A stretch of 64,000 bases of DNA from an uncultured Candidatus Saccharibacteria bacterium. Lineage in GTDB: Bacteria > Patescibacteriota > Minisyncoccia > UBA6257. Of this stretch, positions 1 to 64,000 are shown piece after piece. Every line of letters begins with the position of its first letter. Positions within the stretch are counted from its first letter, which is position 1. The notes beneath the pieces were generated by a model. It was given only the letters and a program-made list of their open reading frames with translations, ran no database searches and was not told the DNA's origin. A program made the position numbers and the translations under genes. The stretch lies in contig CAYZJA010000001.1 in the NCBI GenBank assembly GCA_964479005.1, positions 64,001 through 128,000 of the forward strand. The letters run 5' to 3'.

Positions 1-311
1 GAGATGGTTATGTTTTAATTTTTAAACCAACATTACCTGATAAAAGCGGAGAAGTTAAAGGTAATGTAGATGCGGATTTAGTCTTACAAGCAATGGTTGA
101 TTATAAGAAATATGATAAAGCCGTAATTGTTACAAGCGACGGAGATTTTTATTCTTTAATTAAACATTTATACAAAAATAAAAAGCTTATATGTGTAATA
201 AGCCCATATGTCAAAACTTGTTCTGTTTTATTAAAAAAGACGGCAAAAGAGAAGATATTCTTTATGGCTAATTTAAGAAAAAAACTTGAATATAAAGAAA
301 AACACCGCTAA
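1..311 (+). CDS. NYN/LabA-like (PIN-like) domain protein, 5' end cut by window edge
   Basis: The frame is open from position 3. Motif GNVDADLVLQAM...VIVTSDGDF...LICVISP is typical of NYN nuclease domains. Confidence 0.5.
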   Translation, partial: DGYVLIFKPTLPDKSGEVKGNVDADLVLQAMVDYKKYDKAVIVTSDGDFYSLIKHLYKNKKLICVISPYVKTCSVLLKKTAKEKIFFMANLRKKLEYKEKHR

Positions 312-439
312 GGGACAAAACCCATAGAGGTGTTTTTCATGTGTATTCTGATTAAATTATAGCGAAAATACGCCCATTGTCAAGTACTACTTATTCACAA
401 GAGATTATTTAAAAATTAATAATTTATTAATGCAATAAA

Positions 440-1456
440 ATGAGTTTAAAAATAACTAAAATATTGTCTAAAAACTGGCTTTCTAATAAACAATGGGGGG
501 AGATTTTGCGTCAGAAAGATAAAACAAATTTTAAGGTAAAAATTGGTCATATTGATCCAAGGCGTCTTGCTGATCCTAATTTTATCAATCGCAGGGTTTT
601 TTCAGAAAGTAAAACCAAAGAAACGATTATAATTGGTTCAGAGCATCCACACGGTCCAAAGATATGGGAAAGAGCTCAGCAGGAAGCTTCAAAAATGGTG
701 GAAGAGTGCGCTCAAGCATTTGGGCAAGCAGATCTTATTCAGAAAGCGCAGGAATTGAAAGAGCAAAGTGGCGAGGCAATAAAAACCTTGAAACAAGATG
801 ATTTACTTGCTCCTGTATCAGAAAAATTTGATTATCATAGTTTTATTATCATTACAGAGTGTACTGATGAGAAAACAGCTAAACAAACCTTGGAAAACCG
901 TTATTTAGTGCCAACCCATGGTTTTTTAGATGCTCCTGTTCCAGGAATGAATATACCGGGAATGAGTGATAAAACTACTCTAAGAGAACTCTTAAAGACT
1001 GATATGATGAAGGATTATATAACCAAAGAACAGATTAAGGAGATGGAGAAAGCAATGGAGGAGGTAAAGGGTAAATTTCCCAAAGATGTTAAGATTCGCA
1101 AGGGGAAATATCAAGGATTTGATGTTGTATTTCTTGAAGGCAAGAATAAGAGTTCTGTTGTTTCTTACATTAAAGAAAGTAAAGACAGGAATAAGGTTTT
1201 TGATATGGTAAGAGCAGGACGTTTTATTGTGTCAGGCACTTTATTGCGAATAATTAATAGTTTTCCATTAGGAAGTACTCCTTGTGATTCTTTAACAAAA
1301 TTCAAAACAAAAACCACAACTTACGAAATAGGAGGAGAGACTTTCACTACTAAAGAGATTTATCCCATCAAAAGCACCCTTTCTAAGGAGGGTTATCTTT
1401 ATAAAGAAGAAGTTGATAAAATATTCAAATCTATTTTCTCGGCAATTAAAGGATAG
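440..1456 (+). CDS. hypothetical protein (338 aa)
   Basis: Long ORF with no recognisable conserved motif; part of the accessory island. Confidence 0.4.
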   Translation: MSLKITKILSKNWLSNKQWGEILRQKDKTNFKVKIGHIDPRRLADPNFINRRVFSESKTKETIIIGSEHPHGPKIWERAQQEASKMVEECAQAFGQADLIQKAQELKEQSGEAIKTLKQDDLLAPVSEKFDYHSFIIITECTDEKTAKQTLENRYLVPTHGFLDAPVPGMNIPGMSDKTTLRELLKTDMMKDYITKEQIKEMEKAMEEVKGKFPKDVKIRKGKYQGFDVVFLEGKNKSSVVSYIKESKDRNKVFDMVRAGRFIVSGTLLRIINSFPLGSTPCDSLTKFKTKTTTYEIGGETFTTKEIYPIKSTLSKEGYLYKEEVDKIFKSIFSAIKG

Positions 1457-1860
1457 ATTATTTTTTTTAAAGATAGTGAAAAATGCTATAATAAAATAAG
1501 GAGGAAAATTCAGTTCCTCCTTTACCTATAGATATTATTCGTAAATGGCGATGGAGAGAAAAACAAAAAGTTATACTTAAAATAAACGAAAAAAAGAAAA
1601 CAATTACTATCAGCGATTGGAAACCAAAGAGTTAATCTATTCTGTCATCCTGAAGTGAGGCGAGGAGATATTGTTTTAAAAACACGCTAATCGCTATAGT
1701 TTTTTTCAACAACATCTCCTCACCTTTAAACCTTTAAACCTTAACAATATAACAATTTAAAACCATGCCCCACCGTATTTAGGTGGTTTTTATTTATGGA
1801 TTTAAAATAAATATATGAAAAATCTTGATTAGCAATAAGAATAATTAATAAGCTAAATCA

Positions 1861-2976
1861 ATGGATAAAATAAGAAAAATTTTTATTGTTGTAGCAGGCG
1901 GTAATCCAGAGGCTCAAAAACACTTTGAAGATACAATTAAACGGAAAAGAACACTTAGGGAAGTTCGACAGTCTTTGCCTGCGTCAGAAATAGAAAATCT
2001 GAAGAATATTTATCATGATGCTGCATTTATTGTTTGGGGTTCTGTTCCAGGAAAAATGAATGAACCTCGATGGGAGAAAATGGATGTTGGTGATATTGTT
2101 TTAATTTACAATAAAGGATTTATAAAATTTATTGGTGAAGTTGCTGCGAAGGTACGCAATAAAGAATTAGCGCGTTATTTTTGGAAAGAAACAGAAGAGC
2201 GCAAAACTTGGGAATTAATGTATTTTATAGTTAACGATGAAAAAATTAATGTCCCTATAGAAGAGATTAATAAACTTTTCGGATTTAAGGAAAGATATAT
2301 ACCACGAGGATTTAATATGGTAAATGAAAAAGCCGTTATAGATTCTATGAAGAAGTACGGCGATATTCGAGGAGTATTAAAAACTTTAGAAAGAGGTCAA
2401 CGACTTATTCAAATTCCTGAGAAGCAAAATATTATCTACGAAGCTGAAGAAAAAATTAAACATGTTACTACAGAACATGATGAAATGCAGTGGCGTTTAA
2501 TTCATTTAGGAGGACTAGCAAAATGCGATATTTGGGTTCCTAAGAACGATCAAACGCATCAATATGAGGGACGTCGATTTAAGGATTTTGTTTTACCTGA
2601 ATTTCACCAGACATTAGATGTACCGCTTACAATAAAAAATATTGATGTAGTGTGGAAATTTGGACCTTATTCGATAAAATCAGCCTTTGAGATCGAACAT
2701 TCTACTCAAGTTTATTCCGGAATATTGCGTCTTTCAGATCTACGTGCAGCAAATCCAAATTCAAATTACCCGCTTTTTATAGTAGCTCCTGAGGAACGTA
2801 AAAGAAAGGTTTTTGATGAACTAAGGCGCCCAACTTTTTCGAGCCCATGTTTAAGATTAAATGAAGTAATTAAATTTTTAGGATATAAAACAATTAGAGA
2901 AATTGATAAATCTATAGAAGGTCAAAATGAATTTGATAGCAATGTTTTATTTTCTGCAGGAGAAAAAATAGTATAA
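1861..2976 (+). CDS. hypothetical protein; the C-terminal region has a nuclease-like D..ExE/K pattern (DVVW...FEIEHST)
   Basis: 371-aa ORF. The C-terminal segment resembles a PD-(D/E)xK-type core, but this is weak. Confidence 0.35.
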   Translation: MDKIRKIFIVVAGGNPEAQKHFEDTIKRKRTLREVRQSLPASEIENLKNIYHDAAFIVWGSVPGKMNEPRWEKMDVGDIVLIYNKGFIKFIGEVAAKVRNKELARYFWKETEERKTWELMYFIVNDEKINVPIEEINKLFGFKERYIPRGFNMVNEKAVIDSMKKYGDIRGVLKTLERGQRLIQIPEKQNIIYEAEEKIKHVTTEHDEMQWRLIHLGGLAKCDIWVPKNDQTHQYEGRRFKDFVLPEFHQTLDVPLTIKNIDVVWKFGPYSIKSAFEIEHSTQVYSGILRLSDLRAANPNSNYPLFIVAPEERKRKVFDELRRPTFSSPCLRLNEVIKFLGYKTIREIDKSIEGQNEFDSNVLFSAGEKIV

Positions 2977-3000
2977 TTTATAATGCTATTAAAGAAATTC

Positions 3001-3030
3001 AACCAAAAGGTTAAAAATTAATTAAAAAAT
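3001..3030 (+). promoter_or_regulatory. copy of the conserved upstream motif (aaccaaaaggttaaaaattaattaaaaaat)
   Basis: Ends directly at the ATG of the gene at 3031. Confidence 0.5.
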
Positions 3031-3906
3031 ATGAAAAGAATATTTTATATTATAGGTGGGATAATTGTTTTAATTATCATTATTATCACAAGTAGTGGAG
3101 GTAAAAGGAGTGGAATAAAATCAGAAGAACTCACCGCTGGAGTCATTGTTGGGGATAAATTATTGGTTGAAGAAGAAAAAACTTATTTAGTGACAAAAGT
3201 AATAGATGGAGATACTATTACTATAGAAGGTGGTGAGGTAATTCGTTATATTGGGATTGATACTCCTGAAACTGTTCATCCTTCAAAACCAGTGGAATGT
3301 TTTGGAAAAGAAGCTTCTAGTAAAAATAAAGAGTTAGTTGATGGGAAGAGGGTAAAATTAGGAAAAGATGTTTCGGAAACAGATAGATATGGACGTCTTC
3401 TTCGTTATGTTTGGGTTGGCGATATTTTTGTAAATGATTATCTTGTAAGGCAAGGTTATGCTTATGCTTATACATATCCTCCTGATGTAAAATATTCTGA
3501 ACAATTTGTTCAAGCCCAACAAGAGGCAAGAGAAAATAATAGGGGGCTATGGGAAGGTTGTCCAGTTACATCTACAGAATATCCTACTACAACCATAATA
3601 ACTCAAGTTGTACCACCAACTACGACAACTACAATAGTAGCCCCCACTACTACAACAACCACAATAGTAGCTCCTACCACTACAACAATCACAACATTGC
3701 CACCTACGACTACTACTGTACCTCCCACTACTACCATTACTTATTTTACCGAGGAAATAATTTGTTCTTATAATGCTTATAATTGTTCTAATTTTTCTAC
3801 TCATGCCGAAGCTCAAGAAGCCTATGAATTCTGCGGTGGAGTTAGTAATGATATCCATCGACTTGATAGAGATAAAGATGGACTAGCATGCGAAAGTTTA
3901 CCTTAG
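3031..3906 (+). CDS. membrane-anchored thermonuclease (SNase family) with a Thr/Pro-rich linker and C-terminal excalibur Ca-binding domain
   Basis: N-terminal TM helix. SNase core DGDTI...GIDTPE...RYGRLL...GLWE. TTTT(I)VAP repeats. C-terminal DRDKDGLACE excalibur motif. Confidence 0.8.
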   Translation: MKRIFYIIGGIIVLIIIIITSSGGKRSGIKSEELTAGVIVGDKLLVEEEKTYLVTKVIDGDTITIEGGEVIRYIGIDTPETVHPSKPVECFGKEASSKNKELVDGKRVKLGKDVSETDRYGRLLRYVWVGDIFVNDYLVRQGYAYAYTYPPDVKYSEQFVQAQQEARENNRGLWEGCPVTSTEYPTTTIITQVVPPTTTTTIVAPTTTTTTIVAPTTTTITTLPPTTTTVPPTTTITYFTEEIICSYNAYNCSNFSTHAEAQEAYEFCGGVSNDIHRLDRDKDGLACESLP

Positions 3907-3939
3907 AAGAATTTATGACTTATTCAAATTTAATTTTGT

Positions 3940-3970
3940 AAAACGTCAAAAATTAATTAAAAAATAAAAT
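3940..3970 (+). promoter_or_regulatory. copy of the conserved upstream motif (aaaacgtcaaaaattaattaaaaaataaaat)
   Basis: 1 nt upstream of the ATG at 3972. Confidence 0.5.
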
Positions 3971-3971
3971 T

Positions 3972-5807
3972 ATGGTGAAGGAAAAAGGGAAAAAGAAAGA
4001 ATATCCTAGTGAAACAGCTGTTCAGCTGATTCCTCATTTAAGCGAAGGCACATATACCACTTTTGCAAAAGCAGCAAAGGAATTGGTTATTAATGCATTC
4101 GATGCTAACGCATCGGAGATTCGTATAGATTTTGATAAAGATTTTTCAAGCCTTATATTACTTGATGACGGAGATGGGATGTCATCGAAGAAGTTCAAAA
4201 CAGAATTTCTCCGTATAGCGGGGTCAAAAAGACGGCTAGAATCTCAAAAGAGAAAATACAATAGACCGATGGTGGGAAGATTTGGAATAGGCTTTCTTTC
4301 TGTAGCGAGATTGTGTAAAACCGTTAAAGTTTATTCAAAAGAAAAAGGGAATAATTTTGGCATTGCTAGAGAAATACCCTTGGAGCATCTTTTTGATAAA
4401 GGTAATCAATTAAAGAATTTAAAGGAACAATATTATTTTTATTCTTTACCCGACTTTAGAGATGATAAAAAGAAAAGCTATACGAAAATAATCCTCAGCG
4501 GGCTCCGTCAGGATATTCAGGAAGACCTAAAGTCCGCAAAGAAATTCAAGAAAGTTTGGGGTAGGGTGGATGATCTTTGCGGAATTGAGAAATTTAAGTG
4601 GGAATTAGGCATACTCTCACCTGTGAAATATTTTAATAATTTTCCAGTGCACAGACTATCTAATAGTCAAATTGAACGAGCTAAACAAGAATTAGATAAA
4701 TTTAGTTTTAGAGTTTTTGTTAATAAAAATGAAATATTGAAACCAATTTGTTTAGGATACCATTATTTTACTAACGCTAAATGGGAATATCTTACTAAGG
4801 CTGTACCGAGAAATCATTGTGGTATTATCCCAATCATGTCTCCTCCGGGAGAAAAATTTAAATTTTATGGTTATATTTATAATCAAACTAAACAAATTCA
4901 GCCCTCTTCGCTTAGAGGTATTCTTTTGTGCATTAATCACATTGGCATAAAAGGCTACAGTAAGTCATTATTTGAATTTCCTAAAAACATAGGACCTATT
5001 CTTTCAGCAATTAGTGGAGAGATTTTTCTTGACCCTGCTTTCGAAGAAATACTGACTATTGATAAAGATGATTTTAAGGAAGACCATCCATTATTTAAGA
5101 ATTTAGCAGGTTATATTCATAATGCCATAGATGAAGTTGCTGCTAACTCTCGAAAAAGATCCAGTAGGATTAAAGCAAAAAAGAAGGAAGTTGCAAGAAT
5201 AAAAGACTTAGATCTTTCTTCGGAGGAAGTAAAACAAGCACAGAAGATTTTAGGCAAAAAAGAATTCAAACAAGAATATTTCCCGAATCCCGATATTTCA
5301 ATAAGAACAAATATCAAAAATTTAAAGACTCGAGTAAGAAATTTGGTCGGGAAGACCATAGACCAAGACGAGGCAAGCTATTTAATAGAATCTCTCGAAT
5401 GTTTTGAGGCGGATTGTTTCAGGGGGTCTATATTAATGGCATGGAATACAGGGATGTTTCGTATTCACCGAAAGATAGCAAAAAATATAGGGTTTGCTAA
5501 ATTTCAGAGCGAAATTATAAAGATGAGAACTTCATTACAAACACCACAAGCTCAAAAAAGCAGGCTGAAAAATTGTAATTGCTTAGATGATTTGAAGTAC
5601 TATAATGAAGAAATGATTTGTAGACTTTTGAAAAAAATTCAGTTAATGGACAGCATCACGGCGAAATTATTTTATGAAGTACTAATCAAGATAAGGCATT
5701 ATTGCGCACATCCTACTGGGCACAGAGCAACTGATGGAGAGGCTATTTTTATGATTCAGTCTGTCTTAGATAGAATTTTGAATAGTAATAGGTTTATTAT
5801 TAAATGA
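3972..5807 (+). CDS. GHKL-type ATPase (HATPase_c/MORC-like Bergerat fold) with a C-terminal HEPN-like domain
   Basis: N-box ELVINAFDA, DDGDGM (G1) and GRFGIGF (G2). The C-terminus carries IRHYCAHP, which matches the HEPN R[NH]xxxH motif. The stop overlaps the next start (ATGA). Confidence 0.55.
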   Translation: MVKEKGKKKEYPSETAVQLIPHLSEGTYTTFAKAAKELVINAFDANASEIRIDFDKDFSSLILLDDGDGMSSKKFKTEFLRIAGSKRRLESQKRKYNRPMVGRFGIGFLSVARLCKTVKVYSKEKGNNFGIAREIPLEHLFDKGNQLKNLKEQYYFYSLPDFRDDKKKSYTKIILSGLRQDIQEDLKSAKKFKKVWGRVDDLCGIEKFKWELGILSPVKYFNNFPVHRLSNSQIERAKQELDKFSFRVFVNKNEILKPICLGYHYFTNAKWEYLTKAVPRNHCGIIPIMSPPGEKFKFYGYIYNQTKQIQPSSLRGILLCINHIGIKGYSKSLFEFPKNIGPILSAISGEIFLDPAFEEILTIDKDDFKEDHPLFKNLAGYIHNAIDEVAANSRKRSSRIKAKKKEVARIKDLDLSSEEVKQAQKILGKKEFKQEYFPNPDISIRTNIKNLKTRVRNLVGKTIDQDEASYLIESLECFEADCFRGSILMAWNTGMFRIHRKIAKNIGFAKFQSEIIKMRTSLQTPQAQKSRLKNCNCLDDLKYYNEEMICRLLKKIQLMDSITAKLFYEVLIKIRHYCAHPTGHRATDGEAIFMIQSVLDRILNSNRFIIK

Positions 5808-6940
5808 CAAAAATCCTATTAGTAGAACCAAATTTTCCTATACCACCTAAAAGTAAAAATCATAGGGATTTTTTACCTATTGGATTATTAAAACTAGCAA
5901 ACTATCACAGAGGAAAGGGGGATAAAATTAAACTTGTTAGGGGAAATTATTATTTCCCCGATTTTTATCCCAGTCAGGTAAAAATAACTTCGCTTTTTAC
6001 ATATTGGTCTAATTATGTGTGGGAAAGTGTAAAATTCTACAAAGAAAACTATCCGAAAGCCAAAGTGATAGTTGGCGGCATTTATGCATCGTTAATGCCG
6101 GAGCATTGCAAAAAATCAGGTTGCGACGAAGTATTCATTGGAGTGGATAAGAACGCTGAAAAGTATGAACCAGCCTATGATTTGGTAAATGTAGATTACC
6201 AGATAATGCATACAAGCAGAGGTTGTATTAGAAGATGCAAGTTTTGCGGCACATGGAAGATAGAGCCGGAATTCAAATATAAAAAAAGCATAAAAGACGA
6301 GATTTGTAGCAATCGAATAATCTTTTATGATAATAATCTCTTAGCCAATCCTTATATAAAAAATATTTTTGAAGAGCTAAAGAATTCTAAATATAATGGC
6401 AGGGTTGTATATTCTGAAAGTCAATGTGGCATTGATGGTAGATTGCTTACGCCAAAACTAGCGAAATTGCTAAAACAAGCGAGATTTCTGAATCCGAGAA
6501 TTGCATGGGATCATAGTTATGGTCAGCGAAAAATGATAAAAAAACAAATTGATATGTTGGTAGATGTCGGTTATCCCGTTAAAGACATCTATATTTTCAT
6601 GATCTATAATTTTGAACAAGATTATTATGAAATGCTGAATAAACTTAGGCAATGCAAAAAATGGGGTGTCCAGATTGCGGATTGTAGATATCGACCCTTG
6701 GATCAAACTTTTGATAATTATAATCCTCGAATAAGCCAGACAAATAAAGATTATTATATTCATTCTAAATGGAGTGATAGGCAAATTAAACTTTTCAGAA
6801 AGAAAGTCAGACAACAGAATATTATGATAAGACATGGGTTTGATTTTTACAGTAAAGAGTTGGAAAGATTGGGGACGAAGAAAAGAAATAAAAAAAATAG
6901 TGTCAAATCTATCCTAAATAACCAAAAGGTCAAAAATTAA
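5804..6940 (+). CDS. radical SAM enzyme with an N-terminal B12-binding-like domain
   Basis: CIRRCKFC (CxxxCxxC) follows a Rossmann-like N-terminal domain (KILLVEP...LPIGLLKLANY). Start overlaps the upstream stop by 4 nt. Confidence 0.6.
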   Translation: MTKILLVEPNFPIPPKSKNHRDFLPIGLLKLANYHRGKGDKIKLVRGNYYFPDFYPSQVKITSLFTYWSNYVWESVKFYKENYPKAKVIVGGIYASLMPEHCKKSGCDEVFIGVDKNAEKYEPAYDLVNVDYQIMHTSRGCIRRCKFCGTWKIEPEFKYKKSIKDEICSNRIIFYDNNLLANPYIKNIFEELKNSKYNGRVVYSESQCGIDGRLLTPKLAKLLKQARFLNPRIAWDHSYGQRKMIKKQIDMLVDVGYPVKDIYIFMIYNFEQDYYEMLNKLRQCKKWGVQIADCRYRPLDQTFDNYNPRISQTNKDYYIHSKWSDRQIKLFRKKVRQQNIMIRHGFDFYSKELERLGTKKRNKKNSVKSILNNQKVKN

Positions 6941-6954
6941 TTGAAAAATAAAAA
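6921..6954 (+). promoter_or_regulatory. copy of the conserved upstream motif (aaccaaaaggtcaaaaattaattgaaaaataaaa)
   Basis: Overlaps the last codons of the radical SAM gene and lies 25 nt upstream of the ATG at 6980. Confidence 0.5.
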
Positions 6955-6979
6955 TTAGGAATAGAAGGCGGAAATTATT

Positions 6980-8296
6980 ATGGGAAAAGAAGAAACAAAA
7001 AAAGAAGAAATGAAACCATGTCCTTTATGTGGGACAATGCTTTTATATGATAAATGGTTACAAGTAGTAGGTGTATATGAAGAACAGCAGAAATATAAAA
7101 AACAATTGGAATTAGAATTAAGCAAAGCCAAAAAGCAAGAATTAAAGCTAAAAGAAGAATATAAAAAAATTCGTCAGAAAGAAAAAGAAATACGGACTCA
7201 GTACGCTCTTAAAAAATCAAAACTTAGCCAGCAGCATAAAACGCAATTAGAAAAACTCCAAAAAAGATTTGAAAAAGAAAAACGAAAAGTGCTGAATCAG
7301 GCTAAAAAGGAAGGCATTAAAATCGGTTTTGAGAAAGAACAAGCAAGATTAAAAAAGCTCAAACAACAACAAAAGAAGATCAAAAAGCAATTAGAAAGAC
7401 AAAAACAAATAGAATTAAAACGAATTTATCGTAAAGGAATTGGAATGGGGGAAGAAAAACAGAAAGCAAGAACAGAAAAAGTAAGTCTGATGGCTGAGAG
7501 ACGTCGTAAAGAAAGGGACAAAGCAATGGAGAAAGTAAAACAACTTGAGGAAATGATGAAACAAGGTACAACACCACAGATAGAAGGGTTTAATTTTGAG
7601 AAAGAGTTTGCTAAGCAACTCAAGCAAAAATTTCCAGAGGATGACATAAAGCCAACTGGACATAAGGGGGATATTATCCATACAGTTCAAGCAAAAGAGG
7701 AGAAAATTGGAAAAATTATCTATGAGTGCAAAAAAACTAAAGAATTCGAAAACAAATTTATTGAACAAATTCGACGAGATAAAACTAGAGTAATTGCAGA
7801 TTATGGAGTAATTGTTACTTGGACCACAAAAGAGAGTAAGCAGAATTTTTGGTTGGCGGGAGATATAATTATAGTTCATCCCTATGGGGCCTTAGATATA
7901 GCAACACTTCTCCGCGAAACACTGATACAAATGTATACACTTAAGTTATCAAGGGCAGAGTTTGAGACCAAGGGTAAAGCTATTCTTAAATTTATGCAAT
8001 CTGAGGAATTTAGAACAAGAATTCAAAATTCTATTGTTAAAAGCAGAGAAGCTTATGAATCTTTAAAGAAGGAGATTACAACGCATTTTAATACTTGGGA
8101 TAAGAGAGCCAAGATATACGAAAGTATCTATAAAAACACAAATATTATTCAGCGTACCGTTCAATACGTATTACTTTATAGTAAGATTCCTGAAAATTTA
8201 CCCGAAACAAAAGGACTTCCGCCACTCCAAATATTACCCAAAAAAGAATCAAAAGAGCAAGAAAAAGAGCAAAATGAACAAAACAGACAAAAATAA
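6980..8296 (+). CDS. coiled-coil protein with an N-terminal CxxC zinc ribbon and a C-terminal PD-(D/E)xK-like nuclease-fold domain (DUF2130-like architecture)
   Basis: CPLCGT near the N-terminus. About 180 aa of K/E-rich coiled coil. The C-terminus has GDIIH...IIYECKKT, a D...ExK pattern. Confidence 0.4.
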   Translation: MGKEETKKEEMKPCPLCGTMLLYDKWLQVVGVYEEQQKYKKQLELELSKAKKQELKLKEEYKKIRQKEKEIRTQYALKKSKLSQQHKTQLEKLQKRFEKEKRKVLNQAKKEGIKIGFEKEQARLKKLKQQQKKIKKQLERQKQIELKRIYRKGIGMGEEKQKARTEKVSLMAERRRKERDKAMEKVKQLEEMMKQGTTPQIEGFNFEKEFAKQLKQKFPEDDIKPTGHKGDIIHTVQAKEEKIGKIIYECKKTKEFENKFIEQIRRDKTRVIADYGVIVTWTTKESKQNFWLAGDIIIVHPYGALDIATLLRETLIQMYTLKLSRAEFETKGKAILKFMQSEEFRTRIQNSIVKSREAYESLKKEITTHFNTWDKRAKIYESIYKNTNIIQRTVQYVLLYSKIPENLPETKGLPPLQILPKKESKEQEKEQNEQNRQK

Positions 8297-8353
8297 CCAT
8301 TTTTTAGTATAAATTATCTATTTTAAATTTGTGGATTATATAATATTTGTGCC

Positions 8354-9310
8354 ATGGATGATTTATTTTTTCAAGACCAAAAAGACTATAATGAATTTAC
8401 AGTGTTTCAGGATGAAGCAGGATGTAAAGTCTCCAATTATTTTTATCATGGGTTTCTATTTATAGATAATAGATTTGGGAGAGAGATTCTTGATAGTTTA
8501 ATAAATATCAAAAAAGATGAGAATCATAGGTATACAGAAGTCCATTTTACAGATATTAAAGCTGGTAGTAATAAAGAATATGGATATAAGACAAAAATTG
8601 CTCTTGAATGGTTGAATCTAGCAAAAGGATGGTTGTTTAATAGAAAGATTAAATTTTATATTTTAGGAATTAATAAGAATAATTTAGGAAATTTTTGGAA
8701 TAATAATTGGCGATATGAAAAGAATATTTATTTACGATTTTTTGAATTAGGACTTAAGACATCTATGGGCTGGTTTGGGAATGATAAAAGGTTGATTAAA
8801 CCATTAAGAGCATCACATTTATTTTACGAATATGGAAAATATAATGATGACAGAAAGAATAAAGTAATTTGGTTAAGTAAATTCAATTTTGGAAATTTAT
8901 TAACTAATCAAAATATACAGCCAATTTTCTCTGATGAGAAAAAACAACAAAAACAAAATCCGCTACTTGCTGAATTCTCAAATTTAGACCAATTAACAGA
9001 TCTTATACTTGGCGTGACTAAATATAGTTTTATTAACATAAACCTAAAGCATATAGGAAAGCAGGAATGCATTGTTAGCTTTATTGATATAATAGAAAAA
9101 TTTAATAATCAAAAAACCGCTTTTAATACAAACGATGATTTTTATAAGAATTTTTGTCTTAGCTTTTTTCCTAAAAATGAGATAGATAAAAAAGATTTTT
9201 TGGAAAAGACTACAGATTACTATATTAAGACTATAGATAATTTTTACCCTGATAGATTTACATATAGGCAGCAATTAGCCAAAGACAAAAATTTAACACT
9301 TAATTTTTAA
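8354..9310 (+). CDS. hypothetical protein, possibly DUF3800-like
   Basis: N-terminal FTVFQDEAGCK...YFYHGFLFI resembles the DUF3800 DESG start motif. This is weak. Confidence 0.3.
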   Translation: MDDLFFQDQKDYNEFTVFQDEAGCKVSNYFYHGFLFIDNRFGREILDSLINIKKDENHRYTEVHFTDIKAGSNKEYGYKTKIALEWLNLAKGWLFNRKIKFYILGINKNNLGNFWNNNWRYEKNIYLRFFELGLKTSMGWFGNDKRLIKPLRASHLFYEYGKYNDDRKNKVIWLSKFNFGNLLTNQNIQPIFSDEKKQQKQNPLLAEFSNLDQLTDLILGVTKYSFININLKHIGKQECIVSFIDIIEKFNNQKTAFNTNDDFYKNFCLSFFPKNEIDKKDFLEKTTDYYIKTIDNFYPDRFTYRQQLAKDKNLTLNF

Positions 9311-9323
9311 AAACTGAACTTAG

Positions 9324-9356
9324 CAAAAGGTCAAAAATGAATTGAGAAATAATTTA
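9324..9356 (+). promoter_or_regulatory. degenerate copy of the conserved upstream motif (caaaaggtcaaaaatgaattgagaaataattta)
   Basis: 11 nt upstream of the ATG at 9368. Confidence 0.45.
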
Positions 9357-9367
9357 ATTATAAAAAT

Positions 9368-9958
9368 ATGCCAAGAAGAAAAACATTGCTTGATGAAATA
9401 TTTTATATATTAGAGAGAATTAGTGTTGTATATGTAATAGCATTATTTTTTATTTGGTTTTCTGACAAAGAATTATTTTTTAAATTATTAGGATGGGGAC
9501 TCGCAATATTAGGTATTTTAATCGCAATTGTAATATTTACGAAAAGATCGAAGATTCATAAACGAAGTCAATTTGATACTGATAGGGAGTTACAGAAATG
9601 GCTAGGTGATTTGAAGCATTGGGAATTTGAAAATTACATTGGAGATTTATTTAATAAATTAGGATATAAAACTCGGGTTATTGGTGGATCATATGATGAA
9701 GGAATTGACGTTATTGCTGAGAAAAACGGAATAAAACATTATATCCAATGCAAAAAATATAGTAATAGTGTTGGGGTGAAGGATGTGAGAGAATTTTATG
9801 GAGCTTTATCTGATAAATTATCTAATGATAAAGCCTTTTTTATCACCACTAATTTTTTTACTGAAGGAGCTGAAAGATTTGTCGAAGACAAACCAATTGA
9901 ATTAGTTGATGGTAATCAACTCGTTAAATACATTCGCCTTGCCGAAAAATCTAACTAA
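9368..9958 (+). CDS. membrane-anchored Mrr-cat type restriction endonuclease domain protein
   Basis: Two N-terminal TM helices. Mrr-cat core FENYIGDLF...DEGIDVIAE...IQCKKY...FFITT. Confidence 0.7.
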   Translation: MPRRKTLLDEIFYILERISVVYVIALFFIWFSDKELFFKLLGWGLAILGILIAIVIFTKRSKIHKRSQFDTDRELQKWLGDLKHWEFENYIGDLFNKLGYKTRVIGGSYDEGIDVIAEKNGIKHYIQCKKYSNSVGVKDVREFYGALSDKLSNDKAFFITTNFFTEGAERFVEDKPIELVDGNQLVKYIRLAEKSN

Positions 9959-9994
9959 AACGTCAAAAATTAATTGAAAAATGAAAAATAAAAT
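9957..9994 (+). promoter_or_regulatory. copy of the conserved upstream motif (aaaacgtcaaaaattaattgaaaaatgaaaaataaaat)
   Basis: Upstream of the gene at 10016. Confidence 0.5.
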
Positions 9995-10015
9995 TTAGTC
10001 CGAAGTTGGATAATT

Positions 10016-10588
10016 ATGTTTAAAAATCTTTTGCTAAAAAACAAATCATTAAAAATTTTAATACTCATTAATGCCGTTTTTTTACTTGGAGCCAGTATGT
10101 TTCCTCCAATTTTTGCTTTGTTTGTAGAAGAAATAGGGGGAAATGCCTTTACTGCAGGAAGTATTTGGGCAACCTTTGCTATTGGGACAGGATTTTTAAT
10201 GCTGATTATCAGTCGTTATGGTGACAAACTGAAAGAGAGAGAATATTTAGTAGCAGCAGGCTATATTTTTAGATGTTTGGCTTGGTTAGGTTACTTTTTT
10301 GTTAATGCGCTTTGGCAGTTATATTTCTTGCAATTAATATTGGCTTTGGGTGAATCTTTTGGAACTCCCGCGTTTCTGGGTATATATTCTGAGCATTTAG
10401 ACAAAGGAAGACATATAAGACAGTGGGGAGTTTATACTTCTTTTACTATAATTATCGGAGGAGTTGCCGCCTTTCTGGGAGGGGCAATAGTTTCTCAATT
10501 CGGATTTAGGGTTCTTTTTCTTGTAATGACCTCTTTATCTGCTTTAGCTTTTTTTCTTTTGATTATTCAGCCTCGAAAACTGCTCTAA
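10016..10588 (+). CDS. truncated MFS-transporter-like membrane protein (about 6 TM; possible gene fragment)
   Basis: 190 aa of TM helices resembling one half of an MFS transporter. Confidence 0.35.
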   Translation: MFKNLLLKNKSLKILILINAVFLLGASMFPPIFALFVEEIGGNAFTAGSIWATFAIGTGFLMLIISRYGDKLKEREYLVAAGYIFRCLAWLGYFFVNALWQLYFLQLILALGESFGTPAFLGIYSEHLDKGRHIRQWGVYTSFTIIIGGVAAFLGGAIVSQFGFRVLFLVMTSLSALAFFLLIIQPRKLL

Positions 10589-10660
10589 GGAAAAAGTCTG
10601 TCTTTTTTGGGCCATTCTTTCCTGGGCCATCAAATTTAGTTCGAAGTTGAGAAAATTTAA

Positions 10661-10692
10661 CCAAAAGGTCAAAAATTAATTGAAAATAAAAA
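10661..10692 (+). promoter_or_regulatory. copy of the conserved upstream motif (ccaaaaggtcaaaaattaattgaaaataaaaa)
   Basis: Immediately upstream of the ATG at 10693. Confidence 0.5.
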
Positions 10693-11019
10693 ATGATTAA
10701 AAAACATAATAAGTTAATTCGGGATAGAATTTTGGAAATTATTGAGGCAAATAAAGAGAAGTCTTATTTTCGGATTCTAAATAAAAAAGAATATATTAAA
10801 GAGATAAAGAAGAAAATATTAGAAGAAGCTAAAGAATTAATTGAAGCCAAAAGCAAAAAGGAAGTTATTAATGAAATTGTTGATATTCAAGAATTAATTG
10901 ATGTTTTGATATCTGAAAGTGGTTTAACAAAATTACAGATTCAAAAACAGCAAGAAGTAAAAAATAAAAAGCGAGGCGGATTTAAAAAGCGACTATTTTT
11001 AATAAAGACAAAAAATTAA
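10693..11019 (+). CDS. MazG/HisE-like all-alpha nucleotide pyrophosphohydrolase
   Basis: KLIRDRILEII...KILEEAKELIEA...DIQELIDVLI...KRGGFKKRLFL matches the PRA-PH/MazG-like small-protein pattern. Confidence 0.5.
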   Translation: MIKKHNKLIRDRILEIIEANKEKSYFRILNKKEYIKEIKKKILEEAKELIEAKSKKEVINEIVDIQELIDVLISESGLTKLQIQKQQEVKNKKRGGFKKRLFLIKTKN

Positions 11020-11089
11020 TCCTTCGACACGGTTCAGGACAAGTTGAGAAAAATAACTCAAAATTGAGAGGATTAAGAATTTTAGAAAT

Positions 11090-11875
11090 TTGATGAAAAT
11101 TAAGTTTATTAAAATCAAAGCAAAGCAAATTTTTACTAAAACTGGCATTCCAGGGGCAAAATGGGTCTTAAATCAGTATGTAGGATGTGAACATGCTTGT
11201 CCATATTGTTATGCTAAGTTTATGGGCAGATGGCGGCCGAAAAACTATGGAAAATGGGGAAACTGGGTTGAAGTAAAAGAAAATGCTTCTGAATTAGTAA
11301 AAGGCAAGTATGTAGATTCTTGGGTATATATGAGTTCTGTTTCTGATCCATACCAACCCATTGAAAAAAAATTAAAAATAACTCGTAAAGTTTTAGAAAA
11401 TTTAGATAAAAGAATTAAATTAGCTATTCTTACTAAGTCAGATTTAGTGTTACGAGATATAGATTTATTTAAGAAGTTTAAGAATATTGAGGTTGGGTTA
11501 ACTATAAATAGTTTTGATAGTTCTCTGAAGAAGGTTTTTGAGCCGTTTTCATCAAAAAACGAGGATAGAATAAAGGCTTTGAAAGTCCTTAAAGAGAATG
11601 GAATAAGAACTTATACTTTTATTAGCCCGATAATTCCTGGACTAATAAATTTAAAAGATGTAATTAGAAAAACTAAAAATTTGACTGATTATTATTGGTT
11701 CGAAATGATTAATATGAAACTAGCTGGTAGAGAATTTATCAAGATTTTGAGAAAAGAATCTCCCGAAAGTTTAGAAGTCGTTACTAATAAAAGGAAGTTT
11801 GAAAAGTTTGTAAAAGAATGTAAAAATATTATTAATTCAGAAGATATAAAGGTTAGAGGGATAGAGATTCACTAA
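11090..11875 (+). CDS. radical SAM protein, spore-photoproduct-lyase-like (COG1533 DNA repair photolyase family)
   Basis: GCEHACPYCYA is the CxxxCxxC motif in the SPL-like context. Confidence 0.5.
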   Translation: MMKIKFIKIKAKQIFTKTGIPGAKWVLNQYVGCEHACPYCYAKFMGRWRPKNYGKWGNWVEVKENASELVKGKYVDSWVYMSSVSDPYQPIEKKLKITRKVLENLDKRIKLAILTKSDLVLRDIDLFKKFKNIEVGLTINSFDSSLKKVFEPFSSKNEDRIKALKVLKENGIRTYTFISPIIPGLINLKDVIRKTKNLTDYYWFEMINMKLAGREFIKILRKESPESLEVVTNKRKFEKFVKECKNIINSEDIKVRGIEIH

Positions 11876-11905
11876 AGGGTCAAAAATTAATTGAAAAATA
11901 AAAAT
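11874..11905 (+). promoter_or_regulatory. copy of the conserved upstream motif (aaagggtcaaaaattaattgaaaaataaaaat)
   Basis: Ends at the ATG at 11906. Confidence 0.5.
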
Positions 11906-12358
11906 ATGGCAATAAAATGGAACAAGATCGATTTTGATTTAGTTAAACGTCTTAGAGGATTGGCTGAATTATCTTGTAATAATGGAGATTATATAGGGGC
12001 CTTTGTTCTTCAGATGCTATTTTTGGAGGGTACGTTAGTGTTCATAGTTAAGAATTTATTAAATCAAAAAAGGGTAGACAAGGAATTATCTAATAAATTT
12101 TCTCAAGGATACCCAACATTCGCTTCTCTTATGGATTATTTTTTTCTGTTGACAACGAATCACGATATATTTAATAAGTTAAGAGATGTAAATAAACGTA
12201 GAAATAAAATAATTCATAATATTTTTGAATTTGAAACTTTTGATGCTCTCCAGCAAGAATCGCGAGAACTGTATTTAGAATCGCGGAAACTAGAAGTTGA
12301 TTTAATAGGTCAATACCTTAGTAAGTTTTTGAAAAATAAAAAATTAATTGAAAAATAA
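11906..12358 (+). CDS. small helical HEPN-like protein
   Basis: KRRNKIIHN matches the RNxxxH HEPN motif. Start moved to the ATG at 11906; the ORF track used an upstream TTG. A paralogue lies at 63781. Confidence 0.4.
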   Translation: MAIKWNKIDFDLVKRLRGLAELSCNNGDYIGAFVLQMLFLEGTLVFIVKNLLNQKRVDKELSNKFSQGYPTFASLMDYFFLLTTNHDIFNKLRDVNKRRNKIIHNIFEFETFDALQQESRELYLESRKLEVDLIGQYLSKFLKNKKLIEK

Positions 12359-12362
12359 GATT
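12331..12362 (+). promoter_or_regulatory. copy of the conserved upstream motif embedded in the 3' end of the preceding CDS (gaaaaataaaaaattaattgaaaaataagatt)
   Basis: Ends at the ATG at 12363. Confidence 0.4.
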
Positions 12363-12935
12363 ATGGAGAGTAAAGCTTATATTAATTTTCGCGCTCAAGT
12401 ACATAAACAAAGCATAGATGTTTTAATGCGTATTTTCGGTGATTTAATATCTAAAAATATAAAAGATGTGACTTTAATTGTTTCTTCATCTGGTGGACAA
12501 GTTCAACCAGCTCTTGATTTTTATGATTTTGCAAAAGGATTACCAATAACTATCGCCACGTATACTATTGGACAGGTTGCTTCTGCGGCTATCGTAATCT
12601 ATTGTGTAGCTGAAAAGCGATATACGCATAGCCGAAGTAAATTCCTAATTCATGGTATTCGTGGGGATGTAAAAGGTTTCTCTATTAAGGATATGAAAGA
12701 AAAGATAATGCCAAATTTAACAGATCAAAGTAATAAGATTGCGGAAATTATTGCCGAAGCAACAAAAAAGAATAAATCAGATGTTGAAAAAGATATGACC
12801 GAAGAGAAAGAATTAAGTGCAGAAAAAGCGATCAAGTATGGTTTAGTTACCGCTAGTGTCGATGATCAACCCATTAAAATGATAGGAGATCCAGTAATAA
12901 CTATTGGTGATGATCTTTTCAAAGATAAACGATAG
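12363..12935 (+). CDS. ClpP-like serine peptidase (S14 family fold)
   Basis: SSSGGQV...TIGQVASAA...KFLIHGIRG retains the ClpP Ser and His positions. 4-nt gap to the upstream HEPN-like gene. Confidence 0.6.
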   Translation: MESKAYINFRAQVHKQSIDVLMRIFGDLISKNIKDVTLIVSSSGGQVQPALDFYDFAKGLPITIATYTIGQVASAAIVIYCVAEKRYTHSRSKFLIHGIRGDVKGFSIKDMKEKIMPNLTDQSNKIAEIIAEATKKNKSDVEKDMTEEKELSAEKAIKYGLVTASVDDQPIKMIGDPVITIGDDLFKDKR

Positions 12936-12967
12936 AAAAGCTAAAACAAGAGTCAATTTTATTTTTA

Positions 12968-12998
12968 ACAAAAGGTCAAAAATTAATTAATAAAAAAA
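12968..12998 (+). promoter_or_regulatory. copy of the conserved upstream motif (acaaaaggtcaaaaattaattaataaaaaaat)
   Basis: 1 nt upstream of the ATG at 13000. Confidence 0.5.
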
Positions 12999-12999
12999 T

Positions 13000-14259
13000 A
13001 TGTATAAAAAAATTATATTAATTGGAATAATATTTGTTTTGTTTGCAGGTATAGCTGTTGCTGCAGTATTGTTCCTTTTTCCTTATGAGCCAAATGAGCC
13101 ACCTCAAGCAGATAATACTGGTTCAACAGAACAAGGGATACAAGATGTAGTTAATGCAAATAATCAATTTGCTTTTGATCTTTATTCTGAATTAGATAAA
13201 TCTGAAGATGGAAATATGTTTTATTCTCCATACAGTATCTCTGCAGCTTTGGCAATGACTTATGAAGGCGCAGAAGGGCAGACAGCAGATGAAATAAAAT
13301 CAGTTTTTCATTTCCCAGAAGATAATATTTTAAGACCTAATTTTGCTGCTATTTATAATGATATTAATAAAGAAAATGGAGATTATGAGTTGAAAACCGG
13401 AAATGCTTTATGGGTTCAAAAAGATTATTCTTTTTTACAAGAATATATAAGCAGAGTTGAAAACTATTATGGCGGAAAAGCGGCAATTTTAGATTTTAAG
13501 AAAGAAACCGAAAAATCAAGGCAAACTATTAATAGTTTTATAGAAGAACAGACTAATGACAAAATTAAGGATTTAATTCCTAAAGGTTATCTTGATGAGA
13601 TGACAAGACTTGTTTTAACCAACGCAATCTATTTTAAAGGCATTTGGGAATGGGAATTTGATAAAGATGATACTCGTGACGGAATTTTTAGGATAACTCC
13701 TGATAATACTGTAGAGACTTCTATGATGCACATGAATCCTGAAGAGGCAAAATTTAATTATGCCGAAACAGAAGATTTGCAGATATTGGAATTACCATAC
13801 AAAGGTGACAAAATTTCAATGCTGATACTTTTGCCAACTGAAAATCTTGATGTAATAGAATCTTCTCTGACAACAGAAAAATTAAATGGATACAAATCTC
13901 AGATGAAAGAAACAAAACTAGATTCAATATCGCTTCCTAAATTTGAATTTGACACAAAATATTTTATGAAAGATACTTTGATTTCTTTAGGGATGCCAAC
14001 AGCTTTTTCAGAAAATGCTGATTTTTCTGGAATGACTGGCAAAAAGGATTTATTCATTAGTCATGTTATTCATCAAGCGTATGTTGGTGTTGACGAAGAG
14101 GGAACAGAAGCAGCTGCTGCAACTGCTGTGGTTATGACGATGTCAGCAGTTCTGCAAAGAAAAGTATTCAATGCGGATCATCCATTTATATTTCTAATAC
14201 AAGAGAAAGACACTGGAAATATTTTATTCTTCGGCAGAGTAGTTGATCCAACAAAATAA
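13000..14259 (+). CDS. serpin (serine protease inhibitor) with an N-terminal signal or TM anchor
   Basis: NQFAFDLY...MFYSPYSIS...NAIYFKGIWE. Reactive-centre loop EEGTEAAAATAV. C-terminal FNADHPFIFLI...ILFFGRV serpin signature. Confidence 0.85.
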   Translation: MYKKIILIGIIFVLFAGIAVAAVLFLFPYEPNEPPQADNTGSTEQGIQDVVNANNQFAFDLYSELDKSEDGNMFYSPYSISAALAMTYEGAEGQTADEIKSVFHFPEDNILRPNFAAIYNDINKENGDYELKTGNALWVQKDYSFLQEYISRVENYYGGKAAILDFKKETEKSRQTINSFIEEQTNDKIKDLIPKGYLDEMTRLVLTNAIYFKGIWEWEFDKDDTRDGIFRITPDNTVETSMMHMNPEEAKFNYAETEDLQILELPYKGDKISMLILLPTENLDVIESSLTTEKLNGYKSQMKETKLDSISLPKFEFDTKYFMKDTLISLGMPTAFSENADFSGMTGKKDLFISHVIHQAYVGVDEEGTEAAAATAVVMTMSAVLQRKVFNADHPFIFLIQEKDTGNILFFGRVVDPTK

Positions 14260-14340
14260 AGGAGAACTGTTCTCCTTTATTTTGTTAAGCAGAAATTAAT
14301 CCTTCGGCAAACTCAGGACAAATTAAAAAATAGAAAATAA

Positions 14341-14856
14341 ATGGTTAAATTAAATTTTGTTTATAAAAAAGAAGAATTATTGAAGATCTATAAAGCAGGA
14401 TGTGATGTCTGGAAAGTTCCTTTTGATTTAAAAGATTTTTTGCAAAACTATCCTGAAGGAGACGATACAAATATTCCTTTCTTTAGGGGGATGAATCGTG
14501 CTCATTTTGTTGAGCTTTGGAAAGAAAAAGAAGAGAATGTGATTACTGAGATTGGAAAGGTTTATAAGCCCTTCTCTGAAGGGGAAATTATTATTGGTTT
14601 ATTTCCGAGTAGAGATATTTTTTGGAAATTTGAGACACAGAAAAGTTATGCTATTCTGGGTCCTGATAAGAAGGCTTTAGTAGCTTTAGTTCCTGGTCCT
14701 GATCGTTTTAGATATTTAATTCATGAACTTTTTCATGCTAATAATGATTTGAGAATGGAAACAGGTTTAACCCCTATTAAAAAGCATCAATGGTTTGATG
14801 ATCAATCCCTGGAGATCGCAAAGAAATATTTTAAAATTTCTTTTAATAAATTATAA
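14341..14856 (+). CDS. hypothetical protein with an HExxH motif (possible small zinc metallopeptidase)
   Basis: LIHELFHAN. Confidence 0.3.
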   Translation: MVKLNFVYKKEELLKIYKAGCDVWKVPFDLKDFLQNYPEGDDTNIPFFRGMNRAHFVELWKEKEENVITEIGKVYKPFSEGEIIIGLFPSRDIFWKFETQKSYAILGPDKKALVALVPGPDRFRYLIHELFHANNDLRMETGLTPIKKHQWFDDQSLEIAKKYFKISFNKL

Positions 14857-14877
14857 AATCCTATCAAAGTCGAATTT

Positions 14878-14913
14878 CGTAAAAGGTCAAAAAAATAATT
14901 AAAAATAAGATTT
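14878..14913 (+). promoter_or_regulatory. copy of the conserved upstream motif (cgtaaaaggtcaaaaaaataattaaaaataagattt)
   Basis: Ends at the ATG at 14914. Confidence 0.5.
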
Positions 14914-15516
14914 ATGAAAAAAGTTATTATAATTCACGGTTGGGGCGGTTCTTCAGACGAACCTTTACTTAGGTGGTTGAAATCAGAATTAGAGAAAAAC
15001 GATTTTGAGGTTATTGTGCCGGAAATGCCCAATCCAGAAAAGCCAAATATTGAAACTTGGGTTTTAAAACTCAAGGAATTAATCGAAATACCAAATAAAG
15101 ATACAATATTGGTAGGACATTCTATTGGTTGTCAAACAATATTGAGATATTTAGAGAAATTACATCCTACATCAAGAATCGGTGGCGTTGTATTTATTGC
15201 GCCGTGGCTTACTTTGTCAAATTTAAAAAATGATGAGGAATGGCGAGTCGCTGGCCCTTGGCTCAATACGCCAATTAGAGAAATAAATATTATAAAACAC
15301 ATTCCGAAAATAACGGCTATTTTTTCAGATAACGATCCTTATGTGCCGAGCGAAAATATAGAGATGTTTAAGAGAAAGTTTAATGACTACATTAAAGTCA
15401 TTGTTGAACACAAAAAAGGGCATTTTACTGCTGATGATGGTGTAGAAAAATTAGAATCTGCCCTGGATGCTATATTTGAGGTAAATAATTATATATGGGA
15501 AAAATTAAAATTGTAG
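14914..15516 (+). CDS. RBBP9/YdeN-like alpha/beta serine hydrolase
   Basis: IIHGWGGSS...VGHSIGC nucleophile elbow. About 200 aa, typical of PF06821. Confidence 0.6.
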   Translation: MKKVIIIHGWGGSSDEPLLRWLKSELEKNDFEVIVPEMPNPEKPNIETWVLKLKELIEIPNKDTILVGHSIGCQTILRYLEKLHPTSRIGGVVFIAPWLTLSNLKNDEEWRVAGPWLNTPIREINIIKHIPKITAIFSDNDPYVPSENIEMFKRKFNDYIKVIVEHKKGHFTADDGVEKLESALDAIFEVNNYIWEKLKL

Positions 15517-15546
15517 AAAATTATAAAATTAGAATAAAAATTTAAA

Positions 15547-15580
15547 CTTCAAAAGATCAAAAATTAATTAAGAAAAATTT
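15547..15580 (+). promoter_or_regulatory. copy of the conserved upstream motif (cttcaaaagatcaaaaattaattaagaaaaattt)
   Basis: Ends at the ATG at 15581. Confidence 0.45.
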
Positions 15581-16441
15581 ATGCTCTCGTATGCTAATGG
15601 AAAATTTATTTCAACAGACGAACTATCTCTACCTGTGCAAAAAGATTTGATAGGCACTTTTCGTGGTTTTCGCATTTTTACTGCTTGTCGCACTTTACCA
15701 AATGGAAAGATTTTTCGTTTTGAAGATCATATTAACCGTTTGTTTAGTTCTGCTAAAGTCATTCATATGGAATTGCCGCATAACAAAAATGAATTAAAAG
15801 AAATTGTTCGAGAGGTAATAACTAAAAATAACAAAGACAACGGGGAATTGTTGCTTGAGATAATGTATAGTGGCGGTAAAGCAGCTTCAAACGGGATAGC
15901 GCCAGTAGGGGAGACTATTTTGTATATTTTGGTTTTGTCTTTAAATCTGCCGCCTGAAGAGTGGTATCAGCAAGGTATAAAGTTGGCAAGTTTTCCTTAT
16001 CAGCGTCAGTGGCCAGAAATTAAGTTCTTAAACTATGTTGGTGCTGTGATTGCCCATCAAACGGTAGTTAAAGAATACGGAGCAGATGAAGTTCTTTTTC
16101 TTTCGCCAGACGAAAAAAACATTGTGTTGGAAGGCACTACTTTTAATTTTTTTGTTGTTAAAAATGGTGTTGTGTTTACTCATGCTTTAGATGGTAAGAT
16201 TTTGCCTGGTATAACGCGCAAGGTGGTTTTAGAATTAGCGTACAAAGAAGGTGTTGAGGTTAAAGAGATAAATTTTTCTCTTAATGAATTAGCTGAAATG
16301 GATGAGGCATTTATTACATCTTCAACACGCAATATAGTGCCTGTGATTAGGGTTGATAACATAATAATAGGCAATGGTAAACCAGGTGAACTAACCCTTA
16401 AACTGGCAAGGATTTTTAAAAAATATCAAATCAACTATTAA
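15581..16441 (+). CDS. PLP fold-type IV aminotransferase (branched-chain/D-amino-acid aminotransferase family)
   Basis: FRFEDHINRL, EVLF, and the LPGITR pattern of class IV aminotransferases. Confidence 0.65.
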   Translation: MLSYANGKFISTDELSLPVQKDLIGTFRGFRIFTACRTLPNGKIFRFEDHINRLFSSAKVIHMELPHNKNELKEIVREVITKNNKDNGELLLEIMYSGGKAASNGIAPVGETILYILVLSLNLPPEEWYQQGIKLASFPYQRQWPEIKFLNYVGAVIAHQTVVKEYGADEVLFLSPDEKNIVLEGTTFNFFVVKNGVVFTHALDGKILPGITRKVVLELAYKEGVEVKEINFSLNELAEMDEAFITSSTRNIVPVIRVDNIIIGNGKPGELTLKLARIFKKYQINY

Positions 16442-16457
16442 CTAATTGAAGTTTAAT

Positions 16458-16492
16458 TTCGTAAAAGGTCAAAAATTAATTGGGAATAAAAA
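16458..16492 (+). promoter_or_regulatory. copy of the conserved upstream motif (ttcgtaaaaggtcaaaaattaattgggaataaaaa)
   Basis: Ends at the ATG at 16493. Confidence 0.5.
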
Positions 16493-17485
16493 ATGAGTTT
16501 GTTTATAAGAAAAAATTTAGTAAAGACATTAATCTTTTTGTTTTTTCTGATTTTGGCAGGAGGCATTTTTCTTATAGAAGAAGAATTGTATACAGGGACA
16601 ACCCTTGAAGAAGATTTTGTTTTAGAAAAAGGGTTGAATGAGGCTCCAACAGAGAGCCCAGAATTAAAAGAGCCTTCTTTTATAGTTTTATTTTCAGCTA
16701 CTGAGCTTCAGCAAGGAAATACATTAATTATTATGGCAGAGAATATTCCTGAGGGGGAAAAAATTACGGGAAAATTTAACGGTAAATCATTTGATTTTTT
16801 TCCAGTTAAACCAGAAGGAAAATGGAGAGCTCTTTTGGGAATTGATGCAAAAAAAGCTCCTGGAGAATATTCTTTATCAGTTTTTCTTTCTGATGAATCA
16901 GAAATCAAAGAAACAATAACAGTAAAAAAGAGCAACTTTCCTGTAACCAAAATTGTAATAACGCCAGAACTGGAAGAAAAGGGTTTTACTGCATCAAATA
17001 TAGCAGGAAATATTGCTACTAAAGACGGGGTTATTATTTATGGGGTTTTAGAAAAATATAGTTCTATGGCATATTTTAACCAGAGTTTTATTTATCCGTT
17101 TGAGGAAATAATAAACGTGGGCGCTTTTGGAAACATTAGAAAAGACGGAAAGATTACAATTCAGCATTTGGGAGTGGATTTAGATGCTGTTGAGGGGACA
17201 TCAGTTTATGCGATTAATAATGGTAGAGTAGTTTTTGTTGAAGAATTAACAGTTTTTGGTAATACAATTATTATAGATCATGGCTTAGGAATTTATTCTT
17301 TATATTTACATCTTTCTGAATTTAAAGTTTTGGAAGGAGAAATACTGGAAAGGGGAGAATTAATTGGACTTTCTGGAAACACTGGTTGGTCAGTAGGGCC
17401 TCATTTACATCTTTCCATAAAAGTAAATGGAGCAAGCGTTGATCCTTTGGAGTTTATTAGAACGGTTGATGAATTTTTGAAATAG
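16493..17485 (+). CDS. M23 family metallopeptidase (LytM-like), membrane anchored
   Basis: HLGVDL...IDHGLGIYSLYLHLS...GNTGWSVGPHLHLS. Confidence 0.8.
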   Translation: MSLFIRKNLVKTLIFLFFLILAGGIFLIEEELYTGTTLEEDFVLEKGLNEAPTESPELKEPSFIVLFSATELQQGNTLIIMAENIPEGEKITGKFNGKSFDFFPVKPEGKWRALLGIDAKKAPGEYSLSVFLSDESEIKETITVKKSNFPVTKIVITPELEEKGFTASNIAGNIATKDGVIIYGVLEKYSSMAYFNQSFIYPFEEIINVGAFGNIRKDGKITIQHLGVDLDAVEGTSVYAINNGRVVFVEELTVFGNTIIIDHGLGIYSLYLHLSEFKVLEGEILERGELIGLSGNTGWSVGPHLHLSIKVNGASVDPLEFIRTVDEFLK

Positions 17486-17490
17486 CGAAA

Positions 17491-17520
17491 CAAAAGGTCG
17501 AAAATTAATCGAAAATGAAA
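17491..17520 (+). promoter_or_regulatory. copy of the conserved upstream motif (caaaaggtcgaaaattaatcgaaaatgaaa)
   Basis: About 55 nt upstream of the ATG at 17575. A 15-codon mini-ORF lies in between. Confidence 0.4.
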
Positions 17521-17574
17521 TCTGTTTGGAGGTTGGGCCTCGCATTATTCTTTTTAAAATGATAATCTTAATAT

Positions 17575-18186
17575 ATGAGATTAGTTTTAAAAAATAAATA
17601 CTTCTTACTAAGGCACGGAAAAACTATTCATCAAGCAGAGAAGGAGGATATTGTTTATTACCATCCTGATGATAATCCTGCTTGTGCTTTATTAGAGAAA
17701 GGAATAAAGGAAGCTCAGCTAGCTGGGGAAGCACTAAAAGAAAAAAACATCGATTTAATATTTTCATCAGATATTTTAAGAACAAAACAGACAGTTAAAA
17801 TTGTTGCTGAATTAATTAACTATGATCTAGAGAAAGTAGTTTATGATGTAAGGTTAAGAGATGTTAATTGGGGAATATTTGGAGGAAAGAGTGAAGAAGA
17901 AGCTTGGTCATACTATAACAATGATATGATGAACAAGTTTGAATCAAGTGTTCCTCAAGGAGAGAGCTGGAATCAGTGCAGAGAAAGGATGGTTGAAGTT
18001 TTAAAGGAAATTGAAAATAATTTTGCAAATAAGAATATTTTAATAGTTTCTCATGGAGATCCTTTATGGCTTTTAGAAGGATATATTAAAGGAAAAAGTA
18101 ATGAAGAATTGGTTTTTGGAAAGAATAGAAAAAAAGATATTAAAACCGGGGAAATAAGAGAAATTAATAATCAAACCAAAAAGTAA
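17575..18186 (+). CDS. histidine phosphatase family protein (phosphoglycerate-mutase-like)
   Basis: LLRHGKT RHG motif and downstream IVSHGD. Confidence 0.6.
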   Translation: MRLVLKNKYFLLRHGKTIHQAEKEDIVYYHPDDNPACALLEKGIKEAQLAGEALKEKNIDLIFSSDILRTKQTVKIVAELINYDLEKVVYDVRLRDVNWGIFGGKSEEEAWSYYNNDMMNKFESSVPQGESWNQCRERMVEVLKEIENNFANKNILIVSHGDPLWLLEGYIKGKSNEELVFGKNRKKDIKTGEIREINNQTKK

Positions 18187-18208
18187 GAATTAATTGGGAA
18201 ATAAAAAT
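18187..18208 (+). promoter_or_regulatory. partial copy of the conserved upstream motif (gaattaattgggaaataaaaat)
   Basis: Ends at the ATG at 18209. Confidence 0.4.
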
Positions 18209-18544
18209 ATGTCGAAAATGACTATAAAAGAAGCTCAAGAAATTGTTGATAAATGGATTAACACAACCGGGGTGCGATATTTTTCTGAACTTACAAATTT
18301 AGCTCAATTGGTTGAGGAAGTAGGTGAGGTTGCTCGAGTTATGTCCAGAACTTATGGTGATCAGAGTTTTAAGAAATCAGAAGAGGGTAAAAAATTAGCC
18401 GATGAATTGGCGGATGTACTTTTTGTACTTATATGTCTTGCCAACCAAACGGGTGTTGATTTGACAGAAGCACTTCAGGGGAATATTGAGAAAAAGACAA
18501 AAAGAGACAAAGATCGGCATCGAAATAATCCAAAATTAAAATAA
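18209..18544 (+). CDS. MazG-like nucleotide pyrophosphohydrolase (YpjD type)
   Basis: LVEEVGEVARV...ELADVLFVLICLAN. Start moved to the ATG at 18209; the ORF track used a TTG. Confidence 0.65.
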   Translation: MSKMTIKEAQEIVDKWINTTGVRYFSELTNLAQLVEEVGEVARVMSRTYGDQSFKKSEEGKKLADELADVLFVLICLANQTGVDLTEALQGNIEKKTKRDKDRHRNNPKLK

Positions 18545-18574
18545 AAAACGTCAAAAATTAATTGAAAATTAAAA
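18544..18574 (+). promoter_or_regulatory. copy of the conserved upstream motif (aaaaaacgtcaaaaattaattgaaaattaaa)
   Basis: Followed only by a 10-codon mini-ORF and the perfect palindrome CCCAAGGATAAGCTTATCCTTGGG (18577-18600). That palindrome is the terminator of the minus-strand gene 18619-18855. Confidence 0.35.
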
Positions 18575-18618
18575 TGCCCAAGGATAAGCTTATCCTTGGG
18601 CGGTGATAGTGGGATTTA

Positions 18619-18855
18619 TTATTTCTTTTCATGATAAACTACCATAAAGATTGCAAATATTGCTACGAGCAAATAAATAGTAAAATCCGAGCTCATTATA
18701 CCAATATTTTTGACCGTTAATCTTTCTATTGAAGAAAACATAATGATAATACAACAGACAAGAGATGTTACAATAGAAATTATAAGCAGAATTGTCAAAG
18801 ACGCTAACACACGAGAGAAAATCTTCTCAATTTTAAAAGGAAAAAATTCTTTCAT
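18619..18855 (-). CDS. small membrane protein (2 TM)
   Basis: Strong SD (AAGGAGGAAGGG) 7 nt before the ATG on the minus strand. Terminated by the palindrome at 18577-18600. Confidence 0.4.
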   Translation of the reverse strand: MKEFFPFKIEKIFSRVLASLTILLIISIVTSLVCCIIIMFSSIERLTVKNIGIMSSDFTIYLLVAIFAIFMVVYHEKK

Positions 18856-18997
18856 TGATCCCTTCCTCCTTCTTATTTATTAAATCTTTTATCAAAGATT
18901 TTAATATACTATTTGTACAAAATAATACCATAAACTATTGGTTAGAAAACTTAAAAGATTATGAAAGTAGGGACAAGGAGAGCTAGAGAACTGGCTA

Positions 18998-19201
18998 TTA
19001 GCCTCCTTGTCGCCCGTGAGTTATTAAAAGAATTTTTTGTTTTTCGATTTCTATTTCAATCGTATTTAGTCCACCGTGGGTACTATCTGAGTAACCCTTG
19101 CCAGATCCGCAAACTGGACACGCTCCATCTTTCCAAAGTTTATGATGGGTTTTGTATAAGCAATGGCTGCATCTCCAGATCCTTTTAGGTACATTTTGCA
19201 T
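18998..19201 (-). CDS. small zinc-ribbon protein (CxxC...CxxC)
   Basis: CSHC...CPVC. SD GAAGGAG upstream on the minus strand. Shares an upstream motif with 18619-18855. Preferred over the overlapping + ORF 18961-19188. Confidence 0.4.
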   Translation of the reverse strand: MQNVPKRIWRCSHCLYKTHHKLWKDGACPVCGSGKGYSDSTHGGLNTIEIEIEKQKILLITHGRQGG

Positions 19202-19298
19202 TTGCTTTCACTCCTTCTTTTTTCTCTTTTTATTAGATTTTAAGATGTCAATATGCTATTTGTATAAGATGATACCATTAATTATAATAAAGGTCAAG

Positions 19299-19335
19299 TT
19301 CGTAAAAGGTAAAAATTAATGGAATATAAAATAAT
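19299..19335 (+). promoter_or_regulatory. degenerate copy of the conserved upstream motif (ttcgtaaaaggtaaaaattaatggaatataaaataat)
   Basis: About 90 nt upstream of the gene at 19423. Confidence 0.35.
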
Positions 19336-19422
19336 AGTTAGACTTTCTAATGTATTAGATTTTTGAAAAATCTGGTATAATTGAAAAGGTCGTTAACATT
19401 AATAAATAATTCTTAATAAATT

Positions 19423-19701
19423 ATGGCAGAAGTTATTAAAAAAAATGGAATGAAAGAACCATTTGATCCTGAAAAAATTAAAAAATCAATTGCTGGTGCT
19501 GCTCAACAGGCTGATGTCCCAGAAGAGAGAAAAGACGAAGTAGTATATGAAGTGGCAGGAACAGTAATCCCTATGTTTGAAGGTAAAGAGGAAATTGATA
19601 CAAGTGATATTAAGAAAGCTATTCTTAGTGAGTTGGATAGGGTTGAACCGGCTGTAGCTAGTGCTTGGAGAAAATATGAGGAAGGTAAAAGGAAAGTTTA
19701 A
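19423..19701 (+). CDS. stand-alone ATP-cone domain protein
   Basis: VIKKNGMKEPFDPEKIKKSI...YEEGKRK matches ATP-cone (NrdR/RNR N-terminal) topology. Confidence 0.5.
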   Translation: MAEVIKKNGMKEPFDPEKIKKSIAGAAQQADVPEERKDEVVYEVAGTVIPMFEGKEEIDTSDIKKAILSELDRVEPAVASAWRKYEEGKRKV

Positions 19702-19716
19702 TAAAGAAGGATGAAA

Positions 19717-19744
19717 GGCGTCCCAATGGGGCGCTTTTCAATTT
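19717..19744 (+). terminator. intrinsic terminator
   Basis: Hairpin GGCGTCCCAATGGGGCGC followed by TTTTCAATTT. Confidence 0.45.
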
Positions 19745-19898
19745 AGGTAAAAAAGAAATTAAAGTAATCTTTATTATCTATTACTTTTTCTACTTTTTAA
19801 TTCCTTTATTAGCTAAGATATTAATTATATTATATACTTATATATAATTTTAATAAACTAATCTTTATAAAAAGCTAAAAATTAAGGGAGAATTTATT

Positions 19899-20105
19899 AT
19901 GGAATGTCAAAAAGAAGAAAATTTAAAAAGTTGTCCTTGTACTTATCCTGATTGTCCAAGAAAAGGCATTTGTTGTGAGTGTATAAAATATCATTTGGCG
20001 CGCAATGAATTGCCAGCTTGTTGTTTTTCAAAGGAAGCAGAAAAGACTTTTGATCGTTCCTTTGAAATGTTTATTAAAAATCAAAAAGGCAAATTGAAAG
20101 AATAG
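19899..20105 (+). CDS. small cysteine-rich protein (CPC...CP...CCEC...CC)
   Basis: 68 aa with 8 Cys in a metal-binding-like arrangement. Confidence 0.4.
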   Translation: MECQKEENLKSCPCTYPDCPRKGICCECIKYHLARNELPACCFSKEAEKTFDRSFEMFIKNQKGKLKE

Positions 20106-20138
20106 AGAAGATAATAAGCATTTTATGTTAAAATATAT

Positions 20139-20174
20139 TAAAAGGTCGGAAATTAATTAAAGAAATTAAATACT
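20139..20174 (+). promoter_or_regulatory. copy of the conserved upstream motif (ttaaaaggtcggaaattaattaaagaaattaaatac)
   Basis: Ends at the ATG at 20175. Confidence 0.4.
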
Positions 20175-20339
20175 ATGAAAAAAGAATTTCCTTATCAAAT
20201 TCATATGGCCCTTGGACTCATTTGGCTTTTTGTTGGGGTAGTTTTTCATTCAGGAATTGAGTTAGCTATTTGGGTCGCTGGAGGATTAGTGATGGTAACA
20301 ATTGGTTTTTTAAACAAAAAAGGCAAAGAAAATCATTAG
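20175..20339 (+). CDS. small membrane protein (54 aa, 2 TM); not in the ORF track because it is under 60 aa
   Basis: ATG directly after the motif copy. Hydrophobic MALGLIWLFVGVVF...AIWVAGGLVMVTIGF. Confidence 0.35.
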   Translation: MKKEFPYQIHMALGLIWLFVGVVFHSGIELAIWVAGGLVMVTIGFLNKKGKENH

Positions 20340-20362
20340 TAGGTAAAAATAGTAAAAATAAT

Positions 20363-20584
20363 ATGAATAATAAAATCTTAAAAGCCCTAAGAGAAGATTT
20401 AATTGGGGAATTAGGGGCTATTAATCAATATCAGGAGCATATTGATGAAATTGATGATGAAGAGGCCAAAAAAGTATTAAGTCATATTAGAGATGATGAA
20501 AAAGAGCATGTCGCTGAGTTAATTAAGATAATTAGAAAATTAGATACTACACAGGAAGAAAAGTTCCAGAAAGAAGAGCTCTAA
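20363..20584 (+). CDS. small ferritin-like/EncFtn-like four-helix protein
   Basis: LGAINQYQEHID...DDEKEHVAELIKII ExxH-type motifs. Start moved to the ATG at 20363; the ORF-track start at 20270 overlaps the upstream small gene out of frame. Confidence 0.4.
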   Translation: MNNKILKALREDLIGELGAINQYQEHIDEIDDEEAKKVLSHIRDDEKEHVAELIKIIRKLDTTQEEKFQKEEL

Positions 20585-20589
20585 ATCAT

Positions 20590-20880
20590 ATGGTAGGAAA
20601 ATCTGAAAAATATTGGTCTAAAGAAGTTACTTTAAAGAGTCGCGCTTTAGTCTTAGAAGAGGGTGTTTTTACTTGGCAAGATCCAAAACATATTGCTCAA
20701 TCGCTGAAAAAATCAGCTGAAGAAAGTACTGAGCGAAAGGGAACACCGCTTCAATCAGCGATGTCAATGCTTAATTTTTATATTAACCGCGCTGGTAAAA
20801 ACCTTGATTCAAAGCAACGCAAGATTTTGGAACAAGCCAAAAAAGAATTGAGAATAGTTTTTGGAAAAAATAAAGAATAA
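20590..20880 (+). CDS. DUF3175 family protein
   Basis: GVFTWQDPKHIAQSLKKSAEES...SAMSMLNFYINRAGKNL...AKKELR matches the DUF3175 consensus. Confidence 0.6.
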   Translation: MVGKSEKYWSKEVTLKSRALVLEEGVFTWQDPKHIAQSLKKSAEESTERKGTPLQSAMSMLNFYINRAGKNLDSKQRKILEQAKKELRIVFGKNKE

Positions 20881-20892
20881 TTAATAAAAAAG

Positions 20893-21894
20893 ATGAAGAA
20901 AGGAAGTAATATTAATAAAGGCGAGATTGTTATTTATCGTCCCAAAAGTGGTGAAGTTGAAGTAAAAGTTAAATTGGAGAAAGAAACAATTTGGTTAACG
21001 CAAGCGCAAATTGCTTCACTTTTTGGTACAAAAAGACCAGCAATTACCAAGCACCTTAGTAATATTTTTAAAAGCGGGGAATTAGATAAAAATTCAGTAT
21101 GTTCCATTTTGGAACATACTGCCGCTGATGGAAAAACGTATAAAACCAAGTTTTATAATTTAGACATAATTATTTCTGTTGGCTATAGAGTGAATTCTAA
21201 AAGAGCGACACAGTTTAGGGTTTGGGCAACAAGAGTTTTAAAACAGCATATTCTTCAGGGTTACACCATTAATCAAAGGCGTTTATTAGAAACCAGGTCC
21301 AAGTTTAAAGAATTGCAGAATGCCATTGCTTTTTTACGGGAAAAATCAAGCAAGAAAACACTTAAAGGACAGGAAAAAGAGATATTAGATTTATTAGGTA
21401 ATTATGCTAAAACACTGACTATTTTAAGGCAGTATGATAAAGGAAGAGTGCGGAAGTCAAAGGGTATGGAGGCTAAGTTTGTTTTAAGATATGATAATTG
21501 CAAGAATATTATCGTTGTATTAAAGAAAAATTTAATAGCAGAAAAAAAGGCTAGTGGTTTTTTTGGCGTTGAGACTGAAAGTAAATTTGAAGGTATAGCT
21601 AAAAATTTATACCAGACATTTGATAGAAAAATATTGTATAAAACTATTGAGGAAAAAGCAGCGCATTTACTTTACTTTACTATTAAAGATCATCCATTTG
21701 TAGATGGTAACAAGCGAATTGCTTCGTTTTTGTTTGTTTATTTCTTAGATAAAAATGATTATCTTTATCGTAAGAATGGTGAGAAGAAAATAAATGATAA
21801 TGCTTTAGTTGCTTTAGCTCTCTTGGTTGCAGTAAGTGATTCTAAAGAAAAAGATATTTTGATTAAAATAATCATAAATCTTATAAATACTTAA
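20893..21894 (+). CDS. RhuM-like N-terminal domain fused to a Fic/Doc domain
   Basis: N-terminus: IWLTQAQIASLFG...ISVGYRVNSKRATQFRVWATRVL (RhuM). C-terminus: HPFVDGNKRIAS (Fic/Doc HxFxDGNKR motif). Confidence 0.7.
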   Translation: MKKGSNINKGEIVIYRPKSGEVEVKVKLEKETIWLTQAQIASLFGTKRPAITKHLSNIFKSGELDKNSVCSILEHTAADGKTYKTKFYNLDIIISVGYRVNSKRATQFRVWATRVLKQHILQGYTINQRRLLETRSKFKELQNAIAFLREKSSKKTLKGQEKEILDLLGNYAKTLTILRQYDKGRVRKSKGMEAKFVLRYDNCKNIIVVLKKNLIAEKKASGFFGVETESKFEGIAKNLYQTFDRKILYKTIEEKAAHLLYFTIKDHPFVDGNKRIASFLFVYFLDKNDYLYRKNGEKKINDNALVALALLVAVSDSKEKDILIKIIINLINT

Positions 21895-21926
21895 TTTTTA
21901 AATTTAAAAAGATAATTAATAAAAAT

Positions 21927-22640
21927 ATGAAATTAGATAAAAAAGTAGCTTTAGTAACAGGCGGTTCAAATGGCATTGGAAAAGCTATTGCCCAGAGATT
22001 TTTAGATGAAGGAGCAAAGGTTATAATCTTTGATATTGTAAAACCAGATTATGATGTGAATTTTTATAAAGTTGATATAAGTAAAGAGGAACAAATCAGA
22101 AAAGCGTTTGAGAAAATTGAAGAATTAGATATTGTTGTTAATAACGCTGGAATTTATTTTCAAGCATCTGTTGAAGAAACATCAGGCGAACAATTAGACA
22201 AAATGATGGATGTAAACTTTAAAGGAGCATATTTGATTTCTAAATACGCGCTTCCTTTGGTTAGAAAAAACAAAGGAAATATTATCAATATTTCTTCTGC
22301 CATTGGAATTGCACCTGAGCCAGGATCTCCAGCTTATTGTTCATCTAAAGCAGCGATAATAATGCTTACTAAATGTATGGCTCAGGAATATGCTGCAGAA
22401 GGAATAAGAGTAAATGTGATATTACCAGGACCTATAGATACTCCATTATTGAGAAGAGTTCTTTCTTCTGATGAAGCGATTCATAAGTATGCTGAGTTAA
22501 ATCCCATGAGAAGAATTGGAAAACCTCAAGATGTTGCAAATGTGGCAGTCTTTTTGGCTTCAGATGAAGCAGGTTATGTAACTGGTGGAATATATTCAGT
22601 GGATGGCGGAGAATCCAGTTCTAGCCGATATTCAAAATAA
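21927..22640 (+). CDS. short-chain dehydrogenase/reductase (SDR)
   Basis: TGGSNGIGKA, NNAG and YCSSKAA catalytic YxxxK. Confidence 0.85.
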   Translation: MKLDKKVALVTGGSNGIGKAIAQRFLDEGAKVIIFDIVKPDYDVNFYKVDISKEEQIRKAFEKIEELDIVVNNAGIYFQASVEETSGEQLDKMMDVNFKGAYLISKYALPLVRKNKGNIINISSAIGIAPEPGSPAYCSSKAAIIMLTKCMAQEYAAEGIRVNVILPGPIDTPLLRRVLSSDEAIHKYAELNPMRRIGKPQDVANVAVFLASDEAGYVTGGIYSVDGGESSSSRYSK

Positions 22641-22667
22641 GAACCTGCTTCGCAGAACCTTGTTTTT
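22637..22667 (+). repeat. copy of the short dispersed repeat (ataagaacctgcttcgcagaaccttgttttt)
   Basis: Near-identical to the segment inside rplR at 47091-47123, and inverted relative to the tandem units at 44046-44169. Confidence 0.6.
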
Positions 22668-22687
22668 CATTTCATTCAAAATAACAA

Positions 22688-23065
22688 TTGAAAAATATTA
22701 TGCTTAAATTAACAATTTTTGAAGCATTATTGATTACCCACGTTCTAGTAGATTGGATATTTCAATGGAAGTGGGAGGCGATGAATAAATCTAAAAAATG
22801 GTTGCCTTTATTTTTTCATTGCGCAGTTTATACAATAGGTTTTATTCCAGTGTTTTTGATATATAAAATTAATTTAATTTGGTTAATTTTATTGTTTGTT
22901 TCTCATGTTGTTTTTGACAGACGGAAATTTGAGGTATGGTTGTTAGAAAGTTTTAAGGGAATCACCAAAAAAGACACACCCGAATCTCTTTGGAGGATAT
23001 TGTTGATTGGAACTGACCAAATTTTACATATTGTAATTTTAACATTGGTAGTTATATTTAATTAA
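22688..23065 (+). CDS. DUF3307-like small membrane protein
   Basis: Four TM segments; the N-terminal HVLVDWIFQ pattern resembles DUF3307. Confidence 0.4.
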   Translation: MKNIMLKLTIFEALLITHVLVDWIFQWKWEAMNKSKKWLPLFFHCAVYTIGFIPVFLIYKINLIWLILLFVSHVVFDRRKFEVWLLESFKGITKKDTPESLWRILLIGTDQILHIVILTLVVIFN

Positions 23066-23218
23066 CAAAAAAATATGAAAAATGATTTTATAAAATATTT
23101 ATTCTTGTTTATTATTGGAATGTTAGGAGTTTTTGTTGGTAGAAGGATGGCGATTAAAAGAATGATAAAAAAATCTTCGTCAGATAAGGAAGATATGGTA
23201 TAGTAATAAAAGAAAGAT

Positions 23219-24004
23219 TTGTATATGTCCCAATATTACAATTCACAAAGAACGCATGGATTATATGATTCTGCTTCAAAAGAGCCGTTTAAAATTTCGC
23301 GGTCAAAAATTGATTTGTTTTTGCAATGTCCGCGATGTTTTTATTTGGACAGAAAATTGGGAGTCGCGCGGCCGCCAGGATTTCCATTTGCTTTAAATAG
23401 CGCTGTTGATACTTTACTAAAACAGGAATTTGATATTTATCGCGCTAAAGGCGCAAAACATCCTTTTATGGAAACTTATAAGGTTGATGCTGTTCCTTTT
23501 AAACATGAAAAGCTTGAAGAATGGCGTGATGCAAGAACAAGGGGAATAACTTATCTCCACAAACCAACAGATTTATTAATTACTGGTGGCATTGATGATA
23601 TTTGGGTAAATTCTAAAGGAGAATTAATTATTGTTGATTACAAGGCAACATCAAAGAACGGAGAAGTGAGTTTAGACGCTGATTGGCAGATTAGCTATAA
23701 AAGACAAATGGAAATATATCAGTGGTTGTTTAGAAAAAACGGATTTAAAGTTTCTGATACTGGATATTTTGTTTATTGTAACGGTAAAACAGATGTAAAA
23801 GTTTTTGATAATAAATTGGAATTTGATGTCACTTTAATAGCATATAAAGGTGATGATTCTTGGATAGAAAAAACTATTTCTGATATTCATAAATGTTTGA
23901 ATAATGATAAAATTCCAAAAGCAGACGCTGATTGTGATTATTGTAACTATGTTGAATCAGTAAAATCTAAAACAATAGAATCTAAAAACGGAACATTGTT
24001 TTAG
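23219..24004 (+). CDS. PD-(D/E)xK nuclease superfamily protein with Cas4/RecB-like Fe-S cysteines
   Basis: N-terminal CPRCFY, core IIVDYKAT, C-terminal CDYCNY. Confidence 0.6.
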   Translation: MYMSQYYNSQRTHGLYDSASKEPFKISRSKIDLFLQCPRCFYLDRKLGVARPPGFPFALNSAVDTLLKQEFDIYRAKGAKHPFMETYKVDAVPFKHEKLEEWRDARTRGITYLHKPTDLLITGGIDDIWVNSKGELIIVDYKATSKNGEVSLDADWQISYKRQMEIYQWLFRKNGFKVSDTGYFVYCNGKTDVKVFDNKLEFDVTLIAYKGDDSWIEKTISDIHKCLNNDKIPKADADCDYCNYVESVKSKTIESKNGTLF

Positions 24005-24009
24005 AAAAT

Positions 24010-24489
24010 ATGAAAAAACAAAATCTTTTAATTGGTTCAATAGTTATTCTGATATTGGTCTTAGTAGGAGTTATTGGGTATTTTATTATTGGACAAGAAA
24101 AAACCATGACAGTAAAGATATTTTTTGGAAATATTAAAGAAGATCCAGAAGTTCTAAATTGCGAGAAAGTTTATTCTGTAGAAAGGCAGGTTCTTAAAAG
24201 CAAAGCAATAATTCAAGCATTAGAAGAACTTTTAAAAGGTCCAACTGTAGAGGAACAAGAAAAAGGATATTTAACTAATATTAATTCTGGCGTGAATATT
24301 AATAATTTGATTGTAAAAAATAATGTAGCTAGAGTTGATTTTGATGAACAATTAGAATTTCAAGTAGGAGGGTCTTGTCGGGTAATGGCTATTCGTTCTC
24401 AAATTACTGGAACTCTAGTACAATCTTCTGAAATTAATGATGTTATAATTTCTATTAATGGTCGTATTGAAGATATTTTACAACCTTAA
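24010..24489 (+). CDS. GerMN domain lipoprotein/secreted protein
   Basis: VKIFFGN...ELLKGPT...YLTNINSGVNINNL...ARVDFDEQL matches the GerMN pattern. Confidence 0.55.
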   Translation: MKKQNLLIGSIVILILVLVGVIGYFIIGQEKTMTVKIFFGNIKEDPEVLNCEKVYSVERQVLKSKAIIQALEELLKGPTVEEQEKGYLTNINSGVNINNLIVKNNVARVDFDEQLEFQVGGSCRVMAIRSQITGTLVQSSEINDVIISINGRIEDILQP

Positions 24490-24498
24490 ATATATCAA

Positions 24499-24726
24499 AT
24501 GCTAATTAAAGTTAAAGTTTTCTCGCATTCAAAGAAGCGAGGAATAATTAAAAAAACTGAAGATAGTTTTGAAGTAAGAGTAAAAGTAAAGCCATTGCAA
24601 GGTCAGGCAAATAAAGAAGCAATTAAAGTTCTGGCAGAATATTTTGAAATTCCAGAATCAGATATAAGATTGATTAAAGGATTTAGGCACACAAATAAAG
24701 TTTTTACAATATCAGAAATTAAATAA
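24499..24726 (+). CDS. DUF167 (YggU/UPF0235) family protein
   Basis: VKVKPLQGQANKEAIKVLAEYFEIP...IRLIKG. Confidence 0.6.
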   Translation: MLIKVKVFSHSKKRGIIKKTEDSFEVRVKVKPLQGQANKEAIKVLAEYFEIPESDIRLIKGFRHTNKVFTISEIK

Positions 24727-24837
24727 ATTTATGAAAAAGGAGATTAAAATTAGAAGAAAAGTGCATACGCCGTTGCGCCGTCCGCCTCGTTTAAGTGGGA
24801 AAAGGCATAAATTTGGAATAAAGCCAATTAAGAAAAA

Positions 24838-24866
24838 AGCAAAAGGTCGGAAATAACAATTAAAAT
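24838..24866 (+). promoter_or_regulatory. degenerate copy of the conserved upstream motif (gcaaaaggtcggaaataacaattaaaat)
   Basis: Ends at the ATG of rarA (24867). Confidence 0.35.
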
Positions 24867-26075
24867 ATGGATTTTGTAGATAAAAACAAGCCATTGGCTG
24901 ATAGAATGAGACCAGACTCTCTGGGTGATTTTTTAGGTCAGGAAGAACTTGTTGGGGAAGGAAAACTATTAAGGCAGGCAATTGAATCTGATAAAGTCCC
25001 TTCAATGATTTTTTGGGGACCTCCAGGAAGTGGTAAAACCACCTTGGCTTATATTATTGTCAAACAAACTAAATCTGAATTTAGACGGATGAGCGCTGTT
25101 TCCAGCGGAATAAAAGATTTAAGAGAAACTGTAAAACAGGCAGAAGAAAACAAAAAATTAGGAAAAAGGACAATTTTATTTATTGATGAAATTCATCGTT
25201 GGAATAAAGCTCAGCAGGACGCATTGCTTCCTCATATTGAACAAGGATTGATAATACTTATTGGGGCTACAACAGAAAATCCCAGTTTTGAAGTTATAGG
25301 GGCATTACTTTCCCGTTGTAGGGTTTTTGTTTTAAAACAGCTCAATAAATCTCAGATTTCAGAGATTATTAAAAGAGCGCTGAAAGATAAGAAAAAAGGA
25401 TTAGGCAAATTAGGCATAAAAATAGATAATGAAATAATTGATACTATTTCAGAGATGAGCAATGGGGATGCTAGAATTGCTCTTAATGTTCTTGAATATG
25501 CGTCTTCTATTTCAAATGAAATCACATTAGATCTTGTAAAAGACGCTTTTCAGAAATCCAATTTGTTTTATGATAAAAATGGTGAAGAACATTATAATAT
25601 AATTTCAGCATTACACAAATCAATGCGTGGATCTGATGCTAATGCCGCTTTGTATTGGTTAGCAAGAATGTTGGAAGCAGGTGAGGACCCTTTGTATGTA
25701 GCTAGAAGAATTGTACGGTTTGCTTCAGAAGATATAGGTTTATCTAATTCTCAGGCATTACAACAAGCTGTTACTGCTTATCAGGCTTGTCATTTTATAG
25801 GAATGCCAGAATGTAATGTTATATTAGCCCAGGCAGTTGTTTATATGGCTAAATGTAAAAAATCAAATGATTTATACGTTGCTTATAAAAAGGCCGCTGA
25901 AGATGTGAGGAAATATGGAAATTTGCCAGTGCCTTTGCATATTCGTAATGCCCCGACAAAATTAATGGAGGATTTAAAATATGGTAAAGGATATAAATAT
26001 AGCCCTGATTATGATTACAAAGAAAATCAAGAATATTTACCAAAAGAATTAAAAGATAAAAAGTATTTAAAATAA
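24867..26075 (+). CDS. rarA: replication-associated recombination protein A (AAA+ ATPase MgsA/RarA)
   Basis: GPPGSGKTTLA Walker A, ILFIDEIHRWNK, and the MgsA C-terminal helical domain. Confidence 0.9.
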   Translation: MDFVDKNKPLADRMRPDSLGDFLGQEELVGEGKLLRQAIESDKVPSMIFWGPPGSGKTTLAYIIVKQTKSEFRRMSAVSSGIKDLRETVKQAEENKKLGKRTILFIDEIHRWNKAQQDALLPHIEQGLIILIGATTENPSFEVIGALLSRCRVFVLKQLNKSQISEIIKRALKDKKKGLGKLGIKIDNEIIDTISEMSNGDARIALNVLEYASSISNEITLDLVKDAFQKSNLFYDKNGEEHYNIISALHKSMRGSDANAALYWLARMLEAGEDPLYVARRIVRFASEDIGLSNSQALQQAVTAYQACHFIGMPECNVILAQAVVYMAKCKKSNDLYVAYKKAAEDVRKYGNLPVPLHIRNAPTKLMEDLKYGKGYKYSPDYDYKENQEYLPKELKDKKYLK

Positions 26076-26113
26076 AAATCCTCTCATTCCTTTTTTGTAG
26101 AAATAAGAGGATT

Positions 26114-26830
26114 TTAAATTTTGTCTGCCATGTTTAAGAGTTCTTCAATTATGGCTTCTCTTGTTTCCTTTTTGCTTTCTTTATTATCAAGCATTTTTTC
26201 CAAATCCTCAAGAGAAATATGGTCACCAATTTTTACTTTAATTCTTACTTTTCGGAGTAAGTAACCAATCCAATCCCCATCTGGTTTTCCATAAGGACCT
26301 TCCGCTTCAATTCTGAGAGGGAAAACAGCGATTTTTTGATTAGTTGTTTTTTCTGTTTGTTCGATAACCAGACTAACTAATCCCCCGACTCTTTTGTCTT
26401 TTGGGACTACTGTTCCCTCAGGGAAGATAACTATACTGACACCCTGCTTTATAAGACTGATCATTTCTCTAATAGTGTCCCTTTTTGTATTTTTTTGATT
26501 GATAAAGATAATATAAGGGCTTAAACAAAGGCATTTGAAAAGCGTTCTTAAGTTATCTTTAGCAACATATCTTGTTGTGCTATACAGAAAGATATGTCGA
26601 AACTGAAGTTTCCAAAAAGCAGCTGCCAGAAAAACCGGATCCCAACAACCGAAGTGGCGAGCTACAAAAATAGAACCGAGATTATTCCGTTTTTGCCAGA
26701 GAGAGATTTTCTTTTGACCATATACCCGCACTCCGAAGAAAATTAGAGAAAGTAAAAAGCACAATAATCCGTAGACTTGATAAATCCAAGCATAAACAAT
26801 TTTCAAAGAGCTTGATTTCATTTCTATCAC
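26114..26830 (-). CDS. lysophospholipid acyltransferase (PlsC-like)
   Basis: N-terminal TM. HFGCWD HxxxxD motif. FPEGT motif. Confidence 0.6.
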   Translation of the reverse strand: MIEMKSSSLKIVYAWIYQVYGLLCFLLSLIFFGVRVYGQKKISLWQKRNNLGSIFVARHFGCWDPVFLAAAFWKLQFRHIFLYSTTRYVAKDNLRTLFKCLCLSPYIIFINQKNTKRDTIREMISLIKQGVSIVIFPEGTVVPKDKRVGGLVSLVIEQTEKTTNQKIAVFPLRIEAEGPYGKPDGDWIGYLLRKVRIKVKIGDHISLEDLEKMLDNKESKKETREAIIEELLNMADKI

Positions 26831-27217
26831 CTCCTAAAGTGATTATTAATTATTTATAAAACTATACAATTAACCAAGATAGATGTCAACTGGCATGCTT
26901 TAGGAAAAATATCCTGAGATTCCAGTAATAACCGTTAGCCTAAAAGAAACTAAAAATTCAATAGAGAGGGGAATCTTAGAACTACTTGACAAGAGCAAGG
27001 AACTATGCTAACATAAATGTAGTACATTTTGAGAATAAATTGAGAATACAGAGAGTCCTTGGTTTTATTAAAAGCTCTAAGATAGAGTTTTATGAGATAA
27101 TAGGGTTATCCAGATAACCTAAAGAAATATCTCAATATTGATAAACTAGCTAGAATGTAGCAATTACCGCAACAATTAAATAAGTTGTAATTGAAGAAGC
27201 GAGGACTCTTAATTAAT

Positions 27218-27272
27218 CGGCGGTGTCAGGTTAGTCAGGAAAAAGGAACTAATCTGATACCGCCTTTTTTCT
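27218..27272 (+). terminator. long hairpin plus T-run (intrinsic terminator of an unannotated + strand transcript)
   Basis: CGGCGGTGTCAGGTTAGT...ACTAATCTGATACCGCC followed by TTTTTT, inside a divergent intergenic region. Confidence 0.45.
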
Positions 27273-27317
27273 TTGTCAAAAAATTGATAAGATATAATAG
27301 ATCTGAAAATATTAAAT

Positions 27318-28286
27318 ATGTTTATAATATATAGCTTAATTTTTATAACCTCTTGCGTTGCACTTTATTTTTCAGGCAATTGGCTCATTGATGGGTTAAA
27401 AAGAATTGGTAGATTTTTACGTTGGAGGGAATTTATCATTGCTTTTTTCGTTATGGCTTTTGCAGGGTCTTTGCCAAATCTTTTTGTAGGAATCAGTTCA
27501 GCTCTTCATAAAGTTCCGCAACTCTCTTTTGGTGATATTGTTGGAGGTAATTTAATTGATTTAACATTGGCTGTGGCTTTAGCTGTTTTAATTGGTGGCA
27601 ATGCTATTCCTACCAAGGGCAAGATTTTAGAGAGAAGCGCTCTTTTTACGACTTTTGTCGCCATTTTACCCCTGCTTTTAATATGGGACGGCGTATTGGC
27701 AAGAGGTGATGGATTAATACTACTTTTCGTTTTTGTTTTTTATATCTTTTGGCTCGTTTTAAATAAAGAAAGATTCAGAGAATTTTCCGGAGATGAAGAA
27801 AAACAAATGCCAAGTATTTTAAAAGAATTCAAGGTTTTTATAAAAGATATTGGGTTAATTCTTTTGTCTTTTATTTTGCTTTTATTAGCAGCAGAGGGCA
27901 TGGTACAAAGCGCTAAATTTTTTGCTGTGGCTTTGAATATTTCCTTGCCTATTATTGGGATTTTAATTGTAGGATTAGGTAATACTTTGCCGGAAATTCG
28001 TTTTGCTGTTGCGTCGGCTAAAGCTGGGAAAACAGAAATGATTTTAGGAAATTTAATGGGCGCTGTTATTATGCCTGCTACTTTGGTTTTAGGCACAGTC
28101 GCTTTGATTAGTCCGATTGTAATTCCCAGTTTTACGCCTTTTGCTGTTGCAAGAGTTTTTTTGATAATTTCAGCAGTAACTTTTTATATCTTTACAAGAA
28201 GATATAGAAAGATTACAAAGAAAGAGGCGATAATTCTGCTTTTACTTTATGTTGCTTTTGTCGTAATTGAAATTTTAATAAGATAG
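27318..28286 (+). CDS. Ca2+/cation antiporter (CaCA / YrbG-like Na_Ca_ex family)
   Basis: Two repeats of the alpha-motif (GNLIDLTLAVAL...; GLGNTLPEIRFAVAS...GNLMGAVI). Confidence 0.65.
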   Translation: MFIIYSLIFITSCVALYFSGNWLIDGLKRIGRFLRWREFIIAFFVMAFAGSLPNLFVGISSALHKVPQLSFGDIVGGNLIDLTLAVALAVLIGGNAIPTKGKILERSALFTTFVAILPLLLIWDGVLARGDGLILLFVFVFYIFWLVLNKERFREFSGDEEKQMPSILKEFKVFIKDIGLILLSFILLLLAAEGMVQSAKFFAVALNISLPIIGILIVGLGNTLPEIRFAVASAKAGKTEMILGNLMGAVIMPATLVLGTVALISPIVIPSFTPFAVARVFLIISAVTFYIFTRRYRKITKKEAIILLLLYVAFVVIEILIR

Positions 28287-28411
28287 CTTGACAAAACAAG
28301 GAAAAGGATATATAATCGGGGTAGTTATGGAGAAGATTGAGTTGCACCTTTACATTTTAAAAGATAAAAAAGATTAAAATATAAGAAAGATTAGAATATA
28401 AAAAGGAGGTA

Positions 28412-29002
28412 TTGAAAATGAAAAAGTTATTATTAATACTAATGATGATTGTTTTGGTGGCTTTTGCTTTAATGATCCTTGTTTTTCCTGTAGAGAGTAT
28501 GTATACTGCCCTAGATTCTGAACACGAGATACCTGAAACTATTTTGATAAGTAAATTAGGCATAGAGGTATCATACCAATATTGGTATGATACAAAAGAG
28601 GGTATAATGAAAGTAGAATTTGTAACCTATATAGATGAGGATGATCAAACATCGTGTGCGCAGATTGTTGATGCTGAGGTAGGAGATACCTTCACTGGGA
28701 TTTCCGGAAGAACCTATGTACTACAAGAACAAACAACGCTTACTCAGGCACAAATACAATATCTGACTCATAAGGATATTGTAGTTGTAGGTGAGTGGGT
28801 GCCGGTAGATGAAGCTAGTGATAGTGGAGGAAGTGAAGGTACTAGTAGTATAGGTATTTCTACTCTGGGGCCATATTATTTTATAGAAGGTGGCGTCACA
28901 TATAAATATTATATAGGATACATTCCGCCTCCACCTCCTATTACTGAAGTTGATGAAGCTGTCGATGGAGGATGGATTGTAACATACTTTCAGCAGAATT
29001 AA
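28412..29002 (+). CDS. secreted hypothetical protein (signal peptide)
   Basis: N-terminal hydrophobic signal. Has an SD-like GGAGGT upstream. Confidence 0.4.
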   Translation: MKMKKLLLILMMIVLVAFALMILVFPVESMYTALDSEHEIPETILISKLGIEVSYQYWYDTKEGIMKVEFVTYIDEDDQTSCAQIVDAEVGDTFTGISGRTYVLQEQTTLTQAQIQYLTHKDIVVVGEWVPVDEASDSGGSEGTSSIGISTLGPYYFIEGGVTYKYYIGYIPPPPPITEVDEAVDGGWIVTYFQQN

Positions 29003-29297
29003 AATGAAGATGAATGAAGATAAAATTGTCAACTTTTCAATATATAAAGAGGCGTTTGGTTTAGAACTGAACGTCTTTTTCATTAACAAGGACTAGCTTT
29101 ACTAAATTTATGCCTTTGGCATTTGTCCTTATTTGGTGTGGGGGTTGACAAATTATTTTTCTTTGCTATACTAAAGATGCCGTTGTTTTGAGATATGTAG
29201 CTTGCTATATATCAATGGGCAGCGGCATTTTTTTTTGCGCTTTTTGATGGTATAATAAAATATAGAAATAATTAAAAAAGATAAAGTATTAATTAAT

Positions 29298-29960
29298 ATG
29301 ATTAGTTTAAATCAAGTTAAAAAGAATCCGCAGATATTAGAATTTATCAAACAGTCAGATGAAGCTTTAGCGGCAGTAGGTTATACAGAGCATAGTTTGT
29401 CTCATGCCAAGATTGTTGCTACTCGAGCGAGAACAATTGCTAAAGAACTTGGTTTTTCAAAACAAAAGCAAGAAATAGCAGCTATTGCCGGTTTTTGTCA
29501 TGATATGGGGAATTTTTTAAGCAGAAGCCATCATCATTATTTTGGAGCTTTATTATTCCATCAGACTTTTAATCAGGATTTTACTCCAGAGGAATTAGCA
29601 ATAATCATGAATGCAATTTCCAATCATGATAAAGACGAAATGAATTTTTCCAACATTATTACTGCGATACTTGTTTTAGCTGATAAAACAGATGTGCGCC
29701 GTTCAAGGGTGGTTAATAAAAAACCTAAGAAAATAAAAAAGGATATACATGATAGGGTTAATTTTGCCACAAAAATATCAAGAGTAAGAATTAACAAAAA
29801 GAAAAAATTAATTACTTTAATTCTTAAAATTGATACTGGCTTTGTACCAATAATTGAATACTTTGAAATTTTTACAGATAGAATGGTTTATTGTCGAAAA
29901 GCGGCAAAGTTTTTAGGCTATAAATTTGGTTTAATAATTAATAACTTTAAATTACTTTAA
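29298..29960 (+). CDS. HD-domain phosphohydrolase
   Basis: HSLSHAK...GFCHDMGN (H...HD). Confidence 0.6.
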   Translation: MISLNQVKKNPQILEFIKQSDEALAAVGYTEHSLSHAKIVATRARTIAKELGFSKQKQEIAAIAGFCHDMGNFLSRSHHHYFGALLFHQTFNQDFTPEELAIIMNAISNHDKDEMNFSNIITAILVLADKTDVRRSRVVNKKPKKIKKDIHDRVNFATKISRVRINKKKKLITLILKIDTGFVPIIEYFEIFTDRMVYCRKAAKFLGYKFGLIINNFKLL

Positions 29961-29972
29961 AATTAAAACAAA

Positions 29973-30650
29973 ATGGCAAATTTATTTATTGTTGCCACGC
30001 CGATAGGGAATTTAGAAGATATTTCTTTGCGAGCGCTTCGTATCTTGAAAGAAGTTGATATAATATTATGCGAGGATACGAGAGTAACAAGGAAGTTATT
30101 ATTGCGTTATGATATCAAAACTCCAGTTTTAAGTTATCATCAACATTCGCAATTAAAAAAAGTAAATCATATAGCAGATTTATTAGAAGAAGGAAAGAAC
30201 TTAGCATTAGTTTCTGATTCTGGTACTCCTGGGATTTCTGATCCGGGAAATAAATTAATAGATTTTCTTGTTAAGAAAAATATTAATTTAACAATTATTC
30301 CAATACCTGGCTGTTCAGCTTTAATAACTGCTGCCTCTATTTCCGGTTTTCCAATGGATAGATTCACTTTTTTAGGATTTCCTCCACATAAGAAAAAAAG
30401 AAATAAATTCTTTGAAGAATTATTAAAAATAAAACACCCAGTTGTTTTCTATGAATCACCTCATAGAATTATTAAAACATTAGAAGAGATTGGTAATAAA
30501 TCTCAAAAACTTAATCTTAATTTACAAGTAATCGCTTGTCGGGAATTAACTAAAAAATTTGAGACGATTTACAGAGGAACGATTAATGAAGTGATAAAAA
30601 AGGTAAAAGATGATAAAATAAAAGGAGAATTTACAGTAATAATAAATTAA
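29973..30650 (+). CDS. rsmI: 16S rRNA (cytidine1402-2'-O)-methyltransferase
   Basis: LFIVATPIGNLEDISLRALRIL...ILCEDTR is the tetrapyrrole-methylase-fold RsmI signature. Confidence 0.85.
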   Translation: MANLFIVATPIGNLEDISLRALRILKEVDIILCEDTRVTRKLLLRYDIKTPVLSYHQHSQLKKVNHIADLLEEGKNLALVSDSGTPGISDPGNKLIDFLVKKNINLTIIPIPGCSALITAASISGFPMDRFTFLGFPPHKKKRNKFFEELLKIKHPVVFYESPHRIIKTLEEIGNKSQKLNLNLQVIACRELTKKFETIYRGTINEVIKKVKDDKIKGEFTVIIN

Positions 30651-30654
30651 AATC

Positions 30655-30975
30655 ATGTATAATTTGAAGCAATTATATAAACTTAAGCAAAAAGTAAGGA
30701 CATTAGAGGATGAAAAAAACAGAGTAGAAAGAGATCTGAGAAAGATAACAGTAGGCTATATTATTGCAGCCTTTGGTTTTGTGGCTGGTTTAGCTTGGAG
30801 GGATTTATCCATAGCCTTGGTAGAATATTTATTCCCGATGAGTAAAGACACTATTTTAGCTAAGTTTATTTACGCAATTTTGGTAAGCGTTGCATTAGCT
30901 TTTGCTAGTATCTATGTGCTGAGATTTATAGGTAAAACAAAGAAGAAAAAAGGCCTTGAAGATATACAACGATAG
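30655..30975 (+). CDS. small membrane protein (coiled-coil N-terminus plus 2 TM)
   Basis: ORF with two hydrophobic segments. Confidence 0.35.
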   Translation: MYNLKQLYKLKQKVRTLEDEKNRVERDLRKITVGYIIAAFGFVAGLAWRDLSIALVEYLFPMSKDTILAKFIYAILVSVALAFASIYVLRFIGKTKKKKGLEDIQR

Positions 30976-31000
30976 ATTATTTAAATAGAATTCTATATTT

Positions 31001-31888
31001 ATGGAAAATTTGGTAATAGGAGATGAGTTAGCTAAAAAATTAGCCAGGCAACTGAACTTAGATTTCATTTTAATAGAAGACAGGGTTTTTCCTGATGGTG
31101 AAGTACAGCCCCGTTTAGAAAAAGAGAAAAAAGCTAATAAAGCTATTTTAATTTTTCAGAAAAAACAAAACGAAGACATTAATACTTATTTAATTAAGTA
31201 TTTTTTATTATTAAGAAAGCTAAAAGATCTTGCGCAAGAAATAATATGTATCATGCCTTATTTTCCTTATGCTCGCCAAGATTCTATTTTCCAAGAAGGT
31301 GAATCTCTTTCCTCTTTGTACATTTCTGAATTAATAGAAAAAAATGCAGATGTTTTTATTACATGTAATATGCATGAACATAGAAAAAAAATTGGAGATT
31401 TATTTAAAATTTCAAGCCACAACGTCTTTCTTTTTCAGGATTTGGCAGAAGAATTTGAAGATTTTTCCCCTTCTAATTCAGTGGTTATAGGCCCAGATAA
31501 AGAGTCTGAAGCATTTGTTAATGATTTCTGTAAAAGATTTTCCGCGCAAAAAGTGATTTTTCAGAAAACAAGAGATATTAAGACAGGAAAGATAGATTTT
31601 TCTTATGATAAAAATTGTGACTTCACAAATAAAGATGTTATTATCGTAGACGATATTGTTTCAACTGGCAGAACTATTTTACAAGCGGCCGAGATAGCGA
31701 AAGAACTTAAAGCCAAAACAATTAGCTTTGCCTTTATTCATTCCATATTTGGGGACAAAGCAATAGAACAATTGAGTAAAATAAATCCTAAGAAGATTGT
31801 ATTTACAAATACTTTAGAAAACTCTTGTTTTTCAGTTGATATTACCAAGCCGATAGCAAAATATATTTTAGAAAATAAATTAGTTTAA
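31001..31888 (+). CDS. prs: ribose-phosphate pyrophosphokinase-like protein
   Basis: PYFPYARQD and DDIVSTGRT PRPP-binding loop. Confidence 0.6.
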   Translation: MENLVIGDELAKKLARQLNLDFILIEDRVFPDGEVQPRLEKEKKANKAILIFQKKQNEDINTYLIKYFLLLRKLKDLAQEIICIMPYFPYARQDSIFQEGESLSSLYISELIEKNADVFITCNMHEHRKKIGDLFKISSHNVFLFQDLAEEFEDFSPSNSVVIGPDKESEAFVNDFCKRFSAQKVIFQKTRDIKTGKIDFSYDKNCDFTNKDVIIVDDIVSTGRTILQAAEIAKELKAKTISFAFIHSIFGDKAIEQLSKINPKKIVFTNTLENSCFSVDITKPIAKYILENKLV

Positions 31889-31893
31889 AAAAG

Positions 31894-33429
31894 ATGAAAA
31901 AGAAAAACAATTCTAAAAATTCAAAAACAAACGGTATTTTTTTTCTCAAAGTTAAATATTTAGATATTAAAACAGGGCATCCTTGGATTGTTATTATTAA
32001 TGAAAAAGATGGTCGGCGTTTTGGCATTAGGCCAGGCGATGAATTAGTTGTTAAATGGGAAGAAAAGCAAACAGAAATCGCAGTAGATACTACAGAATCT
32101 TTGGTAAAAAAGGGAGAAATTGGAGTTTTTCGAGATATAACAAACAGGTACAAAATTAAACAAGGGGAATTTTTGGAATTAAAACTCGCAGGCCATGCGC
32201 CTTCTCTTAAAATTATTCACAAAAAGCTAAATAGAAAGAAATTGTCTTATAAGGAAATGCATTCCTTGGTTTCAGATATAGCTAAGCATAGAATTAATGA
32301 TTTAGAATTATCTTTTTTTATTGCTTCTGCTTTTGATGAAAAAAACTTTTCAAAAGAGGAGATTTATTATTTAACCAAAGCTATTAGTGAAACAGGGGAA
32401 ATGATGAAATTTGGAAAAGTTGCGGCTGATAAACATTCTATCGGAGGAATTCCAGGTAATCGCGTAAGCCCCATAATAGTTGCCATTGTGGCAAGTCATG
32501 GAATTACAATCCCAAAGACTTCTTCCAGAGCAATAACTTCCGCAGCAGGGACGGCAGATACAATGGAAGTGTTGGCGCCAGTGAGTTTTTCTTTAGATAA
32601 AATAAAAAAGATTGTTAAAAAAACGAATGCTTGTTTAATTTGGGGAGGGGCTTTAAAATTAGCTCCTGCTGATGATAGGTTTATTAAAATTACTCGTCGA
32701 TTAGGATTAGAACCTTATTCTAAAATGGTTGCTAGTATTATGTCTAAACAAGTAGCCACTGGAATTAATCATTTGGTTATAGATATGCCGATTGGCCCCA
32801 CCGCAAAAATTTCAAGTGTAAAAGATATTCAGTTTGTTAAAAATTTATTCTTGTATTTAGCAAAAAGATTTAATATTAAAATTAAAATTGTTTCTCAAAA
32901 AACGATGGGCCCTATAGGAAAAGGTGTTGGTCCTTGTTTGGAAGCAAGAGATGTATTGAGAGTTTTGCAACAAAAAGAAAACAGGCCAAAAGATTTAGAG
33001 AAAAAGGCCATATTATTATCAGGATATTTATTAGAATTAGTTGGGAAAGCAAAAAAAAGAAATGGGAAAAAATTAGCCGAGGAGAGTTTGCGATCAAAGA
33101 ATGCTTTTAAAAAAATGCAAGAGATTATAAAAGAACAGGGAGGGAATTCAAATATTGATTCTGAAGAGCTTCCTTTGGGTAAAGTCACTTATGAATTGAA
33201 ATCTTCTCAAAATGGTTTAGTTAAGTCTATTCATAATAAAAATCTGAACAAGATTTGTGGATTATTAGGTACGCCTTTGACTCAAGAGGCAGGGATTTAT
33301 TTAAATAAATCTATTGGAGAAAAAGTAAAAAAGAAAGATACTCTTTGTATTTTTTATACTGATAGCGAACAAAGGTTAATTTTAGCTAAGCACGCTTTGC
33401 AAAAATTGGAATTGTATAACATATCATAA
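31894..33429 (+). CDS. AMP phosphorylase / thymidine-phosphorylase-family enzyme (archaeal/CPR type with an N-terminal extra domain)
   Basis: GGIPGNRVSPIIVAIVASHG...TSSRAITSAAGTADTMEVL glycosyl-transferase family 3 core, with about 100 extra N-terminal residues. Confidence 0.6.
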   Translation: MKKKNNSKNSKTNGIFFLKVKYLDIKTGHPWIVIINEKDGRRFGIRPGDELVVKWEEKQTEIAVDTTESLVKKGEIGVFRDITNRYKIKQGEFLELKLAGHAPSLKIIHKKLNRKKLSYKEMHSLVSDIAKHRINDLELSFFIASAFDEKNFSKEEIYYLTKAISETGEMMKFGKVAADKHSIGGIPGNRVSPIIVAIVASHGITIPKTSSRAITSAAGTADTMEVLAPVSFSLDKIKKIVKKTNACLIWGGALKLAPADDRFIKITRRLGLEPYSKMVASIMSKQVATGINHLVIDMPIGPTAKISSVKDIQFVKNLFLYLAKRFNIKIKIVSQKTMGPIGKGVGPCLEARDVLRVLQQKENRPKDLEKKAILLSGYLLELVGKAKKRNGKKLAEESLRSKNAFKKMQEIIKEQGGNSNIDSEELPLGKVTYELKSSQNGLVKSIHNKNLNKICGLLGTPLTQEAGIYLNKSIGEKVKKKDTLCIFYTDSEQRLILAKHALQKLELYNIS

Positions 33430-33448
33430 GGTAGTATAATAATATATA

Positions 33449-33478
33449 GAAGGTCGATAATTTTAAAAAAATAAAAAT
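33449..33478 (+). promoter_or_regulatory. degenerate copy of the conserved upstream motif (gaaggtcgataattttaaaaaaataaaaat)
   Basis: Ends at the ATG at 33479. Confidence 0.3.
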
Positions 33479-33844
33479 ATGATTTGGATACTTTATTTTC
33501 TTGTGGCTGTATGGGGAATTTTTGGGATTCTTATGCTTTTTGCTCCTAGAAAAGCAATAGGTTTAGCCTTAAAGTTTACTCATAGCGGTCCTTATTGGGT
33601 ATGGGGAATAATAGCTCTAATAATTGCTGTTTTGCTTTGGCAGTCTGCGAATTCACTAAGCACTCCTTTACCTATTCAGATTTTAGCAGTTTGGGCAGGT
33701 ATTAAAGGATTATTTACGTTACTTTTGCCAAAAAGCAAAATGAATCGCATGTTAAATTATTTCACTAGTATCTCAGATGTTTTTTTAAGAGTATTTGGTG
33801 TAGTTTTGTTGGTTTTAACTTACTACATCTTCATGCTGATTTAG
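33479..33844 (+). CDS. small membrane protein (4 TM)
   Basis: Hydrophobic ORF. Confidence 0.35.
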   Translation: MIWILYFLVAVWGIFGILMLFAPRKAIGLALKFTHSGPYWVWGIIALIIAVLLWQSANSLSTPLPIQILAVWAGIKGLFTLLLPKSKMNRMLNYFTSISDVFLRVFGVVLLVLTYYIFMLI

Positions 33845-33960
33845 GAAATTAATCATTAATAGAAATAAAGATAGCAGGTATGTTTATCATGCCTGCTATT
33901 GTTTTTAAAAAAGATAAAAGAATGATACAATAAAATAAGTATATTTTAATTATTAAATTT

Positions 33961-34581
33961 ATGTTTGCAGAAGTTCCTTTGATTTTTCAGCTTATAATTC
34001 TTTTATTTTCTGTTGTTGTTCATGAAGTTTCTCATGGATTGGCTGCTTTACGTTTGGGCGACGACACAGCAGAAAAAATGGGACGTTTAACATTAAACCC
34101 ATTAAAACATTTAGATCCGATTGGGTCTGTTCTTGTTCCTTTGATGCTAGTTTTAATGAAATCAGGATTTATATTTGGTTGGGCTAAACCTGTTCCTTAT
34201 AATCCATTGAATCTTAAAATGCCGCGTCGTGATTCAGCTATATTGGCTTTTGCCGGACCAATGTCCAATTTTTGCTTGGCTCTTATTTTTGGATTGATTA
34301 TTAGAATAATAATTATAACTTCTTCGTTTGTATCGCTTTTGCCGTTTTTGATAGTTATAGTAAAGATTAATTTAATTTTAGGTATATTTAATTTACTACC
34401 GATCCCTCCATTAGATGGTTCAAAAATATTATTTTATTTTTTTCCATCCCGTGAATTAGAAATCTTTCTTCACCGATATGGCATCATTGTTTTGTTTCTT
34501 TTTATTATGTTTGCAGGGGCGATTATCTTTCCCATTATTAAGTTATTATTCTTGATTTTAACTGGAATCCCATTGGGCTGA
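33961..34581 (+). CDS. site-2 protease family (M50) zinc metalloprotease
   Basis: VVVHEVSHGLAA HExxH inside a TM helix. Polytopic. Confidence 0.65.
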   Translation: MFAEVPLIFQLIILLFSVVVHEVSHGLAALRLGDDTAEKMGRLTLNPLKHLDPIGSVLVPLMLVLMKSGFIFGWAKPVPYNPLNLKMPRRDSAILAFAGPMSNFCLALIFGLIIRIIIITSSFVSLLPFLIVIVKINLILGIFNLLPIPPLDGSKILFYFFPSRELEIFLHRYGIIVLFLFIMFAGAIIFPIIKLLFLILTGIPLG

Positions 34582-34620
34582 TTGACATAAAATGCCTTAT
34601 TTGCTAAACTATTTTTTGTT

Positions 34621-35034
34621 ATGCCTACTTTACATCAATTAATTAAAAAAGGGAGAAAATCAATTGTGAAGAAGAGCAAATCAGTTGCTCTGTCTTTTTC
34701 TTTTGATACTATAAAAAATAGGCCAAGCAATCATCCATCTTCTTTTAAAAAAGGTGTTTGCTTAAAAGTTTTTACAGCAACTCCAAAAAAGCCAAACTCC
34801 GCTTTACGAAAAGTAGCTAGAGTGAAATTAAGCAATGGCATGGAAGTTACCGCATATATTCCAGGAATAGGGCATAATTTACAGGAGCACTCAATAGTCT
34901 TAGTAAGAGGTGGAAGAGTAAAAGATTTGCCAGGAGTTCGTTATCATGTAGTTCGTGGCAAACATGATATTTCTGGAGTAGATGGAAGAAAACAGCAAAG
35001 AAGTAAATATGGAACAAAAAAAGCAAAAGAATAA
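34621..35034 (+). CDS. rpsL: 30S ribosomal protein S12
   Basis: [11 protein letters not shown]...[18 protein letters not shown]...[28 protein letters not shown]. Confidence 0.95.
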
Positions 35035-35043
35035 GCATCTATT

Positions 35044-35511
35044 ATGAGGAGAAAACATAGACAAGAAAAAGAATATGAACCAGATTTAATTTATAAAAGC
35101 GCTTTAGCGACGCGTTTTATTAATTATTTAATGAAAGATGGAAAAAAGTCAGTGGCGCAGAGAGTTCTTTATAACACAATGGAAAATATTAAAAAACAAA
35201 CTAAGCAAGATCCATTGAGTATTTTTGATTTAGCTATTAAAAATGTTTCACCAGAATTAGAAGTTAAAAGCAGAAGAATAGGAGGCGCTAATTATCAAGT
35301 TCCTCAAGCGGTTCCTGAATATAGAAAAACCACATTAGCTTGCCGTTGGATTATTAATATGGCCCGGGCTAAAAAAGGAAAAACAATGGCAGAAAGATTA
35401 GCAGAAGAATTAATTCTGGCTTCGAAAAACGAGGGAGCAGCTATAAAGAAAAAATTAGATATTCATCGTATGGCTGAGGCAAATCGCGCTTTTGCTCGTT
35501 TTCGTTTCTAA
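35044..35511 (+). CDS. rpsG: 30S ribosomal protein S7
   Basis: Conserved S7 sequence. Operon position after rpsL. Confidence 0.9.
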
Positions 35512-35521
35512 ATTTAATATC

Positions 35522-37630
35522 ATGACTAAAATATATCCTATAGATAAAATAAGGGACATTGGTTTTATAGCTCACATTGACGCTGGTAAGACTACCACTA
35601 CTGAGCGCGTTTTATTTTATACTGGAATATCCCATAAAATAGGAAATATAGATGACGGAGATACTGTGATGGATTGGATGGACCAAGAGAGAGAAAGAGG
35701 CATTACCATTACTTCTGCCGCCACTACTTGTTTTTGGATTCCTTCATATAGAAATCAAGATTCTAATTATGAACATCGAATAAATATTATTGATACTCCA
35801 GGGCATATTGATTTTACTGCTGAAGTGCAGCGATCTTTAAGGGTGCTTGATGGCGCAGTAGTCATTTTTGATGGAGTAGCTGGTGTGGAATCTCAATCTG
35901 AAACAGTTTGGCATCAAGCTGATAAATATAATGTTCCGAGGATGTGTTTTATTAATAAAATGGATAGAATAGGCGCTGATTTTTATAAAGGACTAAAATC
36001 TATTTATGAAAGATTAACTCCAAATGCCCAACCAATTAATATACCTATTGGAGCTGAAGATAAATTTGAAGGGATTGCTGATTTAATTACAATGAAAGCT
36101 GTGTATTTTGAAGGTGAAAAAGGTGAGAATATAATCACAAAAGAAATCCCTTCAGATTTACTGGATAAAGCCAAAGAATATAGAAAATTATTGATAGAAA
36201 AAGTAGTGGAGCAGGACGAAAAATTATTAGGCGAATATTTAGAAGGCAAAGAGCCAACAGAGGAAAAGATAAGAGAGATATTGAGAAAGATTACTATTAA
36301 AGGGGATATAGTTCCTGTTCTTTGCGGCGCTTCTTTTAAAAACAAAGGAGTGCAGCTTCTTATTGACGCGATTGTAGAATATTTGCCTTCTCCTAAAGAT
36401 GTTCCAGCTGTTGAAGGAATTCATCCTAAAACCGGAGAAAAAGTCATTTGTCCTCCAGATGATAAAAAACCTTTTGCTGCTTTGGTATTTAAGGTAGCGA
36501 ATGATCCTTATGTTGGTACATTAAGTTTTTTCCGGGTTTATTCTGGAGTGTTTAAAAAAGGCAATTATGTTCTTAATGCCACTAAATCAAGCCAAGAAAG
36601 GATTGGAAGATTATTGCAAATGCATTCTAATCGCCGTGAAGAATTAGATGTGATACGAGCAGGTGACATAGCGGCTACAGTTGGATTAAAAGATACAGGA
36701 ACAGGTGACACTTTGTGTGATATTAATTCACCTGTCATTTTAGAAAAGATTTTTTTCCCAGAACCTGTTATTTCAATAAAAGTAGAGCCACAGACAAAAT
36801 CTGACCAGGAAAAAATGTCTTTGGTATTAAAAAAATTAGCTGAAGAAGATCCAACTTTTCAAGTAAAAACTGATGAAGAAACTTCAGAAACAATCATATC
36901 GGGAATGGGTGAACTTCATTTGGAAATCTTGGTAGATAGAATGAAAAGAGAGTTTAATCTTAAAGTGGACACTGGAAAGCCTCAAGTGGCTTATAGAGAA
37001 ACAATTAAGAAAATTGTTGAAAGTGAAGGTAAGTATATTCGGCAATCTGGGGGACGCGGCCAATATGGCCATGTTGTATTGAGATTAGAGCCATTAGAAA
37101 GAGGAAAGGGGTTTGAATTTGTTGATAGTATTAAAGGTGGAGATATTCCTAAAGAATTTATTCCTGCAGTACGAAAGGGAATAGAACAAGCTTTGGAAAA
37201 AGGTATTTTAGCGGGTTATCCAATGTCTGATGTAAGAGTTGCGCTTTATGATGGATCTTTCCATGATGTGGATTCTTCAGATTTTGCTTTCAAGATTGCT
37301 GGTTCTATGGCTTTTCAAGATGGAGCAAAAAGAGCTAATCCCGTTCTTTTAGAGCCAATAATGAAATTAGAAGTTGTGGTGCCTGAAAAATTCTTAGGTG
37401 ATGTTGTGGGTGATTTGAGTTCTAAAAGAGGCCTTGTAGAAAGCATGCATGATAGAGGGGTCATGAAAGTAATTGACGCTAAAGTTCCTTTAGCTGAAAT
37501 GTTTGGTTTTGCTACAAAATTACGTTCTATGACTGAAGGCAGAGGTACGTTTACCATGGAGTTCTTCTGCTATAAAGAAGTTCCTTCTAATATAACCGAG
37601 GAGATAATGGGTAAACAGTCTGCGGCTTGA
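35522..37630 (+). CDS. fusA: elongation factor G
   Basis: [22 protein letters not shown], and EF-G domains IV/V. Start placed at the ATG at 35522 (MTKIYPI...). Confidence 0.95.
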
Positions 37631-37749
37631 CAATGAATTAGTTATGCCTTAATATTGTAGATACAAAGGTAATCCGCCATTTACCAGTCAGTGAAGGCGG
37701 AGAAAAATAAAAAAAACAATAAAAATAATAAAAATTAAAATTAAAAAAC

Positions 37750-38949
37750 ATGGCAGAAAAAGAGAAATTTGTTCGTGGAAAAACACATATGAATGTAGGA
37801 ACCATTGGTCATATTGATCATGGTAAAACTACCTTAACAGCAGCTATTTCACATGCGCTTCACCTGAAAGGTTTAGCGAAGAAGGCCCTTAATGTTGCTG
37901 AAATTGATAAGGCTCCTGAAGAAAAAGCCCGTGGTATTACCATTAACGTTCATCATTCCGAGTATGAAACTGAAAAAAGGCATTATGCTCATATCGATTG
38001 TCCAGGACATATTGATTATATTAAAAATATGGTCACTGGATCAGCGCAAATGGATGGCGCCATCCTAGTAGTTTCTGCTCCTGATGGCCCTATGCCGCAA
38101 ACATTTGAGCATATTCTTTTAGCTCGTCAAGTTGGAGTTCCTGCAATGGTAGTCTTTTTGAATAAAACAGACATGGTTCAGGATAAAGAATTATTGGAAT
38201 TAGTGGAAACTGAGATAAGGGAACTTTTAACTAAGAATGGTTATCCTGGAAATGATGTTCCTATAATAAAGGGATCATCTTTAAAAGCATTGGATGCTAA
38301 ATCTGTTGATGATACTGAAATAAAGCCAATATTTGAATTAATAGATGCGCTTGATTCTTATTTCCCTGATCCAGTAAGGGATACAGATAAACCATTTCTT
38401 ATGCCTATTGAAGATATATTCTCTATAGAAGGACGTGGTACTGTAGCTACTGGAAGAGTTGAAAGAGGAAGAATTAATATCAATGATGAAGTAGAAATTA
38501 TAGGATATCATCCAACAGTAAAAACTGTTGTGACTGGCCTTGAAATGTTTAATAAATCTCTTGATGAAAGCCAAGCTGGAGATAACGTAGGCGTTCTATT
38601 AAGAGGAACTAAGAAAGAAGAAATAAGGAGAGGCCAAGTATTAGCTAAGCCAGGTTCTATTACTCCTCATACAGAGTTTGAAGCAGAGGTTTATATCTTA
38701 GCCAAAGAAGAAGGCGGAAGGCATACGCCGTTCTTTAGTGGCTATAAGCCCCAATTCTTTATTCGCACAGCTGATGTTACAGGAGAAGTTACTCTTCCTG
38801 AAGGAGTAGAAATGGTTATGCCTGGCGATAATGTAAAGTTTAAAGTTAAATTAATTGCTCCAGTTGCGTTAGACGATACTTCTCGTTTTGCCATTAGAGA
38901 AGGTGGACGAACTGTAGGTGCTGGAGTTGTTACAAAAATTATAAAGTAA
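37750..38949 (+). CDS. tuf: elongation factor Tu
   Basis: [29 protein letters not shown]. Confidence 0.95.
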
Positions 38950-38959
38950 AGAATTTATC

Positions 38960-39286
38960 GTGCCTACTTCTAAGACCGAGATTCAACAGAAGATTAGAAT
39001 TAAAATAAAGGGCTATGATCATCGGATCCTTGACAACTCTTGTCAGCAAATTATTGAGACTGTAATGAGATATGGCAGCGAAGCTATTGGTCCAATCCCT
39101 TTGCCAACCGAAATTCATCGTTATACAGTGAATAGGGCTACTTTTGTTAAAAAGGATGCCAGGGAGCAGTTTGAAATCAGGATTCATAAAAGATTGATAG
39201 AAATTCCTAATCCTAATCAGAAAATTATTGAAGCCCTTACAAGTTTAGATTTGCCGGCAGGAGTAGATATAGAAATAAAGATGTAA
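38960..39286 (+). CDS. rpsJ: 30S ribosomal protein S10 (GTG start)
   Basis: [16 protein letters not shown]...GPIPLPT...RATF. Confidence 0.9.
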
Positions 39287-39324
39287 AATCAGCACAGCTA
39301 GTCTATAGCGGTAACCTTGAGGAA

Positions 39325-39348
39325 AACTGGGCTAGTGCCCAGTTTTTC
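39325..39348 (+). terminator. hairpin plus T-run between rpsJ and rplC (attenuator/terminator candidate)
   Basis: AACTGGGCTAGTGCCCAGTTTTT. Confidence 0.4.
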
Positions 39349-39360
39349 AATGTCAAATTT

Positions 39361-39960
39361 ATGAAATTTATATTAGCTAAAAAATTGAAAATGTCGCAGG
39401 TTTTTGATAGCGAAGAAAAAGTTATTCCAGTAACTATTTTAGAGGCTGGTCCTGTTAAAATTACACAAATAAAAACCGAAGATAAAGATGGTTATGAAGC
39501 TATTCAGATTGGCTATGGGCATAAAAAAAATCAAACAAAAGCTTTGGCCGGGCACTTAAAGGATTTAGGAAAGTTTTCTTGGCTAGCAGAAATTCATGGA
39601 AAGGTTTCTGATTACAAAGTTGGTGATGAAATTAAGGTAGATATTTTTAAAGAAGGGGATAAAGTAATAGTAATAGGAAAAAGTAAGGGAAAGGGCTTTC
39701 AGGGCGTGGTTAAAAGACATGGATTTAGAGGTTCTCCTGCAAGCCACGGAACAAAAGATAGATTGAGAGCGCCTGGATCAATTGGCGCTACTGGGCTTCA
39801 TCGTGTAGTAAAGGGCAAAAAAATGGCGGGCAGAATGGGCCAGGATCAGTTGACATTAAAAAAAATAGAGGTTATAAAAGTTGATTCAGAAAAAGGTCTT
39901 CTTTATTTGAAAGGAGCTATTCCCGGCAGAAGAGGTTCATTAATAAAAGTTATGGGATAA
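39361..39960 (+). CDS. rplC: 50S ribosomal protein L3
   Basis: Conserved L3 sequence (GKSKGKGFQGVVKRHGF...). Confidence 0.9.
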   Translation: MKFILAKKLKMSQVFDSEEKVIPVTILEAGPVKITQIKTEDKDGYEAIQIGYGHKKNQTKALAGHLKDLGKFSWLAEIHGKVSDYKVGDEIKVDIFKEGDKVIVIGKSKGKGFQGVVKRHGFRGSPASHGTKDRLRAPGSIGATGLHRVVKGKKMAGRMGQDQLTLKKIEVIKVDSEKGLLYLKGAIPGRRGSLIKVMG

Positions 39961-39965
39961 AAGAT

Positions 39966-40598
39966 ATGAAAGCGCCTATTTACAATTTAAAAGGAAAGAC
40001 ATTAAAAAAGATTGAGTTATCTGAGGATATTTTTGGTAAGAAGATTAATAATAATCTTGTTCACCAGGTTTATACAAGCCTTTTAAGCAATCGACGAAAA
40101 CCATTAGCTTTTAGTAAAGACAGGTCAGAAGTGAGAGGTGGAGGAAAAAAGCCATGGAGGCAAAAAGGGACAGGAAGGGCCAGGCATGGCTCTATTCGTT
40201 CTCCTTTATGGAAAGGAGGTGGGGTGACATTTGGTCCGAGAGCAAAAGAAAGAGATTTTAAAAAGAAGATAAATAAAAAGATAAAAAAGGACGCTATTAA
40301 AATGGTTCTTTCCCAGAAGTTTAGAGATGGGGAGATTAAAATAATTGAGGATATCGATTTAAAGGAACATAAAACCAGCCAAATGGATAAATTTTTTAGA
40401 AGCCTTTTAAAAATAGAAAAGAAATTTCCAAAAGTTTTGTTTTTAATTGACTCAAAAAATGAGGTATTACGAAAGAGTGCGAAAAATCTACCCTATATTA
40501 AAATTATGAATGCTGAGAATATTGATTTGATAGAAATATTAAATAATAAATATTTGGTGATATCAAAAAATATTTTGCCAATGATAGAGATTAAGTAA
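39966..40598 (+). CDS. rplD: 50S ribosomal protein L4
   Basis: RGGGKKPWRQKGTGRAR. Confidence 0.9.
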   Translation: MKAPIYNLKGKTLKKIELSEDIFGKKINNNLVHQVYTSLLSNRRKPLAFSKDRSEVRGGGKKPWRQKGTGRARHGSIRSPLWKGGGVTFGPRAKERDFKKKINKKIKKDAIKMVLSQKFRDGEIKIIEDIDLKEHKTSQMDKFFRSLLKIEKKFPKVLFLIDSKNEVLRKSAKNLPYIKIMNAENIDLIEILNNKYLVISKNILPMIEIK

Positions 40599-40606
40599 AT
40601 AAATTT

Positions 40607-41065
40607 ATGGGTATTTTGAATATTTTTAAAAATAAGAACCTTTTTCGTTCTACTCAAAAGAACCTTGTTTCTCGTGATGCTCGAAATAAGAAAATCGAAG
40701 AAAAAAAGGTTGAGAAAGAGAAAACCAAAAAGCCAGTAGCAGAAGAAAAGAAAGTTGAAATAAAAGGGAAGATTGTTTTAGAAGGATCCTCTTCGGCATT
40801 GTTGATTAATCCTTATTTGAGCGAAAAGTCTACTAGTTTAAGAGAGCAAGAAAATAAATATATTTTTAAAGTTAGCCCTAGAGCGACAAAAAACGAAATA
40901 AAAAAACTTTTAGAAAATATTTACAATGTGGAGGTAACCAAGATTAATGTAATAAATACCCCTGCTAAGCCTAAAAGATGGAGACAGAAAAAAAGATATT
41001 TTAACAGGAGTAAAAAAATGATGGTTACCATAAAGAAAGGCCAAAAAATAGAATTAGGAATATGA
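40607..41065 (+). CDS. rplW: 50S ribosomal protein L23 with a K/E-rich N-terminal extension
   Basis: C-terminal L23 core INPYLSEKST...KYIFKV...EIKKLLENIYNVEVTKINV. Confidence 0.85.
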   Translation: MGILNIFKNKNLFRSTQKNLVSRDARNKKIEEKKVEKEKTKKPVAEEKKVEIKGKIVLEGSSSALLINPYLSEKSTSLREQENKYIFKVSPRATKNEIKKLLENIYNVEVTKINVINTPAKPKRWRQKKRYFNRSKKMMVTIKKGQKIELGI

Positions 41066-41898
41066 TAAAAAGATATAAACCAACAACACCATCTCGTCGC
41101 CACTATACTGTTTCTGATTATTCAGTTTTAACTAGTGAAAAGCCTTTTAAAAGACTAACTTCTTCTAAAAAAAGAAGCGTTGGGAGATCTAAAGGAAGAA
41201 TAACGGTTCGGCATAAAGGTGGCGGCAACAAGAAACTGCATAGAGAGATTGTTTTTGGCGAGCAAAAAAAAGGAGTTCCGGGAATAATAAAGACCATAGA
41301 ATATGATCCTTACCGCTCTGCATTTATCTCATTGGTATCTTATAAAGACGGCGATTGGCGCTATATTTTATCTCCACATAATTTGAAAGTTGGGGATGAA
41401 ATTATTTGTGATGAAAAAACGCCTTTTAAGAAAGGAAATAGATTGCAATTAAAAAATATTCCAGTCGGAAGCTTGATACATAATATAGAAATTAGAGTAG
41501 GCGCTGGAGGAAGACTAGCTAAGTCAGCAGGATCTTCTGCGCAAGTTATAACCCAAGATGGAAAACATACCCATCTTAAAATGCCTTCATCAGAAATAAG
41601 GAAGATATTGGATGTTTGCTATGCGTCAATTGGGCAACTTTCTAATGTTGAACATGGAATGGTAAGCATTGGAAAAGCAGGAAGGGCGCGTCATATGGGA
41701 AGAAGGCCCAAAGTAAGAGGAACGGCAATGAATCCTGTAGATCATCCATATGGTGGCGGAGAAGGAAAAACGCAAAGAGGAACAAAAAGGCCAAAAAGCA
41801 TTTATGGTAAAGTTACTGGTGGCGTAAAAACAAGAAAGAAGAAAAAATATTCTAATAAGTTTATTATAAAAAAGCGAAAGAAAAAACGTAAAAAATAA
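41062..41898 (+). CDS. rplB: 50S ribosomal protein L2
   Basis: Conserved L2 (HKGGG..., GRNxxG-like, C-terminal K-rich tail). Confidence 0.95.
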
Positions 41899-41902
41899 TA
41901 TT

Positions 41903-42232
41903 ATGTCTCGTTCACTAAAAAAAGGCCCATACGTTCATCCAAAATTGTTAAAGAAACTCTCCAAGATAAAGATAGGAGATAAAACTCCTATTAAAACTTG
42001 GTCTAGAGATTCAATAATTACACCAGAAATGGTTGGTTTTGTTTTCGCCGTGCATAATGGTAAAGATTTTATTGAGGTAGAAACAAGAGAAGAAATGGTT
42101 GGGCATCATTTAGGGGAATTTTCTTTAACAAGAAAGTTTTTTAAACATGGTGGAAAAATGCAAAAAGAATTGGAAGCAAAAGCAAGGGTTTCAGAAAAAA
42201 CATCAGCGTCTGCGCAAAGTGAAAAAAAATAA
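41903..42232 (+). CDS. rpsS: 30S ribosomal protein S19
   Basis: [10 protein letters not shown]...HNGK.F..V. Confidence 0.9.
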
Positions 42233-42251
42233 ATATTTAGCAGAATAAATT

Positions 42252-42764
42252 ATGGAAGTTAAAGCCTCTTTAAAATATTTAAGAATTAGTCCTCGGAAAG
42301 TCCGATTACTCACAAATTTAATAAAAGGGCTATCTGTTAAAAGCGCAGAAGCTAATTTGCTTCATATTTCTAAGAAAAGCAGCAAGCCTTTGTTAAAATT
42401 ATTAAGATCTGCTATAGCTAATGCTAAACATAATTTTGATTTAGATAAAGACAATCTTTTTATTAGGGCTATTAGAGTAGATGAAGGGCCGGCTTTTAAG
42501 AGGTTCCGTCCTAGAGCGCGTGGAGCAGCTTATCCAATAAGAAAAAGAACCTCACATATCTTTCTTACCTTAAAGGAAATAAAAGAAAAGGAAACTAAAA
42601 CAAAAAAAGAAGTTAAAGATGTTAAACATGAGAAGGAGATAAAAGAGAAAAAAGCTCGAGTAAAAAGTTCCGCTTTTGTAAAAAAACCAGAGTTTAAAAA
42701 AGAAGAAAAAATAATAAAGAGATCTGCTCAAAAACAAAGAATATTTCGTCGTAAAGCAATTTAA
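42252..42764 (+). CDS. rplV: 50S ribosomal protein L22 with a K-rich C-terminal extension
   Basis: L22 core (ISPRKVRL...) plus about 60 aa of K/E-rich tail. Confidence 0.85.
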   Translation: MEVKASLKYLRISPRKVRLLTNLIKGLSVKSAEANLLHISKKSSKPLLKLLRSAIANAKHNFDLDKDNLFIRAIRVDEGPAFKRFRPRARGAAYPIRKRTSHIFLTLKEIKEKETKTKKEVKDVKHEKEIKEKKARVKSSAFVKKPEFKKEEKIIKRSAQKQRIFRRKAI

Positions 42765-42772
42765 ATATTGAT

Positions 42773-43420
42773 ATGGGTCAAAAAATTAATCCAAAATCTT
42801 TTAGGATAGGTATTAACAAGGGATGGCATTCCCGTTGGTTTAATTTAAAAGAATCCCCAAAATTATTGGAACAGGATTATAAAATTCGTGAATTTATTTA
42901 TAAAAAAGCTAAAACATGCAGGATAGAAAGCGTGGATATTGAAAGAAAAGCCGGTGATATTAAAATTATTATTAAAACTGCTCGTCCCGGATTATTGATT
43001 GGCCGTCAGGGTAAAGGCATAGAAGATATTCAAAAAGGATTAGCAAAGTTATTAAAGATCAAATCGCGTATTGATATTTCAATTGAAGAAGTTAAACATC
43101 CGGAAATATCTGGGGAGATTGTAGCTCAAAGCATTGCTGAAGATATAGAAAAGAGAATGCCATACAGAAGAGTCCTAAAGCAATATATAACCAAAGTAAT
43201 ACAGCGTAAAGAGGTCTTGGGTGTGAAAATTATGCTTTCAGGCAGGTTAGACGGAACAGAGATTGCACGTAATGAATGGCTAAAAGAAGGAAAATTGCCC
43301 TTATCAACTATTAGGGCAGATATTGATTATGGTTTTACTGAAGCGCGTTGTACTTATGGAACAATAGGAATAAAAGTATGGATTTATAAAGGAGAAAAGT
43401 TTTCAGATATTAATAAATAG
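42773..43420 (+). CDS. rpsC: 30S ribosomal protein S3
   Basis: MGQKINP..FR.G....W.S.W; KH domain. Confidence 0.95.
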   Translation: MGQKINPKSFRIGINKGWHSRWFNLKESPKLLEQDYKIREFIYKKAKTCRIESVDIERKAGDIKIIIKTARPGLLIGRQGKGIEDIQKGLAKLLKIKSRIDISIEEVKHPEISGEIVAQSIAEDIEKRMPYRRVLKQYITKVIQRKEVLGVKIMLSGRLDGTEIARNEWLKEGKLPLSTIRADIDYGFTEARCTYGTIGIKVWIYKGEKFSDINK

Positions 43421-43428
43421 TAATTCTT

Positions 43429-43842
43429 ATGTTATTGCCAAAAAAAGTAAAACATAGAAAAATGCATAAAGGTCGGAAGAGATTTCGCCAAGTAGAAACC
43501 AGGGGAATTGAACTTTCTTTTGGTAGTTTTGGATTAAAGGCCATGGAAGAATCCTGGTTAACATCCCAACAGATTGAATCAGCTTATCGGGCAATAGCCC
43601 GTTCCTTGCGAAAAGAAGGAAAAATCTGGATGAGGGTATTTCCTGATAAACCTATTACTAAAAAAGCGGCAGAAACTAAAATGGGCAAAGGAAAGGGTTC
43701 TGTGGATCATTACGTTTTTCCAGTAAGGCCCGGAAGAATTCTTTTTGAATTAGACGGAATCTCTTATGAAAAAGTGAAAGAAGCTTTTCGTTTGGCTAAT
43801 TCAAAATTACCAATTAAAACTTTAATTATTAGAAAACAATAA
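43429..43842 (+). CDS. rplP: 50S ribosomal protein L16
   Basis: MLLPKKVKHRK.H.GR. Confidence 0.95.
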   Translation: MLLPKKVKHRKMHKGRKRFRQVETRGIELSFGSFGLKAMEESWLTSQQIESAYRAIARSLRKEGKIWMRVFPDKPITKKAAETKMGKGKGSVDHYVFPVRPGRILFELDGISYEKVKEAFRLANSKLPIKTLIIRKQ

Positions 43843-43844
43843 TT

Positions 43845-44045
43845 ATGGTAAAAGCAAAAGAATTACGATTAAAACCCGAAGAGGAATTAAATCAATTACT
43901 GTCTGAATCCCAAAAGAAATTACGGGAATTGAGGTTTAATTTGGCTAGCGGAAAAGTTAAAAACGTACGCACCATTCGTGTTTTGAAAAAGAACATTGCG
44001 AGAATTTTAACTATTTTAAATGAAGAAAATGAAAATCAACTCTAA
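43845..44045 (+). CDS. rpmC: 50S ribosomal protein L29
   Basis: AKELR.K..EEL...L.E....L..LRF. Operon position. Confidence 0.85.
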   Translation: MVKAKELRLKPEEELNQLLSESQKKLRELRFNLASGKVKNVRTIRVLKKNIARILTILNEENENQL

Positions 44046-44169
44046 TTATGAGCCAAAGGCGAATAACAAGGTTCTTATTATGAGCAAAGCAAATAACAAG
44101 GTTCTTATTATGAGCCAAAGGCGAATAACAAGGTTCTTATTATGAGCAAAGCAAATAACAAGGTTCTTA
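44046..44169 (+). repeat. tandem array of 4 units (32/30/32/30 bp) of a short dispersed repeat
   Basis: ttatgagccaaaggcgaataacaaggttctta alternates with ttatgagcaaagcaaataacaaggttctta and fills the whole rpmC-rpsQ intergenic space. Confidence 0.85.
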
Positions 44170-44170
44170 T

Positions 44171-44479
44171 ATGGAAAAACAAATTAAAAAACAAAAAAGG
44201 ATATTAAAAGGAGAAGTTATATCAGACAAGATGGATAAAACTGTTGTAGTTAAGGTTTCCAGATTGAAAGTGCATCCGAAATATAAGAAGCGCTATAAAA
44301 TTACCAAGCGTTTTAAAGCCCATGATGAGAAGAATGAGTGTCGTGTAGGCGATAAAGTAATGATTGAAGAAACAAGGCCTCTATCTAAAGGGAAAAGATG
44401 GAAAGTGAAACATAAAGAACAAATAACAAATAATAAGAAAGAAGATGATTCAACCGCAGACAATATTAAAAGTAATTGA
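44171..44479 (+). CDS. rpsQ: 30S ribosomal protein S17 with a C-terminal extension
   Basis: [21 protein letters not shown]...HPKYKK...K..AHDE...GD.V.I.E.RPLSK.K.W. Confidence 0.9.
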
Positions 44480-44813
44480 TAATAGTGGCGCGAAAGTAAT
44501 CCGTTGTTTTCGAGTATTAGGCGGAACGAAAAGAAGATATGCTGAGATTGGCGATATTGTTGTTGCTTCTGTTCAAATAGCTGAGCCTCGTAGAGAAGTG
44601 AAGAAAAAAGCGGTAGTAAAAGCCATAATCGTGCGTCAGAAAAAGGCTTTTAGGAGAAAAGACGGAAGCTATATTCGTTTTAATGAAAACGCTGCGGTTC
44701 TTGTTAATGATAAAAAAGAACCTTTGGGTAATCGTATTTTTGGTCCTGTGCCGCGCGAAATAAAAGAAAGAGGGTATAGTAAAATAGCGGGTTTAGCCCC
44801 AGAATTAGTATAA
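44445..44813 (+). CDS. rplN: 50S ribosomal protein L14
   Basis: [17 protein letters not shown]... Confidence 0.95.
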
Positions 44814-44822
44814 TTTATATTT

Positions 44823-45131
44823 ATGAATATTAAAAAAGGCGATACAGTTTTAATGAAAAAAGGCAAAGATAAAGGAAAGACAGGTAAAGTGATAAAGGTT
44901 TTGCCAAAAGATGGCAAGGTGGTTGTTGAAGCTTTAAATTTAATAAAAAAGATTCAAAAAGCCAAAAAGGCAGGTGAAAAAGGGCAAATGATTTCAGTTC
45001 CGAGACCTGTTTATAGAGCTAATGTTATGCTAATTTGTCCTAATTGTAAGCGACCTACAAGAATTAGTTATACTAAAGATGATGGCGCTAAATACAGAGT
45101 TTGTAAAAAATGCGGTTCAAAGATTTCCTAA
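44823..45131 (+). CDS. rplX: 50S ribosomal protein L24 with a C-terminal CxxC...CxxC zinc-ribbon extension
   Basis: KOW motif KKGDTVLMKKGKDKGKTGKV, plus CPNCKRPTRIS...CKKCGSK. Confidence 0.85.
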   Translation: MNIKKGDTVLMKKGKDKGKTGKVIKVLPKDGKVVVEALNLIKKIQKAKKAGEKGQMISVPRPVYRANVMLICPNCKRPTRISYTKDDGAKYRVCKKCGSKIS

Positions 45132-45137
45132 GTATTA

Positions 45138-45710
45138 ATGACGTTTATGAAATTTTCTTACAAAGAACAATTTAAAAAAATAGTAATTCCAGAAATGAAA
45201 AAAGAATATCATATTGATAATGATTTGAGAGTACCAAGAATTATAAAGGTGGTGGTTAATATAGGCATAGGTCGATTAACTACTGGTTCTAAGAATAACA
45301 AAGAATTAATTAAAAGGGTTTCAGATGCTTTGGCAATAATTACCGGCCAAAAACCATCTGTAAGGGCGGCAAAAAAATCTATTGCAAGCTTTAAAACAAG
45401 AGAAGGAATGCCGATTGGTTTGAAAGTTACTTTAAGAGGCAAGAGGATGGAGGATTTTATTTATAAATTTGTTAGTTTGACCATTCCAAGGATTAGAGAT
45501 TTTTGGGGAATCCCTTTAAAGAATATTGACGAGACTGGAAATTTAAATTATGGTATTAAAGAATGTAATGTTTTTCCGGAGACAGAAAGCATACAAAATA
45601 TTCCTTCATTTGGCTTGGAAATTACCTTTGTTACAAGCACAAAAAATAGAGAGCAGTCAATGAAATTATATAAACTATTAGGTTTTCCTTTATGGCAAAA
45701 AAATCAGTAA
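45138..45710 (+). CDS. rplE: 50S ribosomal protein L5
   Basis: Conserved L5. The start could be the second ATG at 45147. Confidence 0.9.
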
Positions 45711-45877
45711 TAGCAAGATCTAAAAAGAAACCCAAGTTCTCTTCACGAATAGTGCGGCGTTGTTGGCGTTGCGGAAGAAAAAAAGGCTATATTAGAGATT
45801 TTGGCCTTTGCCGTATATGTTTTAGGGAGTTAGCTTCAGAAGGAAAAATACCTGGAATAAAAAAAGCAAGCTGGTAA
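45692..45877 (+). CDS. rpsN: 30S ribosomal protein S14, zinc-binding type Z (61 aa)
   Basis: [23 protein letters not shown]. Confidence 0.9.
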
Positions 45878-45931
45878 AAGGTAAATAACAAATAACAATA
45901 AACAATAGAACAATTTAGTAATTTATATCTT

Positions 45932-46324
45932 ATGACCGATCCTATAGCAGACATGTTAACAAGAATACGTAATGCTCAAGCAGTTAAAAAAGAAACCGTT
46001 GTTTTCCCTTATTCAAAAATAAAATGGGAGATTTTAAATGTTTTATCAAAAAGTGATTATATCAAGGGGTTAGATAAAACAAACAAAAAAAATAAAAAGT
46101 TTATTGAAATAATTCTAAAATATGATGAAGAGAAAACTCCAAAGATTTCTGAATTAAAGAGAGTTTCTAAGCCATCAAGACGCGTATATGTTCACGCAAA
46201 AGATATTTGGTTTTTTAAAAAAGGTTTAGGCATAAAAGTTTTGTCAACTCCAAAAGGAGTTCTTTCTGATAAAGAATCAAAGAAATTAAATGTCGGCGGG
46301 GAGATTTTATTAGAAATATGGTAA
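45932..46324 (+). CDS. rpsH: 30S ribosomal protein S8
   Basis: TDPIADMLTRIRNA... Confidence 0.95.
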   Translation: MTDPIADMLTRIRNAQAVKKETVVFPYSKIKWEILNVLSKSDYIKGLDKTNKKNKKFIEIILKYDEEKTPKISELKRVSKPSRRVYVHAKDIWFFKKGLGIKVLSTPKGVLSDKESKKLNVGGEILLEIW

Positions 46325-46334
46325 TTTATATATT

Positions 46335-46877
46335 ATGTCTCGTATAGGTAAAAAAGAAATTAATATTCCAGATTCAGTTGAAGTAGTATTGGAAGAAAAC
46401 AAATTAAAAGCCAAGGGTCCTAAGGGTGAGGATTTTTTAATTATCAAAAATGGTTTTAAAATTAATATTAAAGATAATGCCTTATTAGTTATTCCTTTAG
46501 AGCAAAAAAAAGATACTTCTGCCCAATGGGGGACTTTAAGAGCATTAATTAATAATCTTATAATAGGGGTAGATAAAGGATTTGAAAAACAATTGGAGAT
46601 TAATGGAGTAGGTTATCGCGCTGATATGGATGGAGCTAATTTGAATCTTAAATTAGGATATAGTCATCCAATTATACTTTCTGTTCCCGAAGGACTGGAT
46701 GTAAAAGTGGAAAAAAATATAATCACTATTAATGGTATTTCAAAAGAAAAAGTTGGACAATTTGCCGCGCTAATAAAGTTTCAAAGGCCTGTGGAACCTT
46801 ATAAAGGAAAAGGTGTTCGTTATGTTGGGGAAAAAGTTTTACGAAAAGCGGGTAAGAAGGTGGTAACCACTGCTTAA
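46335..46877 (+). CDS. rplF: 50S ribosomal protein L6
   Basis: MSRIGKK.I.IP..V... Confidence 0.95.
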   Translation: MSRIGKKEINIPDSVEVVLEENKLKAKGPKGEDFLIIKNGFKINIKDNALLVIPLEQKKDTSAQWGTLRALINNLIIGVDKGFEKQLEINGVGYRADMDGANLNLKLGYSHPIILSVPEGLDVKVEKNIITINGISKEKVGQFAALIKFQRPVEPYKGKGVRYVGEKVLRKAGKKVVTTA

Positions 46878-46894
46878 ATTAATTAAAAGAGTAA

Positions 46895-47299
46895 ATGAAT
46901 AAAAATAGCAAAAGAGAGCAAAGAGAAAAAAGGCATAGAAGAGTAAGGGCAAAGATCCATGGAACAAAAGATAGGCCCCGTCTTTGTATTTTTAAATCCA
47001 ATAAGCATATTTACGCTCAAATTATTAATGATGATAAGGGATTTACACTCGTTTTTGCTTCAGATTTAGAAATCAAAGATTCAAAAAAAGATAAGAACCT
47101 TGCTTCGCAAGAACCTTGTTATTCGCCTTTGGCTCATAATAAAAAAATTAATTTAGCTCAAAAAGTTGGGGAATTAATAGCTAAGAGGGCAAAAGATAAA
47201 AAAATAACGAAAATTCTTTTTGACAGAGGTGGATTTAAATATCACGGTCAAGTGAAAACTTTAGCTGATGAAGCCAGAAAACACGGATTACAGTTTTAA
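46895..47299 (+). CDS. rplR: 50S ribosomal protein L18 carrying an in-frame insertion of about 15 aa derived from the dispersed repeat
   Basis: L18 core ([18 protein letters not shown]...[20 protein letters not shown]), with the extra segment [17 protein letters not shown]. Confidence 0.85.
47091..47142 (+). repeat. inverted copy (about 1.5 units) of the dispersed repeat inside the rplR coding sequence
   Basis: ataagaaccttgcttcgcaagaaccttgttattcgcctttggctcataataa is the reverse complement of the 44046-44169 unit. Confidence 0.8.
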
Positions 47300-47312
47300 T
47301 TTTTAAACCATT

Positions 47313-47867
47313 ATGGCTTTTAATAGAAGATCGAAGGTAAATAAAAGTGAATTTGAAGAGAGTCTTTTAGATATTGCGCGTGTAACTCGAGTAGTAGCAG
47401 GAGGAAAACGTTTAAGTTTTCGAGCTACGTTGGTAATTGGCAATAAATCCAAGCATCAAGTTGGTGTCGGGATAAGTAAAGGAAAAGATGTGGCTCAGGC
47501 GATTCAAAAAGCAAATAATAATGCAAAAAAGAATCTCATTATTGTTCCAATTATTAATGAAACAATTCCACATGAAGTAAAAGCGAAATATAAAGCCTCA
47601 AGAGTAATCATAAAGCCAGCCAAAAAAGGAAGAGGAATAAGAGCTGGCGGAGCAGTGCGAACTGTATTAAAATTAGCTAATGTCCCAAATGCTAATGCTA
47701 AAATTTTAAGTTCCAGCACTAATGCTATTAATAATGCCAGAGTAACTATTCTTGCTCTTTCTAAATTAAAGAGTTTTGTCAGTAAAGAAAAATCTAATGA
47801 AGAAAAATCCATTGATAAAAAACAACAAACAAAGAATTATGCAAATTCATCAGATAAGATCAAATAA
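47313..47867 (+). CDS. rpsE: 30S ribosomal protein S5 with a C-terminal extension
   Basis: Conserved S5 core (VTRVVAGGKR.SFRA.VVIGN.....GVG..K). Confidence 0.9.
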   Translation: MAFNRRSKVNKSEFEESLLDIARVTRVVAGGKRLSFRATLVIGNKSKHQVGVGISKGKDVAQAIQKANNNAKKNLIIVPIINETIPHEVKAKYKASRVIIKPAKKGRGIRAGGAVRTVLKLANVPNANAKILSSSTNAINNARVTILALSKLKSFVSKEKSNEEKSIDKKQQTKNYANSSDKIK

Positions 47868-48282
47868 TAAATCATCAAAAAAAAGGAAAGTCGGCAGAGG
47901 CGGTAAGAGAGGGACTTATTCTGGGCGAGGAATTAAAGGTCAGAAATCCCGGGCTGGATCAAAGATAAAACCTCAAATAAGAGAGATGATATTAAGGTTT
48001 CCTAAAAGACGCGGGGTGTCTTTTAATCCTTTAAAAAAGAAATCTTTAGCCATAAAATTGAATGATATAGTAAAAGCTTTTCCTGAAGGTGGCGTTATTA
48101 ACCTTAATAAATTAAAGAAAGCAGGCTTGATAAAAAAAATAAAAGGTGAAATTCGTCCAATTAAAATTTTAGGTGCAATACCTTTATCCAAAAAATATAT
48201 TATTAAAAATTGTTTAGTTTCTGAAAAAGTAAAGGAGGTAATTATAAAAGCCGGAGGAAAAATAGATTTTAAAATTAAATAA
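47839..48282 (+). CDS. rplO: 50S ribosomal protein L15, placed directly after rpsE with no L30 gene between
   Basis: KKRKVGRGGKRGTYSGRGIKGQKSRAG. Start placed at the ATG at 47839, which overlaps the rpsE tail. Confidence 0.85.
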   Translation: MQIHQIRSNNKSSKKRKVGRGGKRGTYSGRGIKGQKSRAGSKIKPQIREMILRFPKRRGVSFNPLKKKSLAIKLNDIVKAFPEGGVINLNKLKKAGLIKKIKGEIRPIKILGAIPLSKKYIIKNCLVSEKVKEVIIKAGGKIDFKIK

Positions 48283-48289
48283 ATTTAAT

Positions 48290-49561
48290 ATGTTCAAAAA
48301 TCTTTTAGCTCTATTACGAACGCCTGATTTAAGAAAAAAAGTAATTATAATTTTACTGCTCTTGGTGATTTTTCGGATAATGGCTACCATTCCATTGCCT
48401 AATGTTGACAGAGAGCAATTACAGGTTTTCCTCAGCGCTAATCAGATATTCGGGCTTTTTAACGTTTTTACAGGAGGCGCTTTTAAAAATATTTCAATTG
48501 CTTTACTCGGTGTCGGGCCTTTTATTACAGCTTCTATTATAATGCAGCTTCTTACCATGGTTTTTCCTGCCTTAAAAGAGATGCTTAGCCAAGGTACTGA
48601 TAAAGAAAGAGCAAAATTTATGCAATATTCCCGTTTATTGACGATTCCTTTAGCTGCTTTGCAGGGATTTGGTTTTTTAAATTTATTAAGCAGGCAGGGT
48701 GTTATTGTTTTTGCTAATCCTATTGATTTGATAAGAAGTGTTATTATAGTTACTACGGCTTCAATATTTTTGATGTGGATTGGTGAATTGATAACAGAAC
48801 AAAAATTGGGAAATGGAATTTCTTTAATAATTTTTACAGGTATTGTTATAGGTTTTCCACGTGAAATTATGCAAACAATAATAAGCACAGACCCAACAAG
48901 GCTTCCTAATATGATAGCGTTTTTTGCTATTGCGCTTTTGATGATTGTAGGAGTGGTATTTATTTCAAGGGGAGAAAGAAGGATTCCTGTGAGTTATGCA
49001 AAGCAAGTGCGTGGAACAAAAATTTATGGGGGGGCTTCTACATATTTACCATTGAAAATCAATCAAGCTGGCGTAATTCCTATTATTTTTGCTCTTTCTA
49101 TTTTAATGTTTCCTCAAATGATTAGTCAGTTTTTAGCAAATTCACAAAGTCCGTTTATGCTTAAAATGGCTCTCTTTTTGCAAGGATTTAATCAACAATC
49201 ATTAATTTATCTTGCTTGTTATTTTGGTTTGGTTGTTCTATTTACGTTTTTTTATACAACCATTACTTTTAATCCTGAAACTATTGCTGAAAACTTACAA
49301 AAAAGAGGCGGTTTTGTTCCTGGTTATCGGCCTGGCAAAATAACTTCACAATACCTTGTCAACACCAGCCATAAGGTTACTTTTTTTGGAGCTATATTCT
49401 TGGGCATGATCGCTATTCTTCCAATAATTATGCAGCAGACTACCGGTGTTACCACTTTTGCTATTGGAGGTACTTCAATCTTAATTATGGTAAGTGTAGC
49501 TATAGAAGTCATGGATACAATAGAAGCTCAATTAATAATGCGTGAATATGAAATCTCATAA
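48290..49561 (+). CDS. secY: preprotein translocase subunit SecY
   Basis: 10 TM segments. Conserved SecY motifs (GISLIIFTGIV..., GGTSILIMVSVA). Confidence 0.95.
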   Translation: MFKNLLALLRTPDLRKKVIIILLLLVIFRIMATIPLPNVDREQLQVFLSANQIFGLFNVFTGGAFKNISIALLGVGPFITASIIMQLLTMVFPALKEMLSQGTDKERAKFMQYSRLLTIPLAALQGFGFLNLLSRQGVIVFANPIDLIRSVIIVTTASIFLMWIGELITEQKLGNGISLIIFTGIVIGFPREIMQTIISTDPTRLPNMIAFFAIALLMIVGVVFISRGERRIPVSYAKQVRGTKIYGGASTYLPLKINQAGVIPIIFALSILMFPQMISQFLANSQSPFMLKMALFLQGFNQQSLIYLACYFGLVVLFTFFYTTITFNPETIAENLQKRGGFVPGYRPGKITSQYLVNTSHKVTFFGAIFLGMIAILPIIMQQTTGVTTFAIGGTSILIMVSVAIEVMDTIEAQLIMREYEIS

Positions 49562-50192
49562 TATCATTTTTTTAGGACGCTCTGGTTCGGGAAAAGGCAC
49601 ACAGGCAGAATTATTAATGAAAAAATTCGCCTTAGTGAATATAGATACAGGTGATATTTTAAGAAAGTTGGCAAGAAGAAAAGATAAATTTGGAAAAACG
49701 ATTTTAGAAATCATGGACCAGGGGAAATTAGTTCCAATTTGGTTAGTACTTTATTGTTGGGTGGATAAACTTCTTAAAATTTCTTCCAAAAAAGGAATAA
49801 TGATGGAAGGAAATCCTCGTCAGCTGGAAGAGGCAAAGATTTTAGAGGAAGTCTTTTCCTGGCTTGGGCGTGAAAATTTTAAAGTAGTTTATTTACGAAC
49901 ATCAGCAAAAGAAGTGATGCAGAGATTATTAATGAGGCGAATTTGTTCTAAATGCGGCAGAGAATTTTCTTTGAATTTCACTCCAAATTTAAAAGAATGT
50001 TCTCATTGTAAAGGAAAATTGATTCGGCGATCTGATGATTATCCAAAAGCTATCAAAAATAGAATGTTATTTTTTCAAAAAAAGATTTTACCTGTAATTA
50101 ATTATTTTCGAAAGAAAAAAATTGTAATTGAGGTTAATGGAGAGGGTTCTATTGAAGAAATCCATAAAGGGATTCTTAAAAAATTATTGTGA
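49548..50192 (+). CDS. adk: adenylate kinase with a zinc-finger LID
   Basis: GRSGSGKGTQA P-loop, and CSKCGREF...CSHCKGKL. Start at the ATG at 49548. Confidence 0.85.
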   Translation: MKSHNIIFLGRSGSGKGTQAELLMKKFALVNIDTGDILRKLARRKDKFGKTILEIMDQGKLVPIWLVLYCWVDKLLKISSKKGIMMEGNPRQLEEAKILEEVFSWLGRENFKVVYLRTSAKEVMQRLLMRRICSKCGREFSLNFTPNLKECSHCKGKLIRRSDDYPKAIKNRMLFFQKKILPVINYFRKKKIVIEVNGEGSIEEIHKGILKKLL

Positions 50193-50950
50193 TATATTTT
50201 AAAACTTCTCAAGATATCAGTATTCTACGTGAAGGCGGAAAAAAATTGGCATTAGTTTTAAAAAAAGTAACGCAGGCTGTTCAGCCAGGAATATCTACTG
50301 CTGATTTGGATAAATTGGCTTTTAATCTTATTTGTGAATACGGGGGTAAACCCTCGTTTTTAAATTATCAACCAAGTTTTGCTAATAAGCCATTTCCATC
50401 AAGTTTATGTACTTCAATAAATGAAACTGTGGTTCATGGCCTTCCTTCAGAGAAAAAGATCTTAAAGCAAGGTGATGTGATTTCATTAGATTTAGGAATG
50501 GAGTATAAAGGATTATTTACTGATATGGCAGCAACAGTAGGCGTAGGAGAAATAAAGCCAATATATGAAAAATTGATAAAAATAACGAATGAGTCTTTAT
50601 TACAAGCAATAAAAACGTCAAAGGTAGATAATACTTTGGGTGATATAGGTTATGCTATTCAAAAATGTGTAGAAAAAGAGGGATTTGTTGTTGTAAAAGG
50701 TTTAGTGGGGCATGGAGTTGGTTATTCTCCGCATGAAGATCCTGTTGTTTTTAATTATGGAACCCCGCATCAGGGGTTAAAATTGGAAGAGGGTATGGTT
50801 ATAGCAATAGAGCCAATGGTGACTTTTGATGATGGAACTGTAAAAGAAGAAAAAGATGGCAGTTTTGTGACTCTCAATGGAAGAGTATCGGGTCATTTTG
50901 AACATACAGTGGCTATTACAAAAAAGGGACCAATAGTAATTACGGAGTAA
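50189..50950 (+). CDS. map: methionine aminopeptidase type I (GTG start)
   Basis: M24 pita-bread fold motifs (HGVGYSPHEDP, IEPMV). Confidence 0.9.
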   Translation: MIYFKTSQDISILREGGKKLALVLKKVTQAVQPGISTADLDKLAFNLICEYGGKPSFLNYQPSFANKPFPSSLCTSINETVVHGLPSEKKILKQGDVISLDLGMEYKGLFTDMAATVGVGEIKPIYEKLIKITNESLLQAIKTSKVDNTLGDIGYAIQKCVEKEGFVVVKGLVGHGVGYSPHEDPVVFNYGTPHQGLKLEEGMVIAIEPMVTFDDGTVKEEKDGSFVTLNGRVSGHFEHTVAITKKGPIVITE

Positions 50951-51605
50951 CAAAGGCGAGGAGATATATAAGCAAGTATTTCTCTTTCACTCCTACATTC
51001 CAGCAGAGACAAACAATACTCACTCACTCGGGAACACCTTCCGAAATTCCGCTTCGCCACGTTAAACGTGGCTTCGCTCCAGTTTCGGCTTTCCTTTTCG
51101 TTCGTTTCATTTGTTTGTATCTCTGCTTCCATTAATGTCGTTCAGGAGCAAATACTTGCTTTAATATTTTTTCAACAGCCTCTTCTTGCATTAAACTTTT
51201 ATACATTCACACTTTGTTAATTGTTATTTGTTTTTTGTTTATATCCTGGAGGTTGACCTTCGAGCAATAATGTGGTAGCATATAAATGTCCAAAAATGGA
51301 CATTGTTTTTTTGACAAAAGAATAAAAATATAGAAAATAAAAATATAGAAATTATAGAAAAGGAGATTAAGAAATGAAAAAAAAGAAAGGAAAAAAGGAA
51401 AAAAGAATCAAAGAATCAAAGAATCAAAGAATCAAAGAAAATGATACCGTCTGATGAGGAGATTGGAAAAATGCTGGATATGTCTGAGTTTGTACAAGTA
51501 ATGTATATCGATTGGGGAAATCCACTGGGCACAAAGCCCATCAAATCAAAGTCAAAATAAAAGCCAGAGGAGATAAAAAAATATAGAAAAAGGAGGTGAA
51601 ATGTA

Positions 51606-51866
51606 ATGTTAAAAGTTGTAATAAAGGTTTTGTCTTTATTTGTTTTTATAGTTTTATGTTCATTATTTGCTGATAAAGCTTTATCTCAAATGATAAGTCT
51701 TTATGATAAATTTGGAACGAGATATATCATTGCAATTAATGGATTTGAATTTCTGAGTTTTATCTTTTGGACGGGGTTTATAGTCATGACTTTAATTATA
51801 TTAAAGATAATTATATTGGTTGCTACAGAAAAGAAAGAAGAAAAGCAAGAAGAAGTAGAAGAATAA
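51606..51866 (+). CDS. small membrane protein (86 aa)
   Basis: Preceded by the SD AAGGAGGTGA. Two TM helices. Followed by a terminator. Confidence 0.45.
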   Translation: MLKVVIKVLSLFVFIVLCSLFADKALSQMISLYDKFGTRYIIAINGFEFLSFIFWTGFIVMTLIILKIIILVATEKKEEKQEEVEE

Positions 51867-51873
51867 AAAATGA

Positions 51874-51919
51874 CCCTCGCATCTATGGAGAGATAGGTGT
51901 GAGGGTTTTTTATTTTCTT
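51874..51919 (+). terminator. intrinsic terminator
   Basis: ACCCTCGCATCTATGGAGAGATAGGTGTGAGGGT followed by TTTTTTATTTT. Confidence 0.55.
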
Positions 51920-51951
51920 AAATTTTTGGTATACTACAGTATATATAGAAG

Positions 51952-52410
51952 ATGAATGAACTTTGGACTATTATTATTGCTGGTTCTCCGATAGTTGAAT
52001 TGCGAGGGGCGATTCCTGTGGCTATGGGAATTTTTAATTTTGCTTGGCCTAAAGCGTTAATTTTAAGTTTAATTGGGAATATTTTACCAATTATTCCTAT
52101 AATTTGGTTTTTAGACAAATTATCTGATTATTTGAGTAAACAATTTGATATTTTTAATCGTTTTTTTAATTGGCTTTTTGAAAGAACTAGGAAAAAGACA
52201 GAAAACAGCTTTAATAAATGGGGAAAATGGGCCTTAGTGGCATTTGTTGCGATTCCTTTGCCTTTTACAGGGGTTTGGACTGGTTCAATAGCGGCATTTT
52301 TGTTTGGTGTTAAGTACAGAAACGCTTTTTGGCTTATTAGTTTGGGAGCGCTTTTTGCCGGGATATTAGTTACGATTTTAACTCTTTTAGGCACAAATAT
52401 ATTTTCATGA
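51952..52410 (+). CDS. small membrane protein, putative small multidrug export protein family (Sm_multidrug_ex-like)
   Basis: VELRGAIPVAMG motif plus 4 TM. Confidence 0.45.
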   Translation: MNELWTIIIAGSPIVELRGAIPVAMGIFNFAWPKALILSLIGNILPIIPIIWFLDKLSDYLSKQFDIFNRFFNWLFERTRKKTENSFNKWGKWALVAFVAIPLPFTGVWTGSIAAFLFGVKYRNAFWLISLGALFAGILVTILTLLGTNIFS

Positions 52411-53183
52411 ATAAATTTATTGTTTTTAATTTTAAAATGGCCCCAGCATCTCTTGTAGAAGCAAAAGAAATTTTTCAAATTTTTAAAAAGTTTGCGCAAA
52501 AAACTAAGCCGAACAAAATAATTATAGCGCCGCCTTCTATCTATTTAGCAGAAGCGTCAGATGTTTTTCAAAAAGAATGCATCTTAGGGGCTCAAGATGT
52601 TTTTTGGTTTAATCGTAATTCTGCTACGGGAGAGATTTCACCTAAGATGTTAAAATCATTGGGTGTAGAATATATTATTGTTGGGCATTCTGAAAGACGA
52701 GAATATTTTAATGAAACTAACGAAATAATTAATTCTAAAATAAAAGCCTGTCTAAGTAATGATTTAACTCCGATTCTCTGTATTGGAGAAAAAGAGAGAA
52801 AAAAAGGGGATTGTTCTTTATCTTTCCGGATAAAAAAGATTCTTTTTGAACAATTAAATTATGCTCTAAGAGGCATTATTCTCGAGAAATCCACAGATTT
52901 AGTCATTACTTATGAGCCAGTTTGGGCTATTAGCGCTAATCAACCAAAAGAATTGGAAGATCCAGAAGAAATTGAAAAAACAATTAGTCTTATTCGTTTT
53001 TGGCTTGCCAGACGATTTTCAGAAAATATAGCAAAAAATATACATATTCTTTATGGCGGTTCAGTAGACTCACAGAATATTTCTTCTTTTTTGTCTTTGA
53101 AAGAAATTAACGGAGTTTTAGTTGGTCGAATGAGTACAAATAAAATAGGCCTTAAAAAACTTTTTAAAAAAATAATAAAATAA
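52407..53183 (+). CDS. tpiA: triosephosphate isomerase
   Basis: FNFKM, IVGHSERR, YEPVWAI, YGGSV. ATGA overlap with the upstream gene. Confidence 0.85.
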   Translation: MNKFIVFNFKMAPASLVEAKEIFQIFKKFAQKTKPNKIIIAPPSIYLAEASDVFQKECILGAQDVFWFNRNSATGEISPKMLKSLGVEYIIVGHSERREYFNETNEIINSKIKACLSNDLTPILCIGEKERKKGDCSLSFRIKKILFEQLNYALRGIILEKSTDLVITYEPVWAISANQPKELEDPEEIEKTISLIRFWLARRFSENIAKNIHILYGGSVDSQNISSFLSLKEINGVLVGRMSTNKIGLKKLFKKIIK

Positions 53184-53191
53184 ATAAAATT

Positions 53192-53761
53192 ATGGATAAG
53201 AAGTATATTATAATTATAGCTATCTTAATTATTGTTAGTGGAATTTTTGCTTCGCTTATGATTTATGAAAAATTGACAGGAGTAAACAAAATTGAACCAT
53301 TAGGGATAGCATCGGAAAATATTATAGTGGCAGGAGATGAAGAAGAAATAGTTCAGGTTATTACGCCAGCGACTGTAGATCAGGAGATAGAATTAGCAGC
53401 TAATTGTGATGCTTTTCCTGATATGTTAACATCTTGTACAAAATATAAATGTCAATTTATTCATCCATTTACTGGCGAGGATATGAAGAGAGAAATTTTG
53501 GGAATAATTGATGGAAAATGTAATTATATTGAGCAGATGCCTAATAGTGGGCAAATGGAATGTAAATATACAGAAAGTTTTAGAAAAGTTGTCGCTCAAT
53601 ATTATAGGGATATTGAATATGCAGAATCTATTGGATTTGAAATAGATATAGATTTAGGAAGTGAAGAGCAAGTAACAAAATATACTATAGACGGCAAAGA
53701 GGTAGCAAATCCTCTGCAAGAAGCGACAGACACTGGAATTTGTATTATCTCAGGCTATTAA
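53192..53761 (+). CDS. secreted cysteine-containing hypothetical protein
   Basis: N-terminal TM/signal. Confidence 0.35.
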   Translation: MDKKYIIIIAILIIVSGIFASLMIYEKLTGVNKIEPLGIASENIIVAGDEEEIVQVITPATVDQEIELAANCDAFPDMLTSCTKYKCQFIHPFTGEDMKREILGIIDGKCNYIEQMPNSGQMECKYTESFRKVVAQYYRDIEYAESIGFEIDIDLGSEEQVTKYTIDGKEVANPLQEATDTGICIISGY

Positions 53762-53863
53762 AGGATAAATTTTGACCAGATATATTTTGAGAGCAAGTGA
53801 TATTAATAAAATCCATAGAAGTTAAAAATAATAAAACAAAAATATAATAAAATAAATAAAATT

Positions 53864-54646
53864 ATGAATGAAAAAAAACAAAAACAGTTAATTGATACTT
53901 TAATAGTCTTCTTGGTAATTTTAGGTTTAGGTGTTTTGAGCTGGGGTTATTATAATTATCATCAAGCGCAAAGTATTATCAATGAAGGCGAGCATACGAT
54001 TTCTTTTACTGCCGAGGGAAAAGTTTTGGCTAAACCTGATATTGCGAAAATTACTTTTTATGTAATAAATCAAGGAGAAAAAGCTGAAACAGTGCAGAAA
54101 GAGAATAATGAAAGGATGCAAGAAGCTGTTACTTTTGTTAAAAATCAAGGAGTTGAAGATGACGATATTAGAACAGTTAGGTATAATTTAAACCCTGAAT
54201 ATGATTATACCTGGTGTAAAAAACCTGGTGAAAAACCTTATCCCTCTTGTCCTCCAAAAATTATTGGTTATAAATTAGATCAGGGTGTAGAAGTTAAAAT
54301 TAGAGATTTTGATAAAATTGATACAATTGTAGGAGGATTGTCTGAAAAAGGAGTGAATCAGATTTCCAATGTGAGTTTTGTTATTGATGATACTGAAAAC
54401 TACAAAAATGAGGCTCGTATTTTGGCATTGGACAAGGTAGAAAAAAGAGCTAAATTATTAGCGCAAAAAAGCTCAATTAAATTAGGAAAGATTATTGATA
54501 TTTCAGAAGGACAGGGCATTTACCCTGTTTATAGGGCTGCAACAATGGAAGCAGTGCCTGGTTCTTCCGATGAAATAACAGCTCCAATTGAACCTGGCAC
54601 AGAGGAAATTACTGTAACATTGACTGTTACCTACAAACTACGTTAA
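53864..54646 (+). CDS. SIMPL-domain (DUF541) protein
   Basis: ISFTAEGKVLAKPDIAKITFYV...NPEYDY matches the SIMPL pattern. N-terminal TM. Confidence 0.6.
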   Translation: MNEKKQKQLIDTLIVFLVILGLGVLSWGYYNYHQAQSIINEGEHTISFTAEGKVLAKPDIAKITFYVINQGEKAETVQKENNERMQEAVTFVKNQGVEDDDIRTVRYNLNPEYDYTWCKKPGEKPYPSCPPKIIGYKLDQGVEVKIRDFDKIDTIVGGLSEKGVNQISNVSFVIDDTENYKNEARILALDKVEKRAKLLAQKSSIKLGKIIDISEGQGIYPVYRAATMEAVPGSSDEITAPIEPGTEEITVTLTVTYKLR

Positions 54647-54651
54647 GGGCA

Positions 54652-55836
54652 TTGAAGATATTTATGAAGTCCATTAGATCTGCAAATATTTTGGGTCAGC
54701 TTGTTTTAATGAGAGTGGATTTTAATATTCCTGTTAAAAATGGCAAGGTTTTAGATGATTTTCGTATTCAGCGCGTTTTACCGACCATTCAATTCTTAAG
54801 AGATAAAAAAGCGAAAAAGATTATCTTAATTTCTCATTTAGGTCAGCCAGATGCTAAAGACAGAGATAAACCAGAATTTAGTTTAGCTCCAATCGCGAGT
54901 CATTTAGAAAAATTAATTGGGGAAAGTGTATATTTTACAGCAATGTTAATTGGAAAAGGTCTAAAACAAGAAATTGAAAATCTACCAGATGGTTCCATAA
55001 TTCTTTTAGAGAACATTCGCTTTTATAAAGAAGAGAATCAGAATAATAAAAATTTTGCTAAACAATTAGCAAAAATAGCTGATATTTTTATTAATGAAGC
55101 TTTTTCAGTTTGTCATCGCAAGATAGCTTCTTTATGCGCAATAACAGAGTTCCTGCCTTCTTATGCAGGAATTTTGCTTGGAGAAGAGTTGGTTAATTTA
55201 AATAAACTTATTCAAAAACCGCAACATCCTTTAGTTGTAATTTTGGGCGGAGTTAAAATAAAAGACAAAATATCTGTTATAGAGAAATTTAAGAATAAAG
55301 CTGATTTCATTTTATTAGGCGGAGTTATGGCTAATACGTTTTTAAAGGCAAATGATTTTTCTATTGGTAAGTCACTTCATGATGAAGAATCTTTTACACA
55401 AGTGAAAGATTTAAACATTGGAAAAACAGAGTTGATTTTACCTGGTGACTTTGTGGTTTTAGATAAAAATAATCAAAAACAAATAAGAGAATTGGGGAAA
55501 ATAGCTGAAAATGATAAAATTCTTGATATTGGGCCAATAGCTTGTGATACTTTTTCTAAAATTATTTCTAAAGCAAAAACAGTATTTTTTAATGGTCCTA
55601 TGGGGAAATTTGAAGATAAAAGATTTTCTGATGGAACCAATAAGATTATTAATGCAGTTATTGAAAATAAATTAGCTTTTTCAGCAATAGGCGGAGGAGA
55701 AACTATTGCCTGTTTTAGATTTTTTAATTCCAAATTCCAAATTCCAAATTCTATATTCTTATCAACGGGCGGTGGGGCAATGCTTAAATATCTTGCTGGC
55801 GAATCTTTACCCGGCTTAGTAGCACTAAATAAATAA
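54652..55836 (+). CDS. pgk: phosphoglycerate kinase
   Basis: RVDFNIPV, ILISHLGQPD, GGGA, GGGE. Confidence 0.9.
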   Translation: MKIFMKSIRSANILGQLVLMRVDFNIPVKNGKVLDDFRIQRVLPTIQFLRDKKAKKIILISHLGQPDAKDRDKPEFSLAPIASHLEKLIGESVYFTAMLIGKGLKQEIENLPDGSIILLENIRFYKEENQNNKNFAKQLAKIADIFINEAFSVCHRKIASLCAITEFLPSYAGILLGEELVNLNKLIQKPQHPLVVILGGVKIKDKISVIEKFKNKADFILLGGVMANTFLKANDFSIGKSLHDEESFTQVKDLNIGKTELILPGDFVVLDKNNQKQIRELGKIAENDKILDIGPIACDTFSKIISKAKTVFFNGPMGKFEDKRFSDGTNKIINAVIENKLAFSAIGGGETIACFRFFNSKFQIPNSIFLSTGGGAMLKYLAGESLPGLVALNK

Positions 55837-55844
55837 CAATAAAA

Positions 55845-56684
55845 ATGTCTGATATTATAGTTTTTTATCATAAAAATTGTCAAGATGGACTTGCTTCTGC
55901 TTGGGTGGCTTGGAAAAAATTTAAAAATAAAGCAGAATACATAGCATTAAATTATCAAGATCCTTTTGATTATAATGTTAAAGGAAAAAAGATTTATTTT
56001 CTGGATGTAATTCCGAATAGAAAGATTTTAGAAAAACTGAAAAAAAGTGGTTGTGAAATTGTTATTATAGATCATCATTTAAGCGCTAAAAAGAACTTAG
56101 ATTTAGCATCTCCTGGTTCGTTTATTATTAGGCTTGATATGAGGCGTTCGGCAGCGGTTTTAACTTGGAAATACTTCTTTCCAAGGAAGAAAATTCCGAA
56201 GATATTGCTTTATGTAGAAGATATGGATTTATGGAACAATAAAAAGCGATTTAGCCGTGAAATTGTAGCATCTATAAGTTTATCAGACTTTGATTCTAAA
56301 AAGTGGGATAAATTAGTTGATGATATTGAGGATAATAAAAAAAGAAAAAAATACATATTAAGAGGAAAAGAGATTGTTAAACATGAAGATGAAATGATAA
56401 AAGAGATTGTGCAAAAGGCAAAAAAGATTAAAATGGGGAAAATAAAAACCTTAGTCGTTAATTCTTCAGTCTTAATTTCTCAGATAGGGGGTGTTTTAAT
56501 AAAACAATTGCCTCCAATGGCAATAATATGGTTTGAGGCAGGAGATTTTAAAAGAATATCTTTGCGCTCTAATGGGGAGGTCGATGTTTCAAAAATAGCA
56601 GAAAAATATGGCGGCGGAGGGCATAAACGTGCAGCAGGTTTTGCTATTAAATCAAAAGATCCTTTTCCGTGGGAAAAGAATTAA
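55845..56684 (+). CDS. DHH/DHHA1 family phosphoesterase (NrnA-like short form)
   Basis: IVIIDHH, and the C-terminal GGGGHKRAAGF DHHA1 motif. Confidence 0.65.
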   Translation: MSDIIVFYHKNCQDGLASAWVAWKKFKNKAEYIALNYQDPFDYNVKGKKIYFLDVIPNRKILEKLKKSGCEIVIIDHHLSAKKNLDLASPGSFIIRLDMRRSAAVLTWKYFFPRKKIPKILLYVEDMDLWNNKKRFSREIVASISLSDFDSKKWDKLVDDIEDNKKRKKYILRGKEIVKHEDEMIKEIVQKAKKIKMGKIKTLVVNSSVLISQIGGVLIKQLPPMAIIWFEAGDFKRISLRSNGEVDVSKIAEKYGGGGHKRAAGFAIKSKDPFPWEKN

Positions 56685-56688
56685 TTTT

Positions 56689-57126
56689 ATGAAAGAAAAA
56701 ATAGATAATAAATTGGAAGTTTATACTGATGGAGGAGCAAGAAATAATCCCGGACCAGCAGGAATCGGGGTTGTTATTGGTGATAAAGAATACGCTGAAT
56801 ATATAGGCAAAGCGACTAATAATATAGCTGAGTATAAGGCGGTTATTTTTGCTTTAAAAAAAACCAAACATTTATTAGGAAAATCAAAGCTTAAAAACAC
56901 CGAGGTAATTGTTAATATTGATTCGTTATTAGTAGTAAACCAACTAAATGGGGAATATAAGATTTTAGAAAAAGAACTTCAACTGCTTTTTATGGAAATA
57001 TGGAATTTAAAATTTAATTTCCCCTATTTAAGATTCAATTATATACCAAGAGAAGAAAACAAAAAGGCTGATCATTTAGTTAATCAGGCTATTGATACAC
57101 GCAGCCAAAACACATTAAATTTGTAA
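56689..57126 (+). CDS. rnhA: ribonuclease HI
   Basis: VYTDGGARNNPGPAGIG...NNIAEYKAVIFAL...DSLLVVNQL. Start placed at the ATG at 56689. Confidence 0.8.
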   Translation: MKEKIDNKLEVYTDGGARNNPGPAGIGVVIGDKEYAEYIGKATNNIAEYKAVIFALKKTKHLLGKSKLKNTEVIVNIDSLLVVNQLNGEYKILEKELQLLFMEIWNLKFNFPYLRFNYIPREENKKADHLVNQAIDTRSQNTLNL

Positions 57127-57160
57127 AAAAAATCGTCCCGTTTAGCGAGACGATTTTTAT
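57127..57160. terminator. bidirectional intrinsic terminator shared by rnhA (+) and the RNase P RNA (-)
   Basis: A-run, then hairpin AATCGTCCCGTTTAGCGAGACGATT, then T-run. Confidence 0.55.
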
Positions 57161-57164
57161 CTAT

Positions 57165-57588
57165 TGACGATTGAACCTATAAGCCGAATTCTGTATCCTG
57201 TTAAACAGGACGATAGTCATTTATCTAGCCCTGAAATTACTCTCAGGGTCAAGCGGCCACTTTCTGACAAATGTCAGAACACGAGCCTTGCACCCAGTAA
57301 GGATTTAGCCGTTTCATTCTTGAAATTGCTTTCAAGACTCACCCTAATTAAAAAATAATTAGGGTGTTTTGAACTTTTCAGTTCAAAACGTCTCTGTTCG
57401 CACCTCTATTCCAGTTGTAAATCCGTCATTAGCGTTACCGCTAAGAGGCAAAAACTGGAGCGATAGCTGTTAGCTATTACCTTTTACCAACTTTGTTTTA
57501 GGCAAAATTGGTGGTGTTCGGACTTTCCTCCCCGCCTAAGTTTTGCGAACAAAATTTTGGCGGGGTAACTACCCAGTTCAATCGAGAA
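57165..57588 (-). ncRNA. rnpB: RNase P RNA (bacterial type)
   Basis: The minus strand carries GGAGGAAAGTCCGAACACC (P4 5' strand; compare AGGAAAGUCCGGGCUCC) and ACAGAATTCGGCTTATAGG (P4 3' strand; compare ACAGAACCCGGCUUAUCGG). A P1 helix pairs CGATTGAACTGGG with AGGTTCAATCG. GC-rich relative to the flanks. Confidence 0.7.
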
Positions 57589-57652
57589 TTATTATACACC
57601 TTTTTTTTGATTAATTCAAGGATTTATAGTAAGATAAAAAAAACAAGGAATA

Positions 57653-59344
57653 ATGATGAAAAATAAAAAAGTTCTGTTTATTTTTATATTAAGCTTATCA
57701 CTTGTAGGTTTAATTTTTTTTGCCGGGCAGAAAATAGTTAAATATAACAATACCAGTAAACAAATTATCAGTTTTTTAAGAGAAAATAATCTAGAAAAAG
57801 CAGTTAATTTAATTAACAATAAACCAGTTCTTAATGAAAACTTTTCTTTTTTGCCTGTAATTGGGCAGGGGATTGAATTAAGACGATGCTTAGAAAGGAT
57901 TGATAATAATTTAAAAGAAATAAATAGCGGATTTTTACTTGCTTCAATGTTCCAACAAGATAAAGATTCATTGTTTTTTCTGCAAGGAATCTATAAAGAT
58001 TTAGATTATTTGAATAGATACAATATAGATTATATAAACAACCAAAAACACTATTTAGAAAATTGGCTTTTGTTTTTTGGAGATAATAAGCCAAAGAATT
58101 ATCTTGTTTTATTTCAGGAAACAGCGATACCAAGGCCTACAGGTGGTTTCATTGGGGCTTATGTGATTTTATCTTTTAATGAAGGAAAGATAGAATTTTC
58201 AGGAAATAATATTTTTGCTTTGGAGGAAACTTTTTTAGAGAAGATTATTCCGCCTGACCCCTTGCAATCTATTAGTGATAAATGGTTTTTTCATGACAGC
58301 AATTGGTTTTTTGATTATCCTTCCAGCGGACAAAAAATATTAAATTTTTATTCAAATACAGGAAATAAGCCCTTATTGGACGGAGTGATAGTTGTTAATT
58401 CTTCTGTCTTAAACAATCTTTTAGAAGTTATTGGACCAATAAGAGTTGATAATTACGATTCAATTATTGATCAAAGTAATTTTTATTCTTTTTTTAAAGA
58501 CCAAATTCAAGAAGGAGCTAAACCTGCTCCTATGCGCGAACAATCGGAGTTTTTTTCAGTATTTTTTCAAGCTTTGCAAACAAAATTGAGAAAGGTTTCT
58601 CCTCAAGTGCTTTCCCAGATTCCAGATATTTTAACAAATAATTTTACAAAAAAGGAGATTCAACTTTATGTTATTGATGACAAATTGGAATATTTTTTCG
58701 ATTCTTTAAATTGGACGGGGAAAATAGAAGAAAGCAAAGATGATTACCTGGGAGTTTCTTTTAATCTTCTTAATCAGAATTTTTCTGAGGATATAAGAGG
58801 CAAAACAATAGAGTTAAAAACCGAGTTTGTTTCTAATGGGCAAATAATAAATACTTTAATAATCGATGTTCCTTCCCATTATTCTATGGATAGAACTCAG
58901 GAAACTTATCTAAAAATTTATCTTCCTAAAGGAATAATAATTGAAAAGGCAGAAAACGGTTATTTAAAAAATAATAAAGATATTTCCTCGTATTATAAAA
59001 AATTAGGATACAAAGAGGACGATGATTTGTTTTTAATAGAGAAAACGAAAATAAGAAATGATAGTCTCGGAATTGAAATTTATGAGGAAGGAGGAAAAAC
59101 AGTGGTTGGTACTTGGACAAAATTATCAATAAAACCTTTTAGGCTGGTTTATAAATTGCCTTTTGATTGGACTGATTTTTCGTCATGGGAATTAAAAATC
59201 CAAAAACAAAGTGGGCAGAATGTAAAATTTTCTTATCAATTTGCTATGCCTGATAATGTGAAAATTATTCCCACCCTTTTCCCTTTTAATAAATTTGTTT
59301 CATTGGAAAAAGATATGGTTCTTGAATTTGAAAGAGAATATTAA
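57653..59344 (+). CDS. DUF4012 domain membrane-anchored protein
   Basis: NYLVLFQETAIPRPTGGFIGAY matches the DUF4012 signature. N-terminal TM. Confidence 0.6.
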   Translation: MMKNKKVLFIFILSLSLVGLIFFAGQKIVKYNNTSKQIISFLRENNLEKAVNLINNKPVLNENFSFLPVIGQGIELRRCLERIDNNLKEINSGFLLASMFQQDKDSLFFLQGIYKDLDYLNRYNIDYINNQKHYLENWLLFFGDNKPKNYLVLFQETAIPRPTGGFIGAYVILSFNEGKIEFSGNNIFALEETFLEKIIPPDPLQSISDKWFFHDSNWFFDYPSSGQKILNFYSNTGNKPLLDGVIVVNSSVLNNLLEVIGPIRVDNYDSIIDQSNFYSFFKDQIQEGAKPAPMREQSEFFSVFFQALQTKLRKVSPQVLSQIPDILTNNFTKKEIQLYVIDDKLEYFFDSLNWTGKIEESKDDYLGVSFNLLNQNFSEDIRGKTIELKTEFVSNGQIINTLIIDVPSHYSMDRTQETYLKIYLPKGIIIEKAENGYLKNNKDISSYYKKLGYKEDDDLFLIEKTKIRNDSLGIEIYEEGGKTVVGTWTKLSIKPFRLVYKLPFDWTDFSSWELKIQKQSGQNVKFSYQFAMPDNVKIIPTLFPFNKFVSLEKDMVLEFEREY

Positions 59345-59355
59345 TTAAATTTACA

Positions 59356-60951
59356 ATGGCTAGTTTTAGAAAAATATTAAACCATAAATCTGAAACAATT
59401 TTTGGTGCTGCAATGCTAATGAGCAGTTTGACATTGTTTGGCGCTTTTTTGGGTATTTTGAGAAACGCACTTTTGGCTAGCCGCTTTGGAGCTTCTGGAA
59501 ATTTAGATATCTATTATGCTTCTTTCCGTTTGCCTGATATGATCTATAATATTTTTATTATGGGCGCTATTTCTGCTGCTTTCATTCCTGTTTTTAGCCA
59601 GTACTGGGCAAAAGATGAAAAAAAAGCATGGCAATTTTCTAATGCCATCCTTTTAATTATTGGTTCTTTTGTTGGGACATTAGCTCTATTAGTCGCGATA
59701 TTTACAAAGCCTCTTTTATCCCGCCTTTTAGTGGGCTTTAGTCCTGATCAATTAGCAATAGCTGTTACCTTGACAAGAATTATGATGATTCAGCCTATCT
59801 TAATGGGAATTTCTTCTGTTGCTGCGAGTATTTTAAAAATATTTAAATTATTTTTAGCCAGCGCCTTGGCGCCCTTAGTTTATAATTTAGGAATAATAAT
59901 CGGCATTCTTTTTTTAGTTCCATCAATGGGCTTAAAAGGATTAGCATGGGGAGTGGTTTTAGGGGCTTTATTGCATGTTTTAGTCCAAATTCCAGTCCTT
60001 TTTGGAACAGGTTATAAATTTACTTTTAATTTCTCTATTTTTAGGGAGTTAGATAATGGTCTAAAAAAAGTGGTTTTAATGATGGTTCCTCGTTCCTTAG
60101 GGATTATTGCTTATCAGGTTTTTCTTTTGGGTATTACTGCCATAGCCAGTATGTTAAGAGAGGGAAGTATTGCTGTATTTAATTTTGCTAACGATATTCA
60201 GAATTTGCCTCAAACAGTTTTTGCATTGTCTTTTGCTGTTGCCGCTTTTCCAAGTTTATCAAAGTTAAACGTTGAAAAAAGATATAAAGATTTTGTTAAA
60301 ACTTCTTTTGATACTCTTCTACAAATTTTCTTTTTCCTTATCCCTATAGCTGTTTGGTTTTTCATTTTCCGCGAACCTATTATTCGATTTTTATTGGGGT
60401 ATGGAAAATTTGATTGGACTTCTACGGTGAAAACGATACAAGTTTTTTCGGTTCTTTCTTTTGGAATGATTTTTCAAGGTGTTAACGCTTTTCTCTTGAG
60501 AGTATTTTTTGCAAAAGGAGATGCTTTAAAGCCATTTATTGCCAGTGTGATTTCTTATTCAACAGGATTCTTTTTGTGCTATAAATTAGGAATATCTTTT
60601 GGAGTAGTTGGTCTAGCCATTGCAGTAGCAATTACCTATCTTTTTTATTTTCTTATTCTTTTTCTTTTATTAAAAGCATATGTTCCTATTTCTTTATTGA
60701 AAAAGTTTTATTATTCTTTAGGGAAAATAACCATTGTTTCTCTATCAAGCGGAATAGTGGCTTATTTATTCTTTGCTTTTCTTAAGGGAATCTTTTCTAT
60801 AGATAAAGTAATCAATTTGGCATTGTGCGCTTGCGTCGCTTTTATAATTTCTTTTGCCGTGTTTGTAGTTCTTTGTAATTGGTTTAAGATTAAAGAAATA
60901 GATGAATTAAAAAGAGTTGTTCTTCAAAAAATATATGGAGCAAAAGAATAA
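59356..60951 (+). CDS. murJ: lipid II flippase MurJ
   Basis: 14-TM MOP/MVF family. The N-terminus LGILRNALLASRFGASGNLDIYYASFRLPD is typical of MurJ. Confidence 0.85.
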   Translation: MASFRKILNHKSETIFGAAMLMSSLTLFGAFLGILRNALLASRFGASGNLDIYYASFRLPDMIYNIFIMGAISAAFIPVFSQYWAKDEKKAWQFSNAILLIIGSFVGTLALLVAIFTKPLLSRLLVGFSPDQLAIAVTLTRIMMIQPILMGISSVAASILKIFKLFLASALAPLVYNLGIIIGILFLVPSMGLKGLAWGVVLGALLHVLVQIPVLFGTGYKFTFNFSIFRELDNGLKKVVLMMVPRSLGIIAYQVFLLGITAIASMLREGSIAVFNFANDIQNLPQTVFALSFAVAAFPSLSKLNVEKRYKDFVKTSFDTLLQIFFFLIPIAVWFFIFREPIIRFLLGYGKFDWTSTVKTIQVFSVLSFGMIFQGVNAFLLRVFFAKGDALKPFIASVISYSTGFFLCYKLGISFGVVGLAIAVAITYLFYFLILFLLLKAYVPISLLKKFYYSLGKITIVSLSSGIVAYLFFAFLKGIFSIDKVINLALCACVAFIISFAVFVVLCNWFKIKEIDELKRVVLQKIYGAKE

Positions 60952-62722
60952 GAATATTAGAAATTTTGTTATAATTGCGCATATAGATCATGGTAAGTCT
61001 ACTTTGGCTGATAGATTTTTGGAAATAACAAATACTATTTCCCAGAATAAACTAACACCACAATACTTGGATGGGATGGCTTTAGAAAAAGAACACGGGA
61101 TTACTATTAAAATGCATCCTGTTCAGATGAATTATAATGGTTTTATTTTAAATCTTATCGATACTCCCGGTCATGTAGATTTTACTTATGAAGTTTCCCG
61201 CGCTTTAGCTGCTGTAGAAGGGGCTATATTATTAGTTGATGGTATTCAAGGGATTCAAGCGCAGACACTTTCTAATCTCCAATTAGCTAAGGAGCAAAAA
61301 TTGAAAATTATTGGCGCTATTAATAAGATTGATTTAGATATTCATGATTTAGAAAACAGGAAAAAAGAACTAGCAGATTTATTAAATATAACAAGTGATG
61401 ATATTATTCTTGTTTCTGCTAAGACAGGTGAAAATGTGGATTTATTATTGAAAAAAATCATTTCTGAGATTCCTGAACCAGTTATTAATGAAAAATTACC
61501 TTTTCGCGCTTTAATTTTTGATTCCCATTATGATTATTATAAAGGAGTAATAGCTTATGTTCGCGTTGTAGAAGGTGAAATTAAAAAAAGGGAAAAGATT
61601 ATTTTTGCTGCAAGTAAAACAAAAGGTGATATTGTAGATTTGGGTTATTTTGCTCCAGAATTAAGACCAAAGGAAAGCTTGAAATCTGGAGAAATAGGAT
61701 GGATAGCCACTGGTTTAAAAAATCCAGGATTAGTGAGAGTGGGTGATACAATAACCAAAAAACTGCCAATAGAGATTTTGCCAGGATATAAAGAACCAAA
61801 ACCAATGGTATTTGCCGGTTTCTATTTGGCTAAAGGTGGTCAGGATTTTGAGAATTTTCGTTATTCTTTATCCCAATTAAAATTAAATGATTCTGCTATC
61901 TATTTTATTCCCGAAAATTCGGAAGTATTGGGAAGAGGTTATCGTTTAGGATTTTTAGGAATGTTGCACTTAAAAATTACACAAGAGCGGCTTAAAGATG
62001 AATATGGGTTAGATTTGATTATTACTCATCCCACTGTACCGTACAAAGTTTTGTTAAAAGGCGATAAGGCGCCAAAGATTATTACTAATCCAAGTAAATG
62101 GCCACTTTCAGATGAAATTCTTTATTGTGAAGAACCTTGGGCAAAAATGGAAATTATCACACCTTTAGAATATTTATCAGTAATTTTGAAACTTATTAAC
62201 GACTCTCGTGGTCAGGATATAAATACGCTTAGTCTTTCAGATAGGCTGATAATTACTTGCCAGATTCCTTTAGAAGAGGTCATCAAAGATTTTTATGATA
62301 ATTTAAAATCTATCTCTTCGGGATATGCTTCTTTAAATTATGAAATATCTGGATATAAAAAGACTCAATTAGAAAAATTGGAAGTAATTTTAGCGGGAAA
62401 AACATTCCAAAGTTTGTCTAGAATAATTTTTGAAAAAAAGGCAGAAAAGGAAGCTAGGAGTTTGGCCTTAAAACTTAAAAAGATTCTATTACGCCAGAAT
62501 TATCCAGTTTCTATTCAGGTAAGAGCGTTTGGGAGAATTGTTGCCAGGGAAACTTTATCAGCGTTAAAAAAGGATGTGACGGCAGGCCTTTATGGAGGCG
62601 ATAGAACAAGAAAGATAAAAGTTTTGAAAAGACAACAAAAAGGAAAAAAAAGATTGTTGGATAAAGCTAATCTTCAGGTTCCCCCAGAAGTTTTTCTTAA
62701 GATTTTTTCTAAATCCGATTAA
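60935..62722 (+). CDS. lepA: elongation factor 4 (LepA)
   Basis: IRNFVIIAHIDHGKSTLADR, DTPGHVDF, and the LepA C-terminal domain. The start could also be 60917. Confidence 0.9.
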   Translation: MEQKNKNIRNFVIIAHIDHGKSTLADRFLEITNTISQNKLTPQYLDGMALEKEHGITIKMHPVQMNYNGFILNLIDTPGHVDFTYEVSRALAAVEGAILLVDGIQGIQAQTLSNLQLAKEQKLKIIGAINKIDLDIHDLENRKKELADLLNITSDDIILVSAKTGENVDLLLKKIISEIPEPVINEKLPFRALIFDSHYDYYKGVIAYVRVVEGEIKKREKIIFAASKTKGDIVDLGYFAPELRPKESLKSGEIGWIATGLKNPGLVRVGDTITKKLPIEILPGYKEPKPMVFAGFYLAKGGQDFENFRYSLSQLKLNDSAIYFIPENSEVLGRGYRLGFLGMLHLKITQERLKDEYGLDLIITHPTVPYKVLLKGDKAPKIITNPSKWPLSDEILYCEEPWAKMEIITPLEYLSVILKLINDSRGQDINTLSLSDRLIITCQIPLEEVIKDFYDNLKSISSGYASLNYEISGYKKTQLEKLEVILAGKTFQSLSRIIFEKKAEKEARSLALKLKKILLRQNYPVSIQVRAFGRIVARETLSALKKDVTAGLYGGDRTRKIKVLKRQQKGKKRLLDKANLQVPPEVFLKIFSKSD

Positions 62723-62731
62723 AATTAAAAT

Positions 62732-63124
62732 ATGAAAAAATTATTATTGATTATAATTAGTTTAGCTCTTATTCTTCTCTTTTCATCAAGGATTAGGGAG
62801 GATTTGCAGACATATCGATTATTAACTGATGAAGTAAAAAGCCTAGAGCAAACAAAAGGCAATATTGAAAAAGAGAGGGAAAAGACTGAGCAACTTTTGG
62901 AAAAGGAAAAGCAAGAAGAGACACTTGAGCAGGCAGCGCGTTTAATGTTAGGACTTAAAAAAAGCGGGGAAGAAGTTATAATGATTTTACCTCCTAAAAA
63001 TTCTTCTGATTCCGAACTTCAAATTAGTACTTCTTCTGATGTTTTACCTGAAAAATCTTTTAATTCCTTTTTTTCCAAAATTTCTCAAATTTGGTATAAT
63101 TTAATAAGAAAATTAAAAAAATAG
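62732..63124 (+). CDS. FtsB/DivIC-like septum-formation initiator family protein
   Basis: N-terminal TM, coiled coil, and LEQAARLMLGLKKSGEEVIMI, which matches the DivIC/FtsB C-terminal motif. Confidence 0.5.
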   Translation: MKKLLLIIISLALILLFSSRIREDLQTYRLLTDEVKSLEQTKGNIEKEREKTEQLLEKEKQEETLEQAARLMLGLKKSGEEVIMILPPKNSSDSELQISTSSDVLPEKSFNSFFSKISQIWYNLIRKLKK

Positions 63125-63129
63125 ACGTT

Positions 63130-63336
63130 GCGGGCATCGTATAGTGGCAGTACGTAACCTTCCCAAGCCCCCACACCAAACGAGTATCATTGCGAGATTA
63201 GTATAGTGGTAGTACATCACCTTCCCAAGGTGAAGGTGCCGGTCCGATTCCGGTATCTCGCTCCGTTTAAAATTTAAAATACTCGTTGTGGTGTGGGGGC
63301 AAGGTTAAAGTGTGGGTTCGATTCCCATTGTCCGCT
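63130..63336 (+). tRNA. tRNA-Gly(CCC) interrupted by a ~136-nt intervening sequence at the 37/38 position
   Basis: 5' part 63130-63165 (GCGGGCA acceptor, D-arm GTAT/AGTGGCA/GTAC, anticodon stem TAACC, loop TTCCCAA). 3' part 63302-63336 (GGTTA, T-arm GTGGG-TTCGATT-CCCAT, acceptor TGTCCGC). The ends of the intervening sequence form a ~20-bp helix (CCCCCACACCAAACGAGTAT / ATACTCGTTGTGGTGTGGGGG). Confidence 0.5.
63192..63264 (+). tRNA. tRNA-Gly(CCC), complete, lying inside the intervening sequence of the outer tRNA
   Basis: Acceptor GCGAGAT/ATCTCGC. D-arm GTAT-AGTGGTA-GTAC. Anticodon stem TCACC/GGTGA with loop TTCCCAA. T-arm GCCGG-TCCGATT-CCGGT. Confidence 0.7.
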
Positions 63337-63419
63337 CAAATTATTTTTTCGTTACTATCCAAAAAGATTGACGAAGTTTCAAGTGCAATATGGTTTTGTA
63401 TAATCTTTTTACATTGCTC

Positions 63420-63448
63420 TTGACAAATAGTTTTACATCGCATATACT
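63420..63448 (+). promoter_or_regulatory. sigma70-like promoter (TTGACA - 17 nt - TATACT)
   Basis: Near-consensus hexamers with a 17-nt spacer, about 40 nt upstream of the ATG at 63490. Confidence 0.45.
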
Positions 63449-63489
63449 GGAGTTAGGTCGTAATAATTAACTATTTCATCACCAAAGCT

Positions 63490-63777
63490 ATGGCTACAAA
63501 AAAATTTAGTCCAACAAGAACAATAACGCAAAAAAACCTCGAAAATGTACCTGGCGACAAGCCAGGTGTCTATCGCATCAAAAACGCGTCAAATGATATT
63601 CTTTACATAGGTAAAGCAAAAGGAGGTAGATTAGATGACAGAATCGCTGAACATAAAGGACAATTCCAAGGTGGAACGAAATTCCAGTATAGATTAACTC
63701 ACAGCAAAGATGCCGCCGAGCGATTAGAGCGTAAAGAAATTCGTGAATGGAAACCGCCTAGAAATAAAGATAAATAA
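63490..63777 (+). CDS. small stand-alone GIY-YIG nuclease domain protein
   Basis: PGVYRIKNASNDILYIGKAKGG.L..R...H. Confidence 0.6.
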   Translation: MATKKFSPTRTITQKNLENVPGDKPGVYRIKNASNDILYIGKAKGGRLDDRIAEHKGQFQGGTKFQYRLTHSKDAAERLERKEIREWKPPRNKDK

Positions 63778-63780
63778 TTT

Positions 63781-64000
63781 ATGCCCTCTTCGTTAAAAAC
63801 ATACGCGAGCATAGAAGACATCAATAGAATTTATATGAGGGCTAATGCGCATAGTCTTACCGAAAGAATTAATAAGGATAGTGGTCTTGAACAAGATGTT
63901 TTATACATAGAAGCCTTTTTATTGCAAGCAACGTTATTGGAAGGCGTTCTTGTTAATCTTGGTCTAAGATTATTAGAAAGCAAAAAAGAATTAACTGGGC
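63781..64000 (+). CDS. hypothetical protein, 3' end cut by window edge; paralogue of the HEPN-like protein at 11906
   Basis: FLLQATLLEGVLVNLGLRLLESKK resembles FVLQMLFLEGTLVFIVKNLLNQKR from 11906-12358. Confidence 0.3.
   Translation, partial: MPSSLKTYASIEDINRIYMRANAHSLTERINKDSGLEQDVLYIEAFLLQATLLEGVLVNLGLRLLESKKELTG

Follow-up and report, generated by a model that had tools for sequence, protein, structure and literature searches.

A putative insertion element of about 50 nucleotides lies in frame within ribosomal protein genes of a Candidatus Saccharibacteria genome

Elements of the IS608/IS200/IS605 type have subterminal hairpins but lack inverted repeats. Their insertion point lies 3' of a fixed tetranucleotide, which is not duplicated, and they can be excised seamlessly. 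MIRUs are short tandem units in operon spacers, with mini-ORFs that overlap by ATGA. Small dispersed repeats of 21-27 nt in the Nostocaceae, reportedly described by Elhai et al. in 2008 (work that PMC3116915 cites), are known as 'very small mobile repeated elements'. REPs and REPINs are hairpin-forming non-coding repeats of 20-50 nt that are mobilised by RAYTs, which are IS200/IS605-like Y1 transposases (PMC3116915; PMC3733652). RPEs are palindromic selfish repeats that insert in frame into housekeeping genes of unrelated kinds, where translation adds a peptide segment to the protein (PMC10969869). Finally, Gut-1 (RF01706) consists of small hairpins in tandem with a constant linker between them and is known only from gut metagenomes (PMC2864571).

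The window, i.e., the whole 64,000-nucleotide stretch of DNA analysed here, contains copies of a short element at four loci, which cover both orientations and lie on one replichore. All four copies can be fitted to a common plan: TTAT, a hairpin with tandem G-A pairs (hairpin Y), AACAAGGTTCT, a second, variable hairpin and AGGTTCTTAT. Hairpin Y has covarying inner stem pairs, ends in a GC-GAA-GC tip and conserves two positions of the sheared G-A/A-G type; AACAAGGTTCT is the invariant single-stranded stretch that follows it and AGGTTCTTAT the invariant end. The second hairpin is free in sequence (often GCGAAGC or GCCGAAGGC), can have other small hairpins nested within it and is sometimes missing or replaced by another Y. 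The element measures 46-54 nt, with 10 nt from the second hairpin to the 3' end, and its 5' flank TTAT can pair with an internal A(C)AA. The two ends (5' TATTAC/TATGAGC..., 3' ...AGGTTCTTAT) are not reverse complements of each other. As terminal inverted repeats are absent, the element is not a MITE in the strict sense, and the term 'MITE-like' used in the first-pass annotation is too loose. A longer element with these ends was not seen in the loci examined.

One of these loci is an array on the forward strand (44047-44170) in the spacer between rpmC (L29) and rpsQ (S17). The earlier claim that four alternating 32/30-bp units fill this spacer exactly is borne out: the units lie head-to-tail at 44047-44078, 44079-44108, 44109-44140 and 44141-44170 (32 + 30 + 32 + 30 = 124 nt), bounded by TAAT at 44043-44046, which includes the stop codon of L29 and corresponds to the TTAT flank of the family, and by the S17 ATG at 44171. 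Each unit comprises hairpin Y (TAT GA GC[C] AAA G[G]C GA/AA ATAA) followed by the core CAAGGTTCTTAT, and the 2-nt difference between the unit types corresponds to the loss of one hairpin G-C base pair. Tandem Repeats Finder calls the array at 44041-44170 (period 62, 2.1 copies, 98% matches). The exact 32-nt unit starts at 44046 and 44108 on the forward strand and recurs with one mismatch at 47108-47139 on the reverse strand. The array units also hold ATG...TGA mini-ORFs that overlap by ATGA. Two relatives (L003 and L004) have an empty site at this position, CTCTAAT/ATG (the slash marks the insertion point), while an outgroup (L013) has a single Y unit together with a second hairpin there, and its S17 gene has been called 17 codons too long, with a false N-terminal extension through the element. 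Occupation in the window and the outgroup with empty sites in L003 and L004 implies either one precise loss or repeated insertion at a single nucleotide position.

A second locus lies within rplR (uL18; 46895-47299, forward strand, 134 aa). The reverse strand holds a complete element at 47091-47138 (covariance model 71.6 bits, E 2.8e-17), reading TATGAGCCAAAGGCGAATAACAAGGTTCT T-GCGAAGC-A AGGTTCTTAT, that is, hairpin Y, core, GCGAAGC mini-hairpin and core. The reverse complement noticed earlier in this gene is thus real, yet it is one canonical element and not '1.5 units'; likewise, the insertion preserves the frame where orthologues are contiguous, and it adds 16 residues (exactly 48 nt) instead of about 15. 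Alignment with relatives, a check proposed at the outset, confirms this insertion (134 versus 118 aa): the nearest orthologues are about 97% identical outside the gap and read ...KKD/KKINLAQK. The empty site in L003 is AAAAAAAG ATAA AAAAATT and the window presents the occupied site, with ATAA on the forward strand (47139-47142; TTAT on the element strand) present once in the former and twice in the latter. The insert was not seen in the deeper outgroups of the orthologue alignment and is absent from solved L18 structures. In an AlphaFold2 model of L18, pLDDT is about 90 for the core and about 53 for residues 61-80, a stretch that includes the insert; confidently predicted parts of the fold flank this low-confidence segment. 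The earlier proposal that the gene of an essential ribosomal protein tolerates the element in frame is upheld; the closest orthologues lack the insertion.

The third and fourth loci contain solo copies. Directly 3' of the SDR gene, a canonical element occupies 22637-22684 on the reverse strand (61 bits, E 1.8e-14), reading TTAT TTTGAATGAAATGAAAA ACAAGGTTCT GCGAAGC AGGTTCTTAT, and the TAA stop of the SDR gene (22638-22640) falls within its terminal ATAA. This copy had been noted as a fragment (22637-22667); it is genuine, but complete. All three loci named in the first-pass annotation are real, yet its count missed a copy that is in frame within rplW (uL23; 40607-41065, forward strand, 152 aa). 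Here, a diverged element lies near the N-terminus at 40632-40685 on the reverse strand (54 nt = 18 aa, NKNLFRSTQKNLVSRDAR region; 50 bits, E 1.7e-11). L23 has 134 aa in L003; the MGxLxIFKKK start is conserved in all relatives and the length differences are all multiples of 3. The L23 copy appears to be older and is more diverged than the other copies in the window. With its filters off, the covariance model detected no strong copy in the 64-kb window beyond these four loci.

Clean empty sites occur at L18, L23 and the L29-S17 spacer in close relatives (93-96% identical over the columns shared by all four loci), which, with copies at unlinked loci, upholds the initial description of a dispersed, mobile-looking short element. 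A contig of an independent metagenome from another sample (L002) encodes the same L18 with its insert, which is therefore no assembly artefact. Together, the empty sites and this second sample rule out two objections raised in advance, namely that the segment belongs to L18 orthologues in general and that the units were created during assembly. An AT-rich genome with short repeats may invite an explanation by misassembly or chance similarity, but the probability of this is negligible: the 32-nt unit had zero matches in 100 shuffles, the covariance model E-values range from 1e-11 to 1e-17, L18 with its insert is identical in the second sample and more than 200 related copies were found outside the window.

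Comparison of empty and occupied sites shows that insertion takes place at the DNA level beside (T)TAT, with the motif then present on both sides of the occupied site. The apparent duplication amounts to 4 nt (ATAA) at L18 and at the tRNA-Arg genes described below, and to only 2 nt at L29-S17. Of the 114 distinct copies compared, TTAT stands on both sides in 67; in 45 the 5' flank and the 3' end differ, usually at the first base, and in two both sides deviate in the same way. These flanks are ambiguous, fitting a 2-4-bp target duplication (AT, TAT or TTAT) about as well as duplication-free insertion beside the target. The 5' flank (T)TAT is kept in 79-92% of the copies per base position, is (N)TAT in most members of the family, and is all that the insertion targets have in common.

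The element is not peculiar to this genome. Two pattern scans (each of at least 120 rows) recovered the architecture in Patescibacteria and in gut/rumen Clostridia among the matches listed. The first pattern fixed the two cores only and recovered hairpin Y, and the second fixed Y and the first core and recovered the second hairpin and AGGTTCTTAT. The family spans at least Patescibacteria and Clostridia. A pattern scan of IMG/VR hit four contigs, and a BLAST search with a dimer consensus gave no match among 72,556 plasmid and 50,697 phage records. Copies are solo or in tandem arrays (periods of 36, 41, 45, 46, 48, 51 and 52 nt) and take either orientation relative to transcription. In Clostridia, the element resides within mosaics of hairpin-plus-linker repeats.

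Compared to solved homologues, two further proteins carry in-frame inserts: acetyl-CoA synthetase (Acs) is interrupted after residue 91 by 61 aa (4 x 16 aa in tandem) and resumes at residue 92, and MnmA has an insert of 21 aa. Because the copies in L18, L23, Acs and MnmA (48, 54, 4x48 and 63 nt) are in frame and free of stops in the host frame, they are predicted to be translated as extra loops. Clostridia tRNA-Arg(CCU) copies contain the element with the same ATAA/...ATAA/ junction, the intact form being GGATATAA/TAAACCCC. What resembled a ribosome binding site plus gene downstream of the Clostridia copies proved to consist of tRNA-Arg(CCU) halves. The interruption of essential genes and a tRNA gene by a conserved structure could also be taken to mean that in-gene copies are tiny introns, removed from the transcript so that proteins and tRNA remain unchanged. 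This is very improbable given that every in-gene copy checked is a stop-free multiple of 3, that intergenic copies and arrays include lengths not divisible by 3 (periods 41, 46 and 52; the 124-nt array), that the element-bearing tRNA-Arg copies adjoin an intact copy and are partly truncated, and that no ribozyme family matches. Ribozymes (hammerhead, pistol, twister) were considered because a GA...GA motif flanks a stem, and were rejected because both the CUGAUGA/GAAA core and any Rfam match are lacking. Integron attC sites, CRISPR repeats and iterons were ruled out by sequence and spacing.

Could copies arise without any transposition? The L18 segment may have been copied from the array by ectopic recombination or template switching at AT-rich microhomology, with the array itself grown by replication slippage. 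In favour of this, the L18 copy, inverted and 3 kb away, matches array unit A at 32/32 positions, and arrays are perfect head-to-tail repeats; the short direct repeats at the flanks could promote slippage as well as precise deletion. We nonetheless deem this improbable, as the second hairpin of the L18 copy, GCGAAGC, has no counterpart in the array, the full architecture and junction recur at unlinked loci (22.6 kb and 40.6 kb), and the same is found in other phyla at the unrelated targets tRNA-Arg, Acs and MnmA.

Among 120 distinct copies in the matches listed, 95.2% of the cells are paired and nine of 11 pairs have changed on both sides, in an alignment that was fitted to the model and with search patterns that imposed part of the sequence conservation. 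None of 500 shuffles scored as high, and sliding the partners lowered pairing to 29-62%. The DNA folding energy of the window copies is no better than that of shuffled sequence (z -1.0 to +0.6), so that the structure rests on covariation, not on energy. Such strong hairpin covariation with invariant single-stranded motifs would also be expected if the element were mainly a functional cis-acting RNA (stabiliser, terminator, processing or protein-binding site) kept by selection, with the in-gene copies as by-products. This reading agrees with a slight excess of G-U over A-C combinations (23 versus 12; helices 2-5, forward strand), with the sense orientation of the array within the operon transcript and with an Rfam match to Gut-1 that falls short of the gathering score (39.3 bits, threshold 50) and covers the mosaic part next to an element copy in a Clostridia MAG, though not the element itself. 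On the other hand, orientation is near random, with 28 sense and 40 antisense copies between co-directional genes, and in the window all but one of the four copies run antisense to the mRNA; the element also sits within coding sequence and tRNA genes; and predicted stability is weak. Rfam 15, self-cleaving ribozymes included, gave nothing over the element, either at the gathering threshold on the whole window or in E-value mode (E up to 1-10) on the operon, nine CPR loci and eight Clostridia loci. An RNA function moreover leaves the arrival of copies at new sites unexplained and can therefore only supplement the insertion-element reading; as the main account we find it unlikely.

On balance, we lean slightly towards reading the four loci as copies of one non-autonomous insertion element, very small at 46-54 nt, moved by an enzyme that we infer to act in trans. 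The geometry of the element fits that of elements which work through hairpins in single-stranded DNA. Such an enzyme would recognise the hairpins in single-stranded DNA and cut at the conserved single-stranded motifs, as IS200/IS605 Y1 transposases or REP/RAYT systems do; by analogy, it is possibly IS200/IS605-like. Copies multiply into head-to-tail arrays. As the element itself ends in TTAT, each copy would recreate a target, which would explain why tandem arrays are free of gaps; loss could be precise. Array growth and precise loss could also be explained by slippage or recombination, with no dedicated enzyme. In 1.8 Mb of flanking DNA, a tblastn search with an IS200 TnpA query gave no match, and all-against-all clustering of 2,571 ORFs (244 element-bearing loci) revealed no associated gene beyond housekeeping families (UvrA-like ATPases, PGK, DnaK). 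As a side observation, the tetranucleotides CAAG and GAAC, which are the IS91 target tetranucleotides, are both present in the element core.

The family is apparently undescribed, as full-text literature searches turned up no account of the element. A 0.55-Mb genome with hardly any spare DNA has still been colonised by what we read as an insertion element, small enough to persist as an extra loop in essential ribosomal protein genes. That Patescibacteria and Clostridia have this 50-nt architecture and its long invariant single-stranded motifs in common points to a widely shared mobilisation machinery or to frequent horizontal spread. A far-reaching proposal, which we put forward tentatively and with some doubt, is an undescribed cross-phylum class of ~50-nt mobile elements made of hairpin modules and an AGGTTCT core, which would select (T)TAT by flank pairing with an internal AACAA 'guide', would be moved by some single-strand DNA (HUH-type) enzyme or a conserved host activity, and would routinely remodel essential proteins, tRNA genes and operon spacers of ultra-small genomes. 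If target choice relies on base pairing as in IS200/IS605, the element would be a very compact model of guided single-strand DNA insertion. In practice, copies appear as indels in ribosomal-protein marker alignments, as broken tRNA gene copies and as strain-level markers.

REP, RPE and other very small repeat elements are the closest kin. Gut-1 gave no signal in the window, and its linker is GUGAAAU whereas that of the element is AACAAGGUUCUUAUU. Variable-number tandem arrays of short units inside operon spacers are shared with MIRU and pneumococcal BOX, which have other sequences and are each specific to one genus; to our knowledge, neither has been reported in frame within ribosomal protein genes. 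The small dispersed repeats of the Nostocaceae are alike in their sub-MITE size, their hairpins, their interruption of conserved sequence, their mutual nesting and a mobilisation mechanism that is not established, but they are cyanobacterial and of other sequence, without the two-hairpin module and long invariant single-stranded cores. IS200/IS605 ends and PATE-type derivatives resemble the element in subterminal hairpins, the lack of inverted repeats, tetranucleotide-adjacent insertion, perhaps seamless excision and a short distance from the 3' hairpin to the end; known left-plus-right end pairs are far longer than the element, and no Y1 transposase turned up in the flanks searched. With REPs and REPINs, it has in common that they are short non-autonomous hairpin repeats with a conserved single-stranded tag by the stem, single as well as clustered, and without terminal inverted repeats. 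In keeping with the description of REPs as imperfect palindromes of 20-40 nt, the element has two covarying hairpins. REP tags are GTAG or CGTC, those of the element AGGTTCT/TTAT (AACAAGGTTCT, AGGTTCTTAT); REP clusters are inverted doublets, those of the element direct head-to-tail arrays. REPs are extragenic, species- or genus-specific and paired with a RAYT gene, whereas the element also occurs in frame in L18, L23, Acs and MnmA, is conserved in sequence across phyla and had no such gene in the flanks searched. RPEs, finally, are similar in that they too occur in frame within protein-coding genes, where copies of the element have open frames and lengths that are multiples of 3. Yet RPEs measure about 100-150 bp and belong to Rickettsia and close relatives, while the element measures about 50 nt, forms tandem arrays and is found in Patescibacteria and Clostridia.

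The repeat noticed in the first-pass annotation is real, as follows from a Tandem Repeats Finder array, matches of its unit on both strands and a shuffle null. The window has a G+C content of around 32%, and its + strand encodes the ribosomal proteins of the S10-spc operon, in which the array occupies 44041-44170 (+; period 62) between the L29 and S17 genes. Two copies of its 32-nt unit lie on the + strand, and a third, with a single mismatch, falls within the L18 gene rplR on the - strand; 0 of 100 shuffles matched. The array unit corresponds to the first hairpin and one core (an invariant single-stranded motif following a hairpin) of a larger two-hairpin element that is amplified head-to-tail, and the alternation of 32 and 30 nt reflects a single G-C pair missing from the first hairpin of the shorter unit. 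When read in sense orientation (44048-44145), the units form mini-ORFs with stop and start overlapping as ATGA (ATGAGCC...TTATTATGA). In this they resemble MIRU arrays of operon spacers, for which small overlapping ORFs have been described, and they possibly play a part in L29-S17 translational coupling.

The operon was compared with that of three related lineages, represented by contigs L003, L004 and L013, whose identity to the window is 95.2, 93.3 and 90.8%, respectively, across the 9,521 columns common to the four sequences. Among the homologues listed, the closest named relatives of the window L18 are 'Candidatus Pacebacteria' and Patescibacteria MAGs. Of the closest L18 homologues among the 120 best listed, nearly all, including the nearest, count 118 amino acids, and the nearest are about 97% identical to the window L18 outside a single gap. 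Where they read KKD|KKINLAQK, the window protein has 16 additional residues, and the operon alignment delimits the insert to exactly 48 nt (47091-47138). The in-frame L18 insertion claimed at first is thus confirmed by the relatives, with a size of 16 rather than about 15 residues. The empty site reads AAAAAAAG-ATAA-AAAAATT, and the occupied site is flanked by ATAA on either side: the element inserts at the DNA level, beside (T)TAT (ATAA on the other strand). An assembly artefact, raised in the first-pass annotation as a possible refutation, is ruled out because a contig of an independent metagenome (L002) likewise encodes the insert-bearing L18. In an AlphaFold2 model the L18 fold is kept (mean pLDDT 81.7, core around 90), the insert forms a low-confidence segment (pLDDT around 53), and solved L18 structures show no counterpart to it. 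Two close relatives carry different in-frame insertions in the same loop, a few codons upstream: a 39-nt perfect palindrome encoding 13 amino acids in L013 (9557-9595; GGTTAACCCTGTTGAAT...ATTCAACAGGGTTAA) and a 78-nt palindrome encoding 26 in L011 (around 1170-1250; CCCCCACACCAAACGAGGAC...GTCCTCGTTATGGTGTGGGGG). Unrelated hairpin elements have thus landed in this loop repeatedly.

A core-motif search added two degenerate copies (40633-40669) close to the 5' end of rplW, where the operon alignment places an insert of 54 nt (40632-40685). This stretch is coding, since the L23 start MGxLxIFKKK is kept in all relatives and the L23 lengths (134, 142, 144 and 152 amino acids) all differ in frame. 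The L29-S17 site is cleanly empty in L003 and L004 (CTCTAAT|ATG) and holds 124 inserted nt in the window; in the outgroup L013 it contains one unit plus a second hairpin at the identical nucleotide position. Either one precise loss or two insertions at one position would produce this pattern. In L013, the called S17 (6380-6739) was extended by the gene caller to 119 amino acids and starts at an ATG within the element (TTATGAGC...), which measures 51 nt in L013 and shares the S17 frame; it may represent either an annotation artefact or a genuine N-terminal extension. A sister repeat, whose cores are altered (AACAACGTTCT-TGAGCGATAGCGAA-AGGTTGTTAT), is found at the 3' end of rpmC in L003 (7205-7245), in the region encoding the C-terminus of L29 (71 versus 66 amino acids), while the L16-L29 spacers of L004 (3364-3470) and L013 (6116-6145) have one or two copies. 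The relatives also carry larger, classical MITE-like insertions with inverted ends (CCCCGTTAGAAATT / AATTTCTAACGGGG) that are absent from the window: 132 nt in L003 (690-822, equivalent to around 37626 of the window) and 194 nt in the L14-L24 spacer of L013 (7074-7267). A 61-amino-acid S14 is present between L5 and S8 in the window and L004, while it is uncalled in L003 (8817-9037) and likewise in L005-L007, contigs of the closest relative; a frameshift, a gap in gene calling or true loss may account for this.

On the array strand, the L18 copy reads TTAT|TATGAGCCAAAGGCGAATAACAAGGTTCT-T GCGAAGC A-AGGTTCTTAT and the copy after the SDR gene TTAT|TTTGAATGAAATGAAAAACAAGGTTCT-GCGAAGC-AGGTTCTTAT. 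The latter had been described as a near-identical fragment but shows the full architecture and is therefore a complete element, with the stop codon of the SDR gene falling within its terminal ATAA. With filters switched off, a covariance model of 18 family members matched exactly four loci in the entire window (71.6, 61, 54.6 and 50 bits), with no fifth locus above about 18 bits. An alignment of 132 matches (120 distinct) to the model has standard pairs in 95.2% of its cells, and both sides change in nine out of 11 pairs, figures to be read with the caveat that the alignment is fitted to the model. None of 500 shuffles reached the observed values, and pairing falls to 29-62% when partners are slid. 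Both G-A positions bordering the inner stem are conserved at 96-100%, and the second hairpin may contain additional small nested hairpins. Elsewhere in the window, a 30-40-nt motif (AAAAGGTCAAAAATTAATTGAAAAATAAAAAT) recurs in about 13-17 copies at 2996-20178 (+; e.g., 6915-6955, 10654-10694 and 16454-16494), each just 5' of an ATG, within a cluster of genes that spans 3-20 kb; the motif resembles a promoter or regulatory box shared by these genes. Ordinary RNA genes are a bacterial class A RNase P RNA (57164-57584, -; 110 bits) and one tRNA (63192-63262, +).

The family extends far beyond the window. A metagenome scan in which the two cores alone were fixed (AACAAGGTTCT N6-30 AGGTTCTTAT) gave at least 120 matches, and nearly all those listed carry the first hairpin directly 5', although it was not selected by the pattern. 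Conversely, with the first hairpin and first core alone fixed in one genome per species, the unselected second hairpin and AGGTTCTTAT are present in nearly all of the matches listed (at least 120). By record names, hosts among the matches listed include the Patescibacteria groups Saccharibacteria, Parcubacteria, Wildermuthbacteria and Shapirobacteria, as well as many gut or rumen MAGs of Clostridia (Acutalibacteraceae, Ruminococcaceae, Oscillospiraceae, Eubacterium, Faecalibacterium). A few listed bins named Gammaproteobacteria and one named Pacearchaeota call for caution because of possible mis-binning, and three loci (L166, L179 and L216) look like coding sequence matched by chance. Copies are solo or arrayed with periods of 36, 41, 45, 46, 48, 51 or 52 nt, and between co-directional genes their orientation relative to transcription is mixed (28 sense, 40 antisense).

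Around 15 loci lie deep within long ORFs, two of which were compared with solved homologues. One acetyl-CoA synthetase is interrupted, exactly at the junction of residues 91 and 92 in the Salmonella enzyme, by 61 additional residues comprising four tandem 16-amino-acid units, and has another copy closer to its N-terminus; an MnmA has 21 additional residues. The element is tolerated as in-frame loops. All in-gene inserts checked have a length divisible by three, whereas some intergenic copies and arrays do not, which argues that in-gene copies are translated rather than spliced out. Other short repeated peptide segments occur within CPR housekeeping proteins, such as RGEPALTRRGRPALTRRG in phosphoglycerate kinase (L022, 1016-2284) and those in UvrA (L069, 412-3411), which suggests additional families of in-frame repeats. 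In Clostridia, many copies reside within extra, partly truncated tRNA-Arg(CCU) copies adjoining the intact gene (e.g., gut MAG loci L147, 5563-5790; L196, 1300-1480; L172, 330-920). They are inserted between the D arm and the anticodon stem, and the junction GGATATAA|...ATAA|TAAACCCC matches that in L18. In L172, the module of tRNA and element is itself repeated.

The element may be mobilised in trans via hairpins in single-stranded DNA, like IS200/IS605 or REP/RAYT. This mechanism is suggested by the lack of inverted terminal repeats, the subterminal hairpins, the invariant single-stranded motifs, a flank able to pair with an internal A(C)AA and hairpin tips of the type GCGAAGC, an exceptionally stable DNA mini-hairpin. 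Moreover, the element's own TTAT end would remake the target, explaining gap-free arrays, and loss may be seamless. Against trans mobilisation count a search near the element copies that found no transposase, unremarkable folding energies and flank data that fit both a 2-4-bp duplication and insertion beside the target.

The behaviour of the element resembles that of MITEs, REP/REPINs, RPEs and the very small dispersed repeats of Nostoc. Yet a strict MITE is excluded, and with it the literal sense of the initial label 'MITE-like', because terminal inverted repeats are absent. REP/REPINs have a different tag, and the element forms direct arrays and enters genes; compared to RPEs, it is one third of the size and has other hosts. 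Rfam 15 holds no model for the element, and a full-text literature search including the core sequences returned no description of it. Hairpin mosaics neighbouring it in Clostridia resemble the Gut-1 candidate RNA, albeit below threshold. One such small-hairpin mosaic (L156, 1-240) has many UUCG- or GAA-type loops and constant linkers (AGTGTTATT, AATAAAACT), and part of it scores 39.3 bits against Gut-1 (RF01706; gathering score 50); Gut-1 itself may consist of arrayed repeats of this general type. Based on these comparisons, we rate the element as a small hairpin repeat of a known general kind, whose host range is unusually wide and whose in-frame insertion into essential genes is clearly documented.

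What the first reader, a model, noticed from the sequence alone, without database searches (positions are those of the whole stretch)
63130..63336. tRNA-Gly gene whose anticodon-loop intervening sequence contains a second complete tRNA-Gly
A canonical tRNA-Gly(CCC) can be assembled from 63130-63165 and 63302-63336, with all four stems, a TTCGATT T-loop and a matching acceptor. Its loop is interrupted by ~136 nt at a position compatible with the canonical 37/38 intron site. The two ends of the intervening sequence form a ~20-bp helix (CCCCCACACCAAACGAGTAT with ATACTCGTTGTGGTGTGGGGG). Between the helix strands sits a second, intact tRNA-Gly(CCC) at 63192-63264. This is too short for a group I intron. 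It resembles archaeal split or intron-containing tRNA arrangements, where complementary leaders bring the halves together. It could be a bacterial tRNA intron carrying a nested tRNA. It could be a two-piece tRNA produced when RNase P and RNase Z excise the inner tRNA. Or it could be a recent insertion of a tRNA copy that inactivated the outer gene.
Basis: seen in the sequence. Interest (0 to 1): 0.85.

Follow-up and report, generated by a model that had tools for sequence, protein, structure and literature searches.

The report
Mobile element overwrites a tRNA gene
The "tRNA inside a tRNA" is real, but it is not an intron: a 132-bp mobile DNA element carrying its own glycine tRNA has landed in the anticodon loop of the resident glycine tRNA gene, and related elements have done the same at the same spot in several other tiny-genome bacteria.

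Summary
The outer halves (63130-63167 and 63304-63336) join into a valid tRNA-Gly(CCC). A second intact tRNA-Gly(CCC) lies at 63192-63262, between two strands of a 21-bp helix. The host is a bacterium of the candidate phyla radiation (CPR), with a bacterial RNase P RNA.

The intron reading is not supported. At least twelve related lineages have an uninterrupted 72-nt tRNA-Gly(CCC) at the same lepA-divIC locus, identical to the joined outer halves in L016 and L051. The window differs from them by 132 bp plus a duplicated CAAG.

The helix strands are terminal inverted repeats (CCCCCACACCAAACGAGTAT and its inverse). They belong to a family of 62-303-bp elements found on 25 other metagenome contigs, in unrelated flanks, with 4-bp duplications. 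There is no bulge-helix-bulge motif and no group I core.

Copies carrying a tRNA sit at the same anticodon-loop position of tRNA-Gly(CCC) genes in at least four other lineages. All are co-oriented with the target gene. One is nested in two levels. In three lineages the outer gene has decayed or lost its 3' half while the inner tRNA stays intact.

Best reading: a MITE-like element (miniature inverted-repeat transposable element) that disrupts and replaces the resident tRNA. The enzyme and the basis of the site specificity are unknown.

The parts
63072..63100 (+). Promoter-like site (TTTCCA, 17 nt, TG-TATAAT) 30 nt upstream of the outer tRNA. It is the inferred driver of transcription through the whole composite.
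   Evidence: 10 of 12 hexamer matches with a TG extension. No + strand promoter-like site lies inside the element. The TATAAT is conserved in 5 of 6 orthologous loci.
63130..63167 (+). 5' half of the resident (outer) tRNA-Gly(CCC): acceptor, D arm, 5' anticodon stem and loop, up to the left CAAG copy.
   Evidence: Identical to positions 1-38 of the intact gene in L016 and L051.
63164..63167 (+). Left copy of the duplicated target CAAG (tRNA positions 36-39).
   Evidence: Comparison of the filled site with the empty site in L016: L016 positions 6244-6247 match both sides of the insert.
63168..63187 (+). Left terminal inverted repeat, CCCCCACACCAAACGAGTAT.
   Evidence: The same 20-mer, or a variant with one or two changes, ends 16 distinct elements elsewhere.
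63192..63262 (+). Cargo (inner) tRNA-Gly(CCC), inferred to be the functional gene. Acceptor GCGAGAT/ATCTCGC, discriminator U73, no encoded CCA.
   Evidence: 64.6 bits. Across five cargo copies the cloverleaf is 100% paired, with 8 pairs changed on both sides.
63279..63299 (+). Right terminal inverted repeat, ATACTCGTTGTGGTGTGGGGG (one extra base relative to the left arm).
   Evidence: The same one-base asymmetry is present in the cargo-bearing copies of L030 and L032.
63300..63303 (+). Right copy of the duplicated target CAAG.
63304..63336 (+). 3' half of the resident (outer) tRNA-Gly(CCC): 3' anticodon stem, variable region, T arm, 3' acceptor strand and discriminator U.
   Evidence: Identical to the intact gene in L016 and L051.

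Best explanation
A 132-bp non-autonomous mobile DNA element (63168-63299) has inserted into the anticodon loop of the resident tRNA-Gly(CCC) gene. It has 20/21-bp terminal inverted repeats, is flanked by a 4-bp target duplication (CAAG), and carries a complete foreign tRNA-Gly(CCC) as cargo. The insertion destroys the resident (outer) tRNA.

The cargo tRNA has no promoter of its own. It lies in the same orientation as the resident gene and is transcribed from the resident promoter. In the transcript the inverted repeats pair into a 21-bp helix, which sets the inner cloverleaf apart. RNase P, 3' trimming and CCA addition then mature the inner tRNA, possibly after RNase III cuts the helix. The inner tRNA takes over reading of GGG codons. 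With time the outer halves are lost.

**Shown:** the inverted repeats and the duplication; empty sites in close relatives; membership of a dispersed element family; recurrence at the same tRNA position in other lineages; decay of the outer gene elsewhere; structural conservation of the cargo tRNAs.

**Inferred:** that a trans-acting transposase moves the element; the whole RNA-processing route; and that the inner tRNA is charged and used.
For: 1. **Empty sites.** Relatives with DivIC 94-84% identical (L050-L057), relatives with LepA 96-67% identical (L016, L012-L015), and L030's own relatives L058 and L059 carry a single 72-74-nt tRNA-Gly(CCC) at the same lepA-divIC locus. In L016 and L051 it is identical to the joined outer halves. 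The filled site equals the empty site plus 132 bp plus a second CAAG.
2. **Element family.** Of the 26 metagenome contigs that carry the repeat pattern, 25 hold family copies and one (L024) looks like a chance match. After removing duplicates they give 16 distinct elements of 62-303 bp, counting the window copy. These have the same ends, different interiors and different flanks. Identical 4-bp duplications occur at six independent sites: CAAG three times, TTTA/TAAA twice, TTCA once.
3. **Recurrent targeting.** Cargo-bearing copies or their relics sit immediately after TTCCCAAG (mutated in two relics: TTCCTAAAG in L030, TTCCCAAA in L061) of a tRNA-Gly(CCC) gene in L029, L030, L061 and twice in L032. 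All are co-oriented with the target gene. L030's closest relatives L058 and L059 are empty, so that event is independent. L032 lies in a different gene context.
4. **Fate of the outer gene.**
   - L029 and L061 have lost the right repeat and the outer 3' half.
   - L030's outer anticodon loop carries an extra 20-nt palindrome and a mutated anticodon.
   - The outermost gene in L032 survives only as a 5' half.
   - The inner tRNA is intact in every one of these cases.
5. **Cargo tRNAs are foreign and constrained.** The five aligned cargo copies are 67-97% identical to one another and 64-79% identical to the intact resident genes. Four of the six cargo tRNAs share the acceptor GCGAGA(T/G). Their cloverleaf is 100% paired, with 8 compensatory pairs.
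6. **Expression context.** There is a promoter-like site upstream of the outer gene only. The minimum-energy fold keeps the acceptor, D and T arms of both tRNAs plus the helix. RNase P RNA is encoded at 57164-57584.
Against: - No autonomous copy or transposase bearing these repeats was found. The four loci without an evident right-hand repeat were examined.
- The window contains no second copy of the repeat, so how the element entered this genome is not demonstrated.
- Several family members have non-identical 4-bp flanks, for example TTCA...CAAG three times. This is untidy for a simple staggered-cut model.
- A loose target preference of the form (C/T)NN(G/A) cannot by itself explain why every cargo-bearing copy seen lies in a tRNA-Gly(CCC) anticodon loop.
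- There are no expression data, so use of the inner tRNA and death of the outer are inferences.
- One cargo (L061) is not of the GCGAGA type. L030's cargo has U73 where its host's resident tRNA has A73, so charging is not assured.
Confidence: 0.8

Rival explanations
1. The element is excised at the RNA level. It would be a new kind of bacterial tRNA intron, in which the 21-bp helix brings the halves together and an endonuclease plus a ligase (for example RtcB) restore a functional outer tRNA, while the inner tRNA is released as a second product.
For: The insertion point is compatible with the canonical 37/38 site, because CAAG is duplicated. The outer halves in the window are undamaged and identical to functional orthologues. 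The fold keeps the outer acceptor, D and T arms. Patescibacteria do carry many tRNA introns, though these are group I (PMC13011429).
Against: - There is no bulge-helix-bulge motif: a single 5-nt bulge on one strand only.
- No group I core is present and the insert is too short for one.
- The host is bacterial, and no splicing endonuclease is known in bacteria (general knowledge).
- The outer gene decays or is half-deleted in L029, L030, L061 and L032 while the inner stays intact. This argues that the outer gene is not maintained by selection.
- The same repeats flank elements in protein genes and intergenic DNA, with target duplications. That is a DNA-level signature.
- The intact state of the outer halves in the window is explained by a recent insertion.
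Confidence: 0.04
2. The locus produces a functional two-piece tRNA. After RNase P and 3' processing remove the inner tRNA, the outer halves stay joined through the helix and act in translation.
For: The helix is stable and the outer arms are intact. Split tRNAs joined by complementary leaders exist in Nanoarchaeum (general knowledge).
Against: - The anticodon CCC would sit in a 5-nt bulge next to a 21-bp helix instead of a 7-nt loop. Known split tRNAs still need endonuclease and ligase (general knowledge).
- Relatives lose the outer 3' half without losing the inner gene.
Confidence: 0.02
3. The DNA insertion is real, but it spreads by homing or site-specific recombination rather than by a transposase with loose target choice. 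One route would be an endonuclease or recombinase that recognises the tRNA-Gly(CCC) anticodon stem-loop, acting on a circular form in which the two repeats abut around CAAG. Another would be gene conversion between tRNA-Gly alleles.
For: - Every cargo-bearing copy lies at the same tRNA position, from at least four independent events. This is far more specific than the 4-bp flanks of cargo-less copies.
- Joined end to end, the repeats around CAAG would form a perfect palindromic site (reasoning from the sequence).
- A GIY-YIG nuclease gene lies 150 nt downstream in the window.
Against: - Cargo-less family members with the same ends sit at unrelated sites with other 4-bp duplications.
- The GIY-YIG gene belongs to a separate 2.57-kb island that is absent from L029, which has the element.
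- Window-to-L029 identity does not rise near the tRNA, so there is no sign of imported flanks.
- The outer halves of L030 are native to its own lineage. Conversion from a distant donor would therefore need crossovers within about 36 nt.
Confidence: 0.12
4. The arrangement is an assembly chimera or a local tandem duplication of the tRNA gene.
For: None beyond the presence of two genes with the same anticodon.
Against: The region is identical in 11 fetched loci from nine separately assembled contigs. The inner tRNA is only 75% identical to the outer. The inverted repeats and the CAAG duplication are not products of tandem duplication.
Confidence: 0.01

Closest known systems
Bacterial MITEs and palindromic elements (e.g. 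Neisseria Correia elements, Rickettsia palindromic elements)
   Same: Short size, no transposase, terminal inverted repeats that fold into a long hairpin, short target duplications, and many copies in varied contexts. Some copies are in-frame insertions in protein genes: L027 has a 72-nt insert with an open frame.
   Different: This subfamily carries a complete tRNA gene. It is found only inside the anticodon loop of the same isoacceptor's gene, co-oriented with it, and it replaces what it breaks. I found no description of such a cargo or target. The comparison with named MITE families rests on general knowledge, not on a sequence test.
Integrative elements that target tRNA genes (phage, ICE and island tyrosine integrases)
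   Same: They use a tRNA gene, often its anticodon loop, as the landing site, and they compensate for the damage with element-borne tRNA sequence.
   Different: Those elements carry an integrase and supply only the 3' part downstream of the crossover, leaving one intact chimeric gene. Here both resident halves are left behind, the element supplies a whole separate tRNA, it has inverted repeats, and it encodes no protein.
Dada DNA transposons of eukaryotes (PMC3706591)
   Same: DNA transposons with terminal inverted repeats that insert at a fixed position inside tRNA or snRNA genes.
   Different: Dada elements are eukaryotic, encode a DDE transposase, make 6-7-bp duplications, rely on multicopy targets and carry no replacement gene. 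The present case is bacterial, with a 4-bp duplication, a probably single-copy target and a replacement cargo.
Group I introns in Patescibacteria tRNA anticodon loops (PMC13011429)
   Same: Same phylum-level host group and the same general location (anticodon loop). Both cause tRNA genes to be missed by standard annotation.
   Different: No group I core is detected. The insert is 132 nt, most of it a tRNA. It has terminal inverted repeats and a target duplication. There is no evidence of splicing.
Archaeal bulge-helix-bulge introns and split tRNA genes
   Same: An intervening sequence at or near position 37/38, with a helix formed by flanking complementary sequence.
   Different: The host is bacterial, there is no bulge-helix-bulge geometry, the insertion is absent from close relatives, and the outer gene decays in other lineages.

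Membership tests
MITE-like non-autonomous inverted-repeat transposon | Terminal inverted repeats | tested here: met
   Arms of 12 + 9 nt, 100% complementary, with one bulge. The same ends occur on 16 distinct elements.
MITE-like non-autonomous inverted-repeat transposon | Short direct duplication of the target | tested here: met
   CAAG on both sides in the window, single in the empty sites. Identical 4-bp flanks occur at six independent sites, but flanks are non-identical at about half of the elements.
MITE-like non-autonomous inverted-repeat transposon | Presence/absence polymorphism between close relatives (empty sites) | tested here: met
   The site is empty in L016, L012-L015 and L050-L057, and for the L030 event in L058 and L059.
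MITE-like non-autonomous inverted-repeat transposon | Multiple copies in unrelated genomic contexts | tested here: met
   25 further metagenome contigs, with copies in intergenic DNA, pilin-like genes and tRNA genes. Only one copy lies in the 64-kb window.
MITE-like non-autonomous inverted-repeat transposon | A cognate autonomous element encoding a transposase with the same ends | tested here: inconclusive
   None was seen in the fetched loci. The collections could not be scanned again, and the rest of the 551-kb genome was not readable.
Archaeal/eukaryal-type spliced tRNA intron | Bulge-helix-bulge motif (or a relaxed form) at both exon-intron junctions | tested here: not met
   The predicted fold has one 5-nt bulge on the 5' strand. 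The 3' junction lies in a continuous helix.
Archaeal/eukaryal-type spliced tRNA intron | Host encodes a tRNA splicing endonuclease (EndA/Sen) | not testable with these tools
   Only 64 kb plus flanks of a 551-kb genome was available. The host has a bacterial-type RNase P RNA.
Group I intron in a tRNA gene | Group I catalytic core detectable by covariance model | tested here: not met
   No RF00028 or related match at the gathering score, or at E <= 10 over 62900-63600.
Split tRNA gene (Nanoarchaeum type) | Halves encoded as separate transcription units joined through complementary leaders | tested here: not met
   The halves are contiguous on one strand, 136 nt apart, with one upstream promoter-like site. 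The orthologous genes are unsplit.
Integrase-mediated island at a tRNA gene | Element-encoded integrase and duplication of only the 3' part of the tRNA | tested here: not met
   The 132-bp element encodes no protein. A complete second tRNA is present and both halves of the first are kept. The separate 2.57-kb island downstream does have an 11-bp direct repeat that includes the tRNA end.

The most novel reading that the evidence does not exclude
The cargo-bearing subfamily may be a genuinely site-specific, self-complementing selfish element: a 'selfish tRNA'. It would home into the anticodon loop of tRNA-Gly(CCC) genes across CPR bacteria, kill the resident gene and substitute its own tRNA. It could be invaded again in turn, giving the Russian-doll nesting seen in L032. 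Over time the chromosomal tRNA-Gly(CCC) of whole lineages would be overwritten; L060 may be an end state. This would be a new mode of tRNA gene turnover and horizontal tRNA transfer, with a targeting mechanism that is not yet known.
Probability: 0.45. Interest if true: 0.78.

Novelty: new variant of a known kind. Interest (0 to 1): 0.62.

Why it matters
- **Annotation.** Apparent nested or intron-containing tRNA genes in CPR genomes can be DNA insertions. The functional gene is the inner one. Annotation and codon-capacity estimates for these reduced genomes depend on getting this right.
- **Mobile elements.** As far as I could find, a miniature inverted-repeat element that carries a working copy of the very gene it disrupts, and is found only in that gene, has not been described. 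It gives a simple route by which a parasite can occupy a probably single-copy gene in a tiny genome, and by which tRNA genes can move between lineages.
- **Comparative series.** The loci form a natural time course: empty, filled, half-deleted, decayed, re-invaded. This makes the process testable.
- **General rule.** In-frame copies that lengthen pilin leader peptides suggest that this family persists where insertion does no harm.

Tried and rejected
- **ARAGORN plain intron mode** missed the outer gene. It was found only with overlapping genes allowed or with a forced intron length, and with a different intron boundary.
- **Three scans of viral contigs** gave nothing: the repeat pattern, the cargo tRNA 5' part, and the tRNA/repeat junction. 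There is therefore no sign of a phage vector.
- **Search for an autonomous copy.** I looked at L024, L025, L028 and L043, the loci without an evident right-hand repeat in the first listing.
  - L024 is probably a chance match in a GC-rich contig.
  - L025 is a 303-bp element.
  - L028 is a solo end with ordinary neighbouring genes.
  - L043 is cut by the contig end.
- **Recombinational import.** I tested whether the window acquired the nested allele from an L029-like lineage. A 100-nt sliding comparison of the 1.4 kb upstream shows no rise in identity near the tRNA.
- **GIY-YIG gene as a homing endonuclease.** The gene at 63490-63777 belongs to a separate island that is absent from L029, which has the element. 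It was therefore set aside.
- **All cargo tRNAs as one type (GCGAGA acceptor).** This holds for four of the six, including the window copy. The L061 cargo is GCGGGTA with an encoded CCA, so the claim was weakened.
- **Literature.** Searches on nested tRNA, MITEs in Patescibacteria, tRNA-carrying transposons and the repeat sequence itself found no prior description. Only open-access text is covered.

Full report
**1. What is in the sequence**

The stretch 63130-63336 reads as follows:
- 63130-63167: GCGGGCATCGTATAGTGGCAGTACGTAACCTTCCCAAG
- 63168-63187: CCCCCACACCAAACGAGTAT
- CATT
- 63192-63262: a complete tRNA
- a 16-nt spacer
- 63279-63299: ATACTCGTTGTGGTGTGGGGG
- 63300-63336: CAAGGTTAAAGTGTGGGTTCGATTCCCATTGTCCGCT

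ARAGORN and Rfam call the inner tRNA-Gly(CCC), the latter at 64.6 bits. Joining the outer parts gives one and the same 72-nt sequence for four junction placements, because CAAG occurs on both sides. ARAGORN calls this joined sequence tRNA-Gly(CCC). With overlapping genes allowed, intron-aware ARAGORN also reports an interrupted tRNA-Gly over 63130-63337.

The two ends of the intervening sequence are 12 + 9 nt perfect inverted repeats with one bulged base. The 209-nt RNA is predicted to fold far better than shuffled versions (-86 kcal/mol, z = -6.9). The fold contains the helix and the acceptor, D and T arms of both tRNAs. The whole intergenic sequence is identical in 11 fetched loci, which come from nine separately assembled contigs, so it is not an assembly artefact.

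**2. Who the host is**

- The window is 32% G+C and encodes a bacterial class A RNase P RNA at 57164-57584.
- It comes from a 551-kb contig of a groundwater-type metagenome.
- Its LepA and DivIC proteins are closest to those of MAGs labelled Paceibacterota, Pacebacteria or Saccharibacteria.

It is a CPR/Patescibacteria bacterium, not an archaeon.

**3. The orthologous locus in relatives is uninterrupted**

The local gene order is lepA, divIC, tRNA-Gly(CCC). Relatives with LepA 96, 90, 85, 85 and 67% identical (L016, L012, L013, L014, L015) each have a single uninterrupted tRNA-Gly(CCC) there. So do four further lineages with DivIC 94, 89, 85 and 84% identical (loci L050-L057). The L016 and L051 genes are 100% identical to the joined outer halves, and the L016 gene scores 61.0 bits as a tRNA.

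In a BLAST comparison, L016 positions 6244-6247 (CAAG) match both flanks of the window's insert. The window therefore equals the empty site plus 132 bp plus a second CAAG. This is the classical signature of an insertion with a 4-bp target duplication.

**4. The helix strands are the ends of a mobile-element family**

A scan of metagenome contigs with CCCCCACACC-N(1-2)-AACGAGTAT found 26 contigs. One (L024) looks like a chance match, one (L028) holds a solo end, and one (L043) is cut by the contig end. In most of the rest the motif is paired, 62-303 bp away, with its inverse. In L029 only the left repeat remains (section 5). After removing duplicates there are 16 distinct elements, counting the window copy. 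They have the same roughly 20-bp ends, different interiors and unrelated flanks.

Identical 4-bp direct repeats flank the element at six independent sites:
- CAAG in the window, L032 and L046
- TTTA/TAAA in L027 and L037
- TTCA in L033, which is the same locus as L038

Nearly all flanks have the form (C/T)NN(G/A). About half are not identical on the two sides, which remains untidy. No element encodes a protein, and no autonomous copy was found. The window has no other copy. In structure this is a MITE-like family.

**5. Cargo-bearing copies recur at the same tRNA position**

- **L029** (same locus, DivIC 85%): the same outer 5' half, the same left repeat and a 97%-identical inner tRNA. The sequence then runs straight into the normal downstream flank. 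The right repeat and outer 3' half have been deleted between the two tRNA 3' ends, with CGCTC microhomology.
- **L030** (a distant lepA-divIC locus): the outer tRNA is split after TTCC(T)AAAG by an element holding a different tRNA-Gly(CCC). The outer loop also carries a 20-nt palindrome and a mutated anticodon. Its closest relatives L058 and L059 (DivIC 88% and 79%) have the intact, uninterrupted version of exactly that outer gene, so this is an independent event.
- **L061** (DivIC 65% to L030): a relic 5' half, a decayed left repeat and then an intact tRNA-Gly(CCC).
- **L032** (a different gene context): a 5' half (A) followed by a repeat remnant. A second tRNA-Gly(CCC) (B) is split after TTCCCAAG by a full element with a CAAG duplication, and that element contains a third tRNA-Gly(CCC) (C). 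This is two-level nesting.

In all six cases the cargo lies in the same orientation as the target gene.

**6. The inner tRNA is the one under selection**

The five aligned cargo tRNAs are 67-97% identical to one another. They are 64-79% identical to the intact resident genes. Four of the six cargo tRNAs share the acceptor stem GCGAGA(T/G), whereas residents begin GCGG. L061's cargo is an exception.

On an alignment of five cargo copies, every one of 105 pair cells forms a standard pair. Eight of 21 pairs show changes on both sides, far above both the shuffled and the slid controls. The outer gene, by contrast, is half-deleted in L029 and L061, damaged in L030, or reduced to a 5' half in L032-A. 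In the window the outer halves are still perfect, which fits a recent insertion.

**7. How it most likely works**

- **Shown:** the DNA-level insertion.
- **Inferred:** transcription starts at the resident promoter-like site at 63072-63100 (TTTCCA-17-TGnTATAAT), because the element has no + strand promoter-like site. The repeats pair. RNase P, 3' trimming and CCA addition mature the inner tRNA (neither gene encodes CCA). RNase III may cut the 21-bp helix, as it does in Correia-element transcripts (general knowledge). The outer halves are by-products.

Co-orientation in all six cases fits a need for read-through expression.

**8. Why only in tRNA-Gly(CCC)?**

Selection explains part of the pattern. 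An insertion into another tRNA would be lethal, and a cargo landing elsewhere would be silent and would decay. But a 4-bp target preference cannot explain at least four independent hits on one position with no cargo-bearing copy seen elsewhere. Some mechanistic targeting is likely and remains unexplained.

I tested the homing idea. The GIY-YIG gene at 63490-63777 belongs to a separate island that is absent from L029. There is no sign of imported flanks.

**9. Rival readings**

- **Splicing.** An archaeal-type splicing substrate is not present: there is one 5-nt bulge and no second bulge. A group I core is absent.
- **Two-piece tRNA.** The anticodon would sit beside a long helix, and relatives discard the outer 3' half.
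- **Artefact or tandem duplication.** Both are excluded.

**10. Comparison with what is known**

The element works like a bacterial MITE. Like tRNA-targeting integrative elements, it repairs what it breaks, but it does so with a whole separate gene and without an integrase. Eukaryotic Dada transposons also hit fixed positions in tRNA genes but carry no replacement (PMC3706591). Patescibacteria are known for group I introns in tRNA anticodon loops (PMC13011429), and this is not one of them. I found no description of this repeat or of a tRNA-carrying MITE. The search covers open-access text only.

**11. Verdict**

The finding is real. Its headline interpretation (intron or split tRNA) is not supported. 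The insert is a mobile inverted-repeat element carrying a spare tRNA-Gly(CCC), and it repeatedly overwrites resident tRNA-Gly(CCC) genes in CPR bacteria.

- Confidence in the disrupt-and-replace reading: about 0.8.
- Interest: 0.62.
- Novelty: a new variant of a known kind.

Noticed in passing
window 63335-64000 and beyond (L001 10604-13196): A 2.57-kb island lies directly after the tRNA-Gly in this genome only. In L016, L013, L014, L029 and L050 the mnmA gene abuts the tRNA. The island encodes a 95-aa GIY-YIG/DUF7508 protein (63490-63777), a 161-aa protein, an HTH + SocA/Panacea antitoxin-like protein of 258 aa, and 111-aa and 147-aa proteins. It is flanked by the direct repeat CTCAAATTATT, whose left copy (63335-63345) includes the last bases of the tRNA. 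No integrase is present.
   Followed up: partly
L027 2231-2298; L037 5859-5988: Two cargo-less family members sit exactly at the G|F cleavage codons of type IV pilin-like genes. In L027 the insert plus duplication is 72 nt, in frame and without a stop. It recreates ...VWG|FTLAEV, so the leader peptide is simply 24 aa longer. In L037 the element supplies an in-frame ATG and ...RLVWG|FTLVEA. The right repeat encodes TRLVWG in that frame.
   Followed up: partly
L032 6706-7137: Russian-doll arrangement. tRNA-Gly 5' half A is followed by the repeat remnant CCCCCGCACCA. tRNA-Gly B is split by a 123-bp element containing tRNA-Gly C. About 150 nt after B lies a repeat-like GGTGGGGGGTGTGGGGGG (about 7119-7137), but no 3' half of A.
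   Followed up: partly
L030 3183-3202 (- strand): A perfect 20-nt palindrome, CCTGCCTGCCGGCAGGCAGG, is inserted between the anticodon stem and loop of the already disrupted outer tRNA. It is absent from the intact orthologues L058 and L059 and may be another tiny mobile palindrome.
   Followed up: no
L060 1502-1573: A relative of L030 (DivIC 79%) has, at the same locus, a single tRNA-Gly(CCC) of the cargo-like GCGAGAT type. Its neighbours L058 and L059 have the GCGGAAT type, and L060 has no relic half. This may be a completed replacement, or it may be the native source of the cargo type.
   Followed up: no
L029 486-621 (- strand); L061 about 1495-1631: In two lineages the deletion that removed the right repeat and outer 3' half runs exactly from the 3' end of the inner tRNA to the 3' end of the outer one. 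The junctions share microhomology (CGCTC in L029, CCGCACCA in L061). This suggests recombination between the directly repeated tRNA 3' ends.
   Followed up: partly
L026, L027, L041, L046 element interiors: The shortest elements (62-70 bp) share an internal mini-hairpin motif around GCGCAAAGCG, next to an A/T-rich run. They are therefore homologous inside as well as at the ends. The 141-bp elements of L034, L036 and L040 form another subfamily.
   Followed up: no
L025, L035, L038, L041, L042, L048 left flanks: Six of the 16 elements have TTCA immediately outside one repeat. Three of them have CAAG outside the other. Either the target preference is stronger than (C/T)NN(G/A), or the conserved end extends 4 nt further.
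   Followed up: no
window 57164-57584 (- strand): The bacterial class A RNase P RNA scores only 110 bits against a threshold of 100, and its L016 orthologue scores 103. It appears to be a divergent RNase P RNA, with an ORF-free 420-nt gene between the RNase H and DUF4012 genes.
   Followed up: no
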